This document shows, one piece after another, positions 1 to 64,000 of a stretch of 64,000 nucleotides of DNA; position 1 is the stretch's first letter, and each line of letters opens with the position of its first letter. The position numbers and the translations under genes are program-made. The stretch lies in the NCBI GenBank assembly GCA_036172315.1, contig JASFBC010000139.1, positions 1,728 to 65,727 of the forward strand. The letters run 5' to 3'. The notes below the pieces were generated by a model, which had not been told where the DNA came from, did no database searches, and worked only from the letters and a program-made list of their open reading frames with translations. The stretch comes from Anaerolineae bacterium (GTDB taxonomy: Bacteria; Chloroflexota; Anaerolineae; B4-G1; DUEL01).

Positions 1-701
<701 letters not shown>

Positions 702-771
702 AAAAAGCACCCGAATCCAGGAGGATCAGAGCCACTGCTCCCGATTCTCCCATCTTCCTCAGGAGGAGGGT

Positions 772-1329
772 ATGATCCGGGATTTGCTTCGTGAGACCGA
801 AGACCGTATGAAAAAGACCCTGGAGGTCATGGAGGCAGATTTCCGGGCCATCCGTACCGGTCGGGCCAGCCCGGCCCTGGTGGAACGGGTGATGGTGGAT
901 TATTACGGCGTCCCGACCCCTCTCCACCAACTGGCGGTCATCAGCGCACCGGAGCCCCAACTGCTCACCATCCGCCCCTACGACCCCTCCTCGCTGGGAG
1001 ATATAGAGCGGGCCATCCTGAAATCCGATCTGGGCCTGACCCCCTCCAACGATGGCCGCATCATCCGCCTGGTCATCCCCCCTCTAACAGAGCAGCGACG
1101 AGCCGAACTGGCGCGCATGGTCAGCCGGCGGGTGGAGGAGGCCAAAGTAGCCCTGCGCAACATCCGTCGGGAAGCGCTGGATGACTTGCGGGAGTTTGAG
1201 AGGGAAAAGTTGATTTCGGAGGACGAGTTCTATCAGGCCCGCGACGAACTCCAGGAACTGACCGATAAGTATACGGAGCGGGCGGAGGAAATTGGCGAAC
1301 GGAAAACCCGGGAAGTCATGGAAATCTGA
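772..1329 (+). CDS. frr: Ribosome recycling factor
   Basis: 185 aa with typical RRF sequence (IRTGRASPALVERVMVDYYGVPTPL, RLVIPPLTEQRR). AGGAGGAGGG SD before the ATG. Confidence 0.93.
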   Translation: MIRDLLRETEDRMKKTLEVMEADFRAIRTGRASPALVERVMVDYYGVPTPLHQLAVISAPEPQLLTIRPYDPSSLGDIERAILKSDLGLTPSNDGRIIRLVIPPLTEQRRAELARMVSRRVEEAKVALRNIRREALDDLREFEREKLISEDEFYQARDELQELTDKYTERAEEIGERKTREVMEI

Positions 1330-1375
1330 CCGCTTCCTTCTCGGGAACCAAGTAGCGCAAGATTTACGACTCTTT

Positions 1376-1403
1376 TTGCGAAAAGGCAGAATGGTGGTAT
1401 AAT
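1376..1403 (+). promoter_or_regulatory. Candidate sigma-70 promoter for uppS-cdsA (TTGCGA, 16 nt, TATAAT)
   Basis: TTGCGA at 1376-1381 and TATAAT at 1398-1403, about 75 nt upstream of the uppS ATG. Confidence 0.35.
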
Positions 1404-1479
1404 ATTCCTGTACCTGGCCCTTGTTGATTCACCGCCTCACCCGCATCGTCTCAGAGGCGCTATCTCCGATTTTGCCCCA

Positions 1480-2211
1480 ATGACTCAACCGAAAGAGGAA
1501 AAAGTATACCCTCCACTGGAGAAAATCCCCGTCCATGTCGGCATCATCATGGATGGGAATGGCCGATGGGCCCAGGCCAGAGGGCTTCCGCGCCTGGCCG
1601 GTCATCGCGCTGGTACAGAGAATCTCCGCCGCATCCTGCGCGCCGCTGTGGAGTTCGGCGTCCGCATCCTCACCATCTACGCCTTCTCCACCGAAAATTG
1701 GGAACGCCCCCGGGATGAGGTGGAAGGCCTGCTGGACATTATGGAGCGGATGATTGACCAGGAACTCCCCGAACTCCATCGGGAAGGGGTCCAGATTCGC
1801 CATGTCGGGCGGCTGGAGCGGGTGCCCGACCGCCTGGCCGCCAAAATCCGCCAGGCGCTGGACCTGACCCGGGACAACCAGCGGCTCATCCTGAACGTCG
1901 CCTTTAACTACGGCGGACGGGCGGAGATTGTGGACGCCGTCCGCCGCATTATCCAGGACGGTGTCCCTCCTGAGGCGGTGGATGAGGCCCTCATTTCCCG
2001 CTACCTGTATACTGCTGACCTGCCCGATCCCGATCTGATCATCCGAACCAGCGGAGAAATGCGGGTGAGCAATTTTCTGATCTGGCAGGGCGCTTACGCC
2101 GAATACTACGTCACCCCAGTCTACTGGCCGGATTTTGATAAGGACGAATTCTATAAGACCCTGGCCGAGTATGCCCGGCGCGAGCGTCGCTTTGGCCGCA
2201 TCCCTGGATAA
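1480..2211 (+). CDS. uppS: Undecaprenyl-diphosphate synthase (cis-prenyltransferase)
   Basis: [11 protein letters not shown] motif and conserved UPPS C-terminal region ([15 protein letters not shown]). Confidence 0.93.
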
Positions 2212-2240
2212 CTCTTCCCGAATCTGAGACTCTCCGATTC

Positions 2241-3062
2241 TTGGATCCTTCCTGGTTCTCCATGCTGCGTGCTCGCTTGCTCACGGCCCTGATCGCCCTT
2301 CCCCTTGTTATCGCTCTGATCAAGGTAGGGGGTATCGGGTTCTTCGCTCTCGTCCTCATCGTGTTCACAATGGCGGTCGTAGAATTCTGCCGCCTGATGG
2401 AAAAGGACCATTTCCGCCCTGCCCTGCCCTGGGCCCTGCTCCTCCTGTGGGTGCTGTTGCTGGACGCCCAGTTTCCCGGATGGGGGCTTTTCAGGCCTGG
2501 CCTCTCTCTGGTCCTGCTGGGCTCTCTGGCCTGGCAACTGGTTCACCGGCAGGGCAAACCGGTGGCCAACTGGTCTTTGACCATCGCGGGGGCCCTCTAC
2601 ATTGGCTGGTGCGGGTGGCACATCCTCCGCCTGCGAAGTATGCCCGATGGCCTCTGGTGGATAATGACGGTCCTGCCTGCCGTCTGGTTTGCCGACAGCG
2701 GTGCTTACTTTGTCGGCCACACGTGGGGCCGCCACAAAATGGCCCCGACTCTGAGCCCGGGCAAGACCTGGGAGGGCTACGTCGGGGGGATCGTGATCGG
2801 CACCCTCTTGACGGCTGGACTGGCGGCCCTCTGGAGCCTGGCCGCCAGCCCCAGCGGCCCCCGGGCCATAGATGGCGCCGGGATCGGCTTGCTGGTGGCG
2901 GCCCTTTCTCCGTTGGGTGACCTGGCAATCTCTATGGTGAAACGCCAGGTAGGTGCCAAAGATACCGGCACCCTGTTCCCCGGCCATGGCGGCGCGCTGG
3001 ACCGGATAGATAGCATTCTCTGGGCAGTTATCCTGGGCTACTATTTCGTCATCTGGCGGTAA
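2241..3062 (+). CDS. cdsA: Phosphatidate cytidylyltransferase
   Basis: Multi-TM protein with the CdsA signature region (SPGKTWEGYVGG..GHGGALDRIDS). Follows uppS. An alternative start at M8 (2262) is possible. Confidence 0.85.
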   Translation: MDPSWFSMLRARLLTALIALPLVIALIKVGGIGFFALVLIVFTMAVVEFCRLMEKDHFRPALPWALLLLWVLLLDAQFPGWGLFRPGLSLVLLGSLAWQLVHRQGKPVANWSLTIAGALYIGWCGWHILRLRSMPDGLWWIMTVLPAVWFADSGAYFVGHTWGRHKMAPTLSPGKTWEGYVGGIVIGTLLTAGLAALWSLAASPSGPRAIDGAGIGLLVAALSPLGDLAISMVKRQVGAKDTGTLFPGHGGALDRIDSILWAVILGYYFVIWR

Positions 3063-3121
3063 ATGGCAACCGGAACGCCTGCTGAAGGGCAAACTCATCA
3101 TCCCCATTCTGGAGGTTTCCC

Positions 3122-3526
3122 ATGACTCAACATCTGGTCCGAGAGATCTACCACAAAGGCGTCATCTTCTGCAACCCTGATACCCCCCTCCAGGAGGTCG
3201 TGCGGGTAATGGCCGATACCGACATTCACGCCATTATTGTGGCCGAAAGAGAGGGAGCAAAGCCGTTGGGGGTCATCTCTCACACCGATGCCATCGCTCA
3301 TTACGGGGAGGACTTGAGCCAGATTCGCGCCGGCGACGTGATGACCCGGGGGGTTATTACCATCTCAAAAGAGGCGCCGGTGGCCGAAGCGGTAAAGAAA
3401 ATGCTGGAAAGCCGGATCCACCGCCTCCTGGTTGTGGACGAGGACGGCACCCCTCTGGGTATTCTATCCACTACCGACATCATCCGCGATATGCGCGGCT
3501 CCAAATGGGTCTGGTATATGGGGTGA
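3122..3526 (+). CDS. CBS domain pair protein
   Basis: Two CBS motifs (HAIIVAERE..GVISHTD and HRLLVVDEDGTPLGILSTTDI). Confidence 0.8.
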   Translation: MTQHLVREIYHKGVIFCNPDTPLQEVVRVMADTDIHAIIVAEREGAKPLGVISHTDAIAHYGEDLSQIRAGDVMTRGVITISKEAPVAEAVKKMLESRIHRLLVVDEDGTPLGILSTTDIIRDMRGSKWVWYMG

Positions 3527-3529
3527 GCC

Positions 3530-4546
3530 ATGCCGGAGGAAATCATCACCATAGAACGGCACATCCTGGAGCAGGAGCGGGCCTATCCGGAGGCCACCGG
3601 CGTCTTCACCAGCCTCCTTTATGACATCGCGCTGGCGGCCAAAATCATCGCCCGCGAAACTTCCCGCGCCGGCCTGGTCCAGATTCTTGGTCTGGCGGGC
3701 AAGATCAACGTCCAGGGCGAAGCCCAGATGAAACTGGACGTTTTCGCCAACCAGACCATCATCCGTATGAACTCCTATACGGGCCGGTTGGCCGTGATGG
3801 CCTCCGAAGAGGAGCCGGACATTATCCCCATCCCCGAGGGCTATCCCACGGGCCGCTACGTTCTGGTCTTTGACCCCCTGGATGGCTCATCCAACATTGA
3901 CGTGAACGCCAGTATCGGCACGATTTTTGGCATTTACCGTCGCCGCACTCCCGCCGGGCCGGGAACGGTGGAGGATTGCCTTCAGCCGGGCCGAGACCTG
4001 GCGGCAGCCGGCTACATCATCTATGGCTCCAGCACGATGATGGTCTACACGACCGGCAATGGGGTGCATGGTTTCACCCTGGACCCAGGGGTGGGGGAAT
4101 TCCTGCTCTCCCACCCGAATATCCGCGTCCCGGCGGAGCCCAAATACTACAGCGTCAATCAGGGCAATGAGAAATACTGGAGCGAGGGTGTACGGCGGTT
4201 TACCCGCTGGCTCCAGGGGATGGACGAGGAGTCCCCTCGCCGGCCGCTCTCTGGACGCTACATCGGCTCCCTGGTTGCCGACTTTCACCGCAACTTACTG
4301 GAAGGCGGAATTTTCTACTACCCGCTGGATTATAAAGACCCCGGGAAACCCAAAGGGAAACTGCGTCTCCTTTATGAGGCCGCCCCGCTGGCCTGCATTG
4401 CCGAACACGCCGGAGGGTACGCTTCGGATGGGCAACGCCCCATCCTGGACATCGTCCCTCAAACCCTTCATCAAAGGACGGCGCTCTTTATCGGCAACCG
4501 GGAACTGGTGGAGATGGCGGAACGTTTTATCGCTCGCTATGGATGA
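3530..4546 (+). CDS. fbp: Fructose-1,6-bisphosphatase class I
   Basis: FBPase class I metal-binding region ([26 protein letters not shown]). 338 aa. Confidence 0.9.
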
Positions 4547-4549
4547 CTT

Positions 4550-4703
4550 TATGGACGACGGACGACGGACGATGGACAACGGACAACGGACCACCGTCGT
4601 CTGTGGTCTATGGTCTGGTGGTCTATGCTGTGGTCTGTGGTAGGAAGGCCGATTTTCCCATCGGCGCAAAAAGGGTGATCCCCATCAGGCGAATATAGTT
4701 ACC
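4550..4703 (+). repeat. Dispersed intergenic repeat element, copy A. A GGACGAC/GTCTGTGGTC repeat hairpin is followed by the conserved motif GGAGGCCGATTTYCCCATCGGCGC..AGGGTGAYCYCCATCRGGC..GTTAC
   Basis: The first half (GGACGAC-rich) and second half (GTCTGTGGTC-rich) are mutually complementary. The 3' ~60 nt are ~80% identical to copies at 9693-9806 and (reverse orientation) 56145-56300. Confidence 0.7.
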
Positions 4704-4720
4704 AGGAGGGTAAAGGCTAA

Positions 4721-6097
4721 ATGGAAGAAATTGTCCCGATAACAGAAGAAGAAACTCGTCTCTCCCGACCGGATGAAGCCCCGCGCGAGATTGTTCCGGG
4801 CGTGCCGGCCGACATCCTGGAGATGGGGGTGTTGGAGGAGTGGACGCTTGCGGACCTGCGGGAGTTAGCCCGAAAGATGGGGGTCTCCGGCTACAGCCGG
4901 CTGAAGAAAGAGGACCTGATCCTGCGCATCCTCCAGGCGAAAGCGGAGCGGGAAGGGCTGACTTTCCGGGGAGGCGTGCTGGAGATTCTGCCCGAGGAGG
5001 GGGTGGGCTTCCTGCGGGGGCCCAATTATCTCCCCGGTCCAGAAGATGTCTACGTCTCTCCGTCCCAGATTCGGCGCTTCGGCCTGCGCAACGGTGATCT
5101 GGTCATCGGCCAGGTCCGGCCGCCCAAGGAGACGGAGCGGTGGTATAGCCTGCTGCGGGTGGAGACGGTCAACGGGATGGACCCGGAACAGGCCAAATTG
5201 CGCCCCCGCTTTGAGAAACTGACCCCCATCTTCCCGACCCACCGGCTCATCATTGAGACGGACCGGCACAACCTGACCACCCGGTTACTCAGCCTCATCG
5301 CGCCCATCGGTAAAGGGCAGCGGGGCCTCATCGTCTCGCCGCCAAAAGCCGGGAAGACGACCGTCCTCAAACACATCGCCAACGGCATCACTGCCAACCA
5401 TCCGGAGGCCCATCTGATGGTTGTCCTCATCGGAGAGCGGCCGGAGGAGGTGACCGATATGGACCGGTCGGTGGAGGCGGAGGTCATCAGTTCCACCTTT
5501 GATGAACCGGTCCAGAATCACACCAAAGTGGCCGAGATGGCATTGGAGCGGGCCAAACGGCTGGTGGAGTGCAAAAAGGATGTGGTCATCCTGCTGGATA
5601 GCATCACCCGGCTGGCACGGGCGTACAACCTGGTCGTCCAGCCCAGCGGACGCACTCTCTCCGGTGGCCTGGACCCGGCCGCCCTCTACCCGCCCAAGAG
5701 TTTCTTCGGCGCGGCCCGCAACCTGGAAGAGGGCGGCAGCCTCACCATCATCGCCACCTGTCTGGTGGACACCGGCAGCCGGATGGACGATATGATTTAT
5801 GAGGAGTTCAAGGGGACCGGAAATATGGAACTCCACCTCAGCCGGCGGCTGCAGGAACGGCGCATCTTCCCCGCCTTTGACATTGAGCGGTCGGGCACCC
5901 GCCGGGAGGAGTTGCTCCTGGATCCGGATACGCTGCAGAAGGTCTGGCTGATGCGCAAGATGATCGCCCAGATGGTAGCCCCGCCGCCGGCCGGCGCCGG
6001 GTACGACCTGACGACGGTCACCGAGTCGGTGCTGCAGCACCTGGCCCGCACGCGCAACAATCGGGAATTCCTGGATACGCTGAAAGAAGCCATGTAG
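4721..6097 (+). CDS. rho: Transcription termination factor Rho (with ~40-aa N-terminal extension)
   Basis: Rho N-terminal and OB-fold regions, Walker [17 protein letters not shown], and the C-terminal RecA-like domain. 458 aa. Confidence 0.93.
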
Positions 6098-6112
6098 CGC
6101 TGTAGCACAAGA

Positions 6113-6877
6113 TTAATCTTGGGCTACGGTTTCCAGCCACTCCTGCACCGCGCTTGCCACCCGGTCTGGCTTCTCCAGCATCACCATGTGACCGGCTCCC
6201 TCTACCGGGATCCAGCGCGCGCCGGGAATGCGTTCCGCCAGCCACTGCCCAAACTTCGGCGGCGTCATCCGGTCTTCTGAGCCGGTGATCACCAGCGTCG
6301 GCGCGGTGATCTCCCCCACTCGCTCCCGGACATCAAAGCGGTCGCATGCGGCGAAATCCCCCCACACGACCTGAGGGTTTACGCGCGCCATCATCCGGCG
6401 GCCCCGGGCGACCATTGCCGGGTCGGCTTCCGGGCCCCAGGCCCATTCGGTGATGAGGGCCACCGTTCCCCGCGCGTCCTGCAGAATCCCCTCCAGGATG
6501 ACAGGCGCCACCCGTAAGCGCGCGCCAGTGCCCACCAGCACCAATCCGGCAACCCGCGCGGGAGCCAGCAGGGCCGCCATCTGGGCAATAGCGCCTCCCA
6601 TGGAATGCCCCACCAGCACTCCGCGCGCGACCCCTGTGGCATCCATAAAGCGGATGACGTCGGTGGCGTAGTCCTCTATCCGCTCCCGGCCCGGTCCCTC
6701 CGACCGCCCGTGTCCGGGCAGGTCTATGGCGTAGACGGTGGCACCGGGCATGCGGCGCAGTGCGGCCGGCCAGTGGAGGTGATTCCCGCCCGCCCCGTGG
6801 ATCAGGATCAGGGCAGGCCCTCCTCGCCCGCTAACGGTGTAGAAAAGGTGCTGTTCTCCTATCTGAGCAAAAGGCAT
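6113..6877 (-). CDS. Alpha/beta-fold hydrolase
   Basis: HGAGGN..GHSMGG nucleophile-elbow motif. The start is chosen at MPFAQIGEQ (GGAGGA SD 5 nt upstream); the ORF track extends to 6985. Confidence 0.75.
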
Positions 6878-6921
6878 GGGCTCCTCCAGCGTGCCAGGCA
6901 TTCCCCCGAGGTGCTGGCACG

Positions 6922-7512
6922 TCACCCTGATTTTTGGACCCCCGCCCGAAAGGCGGCCAGGTTGCGCTCCGGCTCCCGGGGCCACCGGTGCCGGATGGCT
7001 TCCTCCACGGCCGAAGCGGGGAGAATATTCCCCAGGCGAGTATGGCCAACCGCCGCCCCCAGTACGAACATGTTGGCTGGCAGACCGGCAGGGGATGAAT
7101 CCGGGGGGAGGTAGATGGGGTGCCCCTCCGCCGCGCGCACCTGCTCCAGCACCGTCTCCGGCGCCGGATACGCCGCCTTGCCCAGCAGGACGGCCGTTGG
7201 GAGCCAGCGCTCCCCGAAGAGGAGAAACTCCCCACCGGGCCGCAGGACGCGCACCGCCCGCAATGCCTCCGAGACCTCCATGGCGATGACCAGGTCGGCT
7301 CCCCGGGGTGGGATATTAGGGCCCGCCGTTGACCGTCCCAGCCGCAACTGAGCCTTGACCAGCCCGCCCCTTTGGGCCATCCCCTTGTAGGGATAGAAGC
7401 AGACCGGGAGGCCAAGGGCCACAGCCGCATCCGCCATCACCTCCCCGATAGTCAGGAGACCCTGACCGCCGACGCCGATGAGGAAAATGTCCAGAGTGTT
7501 ATCCGTTCCCAT
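6922..7512 (-). CDS. iorB: Indolepyruvate:ferredoxin oxidoreductase beta subunit (2-oxoacid:Fd oxidoreductase gamma-type)
   Basis: Starts MGTDNTLDIFLIGVGGQGLLT (POR gamma-type domain). Overlaps the iorA stop by 14 nt. The longer ORF-track N-terminus is alternate-frame read-through. Confidence 0.8.
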   Translation of the reverse strand: MGTDNTLDIFLIGVGGQGLLTIGEVMADAAVALGLPVCFYPYKGMAQRGGLVKAQLRLGRSTAGPNIPPRGADLVIAMEVSEALRAVRVLRPGGEFLLFGERWLPTAVLLGKAAYPAPETVLEQVRAAEGHPIYLPPDSSPAGLPANMFVLGAAVGHTRLGNILPASAVEEAIRHRWPREPERNLAAFRAGVQKSG

Positions 7513-9385
7513 TTTTCTCCACCGGAGTGTGGACCAGGGCATCCCGGTTGCACACCTGGGCGCAGAGGCCGCAGCCGTAACAGAGCGCGGGGTCAATCAC
7601 CACTGCCTCCGTTCCCAGGTCAATGGCTGGACAGCCCGTGAGCATAATGCACAACTTGCAGAGATTGCAGTTCTCCGGCACGACGCGCACCGCGCCGGCC
7701 CGGCGTCCCCGACGCTGCGCCTGAATAGCGCACTCCTGTCGGGATAGGACGACTTTGACCCCGGGCAGCGTCAGCGCTTGCTGGATGGCCGCCGTCGTCT
7801 CATCCAGGTTAAAGGGGTCCACGATAAAGAAGTGTTCCACTCCCAGTGCGGGCACCAGTCGCGCGATGTCCACCCTGCGGCCTCCCGGGGGCTGAAAGTC
7901 CTCGGCGGTGCCGGGATTGACCTGCATGCCCGTCATCGCCGTCCAGCCGTTGTCCATAATAATTACCGTCAGGGGGACGGCGTGCTGGACGGCGTTGATG
8001 AGGGCGGGGATTCCCGCGTGGAAGAAGGTGGAATCGCCGATGGTGGCGATAACCGGGGTTTTGACCCCGGCGTGGACGTAGCCCTGGGCCAGGCCGATAC
8101 TGGCCCCCATCGCGACCTCGTTCCAGACCGTGTCAAAGGGCGGGTTCATCCCCAGGATGGTACAGCCGATGTCGCCGGTTACCATCACCTGGTCCCGCCG
8201 GTATCCAGCCCGCCGGATGGCCCGATTGATGGCCAGGAAAGTCCCCCGATGGGGACAGCCCGGGCAGACAGTGATAGGGCGAGGGGCCGCCAGTCGCTCC
8301 GCCTCTGTTCCGGCCACGAAGAGGTTCAGGGGGATAGAGAGACCCCGTGCGACCGCAATCCCCCGGACCACGTGGCGCACGTCGTACTCACCGACCCGTT
8401 CCAGGGTCCCGTCCAGTTTGCCCACGATGCGGCCGGTGAAGCCGAGCCGGTGCGCTTCTACATAGACCCCCCGCTCCAGATGGGGCTCCAGTTCCTCCAG
8501 GACGACCATTGTATCTACGTGTTGTAGCAGGGTCCGGACCTCGTCGGAGGGGAAGGGGTGCGGGGCCCGAACGCGCAGGACGGAAACTGTCCGGGGGTCC
8601 AGGCCCAGACGGGTTGCTATCTCTAACCCCTCCTCCAGGTATGCGTTGACCACTCCGCTGGCGATGATTCCCAGTCCCCTCCCGGTCGTCGCGATCTGAA
8701 GAGAGTTCAGGCCCGCCTCTCGGATCCATCGTCCCGCTTTTTCCAGGCGGGCGATCAGGTCCTGGTGCTGCTGCATACAAATGGCCGCGCCCGCTTTGGT
8801 GAAGCGCGCGATGTCCCGGAGCAATTGGGGCTCCCGTTCAGGGAGGGGGGCGGGCTCACCCACCTCCACCGGCGCGGAGGCGTGAGCGATCGCGGTGACC
8901 AGTCGGACCAGGACCGGCGTCCCCACCGCTTCGGAGAGGTCAAAGGCCAGGCGGGTGAACTGGTATGCCTCCGCTACGGAGGAGGGGTCCAGGAGAGGAA
9001 GGTCGGCCAGAAGGGCAAAGCCCCGCGAGTCCTGCTCACACATCCCGGCGCTCACGCCGGGATCATCGGCCACATAGATGACCAGCCCGCCCACAACGCC
9101 GGAATAGGCGACCGAATAGAGGGAATCGGAGGCCACATTCAGGCCCGACATTTTCATTGTACAGAGGGCCCGCTGGCCCGCCCAGGCGGCCCCGGCGGCA
9201 ATCTCCAGGGCCACCTTCTCGTTGGTGCTCCATTCCACATAGACATCCGGCGGCTGGTTTGCCAGCAGACTCTCTATGGCCCCGGTGGAGGGGGTGCCTG
9301 GATAGCCGGTGATGACGCGGGCGCCTGCATGCAGCGCGCCCAGGGCCAGGGCTTCGTTGCCAGTTAGAAGTTTCTTTGAAGACAT
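7499..9385 (-). CDS. iorA: Indolepyruvate:ferredoxin oxidoreductase alpha subunit (TPP-binding, C-terminal 2x[4Fe-4S])
   Basis: N-terminus GNEALALGALHAGARVITGYPGTPS, a TPP domain, and C-terminal CNLCKLC..CPAID / CYGCGLCAQVC motifs. Start chosen at MSSKKLL. Confidence 0.85.
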   Translation of the reverse strand: MSSKKLLTGNEALALGALHAGARVITGYPGTPSTGAIESLLANQPPDVYVEWSTNEKVALEIAAGAAWAGQRALCTMKMSGLNVASDSLYSVAYSGVVGGLVIYVADDPGVSAGMCEQDSRGFALLADLPLLDPSSVAEAYQFTRLAFDLSEAVGTPVLVRLVTAIAHASAPVEVGEPAPLPEREPQLLRDIARFTKAGAAICMQQHQDLIARLEKAGRWIREAGLNSLQIATTGRGLGIIASGVVNAYLEEGLEIATRLGLDPRTVSVLRVRAPHPFPSDEVRTLLQHVDTMVVLEELEPHLERGVYVEAHRLGFTGRIVGKLDGTLERVGEYDVRHVVRGIAVARGLSIPLNLFVAGTEAERLAAPRPITVCPGCPHRGTFLAINRAIRRAGYRRDQVMVTGDIGCTILGMNPPFDTVWNEVAMGASIGLAQGYVHAGVKTPVIATIGDSTFFHAGIPALINAVQHAVPLTVIIMDNGWTAMTGMQVNPGTAEDFQPPGGRRVDIARLVPALGVEHFFIVDPFNLDETTAAIQQALTLPGVKVVLSRQECAIQAQRRGRRAGAVRVVPENCNLCKLCIMLTGCPAIDLGTEAVVIDPALCYGCGLCAQVCNRDALVHTPVEKNGNG

Positions 9386-9692
9386 TGCTCTCTCAGGGCA
9401 CTCCGTGTCGGAAATGGCGGGGCGCACAGGCCTGGCAGCCTGCGCTCCAGTTGTGCTCTTTGGGGCAAGTGGTTGCGATTATCTTTGAAAATCTTCATCA
9501 CACGCCCATTATAGCCAGGGTTGCGCCCCTGTCAACAGAGCAAAAGGAGGGCGGTCTCATCTCGTTCAGACCAGGGCCTTGCCTGGCCCGGTATATGTCG
9601 GATCGTTCATAAGCCCTGGGGTAACTATTCAGCGCTGATTGAAAGTAGCCTCTCCGGGCCTTTGGCCGGAGGACGGCCTGCGCCGTTCCGTT

Positions 9693-9806
9693 CAAGACGG
9701 ACGACAGACGACGGACCACCGACCGCTGCCATCTGTGGTCTGCGGGAGGGAGGCCGATTTCCCATCGGCGCCAAGAGGGTGACCTCCATCGGGCTGAATC
9801 GTTACG
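9693..9806 (+). repeat. Dispersed intergenic repeat element, copy B (shorter version of copy A)
   Basis: Carries gacggacgacagacgacggaccacc...ctgtggtctg, then GGGAGGCCGATTTCCCATCGGCGCCAAGAGGGTGACCTCCATCGGGCTGAATCGTTAC, ~90 nt upstream of mscL. Confidence 0.7.
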
Positions 9807-9895
9807 CCTCGGGTTCTATCCACAGCACTTGGCGCAAATCGCGGTTTTGTGTTATCATAACTGGTGCATTTCAGCCGCTGATGAGGAGGCCAACG

Positions 9896-10345
9896 ATGCT
9901 GAAGGAGTTCAAAGAGTTCGCCCTGCGGGGAAACGTCTTGGATATGGCCATTGGCATTATTATTGGCGCCGCCTTCGGCAGCGTCGTCTCATCTCTGGTT
10001 AAAGATATTCTGATGCCGCCTCTTGGCTTCCTTTTGAGCAACGTAGACTTCTCCAATCTCTTTATCAGTCTGAAGGGCCATTATGCTACTCTGGCGGAGG
10101 CCCAGGCGGCGGGCGCGCCGACCATCAACTACGGCATCTTCATCAATACGGCATTGAACTTTATTGTCGTGGTAGCAGCGCTCTTTTTCTTCATTGTCCG
10201 TCCGGTGAATCGCTGGCGGCGGACCCGAGAGGTCCCTCCCGCCGCGCCGACAACGAAGGAGTGTCCGTATTGCTTCTCCACCATCCCGCTGAAGGCCACC
10301 CGCTGCCCGTATTGTACATCCCATCTGGAGGGGAAAACCGGTTAA
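9896..10345 (+). CDS. mscL: Large-conductance mechanosensitive channel MscL with a C-terminal CxxC..CxxC zinc-ribbon-like tail
   Basis: MLKEFKEFALRGNVLDMAIGIIIGAAFG is the canonical MscL N-terminus. An AGGAGG SD precedes the ATG. The C-terminus is KECPYCFSTIPLKATRCPYCTSH. Confidence 0.88.
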   Translation: MLKEFKEFALRGNVLDMAIGIIIGAAFGSVVSSLVKDILMPPLGFLLSNVDFSNLFISLKGHYATLAEAQAAGAPTINYGIFINTALNFIVVVAALFFFIVRPVNRWRRTREVPPAAPTTKECPYCFSTIPLKATRCPYCTSHLEGKTG

Positions 10346-11461
10346 TGGACGAATTACGAAGCCGTCTTCTCGCCCTGCAGGCCCGACTCCAGGACATCCG
10401 GAGGCGGCTTTGACTTGGACGGCAAAGAGCAGGAAATCGCCCGCCTGGAGAAACGGGCCGCCGCACCGGACTTCTGGGATGACCTCCAGGCCGCTCAGCG
10501 GGTCATGCAGCGCCTGGCCGACCTGCGCGACGAGCGGGAGCCCTGGGTCGCCCTGGAACAGCGCGTCGCGGATGCCCTGGAACTGGCCGCATTGGGCGAC
10601 GAAAGCCTGATAGAAGAACTCCGGAACGAAGCGGAGGAGGTAGAAAACCGACTGGAAAAACTGGAGTTTCGCCTTCTCTTCTCCGGCCCCTACGACCGGA
10701 ATGACGCCTTCCTGGCCATCCACGCCGGGGCCGGCGGCACCGACGCCCAGGACTTCGCCGAGATGTTGCTGCGGATGTACCTGCGCTGGGCCGAATCCCG
10801 GGGCTACCAGACCGACCTGGTGGACCGGCTCTATGGAGAGGAAGCCGGCATCAAACGGGCCACCGTCGCCGTCTCCGGGCCCTACGCCTACGGCTACCTG
10901 CGAGCCGAGCGGGGCGTCCACCGGCTGGTCCGCCTCTCCCCCTTTGACGCCGCCCATCGCCGCCACACCTCCTTCGCCCTGGTGGAGGTCTGGCCGGACC
11001 TGCCGGAAACGGCCAGCATTCACATCAATCCGGACGATCTGAAGATTGAGACTTTTCGCTCCTCTAGCGCAGGCGGCCAGCATATGCAGAAAAACGAGAC
11101 CGCCGTCCGCATCACCCACCTCCCCACCGGCATCGTCGTCACCTGCCAGAACGAGCGCTCCCAGACCCAGAACCGGGAGACAGCCCTGCGGGTTCTGCGG
11201 GCCCGTCTCATAGAAATGGAGGAAGAAAAACGCCAGCGGGAACTGGCGGAAATCAAAGGCAAACACATTGAGGCGGCCTGGGGCAACCAGATTCGCTCCT
11301 ACATCCTCCACCCCTACCAACTGGTCAAGGACCACCGCACCGGCTACGAAACCGGCAACACTCAGGCCGTGCTGGACGGAGAACTGGACGCGTTTATGGA
11401 AGCGTACTTGAGGTCCACTCTCTGGGAAGGAGGAAACGGAGCATGGACGAACAACCGGTAG
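10345..11461 (+). CDS. prfB: Peptide chain release factor 2, requiring a programmed +1 frameshift at CTT TGA C (10408-10414)
   Basis: Frame 0 runs ATG(10345)..22 codons..CGG CTT TGA(10411), preceded by the internal SD GGAGG. The +1 frame continues DGKEQEIARLEKR... to 11461 with the GGQ motif (SSSAGGQHMQKNE). Confidence 0.9.
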
Positions 11462-11712
11462 AGGAACTGGTCGGACAGGTCTCCCACTGGTACGGTAAAA
11501 TCAGCGTGATGGGCGTGACGCTCACCGGACGGCTGGCCGTGGGCGATACCATCCGCGTGCGCGGCCACACCACCGACTTCACCCAGCGGGTCACCTCTAT
11601 GCAGGCCTGGCATCAGGACATCGCCGAGGCCAGCCCGGGCGACCAGATCGGCATCCGCGCCGCCTTCCGCGCCCGCCCCGGCGACCGGGTCTATAAGATA
11701 ACCAGCGGGTAG
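11443..11712 (+). CDS. Small beta-barrel protein, EF-Tu domain-2-like (hypothetical, 89 aa)
   Basis: VMGVTLTGRLAVGDTIRVRGHTTDFTQ...GDQIGI resembles the EF-Tu domain-2 fold. Overlaps the prfB end by 19 nt. Its 3' ~115 nt are tandemly duplicated downstream. Confidence 0.55.
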   Translation: MDEQPVEELVGQVSHWYGKISVMGVTLTGRLAVGDTIRVRGHTTDFTQRVTSMQAWHQDIAEASPGDQIGIRAAFRARPGDRVYKITSG

Positions 11713-11730
11713 CGCAAGATTTATCTTGCC

Positions 11731-11872
11731 CTTCACCCAGTGGGTCACCTCTATGCAGGCCTGGCACCAGGAGATCGCCGAGGCCGGCCCGGGCGACCCG
11801 ATCGGCATCCGCGCTGCCTCCCGCGTCCGCCCCGGCGATCGGACCTCAGTGCAAGATCGATCTTGTGCCTGC
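11731..11872 (+). repeat. Diverged tandem duplicate (~90% identical) of the 3' end of the upstream 89-aa gene, including its terminal palindrome
   Basis: Nucleotide alignment 11575-11725 vs 11731-11872. Both copies end with a CAAGATnnATCTTG palindrome. Confidence 0.75.
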
Positions 11873-11899
11873 TTCTGCGCGATTCTGTGGCCCTGCGAC

Positions 11900-13417
11900 A
11901 TGCGCCCTTCAGACCTTCTGTGTCGGGTTCGGGAATTCATCCGCCGCCACGACCTGCTGAGCGTCGGCGACGGGGTAGTGGTGGGTGTCTCCGGTGGGCC
12001 GGACTCCCTCTGCCTGCTCCACCTGTTGCTGCGCCTGCGGGAGGAGTACCGGCTGCAACTCCACGTAGCCCACCTCCACCACGGCGCGCGCGGCGAGGAT
12101 GCCGACGCGGATGCCGCCTTCGTTGCCGACCTGGCCCGGGAATGGGGCCTCCCCGCTACCCTGGCGCGAGAGGACGTCCCTGCCATTGCCCGCGCCCACA
12201 AACTGGCCTTTGAGGAAGCCGCCCGCCGCGTCCGCTACGCCTTCCTGGCCCACGTCGCCGGAGAGGTCGGCGCCGCGAAGGTCGCAGTGGGCCACCACGC
12301 CGATGACCAGGCCGAGACGGTGCTTATGCATTTCCTGCGTGGCGCAGGGCTGGCCGGACTGCGGGGGATGCGCCCGGCGACCCCCCTCTCCGAGTACCGT
12401 CTCCTGCCCCAAACCGGCCCCTTCTCCCTTCCGGACCGTCTGCCCCTGCTCATCCGCCCGCTCCTGGACATCCCGCGCGCGGAGATAGAAGCGTACTGTG
12501 CCGAACAGGGCCTCACGTCCCGCTTTGACCGCTCCAACCTGGATACGACCTACTTCCGCAACCGGCTGCGGCACGAACTCCTGCCCCTTCTGGAGACCTA
12601 TAACCCCAACATCCGTCGCCGCCTCTGCCACACGGCGGAGGTCGTCGCCGCCGACTACGAACTCCTGGCCCAGATGCGGGACTGGGCCTGGGATCGGATC
12701 GTGCGGGAGGAATCGGAGAAAGCCATCGTCCTGGACCGGGCCGCATGGCAGGCTCAGCCGCTATCGCTCCAGCGGGCGCTCATCCGGGAGGCAGCCTACC
12801 GGCTGCGCCCCTCCCTGCGGGATGTGGACTTCGTCCACGTAGAGGCGGCGGTGCAGGTGGCCCGTGCGGGTACGACCGGCGCGCAGGCCACCCTCCCCGG
12901 CGGCCTGGCCCTCACCGTTGGCTACGACACACTCACCATCGCCGACGCCGGGTACGAGCCGCCGCCCCCAGGCCCGACCCTCCCTCCGGGGACGGAGATA
13001 CCGGTGGCCCTGCCAGGCCGGACCCCCCTGCCGGGCGGCGAGTGGGTCCTGGAGGCAGAACTTCCGGAGACCTGGACTCTGGCAGAGGTGAGGGGCAACC
13101 CGGATCGGTGGACAGCGTACCTGGATGCGGAGAGCCTGCAGGGGACGCCGGTCCTGCGCACCCGTCGCCTCGGCGACCGCTTCCGGCCCCAGGGCATGGG
13201 CGGCCATGCCCCCCCGCTGACGGACTGGATGATCAACGCCCGGGTCCCCCGCCCGGCGCGCAATTCCCTGCCGCTTTTGGTCTCTGGCGACGGGGAGATC
13301 CTCTGGGTCTGCGGCTGGCGCGTCTCGGAGACCGCCGCCGTCCGCCCCGAGACCCGCCGGGTGGTCCGATTCCGGTTCCGTCGGGAGAGAGGCACAGGAA
13401 AGACGGGCGTTGAGTAA
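11900..13417 (+). CDS. tilS: tRNA(Ile)-lysidine synthetase
   Basis: PP-loop SGGPDS (VVVGVSGGPDSLCLL) and TilS C-terminal domain. The upstream 58 codons of the ORF-track ORF are the duplicated fragment, so the start is taken at the ATG of MRPSDLL. Confidence 0.85.
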   Translation: MRPSDLLCRVREFIRRHDLLSVGDGVVVGVSGGPDSLCLLHLLLRLREEYRLQLHVAHLHHGARGEDADADAAFVADLAREWGLPATLAREDVPAIARAHKLAFEEAARRVRYAFLAHVAGEVGAAKVAVGHHADDQAETVLMHFLRGAGLAGLRGMRPATPLSEYRLLPQTGPFSLPDRLPLLIRPLLDIPRAEIEAYCAEQGLTSRFDRSNLDTTYFRNRLRHELLPLLETYNPNIRRRLCHTAEVVAADYELLAQMRDWAWDRIVREESEKAIVLDRAAWQAQPLSLQRALIREAAYRLRPSLRDVDFVHVEAAVQVARAGTTGAQATLPGGLALTVGYDTLTIADAGYEPPPPGPTLPPGTEIPVALPGRTPLPGGEWVLEAELPETWTLAEVRGNPDRWTAYLDAESLQGTPVLRTRRLGDRFRPQGMGGHAPPLTDWMINARVPRPARNSLPLLVSGDGEILWVCGWRVSETAAVRPETRRVVRFRFRRERGTGKTGVE

Positions 13418-13470
13418 TCCGCATACCCGGGATTGCCACCGAGATTGAACGGGGCGTCATCTATGTTTAA

Positions 13471-13647
13471 GCGAACCGACAGGGAGTTTCTGGCGACATT
13501 CTGGAAGCCGCTCGTCGCATCCGGGCATACGTAGCCGGGATGACCTATGAGTCCTTTCTGGAGGACACGAAGACCTAGGATGCAGTAGTCCGCAATCTGG
13601 AGATTATCGGCGAGGCCGTGAAAAAACATTTTGCAACGGGTGAGCCG
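13471..13647 (+). pseudogene. Decayed fragment of a HepT-family (HEPN, DUF86) toxin gene, N-terminally truncated with an internal stop
   Basis: The frame translates ..GDILEAARRIRAYVAGMTYESFLEDTKT*DAVVRNLEIIGEAVKKHF.., matching HepT up to the R-x4-H region. It has no start, has an in-frame TAG at ~13576, and runs into the DJ-1 gene. Confidence 0.5.
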
Positions 13648-14271
13648 ATGAGCAAACGGATACTCTATCTGATTGGTATTGCCCTGGGGGTTATAGTCCT
13701 GGCCGCCTGCCGGCCTGCCCCCGCCGCGCCGACCGGGACGCCGGCCCCCCAACGGGGCCGTATCCTGATGGTCATCGCGCCCCAGGACTTCCGGGACGAG
13801 GAGTACGCCCGCCCGCGCGAGATTCTGGAATCCGCCGGATACGCCGTCACCGTCGCCTCCCGCTCCCGGGAGACGGCCCGGGGGATGCTGGGGATGCGGG
13901 TTCAGCCCGACCTCCTCCTCCCCGAAGCCCGCGCCGCCGACTACGACGCGGTCATTTTTGTCGGCGGGAACGGCGCCCAGACTTACTGGGACGACCCGGA
14001 GGCCCATCGGCTGGCGCAGGAAGCCGCCGCCGCAGGCAAGGTGGTCGCGGCCATCTGCATCGCCCCGGTCATCCTGGCCCGCGCCGGCGTGCTGGAAGGG
14101 AAACAGGCCACCGTTTTTAACCCTCCATCCCTCTGCACCGAACTGACCGCCCACGGAGCCACCTGCACCGACACATCCGTCCAGCGGGACGGGCGGATCG
14201 TCACCGCTTCCGGCCCCCACGCGGCGGAAGAGTTTGCCCGGGCCATCCTGGCCGCCCTGGAGGAACCCTGA
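13648..14271 (+). CDS. DJ-1/PfpI family protein (class I glutamine amidotransferase-like), lipoprotein
   Basis: Signal peptide with lipobox LAAC. ILMVIAPQDFRDEEY.., AICIAPVILA, and the nucleophile-elbow Cys region. The ORF-track start at 13618 belongs to the HepT remnant. Confidence 0.8.
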   Translation: MSKRILYLIGIALGVIVLAACRPAPAAPTGTPAPQRGRILMVIAPQDFRDEEYARPREILESAGYAVTVASRSRETARGMLGMRVQPDLLLPEARAADYDAVIFVGGNGAQTYWDDPEAHRLAQEAAAAGKVVAAICIAPVILARAGVLEGKQATVFNPPSLCTELTAHGATCTDTSVQRDGRIVTASGPHAAEEFARAILAALEEP

Positions 14272-15254
14272 TGCTGACCCCGAAGGTACGGACCGTCCTG
14301 ACCTGGCTGACCGTTGTGGCGATCGTGGTGATGCTCATCAGCGGCCTGGCCAGTGCGCTTCGGGTGCTGGCCCGCCCGTCCGGGCAACGCCTGGCGCTCT
14401 CCATCACGCCGCCGGAGGTGACCCTCTGCGTCGGCGAGACGGCGGTCTTTTCCGCCGCGCCGCTCCCGGCAGCCCGCTGGGCCGCCACCGGCGGCACCAT
14501 CGGCGCCGACGGCCGCTACACCGCCGGCGACCTCCCCGGCAACTACGAAGCCCAGGCCGTCGGGCCGGGCGGGGAGCAGGGCCGGGCCTACATCCACATC
14601 GTCGCCTGCACCCCGACCCCGCTCCCCACGCCCACACCCATACCCACCCCGACCCCGACCCCCACGCCGCCGCCCACGCCCATCCCGGAGGCGGACCCGG
14701 CAGGCGACCTCTTCGTCTACAACACTGGCGCTGCCGCCCCCGCTCCCTTTGACGGCGTGGACATCCGCAACGGTTCCTTCGCCGCCGACGGGCACCTCCG
14801 GCTGGAGAGCATGCCCGCCGAATGGACCGGGTGGGCCCAGGCGGGGGAGACCGTCCTCTGGATGGCCCTCCACACCCCCATCCCGGAGAAGATGCCGGTG
14901 CGGACCGATTGGTTCTTCGTCCTGGACCTGGACGGGAATCCAGGGACGGGCCGCCCGCCGGGAACTCGTCCCGCCAACCGGGGCCTGGGGGATGAGGTAG
15001 CCGTAGGGCTTTACTACGACCCGACCGATGGCGCGTTCCACTCGTACCTCCTGCTCTGGAATGCCGCGCGGGGGGATTTTGATGACGGCGGGGAGCCTCG
15101 CTACTGGCTCTCTCCGGACCGTACGGTGGTAGCCCTGGCGGTATCGGGGGATATTCTGGGTCCCCGGGGGTTTGCGCCGGAAGCGGCGCGCGGTCGGGCG
15201 GCGACCATCGCCTACACCACCCCTGAGCCCGTCGCCGACTTCTACCCCCAGTAG
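14271..15254 (+). CDS. Hypothetical membrane-anchored secreted protein with a Pro/Thr-rich linker
   Basis: N-terminal TM helix, TPTPLPTPTPIPTPTPTPTPPPTPIP linker, no recognisable catalytic motif. ATGA overlap with the upstream gene. Confidence 0.6.
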   Translation: MLTPKVRTVLTWLTVVAIVVMLISGLASALRVLARPSGQRLALSITPPEVTLCVGETAVFSAAPLPAARWAATGGTIGADGRYTAGDLPGNYEAQAVGPGGEQGRAYIHIVACTPTPLPTPTPIPTPTPTPTPPPTPIPEADPAGDLFVYNTGAAAPAPFDGVDIRNGSFAADGHLRLESMPAEWTGWAQAGETVLWMALHTPIPEKMPVRTDWFFVLDLDGNPGTGRPPGTRPANRGLGDEVAVGLYYDPTDGAFHSYLLLWNAARGDFDDGGEPRYWLSPDRTVVALAVSGDILGPRGFAPEAARGRAATIAYTTPEPVADFYPQ

Positions 15255-15273
15255 CGCTCTGCGACTCTGCGCC

Positions 15274-16176
15274 ATGCTCCCTGCTCCCTGCGACCTGGGC
15301 ATCGTCATCGTCAACTACAACACCCGCGACCTGCTGCGGGCGTGTCTGCGCACCGTCTACGCCAGCCGGGGGGATTTCACCTTTCAGGTCTGCGTGGTGG
15401 ATAACGGCTCCGCCGATGGAAGCGGGGAAATGGTGACGGCGGAGTTCCCCCAGGCCCACTCCATTCTCAACCCGGACAATCGGGGGTATCCGGCGGCCAA
15501 CAACCAGGGACTGCGCCTGCTGGGGTTCCCGGACGGCGCCGACGCGCCTCGCTTCGCCCTGCTCCTCAACCCGGATACCGAACTCCCTCCCGACGCGCTG
15601 GCGAAGATGCTGGCCTTTCTGGAGGCGCATCCGGAGGCCGGCGTTGCCGGCCCCAAACTGGTGCGGCAGGACGGCTCCCTGGACCTGGCCTGTCGTCGTT
15701 CCTTCCCCTCGCCGGAGGTCTCTTTCTACCGGTTCTCCGGCCTGGCGCGCCTCTTTCCCCGCAGCCGCCGCTTTGGGCGCTACAACCTCACCTACCTGGA
15801 CCCGGACGAGATGGCGGAGGTGGACGCCGTGGTGGGGGCTTTTATGATGCTGCGCCGGGAGGCCATCGCCCAAGTTGGCCTGCTGGATGAGGGGTTCTTT
15901 ATGTACGGGGAAGACCTGGACTGGTGCTACCGCATCAAGGCGGCGGGCTGGAAAGTGTACTACAACCCGGAGGTAACGGTTCTCCACATCAAGCGGGCCG
16001 CCAGCATTCGCAACCCCCGCGCCCAGGTGGAGTTCTGGCGGGCGATGGATTACTTCTACCGGAAACACTACGCTGCCCGCACCCCCTGGCCGCTCCACGT
16101 CCTGATTCTGGCAGCCATCCGGACCCGAACCCATCTGGAGCGGCTGCGCTGGCGGATAGCGGGGGTGAAGGTATAA
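15274..16176 (+). CDS. Glycosyltransferase family 2
   Basis: IVIVNYNTRDLL, VVDNGSADGS and NRGYPAANNQG (DXD-containing GT-A fold). Paralog of the gene at 60585-61511. Confidence 0.85.
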   Translation: MLPAPCDLGIVIVNYNTRDLLRACLRTVYASRGDFTFQVCVVDNGSADGSGEMVTAEFPQAHSILNPDNRGYPAANNQGLRLLGFPDGADAPRFALLLNPDTELPPDALAKMLAFLEAHPEAGVAGPKLVRQDGSLDLACRRSFPSPEVSFYRFSGLARLFPRSRRFGRYNLTYLDPDEMAEVDAVVGAFMMLRREAIAQVGLLDEGFFMYGEDLDWCYRIKAAGWKVYYNPEVTVLHIKRAASIRNPRAQVEFWRAMDYFYRKHYAARTPWPLHVLILAAIRTRTHLERLRWRIAGVKV

Positions 16177-16309
16177 GGTATGATGGGAGCGAGAACCCAG
16201 CCGGGTTTGACGATGCGGCTTTCGTGTGTTATATTGTAATACAGGCCGCCAGGCCTGCACGCAGGCTAACAGCCTGCGCCACGGATTCATCCTGTATGCA
16301 GGATGTGAA

Positions 16310-17722
16310 ATGAAAAAACGTCGCGCACAAATTTTCTTTATCGGAACCCTGTTTCTGACCGATGCGCTGATGGCCGGGGCGGCCTTTTACGGCGCCTACT
16401 GGCTGCGCGCGACGCTCCCCTTTCCGGCGGAGGCGGTCACCCTGGCCGCGCCCCCCGCCTACGCCCCGGTGATGCTGGCCCATGTCGCAGCGGTCCTCAT
16501 CGCTCTGGCCTTCAACCGTCTCTACATCCTGGCCCGTAGCCCCTCCCGGGTGGACGAGTTCTATCAGACCATCGGGGCCGCCACGACAGGCACCATCACC
16601 GGCATCGCCCTCTCCTACTTCCTCTTCAAAAACACACCCCTGGAGGTGGATTACCCCCGGGCGATGATGATATATGCCTGGATGCTGACCATTCTCCTGG
16701 TGACGGTGGGGCGGCTGGCCCACGGGCGGCTGCGGGCGGCCCTCCAGGCCCGGGGCTGGGGACGGGACCGGGTGCTGGTGGTGGGCACCGGGGACGTGGC
16801 GCGGATGATTCTCCACAAGATTCTGGGCAACCCCGGCCTAGGTTATCAGGTGGTGGGGACGGTAGAGGTAGAGGGTTACCCAACGGTAACCCTGCCGGCC
16901 CCCATTCTGGGCAATGCCCGCGACTTGGGCAACCTGATTGAACAGCACCAGGTGGATGAAGTCATCATCGCGCTGCCGGAGGCAACCCACCAGGAGATTC
17001 TCACCCTTATCTCCGAGTGCGAGCGGGGCAAGGCGACCATCAAGGTTTTCCCCGACGTGTTCCAGATCATCGCTGGACCGATGGGCATCGGCGACCTGGG
17101 CGGGCTCCCTCTGCTGACGGTGCGCGAGGTCGCCCTGCGGGGCTGGCGGCGGGCCGCCAAACGGTTGATGGACATCGTCGGCGCAACGGTGGGGCTCATT
17201 CTCCTCTCCCCGCTGATGCTCCTCACCGCCATCCTTATCAAACTGGATTCCCCCGGCCCCGCCTTCTATGTCCAGGAACGGATGGGGCTGGACGCCCGCC
17301 CCTTCCTGATGTTCAAGTTCCGCTCCATGCGGCAGGACGCAGAGGCCCGGGGGCCGGGCTGGACCCGCCCCGGCGACCCCCGGGTGACTCGCCTGGGCAG
17401 TACTCTGCGCCGACTGAACGTGGACGAGTTGCCCCAGTTGATCAACGTCCTGCTGGGGGAGATGAGCCTGGTAGGGCCTCGCCCGGAGCGGCCCGTCTAC
17501 GTGGCCCAGTTCCGCCGCTCCATTCCCCGCTACATGGACCGGCACCGGGAGAAGGCCGGCATGACCGGCTGGGCCCAGGTAAACGGCCTGCGGGGGGATA
17601 CCTCCATCGCCGAGCGGACCAAGTACGACCTCTGGTACATTGAGAACTGGTCGCTCCTGCTGGACATCAAAATTCTCCTGCGCACGCTGGTCAACATCTT
17701 CCGCTCCCCCAACGCATATTGA
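16310..17722 (+). CDS. Undecaprenyl-phosphate sugar phosphotransferase (exopolysaccharide-priming, WbaP/EpsL-like)
   Basis: N-terminal TM region plus the C-terminal bacterial sugar transferase domain (FKFRSM..PRVTRLGSTLRRLNVDELPQLINVL.GEMSLVGPRPE). Confidence 0.85.
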   Translation: MKKRRAQIFFIGTLFLTDALMAGAAFYGAYWLRATLPFPAEAVTLAAPPAYAPVMLAHVAAVLIALAFNRLYILARSPSRVDEFYQTIGAATTGTITGIALSYFLFKNTPLEVDYPRAMMIYAWMLTILLVTVGRLAHGRLRAALQARGWGRDRVLVVGTGDVARMILHKILGNPGLGYQVVGTVEVEGYPTVTLPAPILGNARDLGNLIEQHQVDEVIIALPEATHQEILTLISECERGKATIKVFPDVFQIIAGPMGIGDLGGLPLLTVREVALRGWRRAAKRLMDIVGATVGLILLSPLMLLTAILIKLDSPGPAFYVQERMGLDARPFLMFKFRSMRQDAEARGPGWTRPGDPRVTRLGSTLRRLNVDELPQLINVLLGEMSLVGPRPERPVYVAQFRRSIPRYMDRHREKAGMTGWAQVNGLRGDTSIAERTKYDLWYIENWSLLLDIKILLRTLVNIFRSPNAY

Positions 17723-17788
17723 CGGCCAGCGCCCTCAGGCGCCGAGCGTTCGCCTTCGCGGACTCCTCCCGTCGGCGAACGCCGACGG

Positions 17789-18862
17789 TCAGAAGACATG
17801 AACCGCCGAGGCCTTGAAGGCGATGCAGACCTCCTCTCCCTCCCGCAACCCCATTTCCTCCAGCGATGGCCGGGTGACCGCGCAGACGAAATCCACCGCC
17901 CCCGGCAGGGCCCGCACCGTCACATAGACGAGGGCCCCCCGGTCCAGCACCCCCACCACGCGCCCCCGAAAGGAGTTGCGCATGCTGGAATGGAGCGGCT
18001 CCCGGGAGAGCACCACCTCCTCCGGCCGGATGGACGCGTGGACGAGACCGGACCGGTCGGTCAGGACGGCTATCCTCATCCTCTCCCGCCCGGCACCCCC
18101 TACGACGAGCCACCGATAACCCCCATCTCCGGGGAAGATTTCACCCCGGAAGATATTCCTCACCCCCACAAAACGGGCCACGAATTCCGATTCGGGCTTG
18201 CGGAAAATCTCCTCCGGCGAGCCGACCTGAACCACTTTCCCCTGATTCATCACCCCGATGCGGTCAGCCAGCGCGACGGCTTCCTCAAAGTCATGGGTGA
18301 CGTGAATCGTCGTCGTGCCCAGTTCCTGGTGCAATCGGGCCAACTCTCGCTGCAGGTCCTCTTTCGTCTGCGGGTCCAGCGCGCTCAGGGGCTCGTCCAG
18401 CAGCAGAAGGGAGGGCTCAATCGCCAGCGCGCGGGCCAGGGCCACCCGCTGGGCCTCGCCCCCGCTCAGCGTTCCAGGGCGGCGATGGAGCAGAGGATGA
18501 ACGGAGAGCCGGCGGCTGATCCTCTCTACCTGTTCCGTAACAGCCCTCCGATCCAGCCCCTTCAACCGCAGGCCGAAGGCGATGTTCTCGGCCACGCTCA
18601 AATGCGGGAAGAGCGCGTAATCCTGGTAGACAAATCCGATGGAGCGGCGCTCCGGCGGAACCCGGGTGATGTCCTCGCCGTTGAGGAGAATTCGCCCCCG
18701 CTGGGGGAAGCGAAGCCCCGCGATGGCCTCCAGCAGCACCGTCTTACCGGCGCCGGTCGGGCCGAGAATAACGAAGTACTCGCCCGGGACAACTTCCAGA
18801 TAGACCCCGCACAGGTGGAACTCCCCCAGGTCCAGCCACAAATCCATCACTTGGAGGCTCAT
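17789..18862 (-). CDS. wtpC: Molybdate/tungstate ABC transporter ATP-binding protein with C-terminal TOBE domain
   Basis: Walker A GPTGAGKT, LSGGE signature, and a C-terminal TOBE-like region. Confidence 0.8.
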   Translation of the reverse strand: MSLQVMDLWLDLGEFHLCGVYLEVVPGEYFVILGPTGAGKTVLLEAIAGLRFPQRGRILLNGEDITRVPPERRSIGFVYQDYALFPHLSVAENIAFGLRLKGLDRRAVTEQVERISRRLSVHPLLHRRPGTLSGGEAQRVALARALAIEPSLLLLDEPLSALDPQTKEDLQRELARLHQELGTTTIHVTHDFEEAVALADRIGVMNQGKVVQVGSPEEIFRKPESEFVARFVGVRNIFRGEIFPGDGGYRWLVVGGAGRERMRIAVLTDRSGLVHASIRPEEVVLSREPLHSSMRNSFRGRVVGVLDRGALVYVTVRALPGAVDFVCAVTRPSLEEMGLREGEEVCIAFKASAVHVF

Positions 18863-19650
18863 CTCGTTTTCCGCTCGATCTTGTGGATTCCCCGCAGCAG
18901 CACGAAAATGACCAGGCAGATTAGAATCATCACCGCCGCTACCGGCCGGGCGGAATCCAGCCCGAAGGACTCAAACCGCTGGTAGAGGAGCACCGGGGCC
19001 ACCATCGGGTGATAGGCCAGGATGACGACCGCGCCGAACTCGCTCAGTCCCCGGGCCCACATCATCATTGCTCCGGAGAGGATACTGCGCCAGGCCATAG
19101 GGAAGGAGACGCGCCAGAAAGCCTCCCAGGGGGATGCCCCCAACGTCCGCGCCACCCGCTCCAGGCGGGGATCCACCGCCTCAAACCCCTCCCGGGCCGC
19201 GTTGACCAGAAAGGAGAGGCTGACAAAGAGCATAGCGATGACGATGCCGGGCACGGCGGAGACGAACCTCAGGCCCAGGAGGCCGAATGCCTGGCCCAGC
19301 GGGGCCTGGCGCCCAAAGACCATCAGGAGCGCGACGCCAGCCGCCGAGTGCGGGACGACGACGGGCAAATCTATGACCCCTTCCACCACCCCCTTGCCGG
19401 GGAAATCCACACGGGCCAGCAGATAGGCCAGGGGGACGCCGCAGAGGAAGGCCAGCAGGGTGGCGATAAGGGACGCGTAGAGGGTCAGGGAGATGGCGCC
19501 GCGTACCTCCGGATCCAGGAGGGTTTGCCAGAGGACGGACGGGCTGGCGGCGGTGACCGTTCGGGCCAGCGGGACGACGACGAACAGGACCAGCAAGGCC
19601 CCGAGGGCAGAGAAGAGGGCGATCAGTCGGTTGGCGAAAAAGACTCTCAT
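18859..19650 (-). CDS. wtpB: Molybdate/tungstate ABC transporter permease
   Basis: 6-TM permease with an EAA-like loop. Starts MRVFFANRLIALF, with ATGA coupling to the wtpA stop. The ORF-track N-extension is read-through. Confidence 0.78.
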   Translation of the reverse strand: MRVFFANRLIALFSALGALLVLFVVVPLARTVTAASPSVLWQTLLDPEVRGAISLTLYASLIATLLAFLCGVPLAYLLARVDFPGKGVVEGVIDLPVVVPHSAAGVALLMVFGRQAPLGQAFGLLGLRFVSAVPGIVIAMLFVSLSFLVNAAREGFEAVDPRLERVARTLGASPWEAFWRVSFPMAWRSILSGAMMMWARGLSEFGAVVILAYHPMVAPVLLYQRFESFGLDSARPVAAVMILICLVIFVLLRGIHKIERKTR

Positions 19651-20630
19651 GGCTCCTGCTCCCTTACCAGCGGCCGGAGAATGGGAGGAAGCGCGTCCCG
19701 GTCCCCTGTGACGGGCGGCACAATGGGCGGCTGGCCCATCCGGGCCATTATCGCCTGCCCCTCCGGGCCGATGAGAAACCGGACAAACTCCAGCGCCAGG
19801 TCGGGATGAGGGGCGTTTTTGGGGACGGTCACCCCGTAGACGATGGGCTCCCCCCAAACGGTGACGGTCTGACCCGGGCCGGCGCCGGTGATCTCCACAC
19901 GCGCCTGGCGATAGAAGTCGGCGTACTCTGCATCCCCCAGGTTGATCTCCGGCGGCAGCGCCACAAACCGGAGGCCGTGCTGGACAGCGACCGAGCGGTA
20001 TTCAAAGGCATAGTCCACATCCCCCGATTGCAAGAGCGCGATCAACTCCACCGATTTGGGGCGCATATACGCCTTCGGACAGCGCGCCTCCAGCGTTCGG
20101 TAGAGGCCGGGCGCCCCGTAATGGGCCTCCGCCAGTTGCCAGACCATCAACGTACGATAGCCGCAGGGATCCGTATGAGGGTCGGCGCGGCCGCAGATGA
20201 CGCCATCCCGACCGAGAATTTCGTACCAGTTATCGGCGTCCACCTCGTCCGCATACCGGGAGCGGTCGGTGTAGGCCAACACCATCTCGTTGCGGGCAAA
20301 GAGGATATTCCAGTCGGCGAAGTCGGGGATGAGCAGCCGGTCAATGACCCCGTAGTCGGCAGAAATCATCAGGTCGGCCTCCCGGCCCAGTTCACGGATT
20401 TTGCGGGCGGCCTCGTTGCTGCCGGACGCCTCGGTCTCAAAGATGACCCCGGGGTAGTGGGTCTGGAAGGCCTCGGCGAGGGCCCGTACCGGCTCCGCCA
20501 GACTGCCAGCATGGAGGATGACCAGTTTCCCACCCCGGGCGGCCACCGGGGAGGGCGCGGGGAAGGACGACTGACACCCGGTCAGCCAAGAGGAAAGGAT
20601 GACGGCGGCCAGAATTGGACGAATTTTCAC
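19647..20630 (-). CDS. wtpA: Tungstate/molybdate-binding lipoprotein (WtpA-type substrate-binding protein)
   Basis: Lipobox LTGC. LVILHAGSLAEP..ETEASGSNEAARKIRELGREADLMISADY matches the WtpA pattern. GTG start with a GGAGGTG SD. Confidence 0.8.
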   Translation of the reverse strand: MKIRPILAAVILSSWLTGCQSSFPAPSPVAARGGKLVILHAGSLAEPVRALAEAFQTHYPGVIFETEASGSNEAARKIRELGREADLMISADYGVIDRLLIPDFADWNILFARNEMVLAYTDRSRYADEVDADNWYEILGRDGVICGRADPHTDPCGYRTLMVWQLAEAHYGAPGLYRTLEARCPKAYMRPKSVELIALLQSGDVDYAFEYRSVAVQHGLRFVALPPEINLGDAEYADFYRQARVEITGAGPGQTVTVWGEPIVYGVTVPKNAPHPDLALEFVRFLIGPEGQAIMARMGQPPIVPPVTGDRDALPPILRPLVREQEP

Positions 20631-22518
20631 TTTTCACCTCCGTTAACCACCAGGAGTAGTAGGCCCGGACCATCGCCTCTACGTCCAGCGTGATCCCCGC
20701 CAGCGGCCCCGCCTCCTGCGGCGGCTCTCCCCGCTCCCGCGCCGGCAGCGGGAACTCGCGCGGGAGCCCATGCCGCGCGTTGAAGGCATGGCGCAGCCGC
20801 TGAATGGCCTTTCCGGCCTCCAAGAACTCCGACTCCGTAATCCCCCAGCCAGTGGCGGCGTTCAGCCAGGCGAAAGGCGGCTCGCCCATATAGAGAGCAA
20901 AATGGCAGAGGCCCAAACTGTCATAGGCACGCAGGACGGCCATGCCAACGGCCATAACCCGTCCCTTCGTCGCGTAGTCGTAGCGACTGCCGGGCTTGAC
21001 CCCCTCCAGAGCGAAATACGGCATAAATGGCGGCAGTTCCACCGTTCCCGAGAGGGTGGCCGTGTGACGGCCCGGGGCCGGATCCACCGCATATCCCAGC
21101 GCCACTCCCGGTTCATAGAGGCCCCGGTGCATAGCCAGTTCCTGCCCTCCGGCGTGAACCGCCGCTTCCCGCGCCTCCGGGCCCAGTTGCTCGGATGCCC
21201 GCCGGACGCCATCGGCCAGCCATTCTCCCAGGCCCGGCTCCCGGCGGGCGATGCGTGCCGTCAGTTCTACAATCGCTTCGCCGTTCCCCCAGTCCAGCGG
21301 TAACTCCTCCGCCAGTTCCGGCGGAAGCCATCCCCGCTCCCGGCACTCTATGGCAAAAGCGATCGCGGCGCCGGCGGAAATAGTATCCAACCCGGCCCGG
21401 TTGCAGATGCGGTTACAGCGCATCACCACGTCCAGGTTGTCATTCAGCAGGAGCGGGCCGAAGGCGGCCAGCGTCTCGTACTCCGGCTTGTGATCGGTAT
21501 CGCCGTCGGACAGGCGGACGATGCCGCCGCAGGCTACCGGGCAAAACGAACAGCCGTACCCCCGAATCCTGGGCCGCACCACCGCTTCATCGCTCAGACG
21601 GGCGGCCCGGCGCAGCGGAAAGTCCCGGTAGCCGATGCCAGTCCAGTTGCGGACCGGCGTGTCTCCCAACTCCACCAGCGCGGCCGTGCCGGCGGCGGTC
21701 CCATAAAGGCGATACGTGTCTATGATTATGGAAGTCGGGCCGCCACTGGGCCGAAGGCGCAGCCGCCGCATCACAGGGAGGGCGCGCAGGAGGAAGCCGG
21801 CGATGCCGGAGGCCCAGCGGGACGGCTTGCGGCGGAACAGTCGCCGGTACTCCTCTGTGGTCCGCCGGAAGGCCTCGGGGTCGGCCAGAGGCGGACGGGC
21901 TTTCCCCCGTGCGGCGACAGCCTTGAGGTTCTTGGCTCCCATGACCGCGCCCAGGCCGCACCGCGCGGCGGCCCGCCCGTCGTCGTTGATGATGGCGGCC
22001 AGAAGTGACCGCTTCTCCCCTGCCGGGCCGATACAGGCGGCGCGCACGTCCCGGCCGTGGGCGGCGCGCAGAGCGGCCTCCGTCTCCCGGGTATCCAGAC
22101 CCCAGAGGTCGGTGGCGTCCCGGATCTCGGCCCGCTCGCCGTCTACATACAGGTAGACAGGCCGCTCCGCCTGGCCGGTGATGAAGACGCCGTCGTAGCC
22201 GGCCCCCCGCAGAGCGGGGCCGAAATTCCCCCCGCAGTTGGAGTCCCCCCAGGCGCCGGTGAGGGGGGAGCGGGCGCAGACCATGAAGCGTCCGCCGAAG
22301 AGCGCGCCGCTCCCAGTGAGGAGCCCGGGGAGAAAACCGATGATGTTCTCCGGTCCCAACGGGTCGGCGCCGGACGGGATGCGCTCGTAAAGGGCCCAGG
22401 CCCTCAGGCCGTACCCACCCAGATACCGGCGATAGACCTCTTCGGGAGGTGTCTCTACGGTGATTTCGCCGGTGGAAAGGTTGACAAAGGGCAGTTTTCC
22501 CCAGTAACCGTTGGGCAT
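20437..22518 (-). CDS. aor: Tungsten-containing aldehyde:ferredoxin oxidoreductase (AOR family)
   Basis: MPNGYWGKLPFVNLSTGEI N-terminus and AOR N/C domains. Its frame has no stop until 20437, so the C-terminal ~65 aa overlap wtpA. The true 3' end is uncertain. Confidence 0.8.
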   Translation of the reverse strand: MPNGYWGKLPFVNLSTGEITVETPPEEVYRRYLGGYGLRAWALYERIPSGADPLGPENIIGFLPGLLTGSGALFGGRFMVCARSPLTGAWGDSNCGGNFGPALRGAGYDGVFITGQAERPVYLYVDGERAEIRDATDLWGLDTRETEAALRAAHGRDVRAACIGPAGEKRSLLAAIINDDGRAAARCGLGAVMGAKNLKAVAARGKARPPLADPEAFRRTTEEYRRLFRRKPSRWASGIAGFLLRALPVMRRLRLRPSGGPTSIIIDTYRLYGTAAGTAALVELGDTPVRNWTGIGYRDFPLRRAARLSDEAVVRPRIRGYGCSFCPVACGGIVRLSDGDTDHKPEYETLAAFGPLLLNDNLDVVMRCNRICNRAGLDTISAGAAIAFAIECRERGWLPPELAEELPLDWGNGEAIVELTARIARREPGLGEWLADGVRRASEQLGPEAREAAVHAGGQELAMHRGLYEPGVALGYAVDPAPGRHTATLSGTVELPPFMPYFALEGVKPGSRYDYATKGRVMAVGMAVLRAYDSLGLCHFALYMGEPPFAWLNAATGWGITESEFLEAGKAIQRLRHAFNARHGLPREFPLPARERGEPPQEAGPLAGITLDVEAMVRAYYSWWLTEVKSENSSNSGRRHPFLLADRVSVVLPRALPGGRPGWETGHPPCWQSGGAGTGPRRGLPDPLPRGHL

Positions 22519-22531
22519 GGGAGACCTCCGG

Positions 22532-22556
22532 ATAGGGTCGGGCGGAGGTAGGGGCA
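22532..22556 (-). terminator. Stem-loop GGGGCAGGG-gcaa-CCCTGCCCC between the LysM gene stop and the aor start
   Basis: Perfect 9-bp GC stem directly 3' of the LysM-protein stop. Confidence 0.4.
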
Positions 22557-22572
22557 GGGGCAAGCCCTGCCC

Positions 22573-23715
22573 CTACGGTGTCGGCGTGGGCGCCGGTGTC
22601 AGCGGCGATTCCAGCCAGAGGAAGCGGCGGATGATTCCCTCATCCGACGCAGTGGTGAAGGCACCGCTGCGGGTCTCCCGGACTACCCGGACCTCCCATC
22701 GGAACTCCCGCGCCTGGGAGCCGGAAGGCGGGAAAAGGTCGGCGGGGAGCCGGTAGGCCGTCGTCCGGGTGTGCACCCGGAGGATGGGCATCCCGGGCCG
22801 GGTGATCCGCAGTTCGTACCACTCATTGGGGCGCAGGACGGCAACGGAGGCCCACTGGAGCACGATGACCGCATCCGGCCCACCGAAGACGGCCCCGTCC
22901 GGCGGATACAGGAGGGGCGGCGACGGATAGGGCGGGATGGGCGTCGGCGTGGCATAGGGGTTGGGGGTGGGCGTCGGCGTGGGCATCGGTGTCCCCAACG
23001 GGATGATCAGCGGCTGGTTCACGCGGATGGCGTCGGAGCCGGCGGGAATCTCCGGATTGGCGGCCCGGATCAGGGAGAGGGTGACGCTGTATTTCTGCGC
23101 GATGGAGAGGAGGGTCTCCCCCGGCGCGACGACGTGGATGATGTAATCGCCCGGCGTGGGAGTCGGCGTGACCGTCCCCGGAATAGGCGAAGGGGTGGGA
23201 GTGGGGCGGGCCGGCGGGATGAGCAGGACCTGCCCGATTTGCAGCGCGTCCGGGTTGATGCCCGGGTTCAGGGCGATGATTTCCTCCACGGTGGTGTCGT
23301 ACCGGACAGCGATGCCCGAGAGGGTATCGTTCGGTTGGACCTGGTGAGCCCGGGGAGGCAGCGGAGTGGGTGTGGGCGTCTCAGTCGGCGTGGCGGTAGG
23401 GGTAGACGTGGCCGCCGGCGTGGCCGTCCGGGTCGGGGCGACGGTCGGGGTGGGGAAAGGAGCCCGCTGGGGAAAGAAGAGCGGCCCCAGAAGCCAGTAG
23501 GCCGTCCCCAGAACCAGTGCGGCGACAGCGAACGCCGCCACCCAGAAGAGCCGGTGAGAATAGCGGGCCGGCGCGCGGGTCACCAGCGACTCCGCCTCCG
23601 GCCTCTCTGCCAGGGACGCGCCACAGATGATACAGGTAGTGGCTTGTGCCGACACCTTTGTCCCACAGGCCGGACAGATTCTGTTGGGTAAATCAGTGGG
23701 TGGTAAATGGGTCAT
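22573..23715 (-). CDS. LysM-domain protein with an N-terminal zinc ribbon and TM anchor, Pro/Thr-rich linkers
   Basis: CPACG..CIICG zinc ribbon, a TM helix, and two LysM domains (DTLSGIAVRY.., ETLLSIAQKY..). Confidence 0.8.
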   Translation of the reverse strand: MTHLPPTDLPNRICPACGTKVSAQATTCIICGASLAERPEAESLVTRAPARYSHRLFWVAAFAVAALVLGTAYWLLGPLFFPQRAPFPTPTVAPTRTATPAATSTPTATPTETPTPTPLPPRAHQVQPNDTLSGIAVRYDTTVEEIIALNPGINPDALQIGQVLLIPPARPTPTPSPIPGTVTPTPTPGDYIIHVVAPGETLLSIAQKYSVTLSLIRAANPEIPAGSDAIRVNQPLIIPLGTPMPTPTPTPNPYATPTPIPPYPSPPLLYPPDGAVFGGPDAVIVLQWASVAVLRPNEWYELRITRPGMPILRVHTRTTAYRLPADLFPPSGSQAREFRWEVRVVRETRSGAFTTASDEGIIRRFLWLESPLTPAPTPTP

Positions 23716-23736
23716 TGGATCATTGAGCCATCGGGG

Positions 23737-24309
23737 TCATTGAGCCATTTGCCCGCCCAACCCCAGGTCCGCCGCGACCGATTGCATGGCCTCCAGGACG
23801 ATGCCAACGTGCTCCCAGAGGTCCACCCCCAGGAGCGCCGCGCCTTCCTCGGCCGCGCTCCGGTCAGCACCCGCTGCGAACCGTTTGTCCTTCCACTTGT
23901 TCTTGACGCTCTTGACCGTAATCTGGCGGATGTCCTTGGAGGGGTGGACCAGGGTTACGGCGACAATAAGGCCGGTCAGGTCGTCCACGGCGTAGAGGGC
24001 GTGCTCCATCCGGTTCTCCCGCTCCACGCCGGTCCGTTCGGCCGCATGGGAGAGGACGGCGCGGACAATCTCCTCAGGCCAGCCTTGCTCCCGCAGGATG
24101 CGGGCGCCGGTGAGCGGGTGGTCTTCAGGGAAGCGCTCGTAGTCAAAGTCGTGGAGGAGCCCCACCACGGCCCATTTCTCCTCGTCCTCCCCGAAGCGGC
24201 GGGCATAGGCCCGCATGGCCGCCTCCACGGCCAGCATATGCTTGAGCAGGTTCGGGTTCTGGATGTACTCGGTGACCAGTTTCCAGGCATTTTCTCGGGT
24301 GGGTTGCAT
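23737..24309 (-). CDS. HD-domain phosphohydrolase
   Basis: H..HD motif (LKHMLAVE..GLLHDFDY). Start at MQPTREN, with a GGAGGT SD. Confidence 0.75.
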   Translation of the reverse strand: MQPTRENAWKLVTEYIQNPNLLKHMLAVEAAMRAYARRFGEDEEKWAVVGLLHDFDYERFPEDHPLTGARILREQGWPEEIVRAVLSHAAERTGVERENRMEHALYAVDDLTGLIVAVTLVHPSKDIRQITVKSVKNKWKDKRFAAGADRSAAEEGAALLGVDLWEHVGIVLEAMQSVAADLGLGGQMAQ

Positions 24310-25061
24310 GGTGACCTCCGGAGTGAAACGGGAAGAGTGAAACGTGAAACGGGAGCGTAGAATATCGGGATCGGGTCGCCCAGGACGGGTTGAGGGCGGC
24401 GAATCCACAGGTCCCACCAGGCCAGCCAGAGGGCCAGGACTTCGCGGGCCCAGTACTGGCGGATGTGGATGTAGGGGTGTCGGTCGGCCACGAAGCCAAC
24501 GGCGTCTATTCCCAGGCGCTTGCAGGTATAGAGAGCGCGCGGCAAGTGATAGCGCTGGGTGACAACCACCACCTCCCTCAGGCCGAAGATGGCCTTCGCC
24601 CGATAGCAGGTGTCATAGGTGCGCCGCCCGGCATAATCCAGGACGATGTCCTCCTCCGGCATTCCCAGCGTCCGGGCGACCTCCCGCATCTTCTCCGGCT
24701 CGTTGTAATTCACGAAGCGGTTATCGCCGCTGAAGAGGAGTTTGCGGACCCGCCCGGCCCGGTAGAGTTCCACCGCTGCCGTCACCCGGTCTCGCAGGAT
24801 GTCACTGGGCGTACCGTCGGGCCAGTAGCCAGCGCCGAAGACCAGCGCCACCGGGCGCTCCGGCACCGCCGCCGGGTCGGTGGAGATGAGCCTCCGGTAG
24901 CGCACGGTCAGCGTCCAGAGGGTCCAGCCCCCGACCGCGCCCAGGACAGAGAGGAGGACGCAGATGAACGCGGATAGACGCAGATGCCATCTGTATGTTT
25001 CTACGCTTCTCTGCCCAGGCCTACGTTCCTCCGGGTCCATCTTTTTTATTTTTCCTCCCAT
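23976..25061 (-). CDS. DUF218 (SanA/YdcF/ElyC family) membrane protein. Only the first ~237 aa look genuine; the C-terminal ~110 aa is low-complexity read-through overlapping the HD gene
   Basis: VFGAGYWPDGTPSDILRDRVTAAVELYRAGRVRKLLFSGDN is the DUF218 core. There is no in-frame stop until 23976. Confidence 0.6.
   Translation of the reverse strand: MGGKIKKMDPEERRPGQRSVETYRWHLRLSAFICVLLSVLGAVGGWTLWTLTVRYRRLISTDPAAVPERPVALVFGAGYWPDGTPSDILRDRVTAAVELYRAGRVRKLLFSGDNRFVNYNEPEKMREVARTLGMPEEDIVLDYAGRRTYDTCYRAKAIFGLREVVVVTQRYHLPRALYTCKRLGIDAVGFVADRHPYIHIRQYWAREVLALWLAWWDLWIRRPQPVLGDPIPIFYAPVSRFTLPVSLRRSPCNPPEKMPGNWSPSTSRTRTCSSICWPWRRPCGPMPAASGRTRRNGPWWGSSTTLTTSASLKTTRSPAPASCGSKAGLRRLSAPSSPMRPNGPAWSGRTGWSTPSTPWTT
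24322..24352 (-). promoter_or_regulatory. Three direct repeats of GTGAAAC(G) immediately upstream of the HD-domain gene SD
   Basis: Plus strand reads agtGAAACGggaagagtGAAACGtGAAACGgg. The position suggests an operator or activator site. Confidence 0.3.
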
Positions 25062-25062
25062 T

Positions 25063-26511
25063 CTACGGCACCAAGGAAGTCACCGCTGCCACCGTCTCCA
25101 GGTCCGGCCCCCAGAGGACGGTGACGACGCGGCCGGTGCGGTAGAGGTAGGCCGCTCCCGCCGGCCCGCTCCAGAACCGCCCCGTCAGGCCCAGCGGAGG
25201 ATCGGTGGCGACCAGCGGCGGGTTGCGGAACCCGGGCACCAGCAGCGCATACGCGCGCTCAAACTCCACCGCCTCTTCCCGGTTCTCCCATACCAGTCGC
25301 CAGGCGATGACCTCCCGGCCCGCCGTATCCCTCCAGAGGGTAAAGGTATCCCCGGCCCAGCCGTCGGCGGCGCGGCGGGCGGCCTCGTCGTCGTCCAGAT
25401 AGGCCGCCAGGTGCAGGCCGACCAGAAACTCGCCAACGGTGTCCCGCCGGGCCAGGCTCCAACCTTTGCCCAGAACCGACGCCAGGTCCGGGATGGCAGG
25501 CTCCAGGGCGGAGTGGCGGGCCCGGTACCGCTCCGGGTGCAGGACCTCCTGGGTGCTGCAGGGCGGAGCGGCGTAGGCGCGGTTCACGGCATCCCAGCCG
25601 CCGTCGGCGTAGAGCGCGGCCACGAAACGGGCCCCTTCCCGATACGGGAACAGGCGAATCGCTGCAAAGGTAGCGGCGTTCGCTACTGGCGCGTAGGTCG
25701 GCTCCTCGGCCCCGGCCGCCAGGGCGGCGAGACGGTCCACTTCCTGAGGGGCGGTGTCCAGTCCGGCGTAGCGGGCGGTGGTGAGGACGGCATCCCCCTC
25801 CAGAAGCGCCCGCAGAGCCAGCGCGGCGTCCGTCGTGGGCCGGCAGGCGGCGGCCAGCGGGACGCGCGGCGGTTCGGCATCCGGGCCCAGCCCGAACCCG
25901 CTGTCCTGGAGCGCATGGGCCAGGGTGTGCACCAGCGCCAGTTCATCGTCGGGGGTGGCGGGCCCCCGGCCCGCCACCAGCAAAATCTGCCGTCCCGCCG
26001 GGGCATAGAGGCTGAATACCCGGGCGGCCTGCGCGGTCACATCCGGCAGCGGGAGCGGATCCAGCCGGGGTACCAGCCCCAGCAGGCCATAAAGGGCCAG
26101 GGCCTCCTGCGGGCGGATGTCGCTGTACCGGTGAAGAAGGTAGAGGGCGATCTCCCGCTCCGACGGGAAAGTTACAGGAAACTGCTCCACCGGCGGGAGG
26201 TCCCGTACCCGGGCCAGGATACGGGCCACCTCATGCACCGCGCGGGCGCTCTGAATCTGGGAGAGGGGAACGGCCCGCGTGGGAGTCGGGGCGGCCGTCG
26301 GGGAGGCAACCGTTGGGGCAGGAGAAGACTCCGCGATGACCGCAGGGGATTCCAGGGGGGGTGTTGGCCCCTGCGGTGAGGGAAGGGGAGAGAGGGCCGT
26401 CATCTGCCGCGTGGTGGTGACCACGACATAGCCGAAGAGACCAAAGACGGCAATGACGGCGGTCGCCATCAGAGCCAGGATCAACCGCTGGCGGGGTGTG
26501 AACCCCCTCAC
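25063..26511 (-). CDS. Hypothetical membrane-anchored protein with a Pro/Thr/Ala-rich linker
   Basis: N-terminal TM helix and a 482-aa ORF. Tightly coupled to the downstream DUF218 gene. No confident family. Confidence 0.55.
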   Translation of the reverse strand: MRGFTPRQRLILALMATAVIAVFGLFGYVVVTTTRQMTALSPLPSPQGPTPPLESPAVIAESSPAPTVASPTAAPTPTRAVPLSQIQSARAVHEVARILARVRDLPPVEQFPVTFPSEREIALYLLHRYSDIRPQEALALYGLLGLVPRLDPLPLPDVTAQAARVFSLYAPAGRQILLVAGRGPATPDDELALVHTLAHALQDSGFGLGPDAEPPRVPLAAACRPTTDAALALRALLEGDAVLTTARYAGLDTAPQEVDRLAALAAGAEEPTYAPVANAATFAAIRLFPYREGARFVAALYADGGWDAVNRAYAAPPCSTQEVLHPERYRARHSALEPAIPDLASVLGKGWSLARRDTVGEFLVGLHLAAYLDDDEAARRAADGWAGDTFTLWRDTAGREVIAWRLVWENREEAVEFERAYALLVPGFRNPPLVATDPPLGLTGRFWSGPAGAAYLYRTGRVVTVLWGPDLETVAAVTSLVP

Positions 26512-27230
26512 CGCAAAGCCTCCTCCTGGGCGGCGATGAGTGCCTCAATCCCCCGACGGGCCAGGTCCAGCATTCGCTCCAGCCGATAACGGGAGAAAGG
26601 AGATTTCTCCGCTGTCCCCTGCACCTCTACAAACCGTCCGTCCCCTGTCATTACCACGTTCAGGTCCACCTCGGTCTGGCTATCTTCTTCATAACAGAGG
26701 TCCAGCCGGACCTCGCCCTGCACAATGCCGACACTGACGGCAGCGACGGGGGTGCGAATGAGGTCCGGAGGAACGATTCCCCGCGCGGCCAGGCGGCGCA
26801 GGGCCAGGGCCAGGGCGATGTATCCTCCGGTGACAGCGGCGGTGCGGGTGCCGCCGTCGGCCTGGAGGACGTCGCAATCCAGGATCAGCGTCCGCTCCCC
26901 CAGCCGGGTCAGGTCCAGGCCGGCGCGCAGGGAGCGGCCGATGAAGCGGCGGATTTCCTGCGTCCGCCCACCGGTCAGGCCGTTCTCGCGCGGCGTGCGG
27001 ATGTGGGTAGAACGGGGCAGCAGCGCGTACTCTGCCGTCAGCCAGCCCTGCCCGGAGCCCGCCAGCCAGCGTGGCACCCCCTCCTGCAGGGTCAGGTTAC
27101 AAAGCACGCGGGTGCGCCCCCATTCCACCAGCACCGACCCCTCCGGGTAATCCACGTAGTCCAGGAGGAAGCGGACGGGGCGGAGTTCATCGGGCTGTCG
27201 CCCATCAGGTCGGAAGACAACGCGGGACAT
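26508..27230 (-). CDS. rph: Ribonuclease PH
   Basis: RPDGRQPDELRPV, GSVLVEWGRTRVLC, TAEYALLPRST and DCDVLQADGGTRTAAVTG. Confidence 0.92.
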   Translation of the reverse strand: MSRVVFRPDGRQPDELRPVRFLLDYVDYPEGSVLVEWGRTRVLCNLTLQEGVPRWLAGSGQGWLTAEYALLPRSTHIRTPRENGLTGGRTQEIRRFIGRSLRAGLDLTRLGERTLILDCDVLQADGGTRTAAVTGGYIALALALRRLAARGIVPPDLIRTPVAAVSVGIVQGEVRLDLCYEEDSQTEVDLNVVMTGDGRFVEVQGTAEKSPFSRYRLERMLDLARRGIEALIAAQEEALR

Positions 27231-27241
27231 CGCACTCCCTT

Positions 27242-27332
27242 CCTCACCCCACCCCCGCTGCCTTCGGCGGCACCCTCTCCCCTCTCCGGAACTTTGTTCA
27301 GGTGAGGGAGGGGGCAGGGGGGAGGGGTGAGG
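27242..27332 (-). repeat. ~90-nt two-hairpin element E1 (outer stem CCTCACCCCACCCC/GGGGAGGGGTGAGG, a UUC-loop hairpin, and a 14-bp hairpin); a second copy lies at 57879-57970
   Basis: ~85% identical to 57879-57970, with compensatory changes in the small hairpin (gctgcc-ttc-ggcggc vs ggccc-ttc-gggcc). Sits between the O-antigen-ligase gene stop and the rph ATG. Confidence 0.7.
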
Positions 27333-27336
27333 AGCC

Positions 27337-30300
27337 CTACGGTGTGACAGGAACGGAGGGCTGAAGTTGCCCGATCAGTTGCTCTATGGCCGGCTTCTGC
27401 TCCTCCGGCGCCATCTGGAGCGCCGTCTGGGCTTCCGCCAGCGCCATCTCCAGGAGCCCCTTCTGGTAATAGGCGATCGCCAGCAGCCGGTGGGCATCCC
27501 AGGCCCAGGAGCCGGTGGGATCCAGTTCCAGCGAGCGGCCCAGCGCTTCCACCGCCAGGTCGTCCTGCCCCTGCTGCAGATACACCCGCGCCAGCGCATT
27601 CCAGACCTGGGGCATAGCGGGCACAATTTCCAGAGCCTTCCGATACGCCTCTGCCGCCCCTACCAGGTCCCCTTTCATCGCCCGGGCATCCCCAACGATG
27701 AGCCAGGTCTGCTCAAAGCCATCGTCCACTGCCAGAGAGCGGTTGATACACTCCCAGAATCTCTCCTCGTCCCTCAAACTGTAAAAATAGAGAGTAGCCC
27801 ACTGGTTCCAGAGGATGGGGTTATTGGGGCTCAGCGACGTGGCGGCCTCGTAATAGCGGGAGGCCAGGTTCAGAAGCGTCTCCCGCTGGGCCTGCCCGGC
27901 GGGAAGGTCGGCCCAGCGCTGGTACATCCGGGCCAGGTTGGCCGAATGGTCGGTGTTGAGCGGGCTCAGCGCCTGGGCCTGCAGGAGCACCCGTTCCGTC
28001 TCCCGCAGAATCGCCTCCTGCTGGGTTGTGTCGGTGGTGACAGTCGCCGCCTCCAGCAGCGCGCGGCCTAGATAGAGGTAATAGAAATCCTCGTGGGGGG
28101 CCAGTTGGACCGCCCGCTGGTAGTGGGGGACGGCCGCTCCCCACTGTCCGCTCCGGTCCCATGGGTCGGCCTGCTTGTAGATGATATCAGCGCGGATGGG
28201 GCGCAGGTTGGCCTGCACCGCGCCGAATGCCGCCAGCGGGAGCAGGACCGCCAGCGCCACCGGCCCCCAGGCTGTCCCCCACTTTTTGGGTATCCACCGC
28301 TCCCCCGCCAGCGCCAGCCCGCCCAGGAAAATCACCACGGCCAGAAAGCCGTAATAGGCCCCGATCTGCCCGGCGATGTACTCTGCCAGGCGCAGCAGGT
28401 CGTTGACGTTCTGGACCCTCATCCGCAGCACAGCAGCATGGCGCCCTGCCAGCAGCAGGCCAAAGGTCATCCCTACCGTCAGGGATACCAGGAGGACGAT
28501 CAGGGCTGCCAGCCACAAATCCCCCCGCCGCTGTCCGAATACCCCCCGGTGGGCCATCTGGGTGACGGTCAGGAGGGTAGTCATCGCCCAGGCCATACCG
28601 AAGACCAGGAGGATGCCCAGGGACTGGCGGGGCGGGCCGCCGATGGCGATGACTGTCAGCGAGCGCCAGAAAATCTGCGCGGGGTTGCTCAGCCGCTCCA
28701 CGTTGTTGACGAAGTCATAGGCCAGGGTGCCCAGGATGAGGGCGCCGATGAGGGCAGAGCCCAGCGCGGGCCAGAGCCAGGCGGGGACAGCGGAAGACGG
28801 CGCGGGTGGAGGAGTCGCCGGCCGGCGCCGCCGTTTCCTTCCCTTTGACTTGGGGGACGGCACCGTCTGCGGCGCGGCGGGTCGCTCCTCCCGCTCCGTA
28901 ATGGCCTGAGTGCCCAGGAGGACAAAAACCGCCGCTAGGGTCCAGAAGGTGGTCCGGGTGGACGCAATGGCGATGCCGAAGTTAATCTCCACCAGATGGG
29001 CCACAAAGGCAGCCAGAATGCCGATGAGCAGAATCTGGTGGGGATGGGCCGCTGGGAGGGACTCCGGGGAGAAGAAACCACAGATGACCAGATAAGCCAG
29101 CATTCCCAGGACCATCCCCACCGGAACCGCCAGCCCGAAAAAGTGAGGGCCGACAGTGGGGATGACGGCCGCGACAGCGGCCAATGCGCCCGTCACCAGC
29201 AAGCCGAAAAACAGCCGCCGCCGGGATGGGTCCGGAATCCACCCCAGCCAGGAGAGGCCATAGTAAAAGAGACTGCCGAAGAGCCAGAGGTACGCCGCAA
29301 ACCCCACCAATCCCGTGATGACCAGCGAGTCCAGCGTCTCGTTGTGAGAACGGTCCGGTGAGGCCGTGCGAGACTCGTAATGGCCCAGGAGGGGCGGGTA
29401 AAAACGGTTATAGGCCACATACATGGACTCCGGGCCGTAGCCGACCAGTGGGCGGATGAGATTGAAGGGATCGGGGTGACCGGTGGGGTCGGCGGTGGTG
29501 GCGGGATACTGAATAGGTTGGTGGGGCAGGACCAGGCGCCGGGCCCCCTCCCAGATGAGGGAGCGGACCTTGCCGGTGCCGGTCTCCGCCTGGAGGACGT
29601 CGTCCAGCCGGCCCATCCAGGGTTGCTCCTGGGCCCAGGCGTGGACGGGCTCGGCCAGGTTGACCGTGAGGAAGCCGGCGGCGAAGAGGAGGACAGTGAC
29701 CAGCGCGGCCGCCCACAGCCAGCGCCACCCCCGCCCGTTCACGATGAAGGCTAGCCAGGAGCCGGCGATGACCAGCAGGGCGCCCACAGCCGGTGCCCAC
29801 TGCAGGGATGGGTTTGCCTGCGCGGCGCCGCGCAGGGCCAGATAGAGCCCGGCACCCACTATCCCGGCCCCGACGATGCTCCCCAGTCCGAAAGTGATAC
29901 CAGCCTGAACATCCTCCAGAAGGTCCGTTGGATGAGGGACTTCCCGCAGAGCGGCGCGCCGCAGCGCCAGCAGTCCCAGGAACGCCCAGACGGCCAGCCC
30001 CATCACCAGCCCCATCAGCGGCCCCCGGCTGTGAGTGTACCAGATGCTGATGACCTGGACCAGGAAGATGAAAATATAGGCGGCCGCCCGCAGGACTTCG
30101 GAAATCCCGGCCTTCTCGTCCGTCAGAAGGGAGCGGAAGGCGTCCACCGCGCGCCCCAGCGTGGGGAATGCGGCCATAATCATATACGCGGCGACGAAAA
30201 TGGGGTTGCCCATATTGGAAGCCACCCGCTGGGTCACGTCGCCGCCCCAGGGAAGGGGGTCCCGGCGGGCGTGCTGGACGAATCCGTAAAGGGCGATGGG

Positions 30301-30747
30301 CAGACTGTTGAGAATGAGCGTCGTGATGAACCGGTCCACCTGAGCGCGGGTACGCATCCGGTCCAGGATGATGAGAAAAACGACGATATAAGAGAGCGTA
30401 GTGAACGTCCCCTGAAGCCGCTGGTAGGAGCCGAAGAAACTGGTGTACGGAGTGACCGAGAAGGCAGTGCTGATCAAGTAGACCAGGACGGTGAAGAGAG
30501 TCGGCAGGACCAGGGGGGTGCGCCAGGAGAAGCGCAGGCGACCCCCACCAGCGACCCATCCCTCCACCCGGCGGGCCAGCCAGACGGCGGCCATCACCAG
30601 GGCGATGGAGCGCAGGGTGGTCAGTTTATCCGGTTCAAAGACGCGGCTGGAGTAGATGTTGAAAAAAAGGGGCGTGACGATGATGGCCGCCAGCCATCCG
30701 GCCTCCAGAATGCCGTCCAGAATCGCGCTGAAGCGGGTGGTGTTCAT
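27337..30747 (-). CDS. O-antigen ligase/polymerase-like (Wzy_C) polytopic membrane protein with a C-terminal TPR domain
   Basis: More than 12 TM helices with a Wzy_C-like core. The C-terminal ~350 aa consist of TPR repeats. 1136 aa. Confidence 0.7.
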   Translation of the reverse strand: MNTTRFSAILDGILEAGWLAAIIVTPLFFNIYSSRVFEPDKLTTLRSIALVMAAVWLARRVEGWVAGGGRLRFSWRTPLVLPTLFTVLVYLISTAFSVTPYTSFFGSYQRLQGTFTTLSYIVVFLIILDRMRTRAQVDRFITTLILNSLPIALYGFVQHARRDPLPWGGDVTQRVASNMGNPIFVAAYMIMAAFPTLGRAVDAFRSLLTDEKAGISEVLRAAAYIFIFLVQVISIWYTHSRGPLMGLVMGLAVWAFLGLLALRRAALREVPHPTDLLEDVQAGITFGLGSIVGAGIVGAGLYLALRGAAQANPSLQWAPAVGALLVIAGSWLAFIVNGRGWRWLWAAALVTVLLFAAGFLTVNLAEPVHAWAQEQPWMGRLDDVLQAETGTGKVRSLIWEGARRLVLPHQPIQYPATTADPTGHPDPFNLIRPLVGYGPESMYVAYNRFYPPLLGHYESRTASPDRSHNETLDSLVITGLVGFAAYLWLFGSLFYYGLSWLGWIPDPSRRRLFFGLLVTGALAAVAAVIPTVGPHFFGLAVPVGMVLGMLAYLVICGFFSPESLPAAHPHQILLIGILAAFVAHLVEINFGIAIASTRTTFWTLAAVFVLLGTQAITEREERPAAPQTVPSPKSKGRKRRRRPATPPPAPSSAVPAWLWPALGSALIGALILGTLAYDFVNNVERLSNPAQIFWRSLTVIAIGGPPRQSLGILLVFGMAWAMTTLLTVTQMAHRGVFGQRRGDLWLAALIVLLVSLTVGMTFGLLLAGRHAAVLRMRVQNVNDLLRLAEYIAGQIGAYYGFLAVVIFLGGLALAGERWIPKKWGTAWGPVALAVLLPLAAFGAVQANLRPIRADIIYKQADPWDRSGQWGAAVPHYQRAVQLAPHEDFYYLYLGRALLEAATVTTDTTQQEAILRETERVLLQAQALSPLNTDHSANLARMYQRWADLPAGQAQRETLLNLASRYYEAATSLSPNNPILWNQWATLYFYSLRDEERFWECINRSLAVDDGFEQTWLIVGDARAMKGDLVGAAEAYRKALEIVPAMPQVWNALARVYLQQGQDDLAVEALGRSLELDPTGSWAWDAHRLLAIAYYQKGLLEMALAEAQTALQMAPEEQKPAIEQLIGQLQPSVPVTP

Positions 30748-31709
30748 CTATCTTCCTCGGGCATCGCCTCTACCAGTTCGCCGTAGGAGAAAATGATATG
30801 AAAGCCCAGGGCCTGGATTCGCTCCTGTACCTCCGGCCGGGCCCGGTAGCAGAAGCAGACGGGAAAGATTTCTCCCTCCAGGTTGCGGCGGGCTATTTCC
30901 ACCGTTCGGGCGAACTTTTCCACTTCCCGCATCGTCAGATTGTGTTTGGCCTCCCCCACAATCCAGATGCGCCGTTCCGGTTGGGCCGGGTCGCGGGCCT
31001 CGCCGAAGATGTTGACCTCCCGCTTCTGGCCATCCCACCGCTGCCAGACCCGCTTCAGTTCTCCCACCTGCCAGCCCTTTTTCTGGCCGAGGACCCGGTG
31101 GATCACGATGTAGGCGATGTCTTCTATATCTCCACCAACGGTTTCGCTGAGTCCACCGACCTGGTGGGCCAGTCTATCCACTTTTCGCTCGGTGCGGGCC
31201 TGGGCCGCCGCCAGTTCCTCAATCCGCGCCTCGGTGCGGGCTTGAGCCCTGGCCAGTTCCTCAACCCGCGCCTCCGTCCGGGCCTGGGCCTCCGCCAGCC
31301 GGTCCAGCGCGGCTTCTATGCGGGCAAAGCGGGCCTCCGAAGCCTCCCGGTATTTCCGGAATTCCTCCTCGGTGCGGGCCTGGGCCTCCGCCAATTCTCG
31401 GACCTGCGCTTCGGTGCGGGCCTGGGCCTCGGCCAGCCGGTCCAGCGCCGCTTCTATGCGGGCAAAGCGGGCCTCCGAAGCCTCCCGGTATTTCCGGAAT
31501 TCCTCCTCGGTGCGGCCCTGGGCCTCGGCCAGTTCCTGGATGCTCTCTTTGAGGTCCTGGACGTCCTCGCGGGTGGCAAACTCCCCCCGAATCTGCCCCG
31601 CGATCAGACCGAGAGTATCGGCCAGGATTTCAGCCTGAGGCTCATCAAACGCGTTGAGAAAACGCCGAAAGAGCAGAGAGCGTTCCAAGTTCGTGATCGA
31701 GATACTCAT
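30744..31709 (-). CDS. Coiled-coil protein with a C-terminal PD-(D/E)xK nuclease-like domain (DUF3782-like), containing an internal 46-aa tandem repeat
   Basis: Start MSISITNLERS with an AGGAGG SD. EEFRKYREASEARFARIEAALDRLAEAQARTEA occurs twice (a 138-bp direct nucleotide repeat at ~31288-31563). The C-terminus has IWIVGEAK (ExK) and E..IFGEARD. Confidence 0.6.
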   Translation of the reverse strand: MSISITNLERSLLFRRFLNAFDEPQAEILADTLGLIAGQIRGEFATREDVQDLKESIQELAEAQGRTEEEFRKYREASEARFARIEAALDRLAEAQARTEAQVRELAEAQARTEEEFRKYREASEARFARIEAALDRLAEAQARTEARVEELARAQARTEARIEELAAAQARTERKVDRLAHQVGGLSETVGGDIEDIAYIVIHRVLGQKKGWQVGELKRVWQRWDGQKREVNIFGEARDPAQPERRIWIVGEAKHNLTMREVEKFARTVEIARRNLEGEIFPVCFCYRARPEVQERIQALGFHIIFSYGELVEAMPEEDR

Positions 31710-32731
31710 CGTTGCCTCCTGGATGGATAAAGAGATCGCTCCGCAGGAGTGGTCCTCTGGTATCCCATTATCCCATTCCGAAACCACTCCAGCGTCCGCT
31801 GGAGTCCCTCCTCCAGCGGCACTTCGGCCTCAAAGCCCAGAATCTCCCGCGCCCGACGCACGTCGGGCACCCGGCGGCGGGTCTCCTCAAAGTCCGGGCC
31901 GTAGGCGGAAGCATAGGGAACATGGACGATCTCCGATCGGGAGCCAGTCAGGGTTAGAATCCGTCGGGCTAGGTCGGCAATGGTGATTTCCCGGTCAGAG
32001 CCAATGTTGAAGACCTCTCCGGCAGCCTCCGGGACGGTCCCCGCCAGGATAGTGCCCCGCACCGTGTCGGCAACGTAGGTGAAACAGCGGGTCTGCTGGC
32101 CATCCTCGTAGACGGTGAGCGGCTCGCCCCGCAGCGCCTGGGTGAAGAAGCGGGCGATGACGCTCCCGTAGCCACGCGGGTCCAGGCGCGGGCCATAGGC
32201 ATTGAAATACCGTACCACGGTAACCGGCAGCCCTTTTCTGGCGTAGGCCAGGGCGAAGTACTCGTCTATCGCTTTAGCATCAGAATAGGACCAGCGGGGG
32301 ACGGTGGTCGGGCCCAGAAGCCGGTCCCCGTCTTCCCGCAGCGGCACGTCGGTGGATTTCCCATAGACCTCGGAACTGGAGGCGATGACAGTGCGCACCC
32401 AGTACTTGTGAGCCAGTTCCAGGACGTTTTCCGTCCCCCGAACGTTGACGATGATGGCATTCAACGGGTCCTCCACCACGTACTTGACACCGACGACGGC
32501 GGCCAGGTGAAAGATGAGATCGGCCCGGCGGATCAGCCGCTCCAGTGCGGTGGTGTTGAGGATGGAGTCGTTGATGAATCGGAACCGTTCGCTCCCCAGA
32601 TGGTGGGCGATGTTAGCGACTTTGCCCACGGATAAGTTATCCAGGACGGTGACCTGGTGCCCCTGGGCCATCAGGGCATCCACCAGGTGAGAACCGATGA
32701 AGCCCGCCCCGCCGGTGACCAGGACTCTCAT
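31706..32731 (-). CDS. NAD-dependent epimerase/dehydratase (extended SDR, UDP-sugar modifying)
   Basis: VLVTGGAGFIGSHL Rossmann motif and YSDAK (YxxxK). Start at MRVLVTGG, with a GGAGG SD. Confidence 0.85.
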   Translation of the reverse strand: MRVLVTGGAGFIGSHLVDALMAQGHQVTVLDNLSVGKVANIAHHLGSERFRFINDSILNTTALERLIRRADLIFHLAAVVGVKYVVEDPLNAIIVNVRGTENVLELAHKYWVRTVIASSSEVYGKSTDVPLREDGDRLLGPTTVPRWSYSDAKAIDEYFALAYARKGLPVTVVRYFNAYGPRLDPRGYGSVIARFFTQALRGEPLTVYEDGQQTRCFTYVADTVRGTILAGTVPEAAGEVFNIGSDREITIADLARRILTLTGSRSEIVHVPYASAYGPDFEETRRRVPDVRRAREILGFEAEVPLEEGLQRTLEWFRNGIMGYQRTTPAERSLYPSRRQR

Positions 32732-32914
32732 CTTGCCTCCAGGGGAAGAGGATGCGCTCCAGTGCTTCCTGCAACTGGGCAGGTGACCCGCACCGCATAC
32801 CCTGCTCCGCCAAACGAGAACGGACCCTTTTAGGAGCCCCCTTTGCCCAACTACCCGATGCCGCGTCCGACATAATCTTACCCCGAATCGGGGAAAAGCG
32901 CCAGTCCAAAACAA

Positions 32915-32945
32915 AAAGAAGGGCCGGAGTGGCCCTTCTTTCAGA
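32915..32945 (-). terminator. Rho-independent terminator (GGGCCGGAGTGGCCC hairpin flanked by A/T tracts) after rplT
   Basis: aaaaagaaGGGCCggagtGGCCCttctttc is bidirectional, with T/A runs on both sides. Confidence 0.6.
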
Positions 32946-32962
32946 AAAGGAGACGGGCGAGC

Positions 32963-33310
32963 TTACGCTTGCCGGGCCATCTCAGCCAGACGGGCGAACG
33001 TAGCGGCATCCCGCACGGCGATGTCGGCCAGCACCTTCCGGTCCAGCGCTACACCGGCCCGTTTGAGGCCGGCGATGAAGCGATTATAAGAGAGACCATG
33101 CTGGCGGGCGGCCGCGTTAATACGCAGAACCCACAACCGCCGCAGGTCCCGGCGTCGCTGCCGGCGGTCCCGGTAAGCGTACCACATCCCTTTCATCCAC
33201 GCCTCATTGGCCCGACGCCAGAGGCGATGACGGGTGCCGTAGTAGCCGCTGGTCTGGCGGATGATTTTCTTGTGACGACGACGGGTTCGGAATCCTCCTT
33301 TAACTCTCAC
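32963..33310 (-). CDS. rplT: 50S ribosomal protein L20
   Basis: [16 protein letters not shown].. and the conserved L20 C-terminus. GTG start. Confidence 0.92.
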
Positions 33311-33314
33311 GGTC

Positions 33315-33536
33315 TCACTTCCCCTTTTCTCTCAAATACGGTGCCAGACGAGCAACCCGGTGGCGGACCGCCGGGGACTCCACAACCAGTATCTCATCGT
33401 AGAGCCGCCGGGCCCGCGCGCTCTTCTTCCGACGCAGGTGGGACTTTCCCAACTTGGTGCGCATCAGTTTCCCTTTGCCACCCTGGCTGATGCGGAATCG
33501 TTTGGAGGTAGATTTATGGGTTTTGATCTTCGGCAC
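33315..33536 (-). CDS. rpmI: 50S ribosomal protein L35
   Basis: [21 protein letters not shown]... (73 aa). Confidence 0.92.
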
Positions 33537-34116
33537 GCTTCACCTCGCTCTGCTGACCTCCTGCTGCTTTCTTTGGCTTTGGCGCCAGAATCATCAGCAT
33601 CGTCTGCCCTTCCATATTCGGGGCCTGCTCCACTACCGCGATATCGGCCAACTCCTTCGCCACTTCCTGCAGTTGCTCTATAGCCAGTTCGGGGTAGGTA
33701 ATCTCCCGGCCCCGGAACCGGACCCGCACCTTGACCTTCATGCCCTCTCCCAGCCAGCGGCGGGCATCCCGCACCTTGATGGCCCGGTCGTGCTCATCCG
33801 TTTTCGGACGCAGGCGGATTTCCTTCACTTCCACCAACTTCTGGGAGCGTCGCGCCTCGCGCTCTTTTTTCGTCTGCTCGTAGATAAATTTTCCGTAATC
33901 TACAATGCGGACCACCGGCGGATCGGCGCTCGGGGAAATCTCCACCAGGTCCAGATTTGCCTTGCGGGCCTGCTCCAGTGCCTCCTGGAGGGAGACAATC
34001 CCGAGATGCTCCCGATTCGGGCCAATCAACCGCACCTGCGGAGCCTGAATCTCGCGGTTGATGCGGTAAGCGTAGCGCAGGTCACGCTTGAATTTTTTAG
34101 GCGGTCTTCGCTTTAT
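33514..34116 (-). CDS. infC: Translation initiation factor IF-3, probable non-AUG (ATA) start
   Basis: RINREIQAPQVRLIGPNREHLGIVSLQEAL... aligns with E. coli IF3 from its residue ~13. In-frame ATA preceded by GAGG at 5 nt. The ORF track uses TTG at 34185. Confidence 0.8.
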   Translation of the reverse strand: MKRRPPKKFKRDLRYAYRINREIQAPQVRLIGPNREHLGIVSLQEALEQARKANLDLVEISPSADPPVVRIVDYGKFIYEQTKKEREARRSQKLVEVKEIRLRPKTDEHDRAIKVRDARRWLGEGMKVKVRVRFRGREITYPELAIEQLQEVAKELADIAVVEQAPNMEGQTMLMILAPKPKKAAGGQQSEVKRAEDQNP

Positions 34117-34215
34117 TTCGGCCTCGCTTTCGTGGGTTTTCCGGATTCTGGCGTTTTCTGTAATGTGGTGTTTATCATAACACAAGATGCCGAAGGTGTC
34201 AAATAGCCTGAGGGA

Positions 34216-34731
34216 TTAAACCTCATCTTCTGGACGCGCTGGCTCCACGTCCACGATGATCCCCGGAGCCGGGCTGGAAGGGCCAGCGGCGGGTGCTGGG
34301 CTCTGCTGGGGGGGCTCAATCAGCGGGGGTTCAATATCCGTGTGCATGGTGGTCTGCCCTCGCAGATAAGCCCCCTCGCTGACCAGGAGGGAATTTACCG
34401 TCAGGTCTCCCCAGACCCGACCCGTCTCCAGCACTTCCACCCGGTTGCCGGTGATATTCCCTTTCACGGCCCCGGAAATGGAGATGTTGTTGGCCTGAAT
34501 ATCGGCGATGATTTTGGCCGATTCCCCAATCACCAGATTGCCGGTCGTCTGAATATTCCCCTCAAAGATGCCGTCAATCCGGATGCCCCCTTCGGAGACC
34601 AGGCTTCCCCGAAAATGGGCATTGGGGCCGATGACCGTCTCAATACGGGCAGCGGGCGCTGCCGGAGCCGCCGGCGCAACAGCCGGGGGCGGCATCCTTC
34701 TTTCGGTTTTCTTTTCTTCTCTCCCGAACAC
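34216..34731 (-). CDS. Bactofilin (DUF583/CcmA family polymer-forming protein)
   Basis: A beta-helical repeat region (IGPNAHFRGSLVSEGGIRIDGIFEGNIQTTGNLVIGESAKIIADIQANNISISGAVKGNITGNRVEVLETGRVWGDL) is flanked by Pro-rich tails. GTG start with an AAGGAGG SD. The ORF-track 5' extension is non-coding. Confidence 0.75.
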   Translation of the reverse strand: MFGREEKKTERRMPPPAVAPAAPAAPAARIETVIGPNAHFRGSLVSEGGIRIDGIFEGNIQTTGNLVIGESAKIIADIQANNISISGAVKGNITGNRVEVLETGRVWGDLTVNSLLVSEGAYLRGQTTMHTDIEPPLIEPPQQSPAPAAGPSSPAPGIIVDVEPARPEDEV

Positions 34732-34787
34732 GTTGGCCTCCTTATTCACTATTTGTATGATATGAAATTGGCAATTATCGCGCCGAC

Positions 34788-36647
34788 TCAGGGGTGATTT
34801 CCGTGCAGATGGAACGGTACGTGAGTGACCATAACCTCCCGCCGGAAGAGGAAAGCCAGGTGAATCAGCCAGGCTGTCTGGTTGTGCAGGAGATGATGCC
34901 ACCACTTCGCCGGGACAAACTGCGGGAGCACAATCGTCACCACCTGGTCCCGTCGCCGTCGGTCGTCTATCCGGTCCACGTACTCCACCAACGGCCCGAT
35001 GATGGACCGGTACGGCGAAGGGAGCACGACCAGCGGGACGCCGTCTCCCCACTCTTCCCACTTGCGCTGGATTTTCGGCGTCTCGTTGGGGTCCACCTCC
35101 ACATAGACCGCTGTCACGTCATCGGAGAGGGAACGGGCATAGTTGAGGGCTGCGATGACGGCCCGATGCACTCCCGCGATCGGGACAATCACCCGATGCC
35201 GCCGAACAGGCGGCGGGCTCCCGAAGGCCCCCAGCGAGAGTTGGGCCGCCACGTCCCGATAGTGGCGGTGGACCGCCAGGAAGAACCCAATGAAAAGGGG
35301 AATCCAGACGACAACGATCCAGGCACCGTAGATGAACTTGGTCACCACGAAAACTGTCAGGACGACCGCCGTCATTAACGCGCCGAACCCGTTGATGCCC
35401 ATTTTGAGCCACCAGTGCGGGCCCCGGCGGCGCCACCACCGCATCACCATCCCCGATTGGGAGAGGGTGAAAGACAGGAACACTCCCACTGCGTAGAGGG
35501 GGATCAGGCGGGTGGTCTTGCCGTCAAAGACGACCAGGAGGGTGGAGGCTGCCAGCGCCAACGCCAGAATCCCGTTGGAGAAGACCAGCCGGTCCCCCAG
35601 CAGGGCGAACTGGTTAGGCATATACCGGTCCCGGGCCAGGAAATAGGAGAGGCGGGGAAAGTCGGCAAAGGCCGTGTTCGCTGCCAGCACCAGGATCAGC
35701 ATCGTCGCGGCCTGGAAGAAGTAGTAGAGGATGGTGTCATCTCCGAACGCCACCCGTCCCAGTTGAGAGATGACCGTCTCGTGGGTCTCTTCATTGGGTA
35801 CGACGCCAAACTGACGGCTCAGGAAGGTGATGCCCAGGAACATCGTGATCAGAAGAACCGCCATCGCGATGAGAGTCTTTCCCGCGTTCTCTGACTCCGG
35901 CGGCTTGAACGCCGGGATACCGTCGCTGATGGCTTCCACGCCGGTCAGCGCCGCGCAGCCGCTGGAGAAAGCCCGCAGGATGAGGAAAAGGGTCAGCGCA
36001 TGGGTGGCGGGGTACGCTATCCGGGGCGGCGCGGCCGGCGGCATCCCCGATGCAATCCAGCGATATAACCCGACACCCAGCATGCCCAGCGTCATTATGA
36101 CAAAAAAGTAGGTGGGGATGGCGAAAATTGTCCCCGATTCTCGCACGCCCCGCAGGTTCAGGATGGCAGTGACGGCGATGAGCGCCAGCCCCATCCCCAC
36201 CCGGTACGGGTAGAGGGCCGGGAAAGCGGAGGTGACCGCCGCCACGCCCGCGCTGATGCTCACCGCGACGGTCAGGACGTAGTCGGTCAGGATGGCGGCC
36301 GCTGCCACCAGGCCCGGCAATTGCCCCAGATTGTCGTGGGCGACGATATAGGCCCCGCCGCCGCCGGGATAGGCGTGGATGGTCTGGTAGTAGGAGAAAG
36401 CGACAATAGCCAGCAGGATGGCGATGCCCAGCGCAATGGGCCAGGCCATCCCCGCGGCCGCGCTCCCGGCCAGGATGAGTACCAGCAGGATCTCCTCTGT
36501 GGCGTAGGCCGTGGAGGATAGCGCGTCGGAGGCGAAGACCGCCAGCGCCTTGATTTTGGTCAGCCGTTCGTGCTTCAGTTGGGCCGTTGCCAGTGGGCTG
36601 CCAAGGAGCAGCCGCCGCAGGCTGAACCCGGAAGGTCCGCTCCACAT
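34788..36647 (-). CDS. APC-superfamily transporter with a C-terminal cytoplasmic domain (KimA-like K+ importer family)
   Basis: 12 TM helices in the APC fold plus a ~150-aa C-terminal domain. Start at MWSGPSG. A candidate promoter TTGCGG-16-TACAAT lies just upstream (36668-36695). Confidence 0.65.
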   Translation of the reverse strand: MWSGPSGFSLRRLLLGSPLATAQLKHERLTKIKALAVFASDALSSTAYATEEILLVLILAGSAAAGMAWPIALGIAILLAIVAFSYYQTIHAYPGGGGAYIVAHDNLGQLPGLVAAAAILTDYVLTVAVSISAGVAAVTSAFPALYPYRVGMGLALIAVTAILNLRGVRESGTIFAIPTYFFVIMTLGMLGVGLYRWIASGMPPAAPPRIAYPATHALTLFLILRAFSSGCAALTGVEAISDGIPAFKPPESENAGKTLIAMAVLLITMFLGITFLSRQFGVVPNEETHETVISQLGRVAFGDDTILYYFFQAATMLILVLAANTAFADFPRLSYFLARDRYMPNQFALLGDRLVFSNGILALALAASTLLVVFDGKTTRLIPLYAVGVFLSFTLSQSGMVMRWWRRRGPHWWLKMGINGFGALMTAVVLTVFVVTKFIYGAWIVVVWIPLFIGFFLAVHRHYRDVAAQLSLGAFGSPPPVRRHRVIVPIAGVHRAVIAALNYARSLSDDVTAVYVEVDPNETPKIQRKWEEWGDGVPLVVLPSPYRSIIGPLVEYVDRIDDRRRRDQVVTIVLPQFVPAKWWHHLLHNQTAWLIHLAFLFRREVMVTHVPFHLHGNHP

Positions 36648-36782
36648 ACTCGTTCCCTGTGGGGTAAATTGTAGCACAGAACTCCATCCCCGCAAGATGC
36701 CACTTGCGCCCCCGCCGAATCCCGATACAATATGAATGACGGACGACAGACCACAGGCCACAGGCGACAGTTCGGAGGGAAC

Positions 36783-38918
36783 ATGTCACCCAACGATTTC
36801 CGCATCACTGCTCACCCCATTCTGCCGGTAGAGCCCCGACCGACCTTCTCTTTCTTCTGGCAAGGAAGGGAGATGACGGCCTGCGAAGGAGAGACCATCG
36901 CCTCGGCCCTCTTCGCCAACGGCGTCCGCATCTTCGGACACCACTATAAAGATAACGCCCCCCAAGGCATCTTCTGCGCCAATGGCCAGTGCGCGCAGTG
37001 CACCGTCGTCGCCGACGGCCTGCCGGTTAAGTCCTGTATGACGCTGGTTCGCCCTGGGATGCACGTGGAGCCACTGAACGGCAAGCCCGTCCTCCCCAAC
37101 GTCCAGACCGTCCCCCAGATGCGCCCCATAGAAACTGTAGAGGTGGAGTGCCTCATCATCGGCGGGGGGCCGGCGGGCCTCTCCGCCGCCATAGAACTGG
37201 GCAAAGCGGGCGTCCGCACGCTCATCGTGGACGACAAGCACCGCCTGGGCGGCAAACTGGTCCTCCAGACCCACAAGTTCTTCGGGTCAGTGGACGCCTG
37301 CTACGCCGGGACGCGCGGTATAGATATCGCCACGAAACTGGAAGAAGAAGTCCGCCGGTACGAAAATGTCCAGGTCTGGCTGAACTCTACCGCCCTGGCC
37401 GTCTTCTCTGACCGGAAAGTGGGGATATTGCGAGATGGCAACCGCTACGTCCTGGTCCAGCCCCATGTCCTTCTGGTCGCGACGGGCGCGCGGGAGAAGT
37501 CGCTGGTCTTCCGGGGCAATACCCTCCCCGGCGTCTATGGCGCAGGCGCGTTCCAGACGCTGGTGAACCGGGACCTGGTGCGCGCGGCCCGGCGGCTTTT
37601 CGTTGTCGGAGGGGGAAACGTGGGACTCATCGCGGCCTACCACGCCCTCCAGGCCGGCATCCAGGTGGTGGGCCTGTGCGAGGCGCTCCCGGAATGCGGC
37701 GGTTACAAGGTTCATAAGGACAAACTGGTCCGCATGGGCGTCCCCATTTACACTTCCCATACCATCCTCAGCGCTAACGGCGAGACGGAGGTGGAATCGG
37801 TCACCATCGCCCGGATTGACGACCGCTGGCAGCCCATCCCTGGTACGGAGAAGACCTTCGCCTGCGATACGGTGCTGATTGCGGTGGGGCTGGATCCGGT
37901 GGACGAGTTCTACCGCAAGGCGAAGGAATTCGGCCTGCCGGTCTACGCGGCGGGGGATGCCGAGGAGATCGCCGAGGCGTCGGCGGCGATGTTCACCGGG
38001 CGCATCCGGGGGCTGGAGATCGCCCGCGCGCTGGGCCGGGACGTGGGGGAAGTACCGCCGGAGTGGCACCGCACCGCTGAAATTCTCAAATCCCGCCCCG
38101 GCGCGGTGGTCCGGGAGGACATCCCGGAGAAAGAAGAGGGCGTCTTCCCGGTCCTTTATTGCTCCCAGGAGATTCCCTGCAACCCCTGTACCTCTGTCTG
38201 TCCCCAGAAATGCATCGTCATTGAGGGAGAGGACATCCGGGGACTGCCGGAGTATGTGGGGGAAGGGTGCATCGGCTGTGAGCAATGCGTCGCCATCTGC
38301 CCGGGGCTGGCCATCACGCTGGTGGACTACCGCCAGGACCCGGAATATCCGACCGTCACCATTCCCTACGAGTTCCCGCCGGAGAGCATTCATGAGGGGG
38401 ATGTGGTGACAGTCCTGGATACGGAGGGGATCGTCCTAGGGAACGTGGAAGTGGTGAAAGTCCGGGCGCCGAAGTTCGCCGACCGGGCGCTGCTGGTGCG
38501 GGTCCGGGCGCCCCGGGAGATCGCCCGCCGCATCGCCGGGATTCGGGTTCAGGAGCCGGCGGTAGCGGAGCCGGAGGCGGTCTATGTCTCCCGGATGCTG
38601 GAGGATGAGATCGTCTGCCGCTGCGAGCGGGTGACGGTGGGAGAGATTCGGGCGCTGATCCGCGCCGGCCTGCGGGATATGAATCACATCAAGGGCATCA
38701 CCCGGGCTGGCATGGGCGCCTGCGGCGGCAAGACATGCACCAACCTGATCCTCCGCCTCTTCCGGGAGGAGGGGATCCCGCCGGAGGAGGTAACGGAGAG
38801 CGTGCGGAGGCCCCTCTTCATAGAGGTCCCGCTGGGGGTCTTTGCGGGCGCGGCGGCCGAGGAGGTGGTGGCGGAGGCTCCGCCGACCCGCAAGGATGTG
38901 CACCGATGGGGGATGTAG
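36783..38918 (+). CDS. Multi-domain FeS flavoprotein: N-terminal 2Fe-2S, FAD/NAD(P)-binding pyridine-nucleotide-disulfide oxidoreductase fold, 4Fe-4S dicluster, C-terminal BFD-like [2Fe-2S] domain (SoxA/HcnB/PdhA-like)
   Basis: C..C..C cluster (CANGQCAQCTV..C), GGGPAGLSAA, VVGGGNVGL, CPQKC..CIGCEQCVAICP and CRCERVTVGEI..CGGKTC. Confidence 0.7.
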   Translation: MSPNDFRITAHPILPVEPRPTFSFFWQGREMTACEGETIASALFANGVRIFGHHYKDNAPQGIFCANGQCAQCTVVADGLPVKSCMTLVRPGMHVEPLNGKPVLPNVQTVPQMRPIETVEVECLIIGGGPAGLSAAIELGKAGVRTLIVDDKHRLGGKLVLQTHKFFGSVDACYAGTRGIDIATKLEEEVRRYENVQVWLNSTALAVFSDRKVGILRDGNRYVLVQPHVLLVATGAREKSLVFRGNTLPGVYGAGAFQTLVNRDLVRAARRLFVVGGGNVGLIAAYHALQAGIQVVGLCEALPECGGYKVHKDKLVRMGVPIYTSHTILSANGETEVESVTIARIDDRWQPIPGTEKTFACDTVLIAVGLDPVDEFYRKAKEFGLPVYAAGDAEEIAEASAAMFTGRIRGLEIARALGRDVGEVPPEWHRTAEILKSRPGAVVREDIPEKEEGVFPVLYCSQEIPCNPCTSVCPQKCIVIEGEDIRGLPEYVGEGCIGCEQCVAICPGLAITLVDYRQDPEYPTVTIPYEFPPESIHEGDVVTVLDTEGIVLGNVEVVKVRAPKFADRALLVRVRAPREIARRIAGIRVQEPAVAEPEAVYVSRMLEDEIVCRCERVTVGEIRALIRAGLRDMNHIKGITRAGMGACGGKTCTNLILRLFREEGIPPEEVTESVRRPLFIEVPLGVFAGAAAEEVVAEAPPTRKDVHRWGM

Positions 38919-38949
38919 CCAACATTCTCCTCCGCCTGAGGAATACCCA

Positions 38950-38986
38950 AGAGGTTCTGCTCAGCAGAACCTCTTTGTTTTCTCCA
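38950..38986 (+). terminator. Rho-independent terminator after the FeS flavoprotein gene
   Basis: AAGAGGTTCTGCT-c-AGCAGAACCTCTT hairpin followed by TGTTTTCTCC. Confidence 0.65.
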
Positions 38987-39074
38987 CCCCAGTGGGTCTG
39001 TCCTTACCTTCTCCGGGATTGGGCATAGAGTACCGCGCCCCAGATGCCCAAGAAGAGGCCCGGATGAACCTCCG

Positions 39075-40001
39075 TTACACGGGTTCGGAAATCTCTTCTA
39101 CTGCTCGTCCCAGCATATAAAAAGCGCTGCAGAACAGCATGATGGCCAACACGGGCGGTAAGAGCGCGTGCCAGGGTTCCCCCCTCGGAGACCAGCGGAA
39201 AGTGATCTGAGTCAGCCAGATCATCGTCCCCCAACTGAGCCGCATCTGGGTACGGCCGAAGAAGGAAAGAACGGCTTCTGTCAACACAGCCCCGGTGGCA
39301 GTAAAGGCCAGGAACAGGAACGACAAAGGCAGTATAAACGATAGGAGGTGGTACCGGATAATGTGCCCTCCTCCCCCACCGGCAACCCGGGCGGCATCCA
39401 CAAAGGGCCGCACCTTTACGGAACGGACATGGGTCCGCACAACGATGGTGGGGACTCCCATTCCGGCCAGAACCCCGTACATGACCGCCAGAGAAGGCCA
39501 GTGCAGGTCTAACAGGAGGCCGATAATCAACAGGATGACCGGAGGGGGCATAAGGACAAATACATCGCTTATGCCCATCAGAATGGCATCTACCCAGCCA
39601 CCCCAGTAACCTGACGCAAGGCCTGCGATGGTTGCCAGGAGGGCCGCCACGATCCCGGCCAGCAACCCGATCCCGAAGGACGTGCGGGCTCCGTAGAGCA
39701 ATTGACTGAGCACGTCTCTGCCCATAGGATCGGTGCCCAGGAGGTGTCGGGAAGAGGGGGGACTGGGGTGAGAAATGGTGTCGTCAAAGCCTACAGTGGG
39801 ATGATAGACTCTGGGTGGCCAGATGGTGGCCATCAACAGGGGATGGATCAGGGCCACAAGGCCGAAGAAGGCCACTATGAGCAGTCCGGCCCGCCCGAAG
39901 GGATGGGCCCACATAACGGAGGGCAATGCTCCTCTTTGGGCCTTAAATCCTGATGGCCCTCTCATCGCGCACCCGGGGGTCCAGCCAGGCATGGATGACA
40001 T
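39075..40001 (-). CDS. Oligopeptide/dipeptide ABC transporter permease (DppC/OppC family), second copy
   Basis: Conserved N-terminal W.HPFGR..GLLIV region and an ABC permease core. The start is ambiguous (ATGs at 40001, 39965, 39914). Confidence 0.75.
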   Translation of the reverse strand: MSSMPGWTPGCAMRGPSGFKAQRGALPSVMWAHPFGRAGLLIVAFFGLVALIHPLLMATIWPPRVYHPTVGFDDTISHPSPPSSRHLLGTDPMGRDVLSQLLYGARTSFGIGLLAGIVAALLATIAGLASGYWGGWVDAILMGISDVFVLMPPPVILLIIGLLLDLHWPSLAVMYGVLAGMGVPTIVVRTHVRSVKVRPFVDAARVAGGGGGHIIRYHLLSFILPLSFLFLAFTATGAVLTEAVLSFFGRTQMRLSWGTMIWLTQITFRWSPRGEPWHALLPPVLAIMLFCSAFYMLGRAVEEISEPV

Positions 40002-41112
40002 CCAGCGTACCGTGGGCGACCAGCATTAGCACGCCTACCACCGACAAAATGGCCATAATGACCGGAATGTCCTGGAAATCTATGGCTGTCAGGATCAGGG
40101 AACCCAGTCCCTTCCAGAAGAAGGCGACTTCTACTACCAGACTGCCCATCAACACGAAAGGCAGTTGGATGAGGAAACGAGTCAGCAGGGGTATTATCGC
40201 CAGAGGGGCCAGATGGCGGTCGCGAATCCTCGCCAGGGATAGACCTTTGGCCCGGGCTACATGGACGTAATCTTCTGCGGCCTGCTGGCGCATAAACAGC
40301 CGCATCAGGAGCAAGGGTTCGCCGAAGGAGAAGAGAACCACGGTGGCTAAGGGGAGGGCCAAATGCCATAACAGGTCCAGGGCCAGAGGTGCCAGGCCGG
40401 AGAGATACCACCCCAGCAGGGCAACGCATGCGGGAAAAAGCCATATAAAAGGGCGCACCCAGAACCGGCGCGCCCCCCTCCTTCCGGTCAGATGACCCAG
40501 CAGAGCGGAACTGACTCCGCAGAAGGTGACTGTCAGGAAGAGCAGGGTAATTATTTGATTCGCGGTGACCGGGGCCCCGCTCCATCGGTTCATGCTGAGT
40601 ATGTTCTCCGCCGGGAACCATCTTAACCGGATGGCAAAAATCTGAACCAGGACAAAGGCCAGCCAGATAGGGAAAGAGTTATAACTGAGCACGCCCAGGA
40701 GGATGAGAGGCCCTTCTACGAGAACGCGGAATCCTTTCCGGCGGAAAGGAGAGCCGAGATATTTTCCCAGCCATATCCCCAGCCAGAAAGAAAGGAGGGC
40801 CGCTGGAAGGAAAAGGAACAGAGTACGGGGGGCCAGTTCCAGCAGGATTTTCCCCACAGGGCGGTGGGGAAATTGAAAAGTGGTCCCCAGGTTCCCGGTG
40901 AAGAACCCGACCAGCCAGCGAAGGTACTGTTTCCAGAGAGGGTCATTGAGTCCGAGGAAGGTCCGAAGGCCGCGCCGCAGAGGGGACGGAAGCCCGATAA
41001 GTGTGCTGACGAAGTCCCCCGGCATAGCCTGGATGAGGAGGAAGAGGAGAAACTGATAGAGGAGCAAAAGGACAAGCGTCCGCACCAGTCGGCGCAGAAT
41101 GAAAGGGACCAT
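39943..41112 (-). CDS. Oligopeptide/dipeptide ABC transporter permease (DppB/OppB family), second copy
   Basis: Polytopic permease with the OppB-like EAA region (ARAKGLSLARIRDRHLAPLAIIP). Confidence 0.75.
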   Translation of the reverse strand: MVPFILRRLVRTLVLLLLYQFLLFLLIQAMPGDFVSTLIGLPSPLRRGLRTFLGLNDPLWKQYLRWLVGFFTGNLGTTFQFPHRPVGKILLELAPRTLFLFLPAALLSFWLGIWLGKYLGSPFRRKGFRVLVEGPLILLGVLSYNSFPIWLAFVLVQIFAIRLRWFPAENILSMNRWSGAPVTANQIITLLFLTVTFCGVSSALLGHLTGRRGARRFWVRPFIWLFPACVALLGWYLSGLAPLALDLLWHLALPLATVVLFSFGEPLLLMRLFMRQQAAEDYVHVARAKGLSLARIRDRHLAPLAIIPLLTRFLIQLPFVLMGSLVVEVAFFWKGLGSLILTAIDFQDIPVIMAILSVVGVLMLVAHGTLDVIHAWLDPRVRDERAIRI

Positions 41113-41486
41113 GGCAGCGTCCCCACGGAATGGGGAACATCTTGTCGCAACAAAATGTTCCTAATTCAGGGCTTATCTGAAAAGTTGCCCGGCTATCTGA
41201 CACCTGTTAGCGCCACTTCCGGTGGCTCTTGCAGGGCGTCATTGCAGTGCCCCATCGTGCGGGGCGCCTTCTTGGGGGTCAGAAACTCACAGGGTACGGA
41301 GCGCGAGGTTCGTCCTGCCCTATACCAGACGAATCTCGCGCTCCAGGCCACAAACGATTCGTGCTCTCTCAATGACACCCCGGAAGAAACTGTCCAGGGG
41401 CCAGAGACACTTTTGACCTTTGCGTCCTTCGCGCCCTTGGGGTTTTCAGACAAGCCCTACCTGCTGCGGCATGGCCAGGCGTCGGC

Positions 41487-42473
41487 TCAGGTCTTATAGC
41501 AGGCCACATAGTGCCCCCCACCTACATCCCTCAGCGGCGGGTGGTCATTCCGCTCACAGAACGCATCGGCGATGGGGCATCGGTCGTAAAAGCGACAGCG
41601 GGGGGGTGGGTTGATGGGTGTGGGGATAGATCCTTTGATCTCTATGGCCTGCCGCTTAATGCGGGGGTCGGGAATAGGCACAGCCGAGATCAGGGCCCGC
41701 GTGTAGGGGTGCTGGGGATGCTGGAGCAGTTCCTCCGTCTCCGCCTGCTCCACGATTTTCCCCAGATACATCACCGCAATCCGCTGGCACATGTAGCGCG
41801 CCACGGCCAGGTCGTGAGTAATGTAGAGATAGGTCACTCCCAGCCGTTGGGCCAGGTCCTGCATCAGGTACATAATGCCGGTGCGGATGGAGACATCCAG
41901 CATGGAGGTTGGCTCGTCGGCCACGACAAAGGTGGGGCCGACGATCAGGGCCCTGGCGATGGCCACCCGCTGCCGCTGACCGCCGGAGAGTTCATGAGGG
42001 AAGCGGAACATAAAAGAGGAGGGCGGCGTCAGGCCCACCATCACCAGCATCTCTGCCACCCGCTCCTCCCGCTCCAGCACATCTCCAATGCCCTGCACTA
42101 TCAGCGGTTCGGCGATGGTATCAAAAATGGTCAACCGGGGGTTCAGCGATTCATAGGGGTCCTGGAAGATCATCTGCACCCGGCGGCGGAAGGTTTTCAG
42201 GTCTTTTCCCCGCAAGGTGGCAATATCCACCTCGCTGCCGTTCGCGCGCAGGTAGATGTGACCGGCTGTAGGGTCCAAGAGCCGCACCAGGAGTTTGCCC
42301 GTCGTTGTTTTTCCCGAACCGGATTCCCCCACCAGGCCCAGACTCTCCCCGGGGGCGATGGTAAATGATACGTCCTCCACGGCGTGAATGAACTCCTGGC
42401 TCTCCCGAAACAGCCCCCGGGTGAGGGGGAAGAATTTGCTGAGTCCCGCTACTCGTACCAGTGCTTCGCCCAT
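41487..42473 (-). CDS. Oligopeptide ABC transporter ATP-binding protein (OppF/DppF-like)
   Basis: Walker A GESGSGKTT, LSGGQRQRVAIARAL, and a C-terminal oligopeptide-transporter extension. Start at MGEALVRVAGL. Confidence 0.82.
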   Translation of the reverse strand: MGEALVRVAGLSKFFPLTRGLFRESQEFIHAVEDVSFTIAPGESLGLVGESGSGKTTTGKLLVRLLDPTAGHIYLRANGSEVDIATLRGKDLKTFRRRVQMIFQDPYESLNPRLTIFDTIAEPLIVQGIGDVLEREERVAEMLVMVGLTPPSSFMFRFPHELSGGQRQRVAIARALIVGPTFVVADEPTSMLDVSIRTGIMYLMQDLAQRLGVTYLYITHDLAVARYMCQRIAVMYLGKIVEQAETEELLQHPQHPYTRALISAVPIPDPRIKRQAIEIKGSIPTPINPPPRCRFYDRCPIADAFCERNDHPPLRDVGGGHYVACYKT

Positions 42474-42474
42474 A

Positions 42475-43443
42475 TCAACCCTCCAGGGGATGCCAGCAAG
42501 CGGCAAAATGGTCGCCCCCGTACTCCTTGAACTCCGGCACCTGCTCCATGCAGATAGAGGTGGCGTAAGGGCAGCGCGGGTGGAACCGGCAACCGGGCGG
42601 GGGGTGGAGCAGGTCGGGCGGCTCGCCGGGGAGCATGGTCAGTTCCCGCTTCGGCCCAACAATACTGGGGAACGCCGACATCAGCCCCGCCGTATAGGGG
42701 TGGATGGGGTGGTGGAAAATCTCCTCCGTGCATGCCTTCTCCACCAGCCGCCCCGCGTACATCACACCAACGCAATCGCTGACTTCGGCGATGACGGCGA
42801 TGTCGTGGGAGATGTAAATCATCCCCATATTCAGTTTCTGCTGGATGGCCCGCAGTTCCTTCAGGATGCGGTCCTGGACAATGACATCCAGCGCCGTTGT
42901 CGGCTCGTCGGCGATGATAATGTCGGGGTCGCAGGCCAGCGCCATCGCGATGACGGCCCGCTGGCGCATCCCACCGCTATATTCGTGGGGGTATTGATCC
43001 ATCAGCGCTGGGTCCAGCCCCACCAGCCGGAAGAGTTCGGCTACCTTTTCCCGAGCCGCCGGATAGGAGAAGTTCTCCAGGTGGGTCTCCATCGCCTCAA
43101 TAATCTGGTCGCCCACCTTATATACCGGGTTCAGGGAGTTCATTGCGGCCTGGAAAATCATAGAAATCCGCCGCCAGCGGTATCGGCGCACCTGCTCTTC
43201 GCTGAGCGGCACCAGGTCCACGCCGTCCAGATAGATATGGCCTCCCTTAATGTGGGCATTATCGGGGAGAAGTTTGAGCAGACAGATGGCTACGGAGGTC
43301 TTCCCGCATCCCGATTCGCCCACCAGTCCCAGGGACTCCCCTTTGGTCAGGGTGAAGGAGACATTATCCACCGCCGACACGTCGCCGGCGCGGGTAGTGT
43401 AATGCATGGTCAGGTCGTCCACGTAGAGAATCGGTTCCGTCAC
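42475..43443 (-). CDS. Oligopeptide ABC transporter ATP-binding protein (OppD/DppD-like)
   Basis: GESGCGKTS, YSGGMRQRAVIAMAL, and a C-terminal OppD extension. GTG start (MTEPILYVDDL) with an AAGGAG SD. Confidence 0.82.
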   Translation of the reverse strand: MTEPILYVDDLTMHYTTRAGDVSAVDNVSFTLTKGESLGLVGESGCGKTSVAICLLKLLPDNAHIKGGHIYLDGVDLVPLSEEQVRRYRWRRISMIFQAAMNSLNPVYKVGDQIIEAMETHLENFSYPAAREKVAELFRLVGLDPALMDQYPHEYSGGMRQRAVIAMALACDPDIIIADEPTTALDVIVQDRILKELRAIQQKLNMGMIYISHDIAVIAEVSDCVGVMYAGRLVEKACTEEIFHHPIHPYTAGLMSAFPSIVGPKRELTMLPGEPPDLLHPPPGCRFHPRCPYATSICMEQVPEFKEYGGDHFAACWHPLEG

Positions 43444-43478
43444 GGTCCTGCTCCTTAGCAGAGGATGGGTCCGGTCGG

Positions 43479-44459
43479 CTATCGCTTCCGCAGGCGGGGG
43501 TTGACCACTTCGTCCAGGGCACGTCCAACCAGGTAGAAAGCGGCACAGAGAAGGGTGATGGAGAGGCCCGCCGGGACAATCAGCCACCAGGTCTTAGTGT
43601 TCAAGAGATACCCGGCCGTCTGGGCCGTATGGATCATCAACCCCCAGGACATGCGGATGTTCAGCAGGCCGAAGAAAGAAAGGGCCGCCTCGGAGAAAAT
43701 GGCCGAGGTCACCGTGAACATCATGTACAGGAAGGAAAGGGGCAGCAGGTTGGGGATGATGTGGTGGCGGATGATATGCCAGTGGCTCCCGCCCGCCACC
43801 CGGGCGGCCTCAATGTACGTGCGCACTTTGATGGTCAGGGCCTGGGATTTGATGATGATGGTCGTCCCGCCGAAGCCGGAGAGGATGCCGATGACCAGCG
43901 CCAGTTTGGGCAGGTCCAGTTTAAAGAGCGCACCGAGGACGATGAGAATGGTGACGAAGGGGAGCATAATGATGAGGTCTGCCAGGCGCATAAAGAAAGT
44001 GTCTATAGGCCCGCCGAAGTAGGCAGAGAGGGCGCCGATAGTAGTGCCGATGGTGACGGTAATCAGCGCGGCCACCAACCCCAGGATGAACTCCGACCGG
44101 GCGCTGAACATCAACTGGCTGAGCACATCCCGCCCCAGGGGATCGGTGCCCAGGAGATGGCGGGAAGAGGGTGGGGCTGGCTGCATCGTCTCCTCGTAGG
44201 CGTAGCCCACCACCGGATCATAAACCGTCGGATCCCAGACGTACTTCATCAGGATCGGATGGGCAATGGCCAGCAGGGCGAAGAAGATGATGATGGCCAG
44301 GCCGATCAGCCCAATGCGGTTTTCGGCGAACAGGCGCCAGTTGGTGCGCAGAGAGCGCAGGAAGAGGCGCAGACGGATTTTCCAGAGCGGTTGCTGCCGC
44401 AGCCGCTCCCGCTCTTCCGGAGAGAGAAACTCATCCAAATGTCGTCGGGGCTCCTGCAT
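43479..44459 (-). CDS. Oligopeptide ABC transporter permease (OppC/DppC family)
   Basis: N-terminal cytoplasmic region plus a 6-TM permease domain (RHLLGTDPLGRDVLSQL). Confidence 0.82.
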   Translation of the reverse strand: MQEPRRHLDEFLSPEERERLRQQPLWKIRLRLFLRSLRTNWRLFAENRIGLIGLAIIIFFALLAIAHPILMKYVWDPTVYDPVVGYAYEETMQPAPPSSRHLLGTDPLGRDVLSQLMFSARSEFILGLVAALITVTIGTTIGALSAYFGGPIDTFFMRLADLIIMLPFVTILIVLGALFKLDLPKLALVIGILSGFGGTTIIIKSQALTIKVRTYIEAARVAGGSHWHIIRHHIIPNLLPLSFLYMMFTVTSAIFSEAALSFFGLLNIRMSWGLMIHTAQTAGYLLNTKTWWLIVPAGLSITLLCAAFYLVGRALDEVVNPRLRKR

Positions 44460-44474
44460 TCCCGTTCCTCCTCA

Positions 44475-45626
44475 TCAGCCGTACCGGATGCGGGGATCCA
44501 GGTAGGCGTAGAGAATATCGGCGACCAGATGGGCCAGAAGGGCCAGAGTGCCGGTGAAGACCAGCCCACCCATCACCATGGGGATGTCCTGAGAGAGGGC
44601 GGCCTCCAGCAGGGTCAGGCCCATTCCCGGCCAGGAGAAAATGGTCTCAGTGATGACGCCCCCGTCTATAGCGAAGGCCAGGCTGAAGACGAAAGAGGTC
44701 ACCACTGGAAGCATCGCGTTCCGGGCGGCGTGTTTATCCCGAATGCTCTTTTCGGGCAACCCTTTGGCCCGTGCTGCCATTATGTAATCTTCCCGCAGGG
44801 TCTCCAGCATGCTATTGCGGGTCAAGAGCATCGTCCCGGCAAAGGAGATGCAGGTGAGGGTGAAGACGGGAAGGACCAGGTGGTGGAGGATGTCCAGGAT
44901 GTAGCGAGTCAGGCCAGTGGGGACCCAGTAGGCGGCCAGGCCGCCCAGAACGACCAGAACTCCCAGCCACTGGACCGGCCGGCGGCGGTCGGGGCGCACA
45001 GCGCGGGTGGCCAGCAGCCAGAAGAACAGGATAAGCAGGTCGATAAAGGCCGTCAGTAGCATCCGCTGGAAGAGGACGGTGGCCTCAATGGGCGCTCCCC
45101 GCCAAAGGGTAGGTGTGATGAACTTGCCGATAGGGAAGAGTTTCAACGCGGCGGCGAAGATCCAGATCATCATCAGGCCAAACCAGGGGGTGAAGACGGT
45201 ATAGAGGGTCACACCGCCCACCGTCGCCACGTACTCCAGCGTTTTGCCCCGCTTCCAGGCCAGGATTTTGCCCGAGAAGAAGCCGATGGTGAATGAGACC
45301 ACCGTAGCGGTCAGGAAGAGAGTGAGAGTGCGTGGGGCCCGTTCAAAGATGATGTCAGCCACCTGACGGGGGTAATTTGAGAAGGAGATACCCAGATTCC
45401 CGCGCAGGAGAGAGCGCATATACCGGAAGTATCGCTCGTGGACCGGACGGTCCAGCCCGAAAGTGGCCTTCAAGGCCTCCCGCTGGGCCTGGGTCAGTTT
45501 GGGATTAGAGAGGAAAATCTGAGCGTAATCTCCTGGCTGCGCTTCCAATAGAAAGTAGGCCAGGGTGATAAAGATAAAAAAGGTAATCACGATCTGGACC
45601 AGGCGTCTCAGGACATATCGGCGCAT
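44475..45626 (-). CDS. Oligopeptide ABC transporter permease (OppB/DppB family)
   Basis: Start at MRRYVLRRLVQIVITFF with an AGGAG SD. EAA loop ARAKGLPEKSIRDKHAARNA. Confidence 0.82.
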   Translation of the reverse strand: MRRYVLRRLVQIVITFFIFITLAYFLLEAQPGDYAQIFLSNPKLTQAQREALKATFGLDRPVHERYFRYMRSLLRGNLGISFSNYPRQVADIIFERAPRTLTLFLTATVVSFTIGFFSGKILAWKRGKTLEYVATVGGVTLYTVFTPWFGLMMIWIFAAALKLFPIGKFITPTLWRGAPIEATVLFQRMLLTAFIDLLILFFWLLATRAVRPDRRRPVQWLGVLVVLGGLAAYWVPTGLTRYILDILHHLVLPVFTLTCISFAGTMLLTRNSMLETLREDYIMAARAKGLPEKSIRDKHAARNAMLPVVTSFVFSLAFAIDGGVITETIFSWPGMGLTLLEAALSQDIPMVMGGLVFTGTLALLAHLVADILYAYLDPRIRYG

Positions 45627-45643
45627 AGGGCTCCTTATGAGAA

Positions 45644-45714
45644 GGTGACGGTCACCCCCACGGTGACCGTCACCGGATTTTACAAGATGCGGGGCGGGCT
45701 GAGGCCCGCCCCGC
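45644..45714 (-). promoter_or_regulatory. Two copies of the palindrome GGTGACGGTCACC, followed by a GC hairpin GCGGGGCGGGC-tgag-GCCCGCCCCGC, between the SBP gene and the permease gene
   Basis: Perfect inverted repeats. The hairpin lies directly 3' of the SBP stop, consistent with an attenuator or terminator plus an operator-like palindrome. Confidence 0.4.
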
Positions 45715-45728
45715 ATTCCCTCCAGCCC

Positions 45729-47729
45729 TTATTTGATCACCACCGTAGCCGGCAGGCCCTGGACAAACTGGAGACCGCCCAGCGTGTCGGTGTAGGGGTA
45801 TTCCACCGCCGCAGCGCGGTAGGCCTCAATGATGCCCGTATCAAAGAGGACGATGTAGGGCAGTTCGTCGGCCAGAATCTTCTGAATCTGGTCGGCGATG
45901 GCCTTGCAGGACTCCAGCGTGTCGCAGGACTTGATCTGGTCGGCTAGGGCGTCAAACTCAGGGTTGGAATAGCCACCGGCGTTGTTGTCACCCAGGCCCG
46001 CGCGCTCGCTGTGGAAGAAGTCGCGCACGTAGTCGGGGAAGATGGAGAGGCTCCAGCCCAGGATCCATATGTCAAAGTTCTGCTCGTCAAAGACCTTGGT
46101 GACGATGATGTTGAAGCCGGTGAGGTTGGCCTTGACGGGGATCCCGAACTCGTTGAGCCACTGCTCAATCCAGATGGCGAAGGTGGAGCGCAGCGGGTCG
46201 TAGCCGGGGCTGGGAGCCAGAAGTTCCATTTCGGGCACCGGCTTGCCGTCCGGCATGATGAGCCGGCCGCCGGGGGTAACCTGGCGGTTACCCTTATCCC
46301 AGGCCGGCTTCTGGTCGTTCTCCCACTTGTAACCGGCCGCCTCCAGGATTTCAATGGCCTTGTTGACGCGCTCCTCGCGGGTCATCGGGGTGCCATCCTC
46401 CTTCAGACCCCACTTGGGCACGTCGTCGGTATACCAGAAGGCATTGCCCTTGGGGACGAAGGAGTAGAGCGGGAAGGCCACGCCCTGGAGGATGGTCTTG
46501 GTCACGAACTCCTTGTCAATGAGAACGGCCACAGCCTGACGGAAGGCCTTGTCGTTCATCGGCGGCTTGCGGCAGTTAAAGCCCAGATAGCGGAACCCGT
46601 TGGTGTTATTCTCAATGACGGCCAGGTTGGGGTCTTCCTCAATCTGGGCTTTCAGCCCCCGCTGCAGGCCCAGCGGGTTGAGGACGAAGTCAATCTCCCC
46701 CGCCTTCAGGGCCAGCACCGCCGCGTCCTGGGTGCCGTAGAGGGTGTAGATGGCCGAGGAAGCGAAGGGGCCAACCTCCCACTCTTTGTCCACGTCACCC
46801 GTGGGCTCGCCGTAGCCGACGAACTCGTAGACCCCCTCCTTGAACTCCTTGTAGGCGCCATTCTTGTACTCAATCACTTTGGCGCCCTTGAAGAAGTAGT
46901 TGGGGTTGGCCGTGTTCTCGGCGAAGGCACCGGTCTCCCACTTAGAGAAGAGGTAGGAACCGGCCAGCGGCTCGCCCTCGGGGACATGGCCGAAGAGGAT
47001 GTTCAGAGCCTCGGCCTTCTTCTCCTCGTAGGCTTTCTTCTCTTCCTCCGGGGCATCCGCTGCAGGCGGGGTCAGCGCGGCCACCGCGGCCTTGGCCTGC
47101 TCCACGATGGGCCCCCAGTAGGCTTTAGAGAGGATGGGCCCCTGGAGCGCGCCGTACTCGTGGACCGCCAGGCCCGGCTTCTGCTTGTAGACGAACTTGA
47201 CGGTGTAGTCGTCCACCGCCTCCACGTGGTCCAGGTAGTTGCGGTCAAAGATGGAGGCCCAGTTGCCGGGCAGTTCCAGTTCCAGCGCAGTGTTGGCGGT
47301 GAAGGCCACATCGTGGGCAGTGACGGGGTTGCCGTCGCTCCACATTATGCCCTTCTTCATCTTGACCACGCTGACCCAGAACTCCCCTTCCTGCTTCATG
47401 GGTTCGGGCATCCCGTCGGCAATGCCGGGGACGAACTGGAAGGTGCGGTCCGCCAGGCCGTAGAGGCTCACCCGCTGCGGGCCCAGAACGTAGGCGTTCC
47501 ACACTGTGGCCTGGGGCCCCAGGTAAGCCCAATAGTTGGTGGTGGTCAGGTCCGAGAAGATGCCCACCCGGTAGGGCTTGGCCGGCACCGGTGTGGGGGT
47601 TGGCGGCACCGGGGTCGGCGCCTCCGTCGGCTTGGGCGGAGGGGTCGTCGGGGTCGCTGTTGGCTTGCAGGCCGCCAGCAGAAGCCCCACGACCACCAGC
47701 AGCGTTATGGCTAACAGTTCGCGCTTCAT
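45729..47729 (-). CDS. ABC transporter substrate-binding lipoprotein, family 5 (OppA/DppA-like)
   Basis: Lipobox LLAAC. 667 aa with the SBP_bac_5 architecture. Start at MKRELLAITLL with an AGGAGGAG SD. Confidence 0.85.
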   Translation of the reverse strand: MKRELLAITLLVVVGLLLAACKPTATPTTPPPKPTEAPTPVPPTPTPVPAKPYRVGIFSDLTTTNYWAYLGPQATVWNAYVLGPQRVSLYGLADRTFQFVPGIADGMPEPMKQEGEFWVSVVKMKKGIMWSDGNPVTAHDVAFTANTALELELPGNWASIFDRNYLDHVEAVDDYTVKFVYKQKPGLAVHEYGALQGPILSKAYWGPIVEQAKAAVAALTPPAADAPEEEKKAYEEKKAEALNILFGHVPEGEPLAGSYLFSKWETGAFAENTANPNYFFKGAKVIEYKNGAYKEFKEGVYEFVGYGEPTGDVDKEWEVGPFASSAIYTLYGTQDAAVLALKAGEIDFVLNPLGLQRGLKAQIEEDPNLAVIENNTNGFRYLGFNCRKPPMNDKAFRQAVAVLIDKEFVTKTILQGVAFPLYSFVPKGNAFWYTDDVPKWGLKEDGTPMTREERVNKAIEILEAAGYKWENDQKPAWDKGNRQVTPGGRLIMPDGKPVPEMELLAPSPGYDPLRSTFAIWIEQWLNEFGIPVKANLTGFNIIVTKVFDEQNFDIWILGWSLSIFPDYVRDFFHSERAGLGDNNAGGYSNPEFDALADQIKSCDTLESCKAIADQIQKILADELPYIVLFDTGIIEAYRAAAVEYPYTDTLGGLQFVQGLPATVVIK

Positions 47730-47968
47730 CGTTTCTCCTCCTGGGTTGGTAAATGGTAGATTGGTGATCGGTAAATTGGTATGGGGTCGGGGGATGTATC
47801 CGTCTTCTCCTCCAGGCATCACCTCCTTTCGCACAGATGAGAACTGACACGCTCTATAAATAATACAGTTTGCGGGCCAAAAAGGTTCAAATCAGACCAC
47901 AGACGATGGACGACAATCGTCCGTGGTCCGAGGTCCGTCGTCAGTCGTCCGTGGTCCGTCGTCCGTGG

Positions 47969-49621
47969 TCAGTGATCGGTAGTCAGTGACCGGACCATAT
48001 ACGTTCCCTCCAGGCGGAAGCCGCGCGCCCGGTAGTAGGGGCGGGTGCCGACGGCAGCGATGACGGCCAGCCGCCGGTAGCCGGCCTCCCGGGCCATGTC
48101 CGCCGCCCGCTCCAGGAGACGGGTGCCCAAGCCCGTGTGCTGGGCCCGCCCATCCCGCCGCCGGCCCAACTCCAGCGCCGGACCGTAGACATGGAGTTCC
48201 CGCACCACGGCGCTCCCGCGCAGTTCTTCCAACTCCGGCTCCACCCGGGGGAAAGAGAGCCGCAGGAAGCCCGCCAGATGCCCGTCCGGAGTCTCGCCCG
48301 CCAGGAAGTGCTCCACCGTGGCGTCGGTCTCGTAGGAGGTGACGGTAAGGGCCAGGGACGACGGGTCCACCGGCCGGCCGCGCACCTCCCGGCAGCGGAT
48401 GCACCGACAGCGCAGGCCCTGGCGCATCATCTCCGCCCGCACCACCTCCCGCAGGTTGGAACGGGTCACCCCAGCGACGATGTTCGGGGCCGGGATGTCC
48501 CGCATCAGGCGGTTGAGCCGGACGTAGGGAGGGATGAGGGCTTTGCAGGCCACCAGTAGCCGGACCAGCGTCTCCTCGTCGTAGGGCCGGTACTTTCCTT
48601 CCCGCCAGAGGTCGTAGAGGTCGGTCTCCTCCAGGAGCAGACAGGGGTAGATTTTCAGTTCGTCGGGCCGCAGAGCGGGGTCCTCCCACAACCGCCGGAA
48701 GTCTTCCAGGTCCCGCTCCGGGGTGGCACCGTAGAGATCGGGCATCCAGTGGAGGAGGATTTTGAAGCCCGCCAGGCGGAGCCGCCGGACGGCAGCGCGG
48801 GTCTCAGCGACGGTGTGGCCGCGCCGGTTAAGGGCCAGAATCTCGTCGTTCAGGCTCTGGACGCCCAGTTGGACTTTGGTCACCCCCAGGGCGCGCAACC
48901 GGCGGACTTCATCCGGGGTAATGCAGTCGGGCCGGGTCTCCACCACCAGCCCGACGTTGCGGTGAGGGGCCGTCTCGTTGCGGGTCTGGGCCTCTACCAG
49001 GGTCGGGGACTCCTCTCCGTTCATCGCATCCAGGCAGCGGCGGACGAACCATTCCTGGTAGTCGGGGGAGTAGTCGGACCAGGTGCCGCCCAGGATGAGG
49101 AGTTCTACCTTGTCGGTGGGGTGGCCGATGTTCTCCAGCGCCTGGAGGCGGCCCGCCGTCTGGGCAAAGGGGTCGTAGCCGAAGCGGATGGCCCGCTGGA
49201 CCCCCGGCTCGTCGGGGAGGTAGGATTTGGGGGCATTGGGGACGGTCGGGCAGTAGAGGCAGCGGCCCCGGCATGGGTGCGGCGGGGTCAGGACGGAGAC
49301 GGGGGCGACGCCGGAGATGGTGCGGGTGGGCTTGCGGCTCAAGGCCTGCTCCAGGCGCGGGTCGGGCGTCAGTTCGCCCACGGCGCAGAGGCGGCGGTAG
49401 GCGCGCAGGAGTTGGTCGCGAGAATAGAGGCCACCGCCAGGGCGGGGGTATTGGCGGATGATGGCCTCTACCCGTCTGGGCGTCAGGTGCCCGGCAGAGG
49501 CCAGGGCGCGCACGCAGGCCGCGCCCTCGGGGGCAACCGCAAGGGTTGTCCCTACAACGGTGGCCGCCAGAGATGGCTGGTATCGTTCATCAGCACCAGG
49601 CGGTAGAATTTCCCATTCCAT
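47969..49621 (-). CDS. Elp3-like radical SAM / GNAT acetyltransferase (tRNA U34 carboxymethyl-modification enzyme homolog)
   Basis: Radical SAM motif CRGRCLYCP, SGVAPVSVLTPPHP, a central radical SAM core, and a C-terminal GNAT (RRLAVIAAVGTRPYYRARGFRLEGTYMVRSL). An alternative GTG start at ~49513 would avoid the 70-nt overlap with the upstream gene. Confidence 0.8.
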   Translation of the reverse strand: MEWEILPPGADERYQPSLAATVVGTTLAVAPEGAACVRALASAGHLTPRRVEAIIRQYPRPGGGLYSRDQLLRAYRRLCAVGELTPDPRLEQALSRKPTRTISGVAPVSVLTPPHPCRGRCLYCPTVPNAPKSYLPDEPGVQRAIRFGYDPFAQTAGRLQALENIGHPTDKVELLILGGTWSDYSPDYQEWFVRRCLDAMNGEESPTLVEAQTRNETAPHRNVGLVVETRPDCITPDEVRRLRALGVTKVQLGVQSLNDEILALNRRGHTVAETRAAVRRLRLAGFKILLHWMPDLYGATPERDLEDFRRLWEDPALRPDELKIYPCLLLEETDLYDLWREGKYRPYDEETLVRLLVACKALIPPYVRLNRLMRDIPAPNIVAGVTRSNLREVVRAEMMRQGLRCRCIRCREVRGRPVDPSSLALTVTSYETDATVEHFLAGETPDGHLAGFLRLSFPRVEPELEELRGSAVVRELHVYGPALELGRRRDGRAQHTGLGTRLLERAADMAREAGYRRLAVIAAVGTRPYYRARGFRLEGTYMVRSLTTDH

Positions 49622-50187
49622 TCAATCTGATTGACGGCGCAAGTGTCCTGGACTATATGCCAGAAATGGTCGTTGCCCAGGCCCAGGACGGCGCAGAGGA
49701 GCACCTGGTTGACCACCCGGTGGGCCACCAGAGCGACAGTCTCCCTGGGGTGGCGGCGGACGGTCTCCTCCAGGGCGGCCATAGAACGCTCCCGGACCGC
49801 GTCCAGGCTTTCGCCGCCGGGGAAGTGGACGGTGTGGGGCGCCTCCCGCCAGGCCCGCCAGAGGTCGGGGTAGCGCTCCTGGATTTCGGGAATGGTAAGC
49901 CCTTCCCACTCGCCGAAACTGAGGTCCAGGAGGCCTTCCAGCGGTTGGGCCTGGAGGCCCTGGGCTTCGGCGACCGCGCGGGCGGTCTCCATAGCCCGGG
50001 AGAGGGGGCTGGCGTAGACGGCGGTGAGGGGCCAGCGGGCGGCGACGTAGCGGGCCGTGGCCCGGGCCTGAGCCCGTCCTTCCTCACTCAGAGGGACGTC
50101 GCTCCGGCCGCGAATGCGTTCGCCCGGTTCGTTCCAGGCGGTTTGTCCGTGACGGATAAGGATGATAGTGGTAGTTTCAGGGCGCAT
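49552..50187 (-). CDS. Histidine phosphatase family protein (phosphoglycerate mutase-like)
   Basis: RHG motif (IILIRHGQTAWN) and the conserved His region (VALVAHRVV). Confidence 0.82.
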   Translation of the reverse strand: MRPETTTIILIRHGQTAWNEPGERIRGRSDVPLSEEGRAQARATARYVAARWPLTAVYASPLSRAMETARAVAEAQGLQAQPLEGLLDLSFGEWEGLTIPEIQERYPDLWRAWREAPHTVHFPGGESLDAVRERSMAALEETVRRHPRETVALVAHRVVNQVLLCAVLGLGNDHFWHIVQDTCAVNQIEWNGKFYRLVLMNDTSHLWRPPL

Positions 50188-50202
50188 ATTGCAGGGAGCG
50201 GG

Positions 50203-51471
50203 TTACAGGTTTAGTGCGCTCAGTTGACTGGTCAGGTCCTGCGGCGTCGCCGCTTCTATCGGGATGTAACGCAGGCCGGGGTAGTAGGTCTGGAAAAATT
50301 GGGCCAGGTCACCGGGCCAGAGGTGCGGGTTGATAGCGATGACGGTGCGAACGTCCAGCGCGCCAATGCCGGCATCGTCGGCGCTCCCCCCGATGGTCCA
50401 GCGGTACCGGTCCCAGGCGCCGCTGGCGAGGATGGCCTCCACCCACTCCCGGCCCGCTCCCGGCGGCAGGAGAACGTAGGTGCGCGGGTACTGTTCCCGG
50501 GGCAGACCCAGAGGGACTTCCGGCTCCGGTCGGGCGTTCTCCCGGTTCCGGATGGAAATCATATGCTCCAGCAGGCGGGGGTACGCGTACTCATAACTGC
50601 AGTCCTCCCAGCCTGGAGATGGGCCAATTGTAAAGGGGCAGAAAGCCCAGTGGTAATAGTCCTTGCTGGCCTCCGCATCGTACCACGCCACCCGGCGGGC
50701 GACCTCTTCGGCGGAGAAGCCGGTATAGGGGCCTCCGGCTCCTACTGGATAGAATTCGCTGACCACCAGTGGCACTACCTCGCTGCGCATCTTCAGCAGG
50801 TGGTAGAGATAGCGGTAGCGGAAGCAGAGGGCGCCGGCCCCCTCCACCACCGGTGAGCCGGGAATCTGGTGGCCCCACCACTGGTCAATGGGCCAGTCGT
50901 AGAAGACGCCCTCGTGGAGGGTGAGGATGTGGCCGCCCTGGCGGGCGCGGCCGAAGACCCCCGTCTCCACCATAGCCTGCATCTCGGCCCACTCCGGTGT
51001 CCCGGCGTTGAAGGCGAAGATGCCCAGTTTCAGGCCGTGCCGTTCGGCCTTCTCCATGCAGAGAATCATCAATTGGGCCAGGCGGCGGTACCCCGCCACC
51101 CCGGGCGGGGCCGGTTCGTTGCAGACCTCCCAATAGTCCACCACGCGGCCGCCCTGCAGTTCGGGGCTGACGGCGATTTTGTTGAGGATCAATTGAACCA
51201 GCGAATCCGCGAGTTGGGCGAGGTCGGCGCCCATGATGTTGGGGGCGGCTTCTATGGCGGAAGTGAGCCGCCCAACAGTGATGACTTCGGGGGCTAACGC
51301 TTTCACTTCGGCCAGCGTACTCAAATTGTCCACGGCTTTAATGACGGGAAATCGGGCGCTGTTTTCCAGCAACTGCCGCAGGTAGGAGATGGTGGGACCC
51401 GAAGCGATGGTGTGCACGCCCAGTTTGCTGCCCCGTTCTACGAAGGGGTACGGCCAGGTTTCTCCGGACAT
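50203..51471 (-). CDS. Glycoside hydrolase-like protein (TIM-barrel, GH5-type NEP motif; family uncertain)
   Basis: WEVCNEP (acid/base) and VVSEFY (candidate nucleophile). 422 aa. AAGGAGG SD. Confidence 0.5.
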   Translation of the reverse strand: MSGETWPYPFVERGSKLGVHTIASGPTISYLRQLLENSARFPVIKAVDNLSTLAEVKALAPEVITVGRLTSAIEAAPNIMGADLAQLADSLVQLILNKIAVSPELQGGRVVDYWEVCNEPAPPGVAGYRRLAQLMILCMEKAERHGLKLGIFAFNAGTPEWAEMQAMVETGVFGRARQGGHILTLHEGVFYDWPIDQWWGHQIPGSPVVEGAGALCFRYRYLYHLLKMRSEVVPLVVSEFYPVGAGGPYTGFSAEEVARRVAWYDAEASKDYYHWAFCPFTIGPSPGWEDCSYEYAYPRLLEHMISIRNRENARPEPEVPLGLPREQYPRTYVLLPPGAGREWVEAILASGAWDRYRWTIGGSADDAGIGALDVRTVIAINPHLWPGDLAQFFQTYYPGLRYIPIEAATPQDLTSQLSALNL

Positions 51472-51637
51472 GGGGGGCCTCCTTACATCGGTATGCTGGT
51501 GATTGGTATACTGGTGATTGGTATATTGGTGATTGGTAGCATACTGGGGTTCGCCGCGCCTGGGGCAATTTTACCACAAAATGATGTATTTGCCACTCTG
51601 AGGATAGGTGGGTTGGGTTTTGCGGCTCAGGCGGGCC

Positions 51638-51666
51638 TTGACAAAATTTGCCATTTGTGGTAAAAT
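51638..51666 (+). promoter_or_regulatory. Candidate sigma-70 promoter TTGACA-17-TAAAAT for the membrane-protein/regulator/ABC-2 operon
   Basis: TTGACA at 51638-51643 and TAAAAT at 51661-51666, followed by a GGAGG SD and the ATG at 51702. Confidence 0.45.
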
Positions 51667-51701
51667 ACTTTGCAGCATAGAGAACTTTATGCGGAGGAAA
51701 T

Positions 51702-52277
51702 ATGCAACCCCAAGACGCGTTGGATGATCTGAGAGCCATCCGTCAGATTATGGAGCGGGCCCGCCGGGCCTCGGACGGGTTCGGGGGCTGGTTCATGGTG
51801 CTCTGGGGAGCCATCTGGCTGGTCGGCTTCACCGGCACCCACTTTATAGTCCAGGCTCGCCTGGAGCAGTTTACTCACTGGCTCTGGATGCCGCTGAATA
51901 TCCTGGGCATTCTGGGCACCATCTACCTGGGCATCCGGATGGGAGAACGGGCGCGGAGGAAATCCTCCGCCCTCTGGGGGCCCATTTTCCTCTGGTGGCT
52001 GGCCCTGGCGGCTTTTGACGGCGCGCTGATCTGGAAGTTGCGGCTCTACACCGACGGGGCCAATGTTGCCCTCCTGATCGTCCTCACCATTGCCCTGGGC
52101 TACATCCAGTTCGGCCTGTTCATTTACTGGGGGATCAGCGTGATCGGGCTCTTTATCGGCCTGCTGGCGCTGACCCTGGTGACGTGGTTGCCGGAGTACT
52201 TCAACCTGGGGGTGGCGCTTCTGGGCGGTGGAGCGCTGATCGGCAGTGGACTCTGGTTCATCCGCCATGGGGAGTGA
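51702..52277 (+). CDS. Hypothetical integral membrane protein (4-5 TM)
   Basis: Hydrophobic segments with no conserved motifs recognised. Confidence 0.55.
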   Translation: MQPQDALDDLRAIRQIMERARRASDGFGGWFMVLWGAIWLVGFTGTHFIVQARLEQFTHWLWMPLNILGILGTIYLGIRMGERARRKSSALWGPIFLWWLALAAFDGALIWKLRLYTDGANVALLIVLTIALGYIQFGLFIYWGISVIGLFIGLLALTLVTWLPEYFNLGVALLGGGALIGSGLWFIRHGE

Positions 52278-52279
52278 AG

Positions 52280-52573
52280 ATGGCGGACCTGGACCCCGTC
52301 ATCCATCAACCGACCCGCCTGCGCATTATGGCCGCGCTGGTCGGCCTGGATGAGGGCGATAAGGCCGACTTCGGCTTCCTGCGCGACCTCCTGGGCCTGA
52401 CCGACGGCAACCTCAGCGCGCACCTCCAGCGGCTGGAGGAGGCGGGCTATGTGCAGATAGAGAAGACCTTCGTTGGGCGCCGTCCCAAGACCTGGGTCTG
52501 CGCGACGGCGGAGGGACGGGCAGCATTCGCAGCCTACGTGGATGCTTTGGAAAGTATCCTGTACCCCAAATAA
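52280..52573 (+). CDS. Winged-helix transcriptional regulator (HTH_34-like)
   Basis: IHQPTRLRIMAALV..DGNLSAHLQRLEEAGYVQIEK..GRRPKTWVCATAEGRAAF. Start at MADLDPV; the ORF-track upstream part overlaps the previous gene. Confidence 0.7.
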   Translation: MADLDPVIHQPTRLRIMAALVGLDEGDKADFGFLRDLLGLTDGNLSAHLQRLEEAGYVQIEKTFVGRRPKTWVCATAEGRAAFAAYVDALESILYPK

Positions 52574-52591
52574 TGCAAAAGGAGGCAGAAG

Positions 52592-53518
52592 ATGAGTAAA
52601 CCGATGGGCGTCGCTGTAGAGGTTAGCAACCTGCACAAATCCTACGGGCCGGTGCGGGCGGTGGATGGAATCTCCTTCACCGTAGAGGTGGGGGAGATTT
52701 TCGGCATGGTCGGCCCCAACGGTGCTGGGAAGACCACCACCATAGAGTGCGTGGAGGGGTTGCGCCGCCCCGACCGGGGGACGATCCGGGTGCTGGGGGT
52801 GGACCCGCAGCGGGACGGCTATGAACTCCGCCGCCGCATCGGCGTCCAGTTGCAGGAAGCGGCCCTGCCTCCCCGGCTGAAGGTGGGGGAGGCACTGGAC
52901 CTCTTCGGCTCCTTCTACCCTCGCCGGGTGGATGGGGATCCGCTGCTGGAGCAACTGGGGCTGGCGGAGAAGCGGAACGCGCCCTTTGACCGACTCTCCG
53001 GCGGTCAGAAGCAGCGCCTCTTCATCGCCCTGGCGCTGATCAACGACCCGGAACTGGTCTTCCTGGACGAGTTGACTACCGGCCTGGACCCGCAGGCCCG
53101 CCGGGCGATGTGGGACCTGGTGCGAGGCATTCGGGACCGGGGCAAGACAGTCTTCCTGACCACCCACTATATGGAGGAGGCGGAGCGGCTCTGCGACCGG
53201 GTGGCCATCATAGACCACGGGAAAATTGTCGCTATGGACGCGCCGGAGAACCTCATCCGCTCCCTGGGAGCGGAGCAGCGGGTGGTCTTCCGTGCCGAAG
53301 GGCATTGGGACGACACGCCGCTCCGGCAGGTACCTGGTGTAACCCGGGTGGAGCATATCGGGGAGCGGGTGGTGGTCTACGGGAAGGGGGAGGGGCTGGT
53401 CGGCGGGGTCATCGGCCTGCTGGAGCAGGCCGGAATGCCCTTCCGCGACCTGCGCACCGAGCAGCCCTCACTGGAAGATGTCTTCCTGGCACTGACGGGG
53501 AGAGAGATGCGGGAATAG
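52592..53518 (+). CDS. ABC transporter ATP-binding protein (ABC-2/DrrA-like exporter)
   Basis: GPNGAGKTT, LSGGQKQRLFIALAL, and the D-loop/H-loop. Confidence 0.85.
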   Translation: MSKPMGVAVEVSNLHKSYGPVRAVDGISFTVEVGEIFGMVGPNGAGKTTTIECVEGLRRPDRGTIRVLGVDPQRDGYELRRRIGVQLQEAALPPRLKVGEALDLFGSFYPRRVDGDPLLEQLGLAEKRNAPFDRLSGGQKQRLFIALALINDPELVFLDELTTGLDPQARRAMWDLVRGIRDRGKTVFLTTHYMEEAERLCDRVAIIDHGKIVAMDAPENLIRSLGAEQRVVFRAEGHWDDTPLRQVPGVTRVEHIGERVVVYGKGEGLVGGVIGLLEQAGMPFRDLRTEQPSLEDVFLALTGREMRE

Positions 53519-53527
53519 GAGGCAACC

Positions 53528-54271
53528 ATGCGCGGGCTGACGAAGTTGATCTGGGTTCAAATGAAGCTCTATCTGCGGGAGCCGGTTGCAACCTTCTTCA
53601 CCGTTTTCTTTGCGCCCCTGATGCTTCTGCTCTTTGGCGCCATCTACGGCAACAAGCCCAGCCCCTTTTTCGGCGGGCGGGGCGCTATGGATGTTTCGGT
53701 GCCCTCGTACATCGGCATGATCACCGCCAGTGTAGCGCTGATGGGCTTGCCTATCGGCACGGCGGCGGCGCGCGAAAGCGGCATCCTGCGGCGCTTCCGG
53801 GCCACCCCCCTCCACCCTTTGGCCTATATGCTCAGCGACATCCTCAGTTACCTCCTGATGACGATGCTGGGCGTTCTGTTGCTCATTCTAACCGGCAAAC
53901 TGGTCTTCAACGTCCGCTTTGAGGGCAACCTGCTGAGTGTGCTGGCAGGCTTTCTGTTGGGGACGGGGGCCTTTTTCGCGCTGGGGTATCTGATCGCCGG
54001 GCTGGCCCCCACTGCCCGCGTCGCCCAGACTGTGGGGATGGTTCTGTTCTTTCCGATGATCTTCCTCTCCGGCGCCACCATCCCCTGGGAAGTCCTCCCC
54101 AAAGGTGTGCGGGCGGCGGCCCAGTACATCCCGTTGACTCACGTGCTGAGGCTGATGAAGGGACTGTGGTTCGGTGAGGCGTGGGGAGAACACCTGGTGG
54201 AGGTCGCGGTGCTGGTAGGGTGCCTGGTGGTAGGGGGAATCGTCGCGGCGCGGACGTTTCGGTGGGAGTAA
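53528..54271 (+). CDS. ABC-2 family transporter permease
   Basis: 6-TM ABC-2 type permease, 247 aa, coupled to the ATPase. Confidence 0.8.
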   Translation: MRGLTKLIWVQMKLYLREPVATFFTVFFAPLMLLLFGAIYGNKPSPFFGGRGAMDVSVPSYIGMITASVALMGLPIGTAAARESGILRRFRATPLHPLAYMLSDILSYLLMTMLGVLLLILTGKLVFNVRFEGNLLSVLAGFLLGTGAFFALGYLIAGLAPTARVAQTVGMVLFFPMIFLSGATIPWEVLPKGVRAAAQYIPLTHVLRLMKGLWFGEAWGEHLVEVAVLVGCLVVGGIVAARTFRWE

Positions 54272-54302
54272 GATGACGGTCGCCTCCAGGGCGACCGTCA
54301 TC
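54272..54302. terminator. Bidirectional terminator hairpin GATGACGGTCGCC-tccag-GGCGACCGTCATC between convergent genes
   Basis: Perfect 13-bp inverted repeat between the permease stop and the sigA stop. Confidence 0.55.
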
Positions 54303-55432
54303 TACAGGTATTGTCGCAGTTGTCGGCTGCGGCGAGGATGACGCAGCCGGCGGAGAGCCTTGCCCTCAATCTGGCGGATTCGCTCGCGCGTTAGGCCAAA
54401 CTTCTGTCCCACCTCCTCCAGCGTGTGGCTGCGGCCTCCCCCCAGCCCAAAACGGAGGCGCAGGATGCGGGCTTCCCGAGGGTTGAGTGTGGAAAGCACT
54501 TCCTCTATCTTTTCCGCCAGCATCTTCTGGTACGCGCTTTGGGGAGGGGTGGGGGTGGAGTCATCCTCAATGAATGCCCCCAGTTCGTTATCTTCCTCTT
54601 CCCCTACCGGGTGTTCCAGACTGAGCGGCCTCCACGAGACGCGCAACATCCACTGGACTTTGCGCGGTTCCATATCCAGTTCAGCGGCGATCTCCTCAGG
54701 GGTCGGGGGACGACCGTACTCCTGCTCCAGTTGCTGGGCCGTCTTGTAGAGTCGGCGGATGCGGTCGGACATATGGACGGGAACGCGGATGGTTCGGCTC
54801 TGGTCGGCTACGGCCCGGCTGATCGTTTGACGGATCCACCAGGTCGCATAAGTACTGAACCGGTAACCTCGCCGGTAGTCAAATTTCTCCACGGCTTTCA
54901 TAAGGCCGAGGTTCCCTTCCTGAATCAGGTCCAGGAAGGGAACGCCGCGGCCGATGTATTTCTTGGCGATGCTGACGACCAGGCGAGTGTTTGCCTTGAT
55001 CAGGTGTTCCCGTGCTGCCCGGCCTTCTTCCACTAACGCTTCCAGTCGGGCCCGCTCCACCGGGTCTGTCCCGTCTTTGGAAAGTCTCTGCTCCGCCTCG
55101 CGCCCGATCTCAATGACATGGGCCAGACGAGTTTCTTCTTCCAGAGAGAGCAACGGCACCCGGGCCATTTCCCGGAGATAAAGGCCCACCGCGTCATCGG
55201 CCGCAATCCCGCTCATGTCATCCAGGTCCACCTCCGCCGGCTCGGCCGGGCCTTCCGTCTCCGGTGCGGGTAATTCATCGTACACCTCAATGCCCGCTTC
55301 GCTCAACAGTGCAATGATTTCATCCAGTTGCTCCGGGGAGCATTCAGCCTCTGGCAAAAGGTCCAGAATATCACCGGTAGTCAGGTACCCCTGGGCTTCC
55401 GCCTTCTCCAGCAATTCTTCCAGTATATCCAT
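54302..55432 (-). CDS. sigA: RNA polymerase sigma-70 factor, group 1 (primary sigma factor)
   Basis: Regions 1.2, 2 ([14 protein letters not shown]), 3, and 4 ([20 protein letters not shown]). AAGGAG SD. Confidence 0.9.
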
Positions 55433-55459
55433 CCTCCCTACTCCTTACTTCCCGATCTT

Positions 55460-55978
55460 TTACTCCCTTCTCTGCAGGAATTGAGCCAGGGGAGCCAGTC
55501 GGGGGTCCACTCTCTCTTCCGCACAGCGGCAGGGTTCCAGGTTCAGATTTGCCCCACACTCGGGACAGATGCCCTTACAGTCCGGGCGGCACAGGGGCTT
55601 CATCGGTAGGTTGACCCAGATTTGCTCTCGCAGCAGTGGCAGGGGGTCAAACCACCCCTCATCGGTAAGAGTGTACGAAATGCCGGGGCGTGGCCGTCCA
55701 CTCAGACCGATGGTCTCCTCTACCTCCAGGGCGGTGTCGTATGGGAATGGTTCCAGGCACCGGACACATTCTATCTCCACGCGGGTTTCTATCTGGGCTT
55801 CCACCAGGATACCGCCCTGGACGCGAGTGAACTGAATGGAGCCGTGGAGGAAGGCCACCGAGATATCATCCAGGTGCTGAGGGCCTTCATCCAGAGTGAA
55901 GGAGAGGCGCTCGCCCGGACGCGCCCCGATAAGCGGGGAAAGGTCTATCTGAACCATAGAAACACAAAAACCAGGCAC
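55460..55978 (-). CDS. yceD: YceD/DUF177 family protein (23S rRNA accumulation protein)
   Basis: CVRCLEPF and CRPDCKGICPECGANLN motifs. GTG or downstream ATG start. Confidence 0.8.
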   Translation of the reverse strand: MPGFCVSMVQIDLSPLIGARPGERLSFTLDEGPQHLDDISVAFLHGSIQFTRVQGGILVEAQIETRVEIECVRCLEPFPYDTALEVEETIGLSGRPRPGISYTLTDEGWFDPLPLLREQIWVNLPMKPLCRPDCKGICPECGANLNLEPCRCAEERVDPRLAPLAQFLQRRE

Positions 55979-56082
55979 TTCCTCAGGCCCGGGTGGTCTC
56001 AGGAGAACGGATTCGCTGAATCAATCGGGAAAGTGCCCGGTGCTGAATCGTTCAACCGCCTTGTATACTTGGATTCACACAT

Positions 56083-56111
56083 ATTATAACAGAAAAGAAG
56101 GCATTCGTCAA
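56083..56111 (-). promoter_or_regulatory. Candidate sigma-70 promoter TTGACG-17-TATAAT for yceD-sigA
   Basis: Minus strand reads cccTTGACGaatgccttcttttctgtTATAATatg, immediately downstream of repeat element copy C. Confidence 0.5.
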
Positions 56112-56144
56112 GGGTTTTTGGAGCCAATTCTGAGAGATTCTTCA

Positions 56145-56300
56145 AAGCCTGTAACTCTTCAGCCCGATGGGTATCGCCCTCCTGCGCCGATTGGAAGTCG
56201 GCCTCCCTGCCACAAAGACCACAGACCATAGACCACAGACCACGACGGTGGTGGTCGGTGGTCCCTCGTCCATCCGGAAAGGACGACGCAGGCCGTCCAT
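56145..56300 (-). repeat. Dispersed intergenic repeat element, copy C (reverse orientation)
   Basis: The reverse complement reads ..ggacga..ccaccgtcgtggtctgtggtctatggtctgtggtctttgtggcaGGGAGGCCGACTTCCAATCGGCGCAGGAGGGCGATACCCATCGGGCTGAAGAGTTAC, matching copies A/B. Confidence 0.7.
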
Positions 56301-56384
56301 TGGCCGCAGGCCCAGAAAGGCGAACTTTCCGTCAACGCTGGATCGTCACCAAAAGCCCTTGCGAAACATGGCTTCGTGACGGAG

Positions 56385-56413
56385 TTGCCCATTGGGGCAT
56401 TTTCTGGTAATAT
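56385..56413 (+). promoter_or_regulatory. Candidate promoter TTGCCC-17-TAATAT for the ferredoxin gene
   Basis: Positioned ~45 nt upstream of the AAGGAGA SD and ATG. Confidence 0.35.
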
Positions 56414-56456
56414 ACAAGCGCACCAGAACAGTCCTATCTGCGCAAGGAGAACAGCC

Positions 56457-56858
56457 ATGAAAGTCCTGTCCTATAATGCTGAACTCTGCGTTGGCTGCCA
56501 CATCTGCGAGGAGGTCTGCGCGGAGACCTGGTTCAAGACCCCCGATGCGGCGAAGTCCAGCATTGTAATTCGGGATGAGGGGCCGGGTCCTCTGCAGGCT
56601 ACGTTCTGTGTGCAGTGCGGCGAATGCATCGCCGTCTGCCCGACCCAGGCCCTGTATCGGGATAAACAGGGCATCGTCCGATTGCGCAAGCAACTCTGTG
56701 TGGGGTGCCTCTCCTGCGTTGGCTTCTGCCCGTATCTGGCGATGTTTTACCATCCGGACCTACTGGAGCCGTTCAAATGCGTGGCCTGCGGGCAGTGCGT
56801 GAAGGAGTGCCCCGCCGACGCGCTGGCCCTGGTGGAGATGCCTGCTCCCACACCGTAA
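56457..56858 (+). CDS. Ferredoxin with four CxxCxxCxxxC(P) motifs (two 4Fe-4S dicluster domains)
   Basis: CVGCHICEEVC, CVQCGECIAVCP, CVGCLSCVGFCP and CVACGQCVKECP. Start at MKVLSYN. Confidence 0.8.
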   Translation: MKVLSYNAELCVGCHICEEVCAETWFKTPDAAKSSIVIRDEGPGPLQATFCVQCGECIAVCPTQALYRDKQGIVRLRKQLCVGCLSCVGFCPYLAMFYHPDLLEPFKCVACGQCVKECPADALALVEMPAPTP

Positions 56859-56960
56859 GATTGTCTGAAAACCACGAAGGACGCGAAGAGCGCAACGGGA
56901 GTTTGGGGCAACGGCCTCGCCGTCGTTCCAAACTCCCGTTTTTTCTACGCAGGGTATCTT

Positions 56961-59225
56961 TTACTGAACCCGAATCCGGCTCAGGAGCAGGAAATTCTGG
57001 CCGTCCTCCAGCCGGAGACGTTCGCCGGTATCGGGCCGGTAAAGACCGATTTCCACCTCGTAGAAGCCCGGCGGCGTCTCCGGCTTCACCCGCAGCGTAT
57101 AGGTCTCCCGATATACCTCCCCGGCCCGCCACTGAGACGTGGGCGGGGTCGGCGGACGGTCCTCTTGCCCCCAGAGGGTCTGCGGCGGCTCCAGGATGTG
57201 GGTAAAGACGGTGTAATCGTGTTCTGTGGGGCCAAGGGCTCGCCAGTACAGGGCCAACACGACCGTATCGCCGGGCCGCACCCGCCGGGGGGCCAGTTCG
57301 TACCCCACCAGTTCTATCCGGTCGCCGAAACGGTAGGAGACGGGGTTGGGATAGGGGCCCGGCCGGGGCCGAAGCGCTATTTCTCCGAAAGAAACGTAGC
57401 GCTGGCTGTCAGCCTGCCCGGCAACTGGCATCCGCTCCCGGGTCCGCAGGTCGTAGAAGCCCATCATCAGCGAAAGGCGCGCCGGAGCCACAGCGGTCTC
57501 AGGCACCCGCAGGCGGAAGACCTCCGCCCAGCGTTCCCCGGCCCGCAGTTGGGTCGCCCGGACCAGCCCCTGGCGGGGGTAGCGGTCGTCCTGGGCCAGG
57601 ATGATCTCCAGGTCGTCCACCAAGTGGACGAAGAGGCTCCAGTCCCGCGTCGGGGGCCGGAGGGCCTCCAGATAGAGCGTCAGGTCTACAGTCTCCCCTG
57701 GCTCCAGCGAGGATGGACGGAGGTCATACCCCAGCAGGCGGAACTCGTCGCCGAAGGTTGCCTCCATGGGGTTGGGGACCTCCACCGGAACGGGCAGATC
57801 AGGGGGACGGTAGGCGGGGGCGATCCAGAGGGCCGGCGCCAGCAGGGCCAGGGTCCCCAGGAAGACGGCAGGAAGGAACCTCACCCCACCCCCGGCCCTT
57901 CGGGCCACCCCTCTCCCCTCTCCTGAACTTTGTTTAGGAGAGGGGAGAGGGGATAGGGAGGGGGGTGAGGAAAGCACCCGCGCCACCTGCTCCCAACCGA
58001 TCCACAGTCCCAGGGAGATGAGCCCGATGGCGGGGAACATCAGCCGCCCTTGGGAGGCGAGGGTCTGGGAGGTCCAACGCAGGAAGGCCGCGAGGAGCAC
58101 CGTCATATAGCCCAGGAGCCCCAATCCGACGGCCCACCTTTCCCCCCAGGCACGGGTGCGGACCGCGTGGGTCAGCCCCCGGCCCACCCGAGCCAGAAGC
58201 CCCAGGGTTGCCAGAGCGGTCCAGGCGTCCAGCACCCGGTATATCCACACTGGCATCAGGACGTTCATCCCCCCGAAGACGCCCCAGAAAGACCAGCGGA
58301 AGCCCTGGAATTCCCGTAGAAGGTCGGCGGGGGTGGCGGCTCGCCGCCCGACGATGTCCAGCATCACGGAGAGTCCAAAGGGGTCATGGTAGAGGGTCCA
58401 GTTGCGCCAGAACCACCAGCCACAGAGGGCCAGGGCGGTGGAAAACACTGCCAAAAGCGCCAGGCCCTTCTGGGAGGAGCGCGGGGCTTTGACCAGCAGA
58501 ACAACCAGCGCCAGAGGCCAAAGGGTCAGACCGCTCAGTTTGGCCAGCGCGGCCGTCCCGAGCACAACTCCCAGCAAGAGGGCGCGCGGCCAGGAGAATC
58601 CCCGCCGCCAGATGATGGCCAGCAACCAGAGCCCGGCGGCGGTGCCAGCGTTAACCAGGGTATCGTTGTTCACCGACGCAGCGATGAAGAGGAACATCGG
58701 GTTAACGGCAACCAGCAAGCCACTCCCCAGGGCCCAGCCTGGGTGGTCAGGAAAGAGGAGGCGCACCGTGCTCACTGTCGCCAGGACCGTCAGCAGGCCC
58801 AGTGATACCGAGACCAGCCGCCAGAGGTGGAGGGTGAGGATAGTGCCACGCCAGGGGAAGGCTTCGCCGGGGCCATGTAGCGCCTGATTCCGGTTGGCGA
58901 TGCGGGAGGTGTCGCCAGAGGAAGCATGGGGGTTTGGGAGGTAGACGACGTCCAGATCATCCAGGGGAAGGCGGAACAGGTGGGTGAACCCGGCCAGCAG
59001 GGCATAGTAGAGGGGGGGCTGACTGCCTTCCTGTCGCCAGGGCGTCTCCTCCCCGGGGTGCTGCACCGGGAGTCCCTCACCCCGCGTCAGCCGGCCCACC
59101 ATGCCGATGTGCCACCTTTCGTCGGAAGACTCAAAGAGGGGGTTGGCCGCGCTGTACAGGAGAGCCAAGGCCAGGTAGAGGAGCAGGAGAGGCATTCGCT
59201 GAAAAGAGAAGCGCTGATCGGACAT
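56961..59225 (-). CDS. GT-C fold glycosyltransferase (PMT/ArnT-like, GT39/GT83 type) with a C-terminal twice-repeated beta-rich domain. The ORF contains an in-frame copy of the ~90-nt repeat E2 and may be two genes
   Basis: N-terminal ESSDERWH (DE motif in loop 1) and more than 10 TM helices. Residues ~420-450 (SSPPSLSPLPSPKQSSGEGRGVARRAGGGVRF) are the translation of element E2. Downstream are a signal-peptide-like segment and a duplicated F.LLGYDL..G..V.L.LYW domain. Confidence 0.65.
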   Translation of the reverse strand: MSDQRFSFQRMPLLLLYLALALLYSAANPLFESSDERWHIGMVGRLTRGEGLPVQHPGEETPWRQEGSQPPLYYALLAGFTHLFRLPLDDLDVVYLPNPHASSGDTSRIANRNQALHGPGEAFPWRGTILTLHLWRLVSVSLGLLTVLATVSTVRLLFPDHPGWALGSGLLVAVNPMFLFIAASVNNDTLVNAGTAAGLWLLAIIWRRGFSWPRALLLGVVLGTAALAKLSGLTLWPLALVVLLVKAPRSSQKGLALLAVFSTALALCGWWFWRNWTLYHDPFGLSVMLDIVGRRAATPADLLREFQGFRWSFWGVFGGMNVLMPVWIYRVLDAWTALATLGLLARVGRGLTHAVRTRAWGERWAVGLGLLGYMTVLLAAFLRWTSQTLASQGRLMFPAIGLISLGLWIGWEQVARVLSSPPSLSPLPSPKQSSGEGRGVARRAGGGVRFLPAVFLGTLALLAPALWIAPAYRPPDLPVPVEVPNPMEATFGDEFRLLGYDLRPSSLEPGETVDLTLYLEALRPPTRDWSLFVHLVDDLEIILAQDDRYPRQGLVRATQLRAGERWAEVFRLRVPETAVAPARLSLMMGFYDLRTRERMPVAGQADSQRYVSFGEIALRPRPGPYPNPVSYRFGDRIELVGYELAPRRVRPGDTVVLALYWRALGPTEHDYTVFTHILEPPQTLWGQEDRPPTPPTSQWRAGEVYRETYTLRVKPETPPGFYEVEIGLYRPDTGERLRLEDGQNFLLLSRIRVQ
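57879..57970 (-). repeat. Second copy (E2) of the ~90-nt two-hairpin element, located in-frame inside the GT-C ORF
   Basis: ~85% identity to 27242-27332 with compensatory stem changes. Confidence 0.7.
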
Positions 59226-59249
59226 TTTACTTTCAGGCCAGCCGCAAAA

Positions 59250-60410
59250 TCAGCGATTAAAGCGCCCCAAAAACGCCGCACTCCGGCGGGCGATGCGGTC
59301 CCAGGAGAAATCGGCAGCGAGGGCCCGCGCGCCGGCTTCCAGGCGGGCCCGCAGCGCTGGATCACGCCAGACCTGCAGGACCGCTTCTGCCAGCGCGCCC
59401 ACGTCCCGGGGCGGCACCAGCCGCATGTTTTCCCCGTCCCGTACCTCTGGCAGCGGCAGGGCCGGGTGGGTGGTGACGATGGCTCGCCCATGGGCCAGGC
59501 AGGCATGCAGCGTCCCCCGCCGGAAGGAGACCCCGTCCCGGTAGGGGAGGACGCAGAGGTCGGTCGCCAGAAGGCCCGCCGAGACCGCCTGAGGGTCGGT
59601 ATAGCCGGTCCAGTGGACCCGCTCTGTCAGCCTCAATTCAGCAATGAGGCCATCTATGAAAGCGGCGTAGGCCCGGTTGGTGGGGTCGGAGGTGCCCAAC
59701 CGCCCGCCGACCATCAGCAGGTGAGCCGGAACTCCTCGCTCCACCAGCAGAGCCAGCGTCCGGATCAACTCCTCCCCACCCTTGCTCTCGTTAAGGAAGC
59801 CGAAGTAGCCCAGGAGGAGGTCATCGGGGCCCACGCCCCAGCGGGCTCGCTCGGCGGCCCGGTTGTAGCCTGGAGGCGGCTCTGGCGGGATGTTACTCCC
59901 GATGGGGATCAGGGCCAGCCGATCCGGGGGAATTTCCCCCTCCAGCCGGAGGTAGTCCTCCCGGTTGGTGACGATCACGCCGTCGGCGCGGCGGGCCAGC
60001 AGACGGACCGCTTGCCAGCGCAGGGGGCCGGCCTTGGGAAAGAGATACGGCACCCGCAGGTCGTGGAAGGTGACCACCAGCGGCGGGCGTGCCGAGGGCC
60101 GGGGGAGGAAGTGGACCGCCGGGTGCATCCCATACGCGGCGGCCTGGTACTGGAGGTTCTGGACTTCCAGGCGCTCCGCCCGGGCCACCCGCAAGACCTC
60201 CCGCCAGCAGCCCCAGCGCCAGGAGGGGACGACACGATGCACGGCGCAGGGGGCAGGGGGCAAGTCGCGGGGGGCAGGGGAGCGTAGAGGGCCGGTGATG
60301 ATGTGGACGTCGTGGCCCAGCGCGGCCAGCGCTTCCGCCAGCCGGAAGGTGAAATCCCCTACGCCGCCCTGGTCGGGGGGAAATTCGCCGGTCACCAGTC
60401 CGATGCGCAT
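59250..60410 (-). CDS. Glycosyltransferase family 4 (GT-B, glycosyl transferase group 1)
   Basis: MRIGLVTGEFPPDQGGVGDF N-terminus and the C-terminal EX7E-type region. Start at MRIGLV. Confidence 0.85.
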   Translation of the reverse strand: MRIGLVTGEFPPDQGGVGDFTFRLAEALAALGHDVHIITGPLRSPAPRDLPPAPCAVHRVVPSWRWGCWREVLRVARAERLEVQNLQYQAAAYGMHPAVHFLPRPSARPPLVVTFHDLRVPYLFPKAGPLRWQAVRLLARRADGVIVTNREDYLRLEGEIPPDRLALIPIGSNIPPEPPPGYNRAAERARWGVGPDDLLLGYFGFLNESKGGEELIRTLALLVERGVPAHLLMVGGRLGTSDPTNRAYAAFIDGLIAELRLTERVHWTGYTDPQAVSAGLLATDLCVLPYRDGVSFRRGTLHACLAHGRAIVTTHPALPLPEVRDGENMRLVPPRDVGALAEAVLQVWRDPALRARLEAGARALAADFSWDRIARRSAAFLGRFNR

Positions 60411-60495
60411 AGGGTTTGCCCTAAACTCCCACCGGGACACAAAGAGCACTTATCGGGAATAGCGATAAGAGGGGCGGACGTGCACAAAGACAAGG

Positions 60496-60586
60496 AAAAT
60501 CCATATTCATCTGCGTTTCATCTGCGTTTATCTGCGTCCTAAAAATCCATATTCATCTGCGTTTCATCTGCGTTTATCTGCGTCCT
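60496..60586 (-). repeat. Two tandem copies of a 45-bp AT-richer unit, each made of three 11-nt sub-repeats (gene-strand ACGCAGATRAA), in the GT2-GT4 intergenic leader
   Basis: aaaatccatattcatctgcgtttcatctgcgtttatctgcgtcct occurs twice. The 11-nt period suggests iteron or response-regulator-type sites. Confidence 0.7.
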
Positions 60587-61511
60587 ACTTCCGACTGACC
60601 ATCGCCCGCACCACTTGCCGGTAGGCGGCGATGCGCTCCGCCCGCAGGGCCCGCTTGTGGCCCAGAAGCCACTTGCCCCCTTCCAGCCCAATCTGCCAGA
60701 GATAGTTGCCCAGGAGGACCAGCCGCAGGAGCCCCGCCGCGACCGGGCCGTGGTACTTGCGGAAGTAGCGGACCTTGCTGGTCTGGAAGTGGATATGACG
60801 GGCCGGGAGGACCTGTTCGCTGCTCTTGCCCACATGGTGAATCACCCGTGCGGTGGGCAGATAGACGACTCGCCAGCCCGCCTCCCGGAACCTCCGACAC
60901 CAATCCAGTTCTTCCGAGTACATAAAGAAGCCCTCGTCCAGCGGCCCCACCTGTTCTATCGCCTCACCCCGGGCCATCAGCGCCGCGCCGGTCACCCAGT
61001 CCACGTCCTGAATCTCGTCATCCGGGCGGTCCAGGACGTAGTAGCGCGAGAGCAGACGACGGGGAGCGTAGGGCTGGAGCCAGGTGGACTCCAGGAGAGC
61101 CGTCGCCAAGGTGGGGAAGCGGCGGCGGGAGGATTGCACCGTCCCGTCGGGGTTCAGCAGTTGGGGGCCCACGATGCCGACATCGGGATGGGCATCGGCG
61201 AAGGCGACCATCGTCTCCAGAGCGTTGCCTATCACTTCGGTATCCGGGTTCAGCAGGAGGACATAGCGGCCCCGGGCAACGGCGAGTCCCTGGTTGTTGG
61301 CGGCAGGGAAACCCCGGTTATCGGTGTTGGCAATCAGGTGAACTTGAGGGAACTCCGTCCGGACCATCTCCCCGCTCCCGTCGGTGGAGCCATTATCCAC
61401 GACAATGATTTCCAGTGTGCAGGCGGGCGAGTTTGCGAGCAGGGACTGGAGGCAGCGCCGGAGAAGGTCCCGAACATTCCAGTTGACGATAAGAACGGAG
61501 AGGTCAACCAT
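60585..61511 (-). CDS. Glycosyltransferase family 2
   Basis: VLIVNWNVRDLL, VVDNGSTDGS and NRGFPAANNQG, paralogous to 15274-16176. Start at MVDLSV, 8 nt after the polyprenyl synthase stop. Confidence 0.85.
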   Translation of the reverse strand: MVDLSVLIVNWNVRDLLRRCLQSLLANSPACTLEIIVVDNGSTDGSGEMVRTEFPQVHLIANTDNRGFPAANNQGLAVARGRYVLLLNPDTEVIGNALETMVAFADAHPDVGIVGPQLLNPDGTVQSSRRRFPTLATALLESTWLQPYAPRRLLSRYYVLDRPDDEIQDVDWVTGAALMARGEAIEQVGPLDEGFFMYSEELDWCRRFREAGWRVVYLPTARVIHHVGKSSEQVLPARHIHFQTSKVRYFRKYHGPVAAGLLRLVLLGNYLWQIGLEGGKWLLGHKRALRAERIAAYRQVVRAMVSRK

Positions 61512-61521
61512 GAAAGCCAAT

Positions 61522-62487
61522 TCAGAATTGGCGCTGGACGATAAAGTCGGCGAGGTCCAGAAAGGCGGTCTTGTATTCGGAGGACGGGAAGAGTTGCAGG
61601 GCCTCTTTCGCCTCCCGGATGTAATCGCGGGCGACCCGGAGGGAGTGTTCAATGGCCGGAGAGGCCGCGATGGCCCGGACCACTTCCTGCACCGTCGGAT
61701 CGGATGGGCCGTGGGTGAGGATCCGCTGGAGGGCCGGGTGGTCGCCGCCGTGCTCCAGGAAGAGCATCACGGGCAGCGTGACCAGCCCCTGGCGGAGGTC
61801 GCTGCCGACCGGCTTGCCCAGGACCCGCTCGTCGGCGACGAAGTCCAGGACGTCATCCACGACCTGGAAAGCCAGGCCCAACCGCTCACCGTAGGTTCGC
61901 ATAGCGGCGATGGTGGCTTCGTCGGTGTGGGCCAGGATGGCTCCTGACTCCGCTGAGAAGGCAATCAGAGAGGCGGTTTTGGCATAGATGCGTCGCTCGT
62001 ATTCCTGGAAAGTGGGTACTTTTCCCCGTCCGTCAAACATCTGGCGGATTTCGCCGTTGCAGATGACCATCAGGGTTTCGGCGAACCGCCGCACCAGACG
62101 GACGTTCTCCGTCCGGGCAACCAGATAGGCCGCACGGGCGAAGAGGTAATCGCCGGTGAGGACGGTGGCCGCCGGAGACCAGCGGGCATTGAGGGTCTCC
62201 GTCCCCCGGCGCATCAGGGAGCCGTCAATCAGGTCATCGTGGACCAGGGTGGCGGTATGGAGCATCTCCACGCCAGCGGCCGCGAAGAGCGCCGCATCGG
62301 GGTCGGCCCCGCACAGACGGGCCGAGAGGAAGACCAGGGCAGGGCGCAGCCGTTTGCCTCCGCTTCCCAGCAGAAGTTCTACAGCGCCGGCAATCGCAGG
62401 ATGCCGGTCCGGCTCCGATTCTCGCAAGAGGCCCTCGGCCCGCTGAAGGTCGTCCTGGATCGGGTGGAAAAAGGGTAACAGTGTCAC
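61522..62487 (-). CDS. Polyprenyl diphosphate synthase (trans-IPPS, IspA/GGPPS family)
   Basis: First DDxxD (LVHDDLID) and second DDxxD (VVDDVLD) motifs. Confidence 0.88.
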   Translation of the reverse strand: MTLLPFFHPIQDDLQRAEGLLRESEPDRHPAIAGAVELLLGSGGKRLRPALVFLSARLCGADPDAALFAAAGVEMLHTATLVHDDLIDGSLMRRGTETLNARWSPAATVLTGDYLFARAAYLVARTENVRLVRRFAETLMVICNGEIRQMFDGRGKVPTFQEYERRIYAKTASLIAFSAESGAILAHTDEATIAAMRTYGERLGLAFQVVDDVLDFVADERVLGKPVGSDLRQGLVTLPVMLFLEHGGDHPALQRILTHGPSDPTVQEVVRAIAASPAIEHSLRVARDYIREAKEALQLFPSSEYKTAFLDLADFIVQRQF

Positions 62488-62578
62488 CGACGGTCTCCGG
62501 AAGGGGATGCTGGGCAGCGTCCGGCGGGAAGTCCCGGCCGTTCATCATCCCCCATTATGCCATTTTCTGACGACTCCG

Positions 62579-63316
62579 TCAAGCGGGCCTGCGGCGGTCA
62601 TAAATCCCTGCTCGCCCGTTGCGGCGGATGCGGATGACTTCCCAGAACATATTCCAGGAATCCCGCAGGGGGCTGACCCGGCTTCCTTCGCCATAGTACC
62701 AGTCAATCGGCACCTCTACGATGCGGTAGCCGCGCCGCCGGGCGATGTAGAGCACCTCCACGTCAAACGCCCAGCCGTTCAGTACCTGCACCGAGAAGAG
62801 GTCGCGCGCCACTTCCCGGCGGAAACATTTGAAGCCGCACTGGGTGTCCTGGATGCCCGGCACCGCCAGCAGGCGCACAAAGGCGTTGAAGGCGCGGCCC
62901 ATCAGATGGCGATACTGGGGTTCGTTGAACCGACGCGCGCCCGGGGCTTCGCGGGAGGCGATGGCGACGTCGTAGTCGGAGAGGGCCGGGGGAAGGAAAC
63001 GGGAGACCTGCTCAATGGGCATCGCCAGATCGGCATCGCAGATGAACAGGTACTCCCCCCGTCCGGCCCGCATCCCCTTTCGGACCGCCGCGCCTTTCCC
63101 CCGGACGGGCTGGTAGAGGAGGGAGACGATGGGGTGCTCGGCCGCGACTTCCCGGACGACCTCCGCCGTCCGGTCGGTGCTGGCGTTATCCACCACCAGT
63201 ACTTCCACCGGATAGGCCTGCGCTTTGGCGAAGGCGACGACCTGGGGGAGGGTCATCGGCAGGCGATGCTCCTCGTTGTAGGCCGGAATGATGATGGTCA
63301 GCAACGGTTCGGTCAT
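62579..63316 (-). CDS. Polyprenol-phosphate glycosyltransferase, DPM1-like GT2 (dolichyl-phosphate mannose synthase family)
   Basis: LTIIIPAYNEE, VVDNASTDRT and a DAD motif. 245 aa. Confidence 0.85.
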   Translation of the reverse strand: MTEPLLTIIIPAYNEEHRLPMTLPQVVAFAKAQAYPVEVLVVDNASTDRTAEVVREVAAEHPIVSLLYQPVRGKGAAVRKGMRAGRGEYLFICDADLAMPIEQVSRFLPPALSDYDVAIASREAPGARRFNEPQYRHLMGRAFNAFVRLLAVPGIQDTQCGFKCFRREVARDLFSVQVLNGWAFDVEVLYIARRRGYRIVEVPIDWYYGEGSRVSPLRDSWNMFWEVIRIRRNGRAGIYDRRRPA

Positions 63317-63747
63317 TCCGGCCCCCCCACTCCGGCGACGACGGCCCGGATGGCCGCCCGGTCGGGCAGGCCGGCCCGGACGTAGGCCGCCTGTCCTTTC
63401 CCGTCAAAGACGATAAAGGTGGGGACGGCGCCCACACCGTACTCCTGGGCCAGCATCAGCCCTGTCCGGCTCATCACGTTGATCCGCAGCACCTTTGCGC
63501 TACCATCCAGTTCCTGTTCTAACCTGTCCACGACAGGTTTAGCCATCAGGCAGGCGCTTCAGGTGTTGGAGAAGAATTCCACCACGACGGGCCGTCCGCT
63601 GCGAATCTCCTGCTGAAAGGCCTCCACGGAGAGGTCATCGCCCGGGGTACGCAGGAAGAGCCAGCCCCCCGCCAGCAGGCCGAGTACCAGCAGAAGAGCC
63701 CAGTTCTGTCGGAGCAGGTCGTAGAGCATATATCCAATGCCGTTCAC
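63313..63747 (-). CDS. Membrane-anchored thioredoxin-fold protein with an in-frame UGA at the first redox-Cys position (candidate UxxC selenoprotein)
   Basis: GTG start with an AAGGAG SD (GTGA overlap with the upstream stop), then a TM helix NWALLLVLGLLAGGWLFL, then a Trx fold: VVVEFFSNT-[TGA]-SACLMAKPVVDRL...AVPTFIVFDGKG. A hairpin GCUAAaCCUGUC-GUG-GACAGGUUAG follows the UGA, 21 nt downstream. If the UGA is a stop, the product is a 62-aa fragment. Confidence 0.55.
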
Positions 63748-64000
63748 TTTTCTCCTTCTATCAGCCGAAAGATGCCCAGAATCCGGGTCTCCTCCCGCCG
63801 GAGGCGGAACCCGGCCTCCCGGATGGTTTGAGTCGTCTCCCGGTTCAGGTGGCAGACGCCGTTCCAGACCAGCCACAGGGGATGGAGGTGGTCGGTCAGC
63901 CAGGCGCCCAGTCCCCGGCCCCGGGTGTGCTCCAGGAGGAGCAGACGGCCCCTGGGCCGGAGGACCCGGTACACCTCTCCCAGCGCTCCCTCCGGGTCGG
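63744..64000 (-). CDS. Class I SAM-dependent methyltransferase, 5'-truncated at the window edge (only the C-terminal part is present)
   Basis: LRPRGRLLLLEH is a methyltransferase post-motif-II region. The ORF is open to the window end. Confidence 0.55.
   Translation of the reverse strand, partial: DPEGALGEVYRVLRPRGRLLLLEHTRGRGLGAWLTDHLHPLWLVWNGVCHLNRETTQTIREAGFRLRREETRILGIFRLIEGEK

Follow-up and report, generated by a model that had tools for sequence, protein, structure and literature searches.

A probable membrane-anchored selenocysteine thioredoxin encoded across an in-frame UGA codon in Chloroflexota

The locus and its gene boundaries

The window analysed here, a stretch of DNA of 64,000 nt, carries on its minus strand a putative selenoprotein gene (63313..63747) of 144 codons plus a stop codon. 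The gene was delimited by translation, by a PF00085 domain that spans an internal TGA, by orthologue alignments, and by AF2 and Foldseek analyses of an orthologue carrying Cys instead. Translating 63313-63747 results in a single internal stop (...VVVEFFSNT*SACLMAKPVVDRL...AVPTFIVFD...). An earlier note on this DNA had described the region as two minus-strand ORFs sharing one frame (63559-63876 and 63313-63546), and both are indeed present in the ORF list and the translation. The upstream 43 codons of the first, mechanically called ORF lie inside a methyltransferase gene, and the true start is the GTG at 63745..63747 (minus strand), which aligns with the ATG or GTG starts of the related loci L001, L005, L012, L014 and L016. 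This start codon overlaps the TGA stop of the methyltransferase gene (63744-63746) in a GTGA sequence, while the TGA stop of the thioredoxin gene itself (63313..63315, minus strand; sequence and ORF list) overlaps the ATG of a GT2 gene (63314-63316) in an ATGA sequence. Both overlaps, mentioned in the same note, can be seen directly in the sequence.

The upstream neighbour is the 3′ part of a UbiE-type methyltransferase gene (63744..64000, minus strand), which leaves the window and was assigned from the Pfam domain of the orthologous gene in L001-L016. The downstream neighbour (62579..63316, minus strand) is a GT2 polyprenyl/dolichyl-phosphate hexosyltransferase-like gene, named after the members of its 90% cluster, its NCBIfam matches being weak. 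At its N-terminus, the thioredoxin-like protein has a predicted single transmembrane (TM) helix at residues ~16-32 (ALLLVLGLLAGGWLFL; 63652..63702, minus strand), seen in the translation and as a helix at residues 17-31 in the structural model, and directly followed by a conserved Arg. Such a hydrophobic N-terminal segment is found in every family member.

An in-frame TGA at the catalytic position

The in-frame TGA, which we read as selenocysteine (Sec), occupies 63559..63561 (minus strand) and corresponds to residue 63. Three residues further, the resolving Cys66 of the resulting UxxC motif is encoded by TGC (63550..63552, minus strand). The TGA had been proposed to stand opposite the nucleophilic Cys of the thioredoxin motif, and the alignments agree: L001 and L005 have TGC at this codon, and solved thioredoxins in the PDB have the first Cys of WCGPC there. 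The syntenic Cys orthologues P0001 (80% identity) and P0002 (75% identity) carry TGC at the Sec codon, and many full-length [FY][FY]SNxCxxC forms exist. Judged by these alignments, the Sec and Cys versions are orthologues.

TGA is found at the identical codon in 23 GTDB species-representative Chloroflexota metagenome-assembled genomes (MAGs) of the Thermoflexales/Anaerolineae, with protein identities down to ~40%. The full tally consists of these 23 MAGs and three further sequences, namely the window, L012 and L016. The TGA-bearing MAGs are recognizable by the combined nucleotide and protein motif VVEFFSNT-TGA-xx-TGC, and all 24 aligned Sec forms retain a Cys codon at position 66 (23 with TGC, one with TGT). 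Carriers of the TGA form include GCA_017880035.1, GCA_034435875.1 and the WGS sets JADBJJ01, JACIWQ01, JAPYWT01, JANXCY01 and JBBIKR01, while Cys-form MAGs are represented by CALDFY01 and the ERZ4756917-19 bins. A base-call error at this codon is contradicted by the Logan assembly of run SRR24425660 (L011), which is 100% identical to the window over 1101 aligned bases, the TGA included.

One thioredoxin fold on both sides of the UGA

When a Cys is placed at the stop, PF00085 matches residues 40-123 (E=2e-13; 50.7 bits versus a cut-off of 23.5), in line with the earlier proposal of one thioredoxin fold running across the TGA. PF13098 is matched as well, at 28.7 bits barely over its cut-off of 27. 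Alignment with PDB thioredoxins places WCGPC opposite T-[U/C]-S-x-C and IPT opposite VPT, so that V108-P109-T110 (63418..63426, minus strand), encoded 3′ of the UGA, would form the cis-proline loop. Of the Sec forms whose sequence beyond the UGA was translated, all 22 retain the cis-Pro. The Cys orthologue with 80% identity is represented by an AF2 model whose blocks spanning residues 41-130 have pLDDT values above 90, with one exception at 87, and in which C63 lies between a strand (54-59) and a helix (64-80). Foldseek searches with this model returned classical thioredoxins as the top 50 structural matches, mostly with target-normalised TM-scores of ~0.8 and an rmsd of ~2 Å over ~101 residues.

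The TrxA equivalog model TIGR01068 gives 55.9 bits, below its cut-off of 96.8; by these profile scores, the window protein is therefore a member of the thioredoxin family and not a TrxA orthologue. Several other assignments were considered and rejected. None of the curated NCBIfam thioredoxin-like selenoprotein families SaoT (NF040730), HUIPC (NF047660), VPGUxxT (NF041383), TsoB (NF045694) and PDO_seleno_TRX (TIGR02187) has a model that reaches its cut-off, the sole matches among them being TsoB (19 bits versus 805) and TIGR02187 (17 bits versus 185). Membership of the TlpA/ResA/DsbE group was also discarded, given the scores for ResA (12.2 versus 170), TlpA (11.8 versus 230) and DsbE (18.5 versus 123) and the classical thioredoxins among the structural matches.

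The part of the gene beyond the UGA is, judged by its substitution pattern, under purifying selection. In 22 lineages, the 75 codons 3′ of the UGA contain no stop and no frameshift, and dN/dS has a median of 0.30 beyond the UGA against 0.25 before it. Between the window and its closest relatives, the downstream values (0.35-0.5) are somewhat above the upstream ones, yet clearly below 1. Conservation extends to both sides of the UGA in 22-24 lineages, with VVEFFSNT before it and xxCLxxKPxVD...VPT...FDG after it. A conserved re-initiation codon does not exist, since relatives have Leu, Ile or Val in place of the Met that starts the 77-aa ORF.

A SECIS-like hairpin within the coding sequence

Immediately downstream of the UGA, a SECIS-like hairpin lies within the coding sequence (63519..63542, minus strand), as indicated by minimum free energy (MFE), covariation, and the constraints of the bacterial SECIS (bSECIS) model. 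It consists of an 8-bp stem (63532-63539 paired with 63521-63528), a GUG loop (63529-63531), and two lower pairs flanking a bulged A. The ~10-bp stem-loop with a GUG apical loop that had been noticed earlier is thus found, with 8 and 2 bp and a single bulged A, and its presumed SECIS-like distance holds, with the loop beginning 27 nt past the UGA where 16-37 nt are allowed. The hairpin folds at -10.7 kcal/mol (z = -3.6), none of 200 shuffled sequences folds equally well, and it is retained in the MFE fold of a 66-nt context. The published bSECIS model (PMC13188914) describes a loop of 3-9 nt, an upper stem of 4-16 bp, a G in the first two loop positions, a UGA-loop distance of 16-37 nt and an MFE of at most -7.5 kcal/mol; the window hairpin lies within each of these ranges (3-nt GUG loop, 8-bp stem, 27-nt spacing, -10.7 kcal/mol). 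Among five Sec forms, including the window, the hairpins fold at -7.7 to -12.9 kcal/mol, and weaker hairpins are found in the Cys forms L005 (-2.2 kcal/mol) and L041 (-6.9 kcal/mol).

In the alignment of 24 Sec forms, 87.5% of the hairpin cells are paired, and covariation scores 0.254 versus 0.121 in shuffled alignments. No shuffle out of 500 attained the observed score, and slid controls stayed at 0.10 or below. Four pairs are altered on both sides (27 cells), with the pair types UA/CG/GC, GC/AU and AU/GC. Pairs 51-61 (UA13/CG9/GC1/UG1) and 52-60 (GC17/AU7) are unbroken throughout, and they couple synonymous sites (third bases of Pro and Asp codons) with sites that change the amino acid (R/G and V/I). 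SECIS covariation that forces amino-acid changes, here from PVVDR to PIVDG, would represent a compact case of RNA-structure constraint within an ORF. A SECIS covariance model had been put forward as a check, and here the Rfam SECIS models do not match the region: at permissive E-values, 62500-64000 gave chance matches only and no SECIS family. Since bacterial SECIS elements are diverse and poorly covered, this counts only weakly against the hairpin.

UGA as a stop codon and the Sec machinery

UGA is a normal stop codon in this organism and must be recoded locally, since the window encodes RF2 (prfB, 10345-11458; 486 bits versus a cut-off of 370) with its UGA-dependent frameshift site, CTT TGA C. 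In the mechanical ORF list of the window, about half of the ORFs terminate with TGA. Further in-frame TGA junctions, at 3524 (CBS and FBPase), 17720 (sugar transferase and a gene of unknown function) and 23737 (HD and LysM), were considered and rejected as adjacent genes. Additional read-through candidates of the UxxC/CxxU type were sought across all loci with a motif-filtered scan, which returned noise only.

Searches for the Sec machinery covered both the window and related loci. ARAGORN found no tRNA genes in the window, no tRNA-Sec was found in 33 related loci, and Rfam at gathering thresholds matched no family, tRNA-Sec included, across the whole window. No sel-gene domains were present among the Pfam-scanned ORFs of the window. 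Searching the window and all loci (622 kb) by tblastn with E. coli SelA, SelB and SelD yielded only a selA in L040, a Dehalococcoidia MAG with a Cys-form homologue; a match in L031 between tRNA-Thr and tRNA-Trp, at first sight SelB, is EF-Tu. The Sec pathway is present in the phylum Chloroflexota; SelB and a Sec-containing formate dehydrogenase have been described in Anaerolineales single-cell genomes (PMC4959059). A homologue search returned thousands of Chloroflexota-like SelA proteins, and neither this search nor the cluster names gave a taxon or assembly tie to the MAGs that carry the TGA.

Proposed decoding mechanism and alternative explanations

We consider it very likely that 63313-63747 is a single gene whose product, a small thioredoxin anchored in the membrane, has selenocysteine where the CxxC motif would have its attacking Cys (U63-S-A-C66). 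When the ribosome reaches the UGA at 63559-63561, the downstream hairpin, with its loop 27 nt away, would serve as a bacterial SECIS and recruit SelB-GTP-Sec-tRNA(Sec), so that Sec would be inserted and termination by RF2 avoided. That the inserted residue is Sec is inferred. Translation would then proceed through the remainder of the thioredoxin fold, resulting in a single-pass membrane protein whose thioredoxin domain may reduce or exchange disulfides at the membrane surface, via a selenenylsulfide intermediate with Cys66.

Since the source is a metagenome-assembled genome and one base separates TGA from the TGC of orthologues with 75-80% identity, it has to be weighed whether the TGA arose as an error of sequencing or assembly, or through a recent nonsense mutation, leaving a pseudogene of a Cys-thioredoxin. 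This explanation is already effectively refuted and we give it almost no credence: the TGA recurs in the independent read assembly L011, in 23 species-representative MAGs and in L012 and L016, 22 lineages keep an intact frame beyond it at a dN/dS of about 0.3, and the covarying hairpin is kept specifically in the TGA forms. A single pipeline artefact shared across studies and assemblers is not credible. Gene callers, in turn, annotate precisely these two ORFs in public MAGs, as would be expected from two genes or from termination and re-initiation; a split thioredoxin would then be made up of a membrane peptide of 62 aa and a C-terminal fragment of 77 aa that begins at the ATG at 63544-63546. 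The chance of such an arrangement is very slight, because this ATG is not conserved (Leu, Ile or Val in most relatives), the invariant Cys66 would fall into an untranslated gap between the fragments, and the fold is continuous in the Pfam domain and the model, so that a split would sever its active site.

Somewhat more serious, though still improbable, is read-through of the UGA, or its decoding as a standard residue such as Cys, Trp or Gly, with the hairpin stimulating this event and no Sec machinery involved. Hairpins that stimulate read-through exist in other systems, and the window itself shows no Sec machinery. Against this, the RF2 gene with its UGA-sensing site and the roughly half of ORFs ending in TGA argue that the codon has not been reassigned, and position 63 needs a redox nucleophile because the orthologues carry Cys. 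For a lineage that needs Cys here, TGC would be the simple solution, and two sub-lineages do have it. The hairpin moreover agrees with the SelB-type SECIS model in its position, loop and spacing, and the Sec machinery is documented in Chloroflexota. Insertion of Sec is our preferred reading.

Relation to known selenoproteins and membrane thioredoxins

Sec-containing thioredoxins are already catalogued, and the window protein represents no new mechanism and no new protein class. The Treponema denticola Sec-thioredoxin (PF00085, UxxC) has been verified experimentally (PMC13188914, Table 1), and seven Sec-thioredoxin genes were counted in an earlier study (PMC1794560). With these, the window protein shares the classical fold, Sec in place of the N-terminal nucleophilic Cys, a SECIS within the coding sequence just past the UGA, and the existence of Cys homologues. 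It differs in its N-terminal TM anchor, and its family in an invariant VVEFFSNT-U-x-x-C-L-x-x-K-P motif instead of W-C-G-P-C and in its host range, Chloroflexota (Thermoflexales/Anaerolineae) MAGs. Thiol:disulfide interchange and thiol-disulfide isomerase-like selenoproteins (PF13098/cd02966, UxxC), predicted in Deltaproteobacteria and metagenomes (PMC13188914, Table 1), are similarly UxxC oxidoreductases with a thioredoxin fold and are often membrane-anchored or exported, whereas the best sequence and fold matches of the window protein are classical thioredoxins rather than TlpA/ResA/DsbE-type proteins. ResA, CcmG/DsbE and TlpA share with it the layout of one N-terminal TM anchor ahead of a thioredoxin-fold domain that bears a CxxC-type site; as differences, no CcdA/DsbD partner gene was seen near the window gene, and some relatives in its family adjoin a cytoplasmic-type thioredoxin reductase. 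The hairpin resembles the bSECIS consensus, with E. coli fdhF as the archetype, in lying within the ORF immediately past the UGA and in having a small loop that starts with G-U, but it has no sequence similarity to the fdhF element.

Evolution, annotation and gene neighbourhood

The Cys forms nested within the family suggest recent Sec-to-Cys reversions. We lean slightly towards a scenario in which the membrane-anchored thioredoxins of this Chloroflexota clade had Sec as their ancestral state, with at least two recent reversions to Cys, L001 and L017 retaining an intact "fossil" SECIS hairpin and L005-L010 having lost it. According to a 2026 review, Sec-to-Cys replacements are rare in bacteria and documented mainly for FdhA and SelD; if this scenario is true, the clade would therefore offer a clean natural series in which to study how a thiol oxidoreductase exchanges Sec and Cys and how its SECIS decays.

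The public MAG records and assemblies that were looked up split the gene into two called fragments, ~62 and ~77 residues long. Among representatives at 50% identity, ~22 clusters consist of 57-83-aa fragments that start 2-24 (most 2-6) residues past the Sec. Two more clusters are N-terminal fragments of 62 and 66 aa, of which one ends in ...FSNT and one leaves the family frame after about residue 38. These fragment clusters are the gene callers' rendering of Sec forms. Because the gene is called as two fragments and is spread over about two dozen such clusters, the family is systematically mis-annotated, making it invisible to function prediction. Early surveys reportedly credited only three selenoproteins to Chloroflexota, to which the family would add a widespread lineage of membrane-anchored Sec-thioredoxins in Thermoflexales/Anaerolineae.

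The earlier note had regarded a UxxC selenoprotein next to glycosyltransferases as unusual. The link with glycosyltransferases stands within the close Thermoflexales-like group, where the order methyltransferase, thioredoxin, GT2, polyprenyl synthase, GT2, GT4 and DUF2142 is conserved only in relatives with at least 75% identity; it does not stand as a family-wide feature, and UxxC Sec-thioredoxins as such were already catalogued. A functional tie to glycosylation as a property of the family was accordingly rejected, with synteny confined to close relatives and distant Sec forms having other neighbours, namely trxB-like reductases, RidA or QueG. Gene adjacency in some relatives suggests thioredoxin reductase as the redox partner.

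Gene structure and fold

Two minus-strand ORFs, 63559-63876 and 63313-63546, share one frame, and the gap between them consists of a TGA (63559-63561) and four codons. Translation of 63313-63747 (minus strand) reads MNGIGYMLYDLLRQNWALLLVLGLLAGGWLFLRTPGDDLSVEAFQQEIRSGRPVVVEFFSNT*SACLMAKPVVDRLEQ...AVPTFIVFDGKGQ...GGPE*, bearing out the split that an earlier note had described from the sequence alone. Its proposal that both ORFs encode a single thioredoxin domain also holds: with Cys put for the stop, Pfam Thioredoxin (PF00085; E=2e-13) matches residues 40-123, crossing the TGA. The start codon is a GTG (63745-63747, minus strand), placed by alignment with the ATG/GTG starts of orthologues. It overlaps the stop of a UbiE-type methyltransferase gene (GTGA), while the stop of the thioredoxin gene shares bases with the ATG of the GT2 glycosyltransferase gene that follows (ATGA); both overlaps, as previously claimed, are seen in the sequence. 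The window gene is a real selenoprotein gene, rightly spotted by the earlier note, and we are confident in reading it as a thioredoxin recoded with selenocysteine (Sec).

Thioredoxins in the PDB align IVDFWAPWCGPC with VVEFFSNT[U/C]SxC, and IPT with VPT. An AF2 model was made of an 80%-identical Cys orthologue rather than of the window protein. Its pLDDT exceeds 90 across blocks for residues 41-130 (except one block at 87); the secondary structure follows the thioredoxin beta-alpha-beta-alpha-beta-beta-alpha order, and residue 63 begins a helix. Two N-terminal helices, the second hydrophobic, precede the thioredoxin domain. All of the top 50 Foldseek matches in the PDB belong to the classical thioredoxins; most target-normalised TM-scores are close to 0.8, and the rmsd is ~2 A. 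No NCBIfam model scores above its cut-off (Thioredoxin TIGR01068, 55.9 versus 96.8), with ResA, TlpA, DsbE and the curated selenoprotein models far below theirs; none of the curated models covers this gene.

The TGA is genuine and conserved

The possibility of a base-call or assembly error was checked against the Logan assembly of run SRR24425660, which matches at 100% over 1101 aligned bases, TGA included. In line with the earlier note's placing of the TGA at the nucleophilic Cys, Cys-containing orthologues have a TGC at this codon: a protein search returned two syntenic orthologues, one 80% and one 75% identical, that both carry FFSNTCSVC. The 90%-identity cluster of the 80%-identical orthologue also holds three 62-residue members ending in ...FFSNT, whose contigs display an identical split into 62 and 77 aa. 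The same TGA is therefore present outside the window's own assembly, in GCA_017880035.1, GCA_034435875.1 and two Logan runs.

Scanning a single genome for each GTDB species gave 30 loci. Every one comes from a MAG, and nearly all bear the label Thermoflexales, Thermoflexus, Thermoflexia, Anaerolineae or Chloroflexota. VVEFFSNT-TGA-x-x-TGC is present in 23 of these, down to ~40% protein identity with the window (one locus, L020, has the variant VAVEFFSNT), and a few have Cys. In 22 lineages, neither a stop nor a frameshift interrupts the 75 codons 3′ of the TGA, and the cis-Pro VPT loop, the resolving Cys and a K-P-x-V-D motif are all retained. Median dN/dS for the ten closest sequences is 0.25 before the TGA and 0.30 after it.

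UGA as a stop codon and alternative readings

In the source organism, UGA is a normal stop read by RF2, so that the in-frame UGA of the thioredoxin gene needs local recoding. RF2 is encoded in the window (TIGR00020, 486 bits versus a cut-off of 370) by prfB (10345-11458, plus strand), and TGA closes roughly half of the entries in a mechanical list of the window's ORFs. The split could also reflect re-initiation at the ATG opening the 77-aa ORF, but conserved re-initiation is ruled out because most relatives have Leu, Ile or Val at this position. Three further same-frame TGA junctions were rejected as selenoproteins, since Pfam identifies unrelated adjacent genes: CBS/FBPase at 3524-3526, a sugar transferase and an unknown gene at 17720-17722 (plus strand), and HD/LysM at 23737-23739 (minus strand).

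The prfB gene itself contains a second recoding event of a well-known kind. Its ORF0 runs from ATG 10345 to a TGA at 10411-10413, and the main frame continues to 11458 past a classical +1 frameshift site, GGAGG-CGG-CTT-TGA-C (10399-10414), with GGAGG being SD-like. The heptamer CTTTGAC has 20 copies in the window, both strands counted, versus 4.7 expected from shuffles (largest value 12). Only the prfB copy lies in a frameshift context, and the excess probably reflects codon or dipeptide bias of a GC-rich genome.

A SECIS-like hairpin downstream of the UGA

The stem-loop with a GUG loop noticed earlier was found at 63519-63542 (minus strand), with 8 bp plus 2 bp about a bulged A. It folds with an MFE of -10.7 kcal/mol (z = -3.6), a value matched by none of 200 shuffles. 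The hairpin satisfies all five constraints that a 2026 review (PMC13188914) cites for the bacterial SECIS model: an apical loop of 3 nt (allowed 3-9), an upper stem of 8 bp (4-16), a G within the first two loop positions (here the first), a UGA-to-loop distance of 27 nt (16-37), and this MFE (at most -7.5 kcal/mol). No Rfam SECIS family matches the hairpin region, as is expected from the diversity of bacterial SECIS elements.

In a gap-free alignment of 24 Sec forms (UGA at columns 25-27), 87.5% of cells in the scored stem (columns 47-54/58-65 plus 44-45/66-67) are paired. The covariation score is 0.254 versus 0.121 in column shuffles, none of 500 shuffles equalling it, and shifting the partners by 1-3 columns gives at most 0.10. 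Pairs 51-61 (UA 13, CG 9, GC 1, UG 1) and 52-60 (GC 17, AU 7) are never broken. They tie synonymous sites (the third bases of Pro and Asp codons) to protein-changing sites (AGG/CGG Arg to GGG Gly; GUC Val to AUC Ile), and therefore protein-level selection cannot explain the pattern.

Systematic mis-annotation of Sec forms

With the Cys orthologue as query, an exhaustive HMMER search through 1.84 billion representatives at 50% identity returned many full-length [FY][FY]SNxCxxC forms. It also returned ~22 clusters of 57-83-residue proteins that start 2 to 24 (most 2 to 6) residues past the Sec (e.g. MCLTVKPVVDG..., MAKPVVDRL...), and two fragments from the N-terminal side, 62 and 66 residues long, of which one stops at ...FSNT and the other departs from the family frame past ~residue 38. 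Sec forms are therefore widespread, and gene callers regularly cut them in two, a systematic mis-annotation of the family. Public 62-aa plus 77-aa calls exist at the related loci L012 (10001-10435), L014 (1077-1511) and L016 (174-608), and in the window (63313-63876).

Sec and Cys forms

Sec-thioredoxin (PF00085, UxxC) is an experimentally verified selenoprotein family (PMC13188914, Table 1; PMC1794560), and UxxC oxidoreductases of PF13098 and cd02966 are predicted ones (PMC13188914, Table 1). The window gene resembles the known Sec-thioredoxin in domain, Sec position and recoding architecture, but differs in its membrane anchor, invariant VVEFFSNT-U motif and Chloroflexota distribution. It thus adds a membrane-anchored Chloroflexota lineage to a known kind, and the finding is of value chiefly for annotation and for Sec/Cys evolution.

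A neighbour-joining tree (351 nt) with the Cys forms L041 and L042 as outgroup places the Cys-form orthologues L001/L017 (6439-6873) and L005-L010 (e.g. L005 10001-10423) within different Sec sub-clades: L001 and L005 each have Sec forms as nearest neighbours, at 88-90% identity. This nesting suggests that Sec may be ancestral in the clade, with two reversions to Cys. Because bacterial Sec-to-Cys replacements are rare (PMC13188914), the apparent double reversion deserves a proper phylogeny. The hairpin is relaxed in L005, which has lost it (-2.2 kcal/mol), and in L041 (-6.9 kcal/mol); L001 still folds (-10.0 kcal/mol), possibly as a fossil SECIS.

Sec machinery

Within the window, we found no tRNA gene or Rfam family, no SelA, SelB or SelD homologues by tblastn, and no sel-gene domains in those ORFs scanned with Pfam. 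A search across 622 kb (window plus loci) turned up selA only in L040, a Dehalococcoidia MAG with a Cys-form homologue. This MAG is Candidatus Australimonas brisbanensis, and its selA (17941-19539, minus strand; 46% identical to E. coli SelA) lies ~8 kb from the homologue (9875-10381, plus strand; VVLQVYSDSCTLC). SelA is abundant among Chloroflexota-like metagenomic proteins, with no link to carrier MAGs found; Anaerolineales single-cell genomes are reported to encode SelB and a Sec-formate dehydrogenase (PMC4959059), likewise not tied to the carrier MAGs. An aldehyde:ferredoxin oxidoreductase (20440-22563, minus strand), a 2-oxoacid:ferredoxin oxidoreductase-type subunit (7502-9427, minus strand) and a large Fe-S flavoprotein (Fer2_4 + Pyr_redox_2 + BFD; 36732-38915, plus strand) fit an anaerobic or microaerophilic lifestyle, where selenoproteins are common.

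Neighbourhood, reductase partner and topology

The glycosyltransferase context emphasised at first holds for relatives of at least 75% identity, which keep the order (UvrA)-MTase-Trx-GT2-polyprenyl synthase-GT2-GT4-DUF2142, but not for distant Sec forms; the glycosylation link is therefore lineage-specific. In L031, a thioredoxin-reductase-like gene (10415-11365) lies 4 nt downstream of the Sec-thioredoxin, with a counterpart at the corresponding position in L032, L033, L034 and L044, and L030 has a Grx-TrxR fusion (8669-9865) just upstream. Other distant Sec forms neighbour RidA (L027, L028) or QueG (L038, L039). In the Chloroflexota MAG locus L036, a canonical thioredoxin (10468-10878, plus strand; LVDFWAEWCTPC) is encoded ~30 nt 3′ of the Sec-thioredoxin.

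A thioredoxin-reductase partner is a better functional lead than the glycosylation link, and its adjacency hints at both the physiological reductant and a cytoplasm-facing domain. Against this cytoplasmic placement suggested by trxB, an outside domain is favoured by the acidic segment past the membrane helix, by the Arg-rich N-terminus of L035 and by the outgroup forms, which have two helices and an RR loop. These outgroup Cys forms (FFSNFCAGC; L041 9666-10187, L042 9788-10273 and the homologous protein P0003) have two N-terminal hydrophobic helices with an RR(Y/R) loop between them. Of the two, the first corresponds in the alignment to the amphipathic helix at the N-terminus of the window protein, a match that bears on topology.
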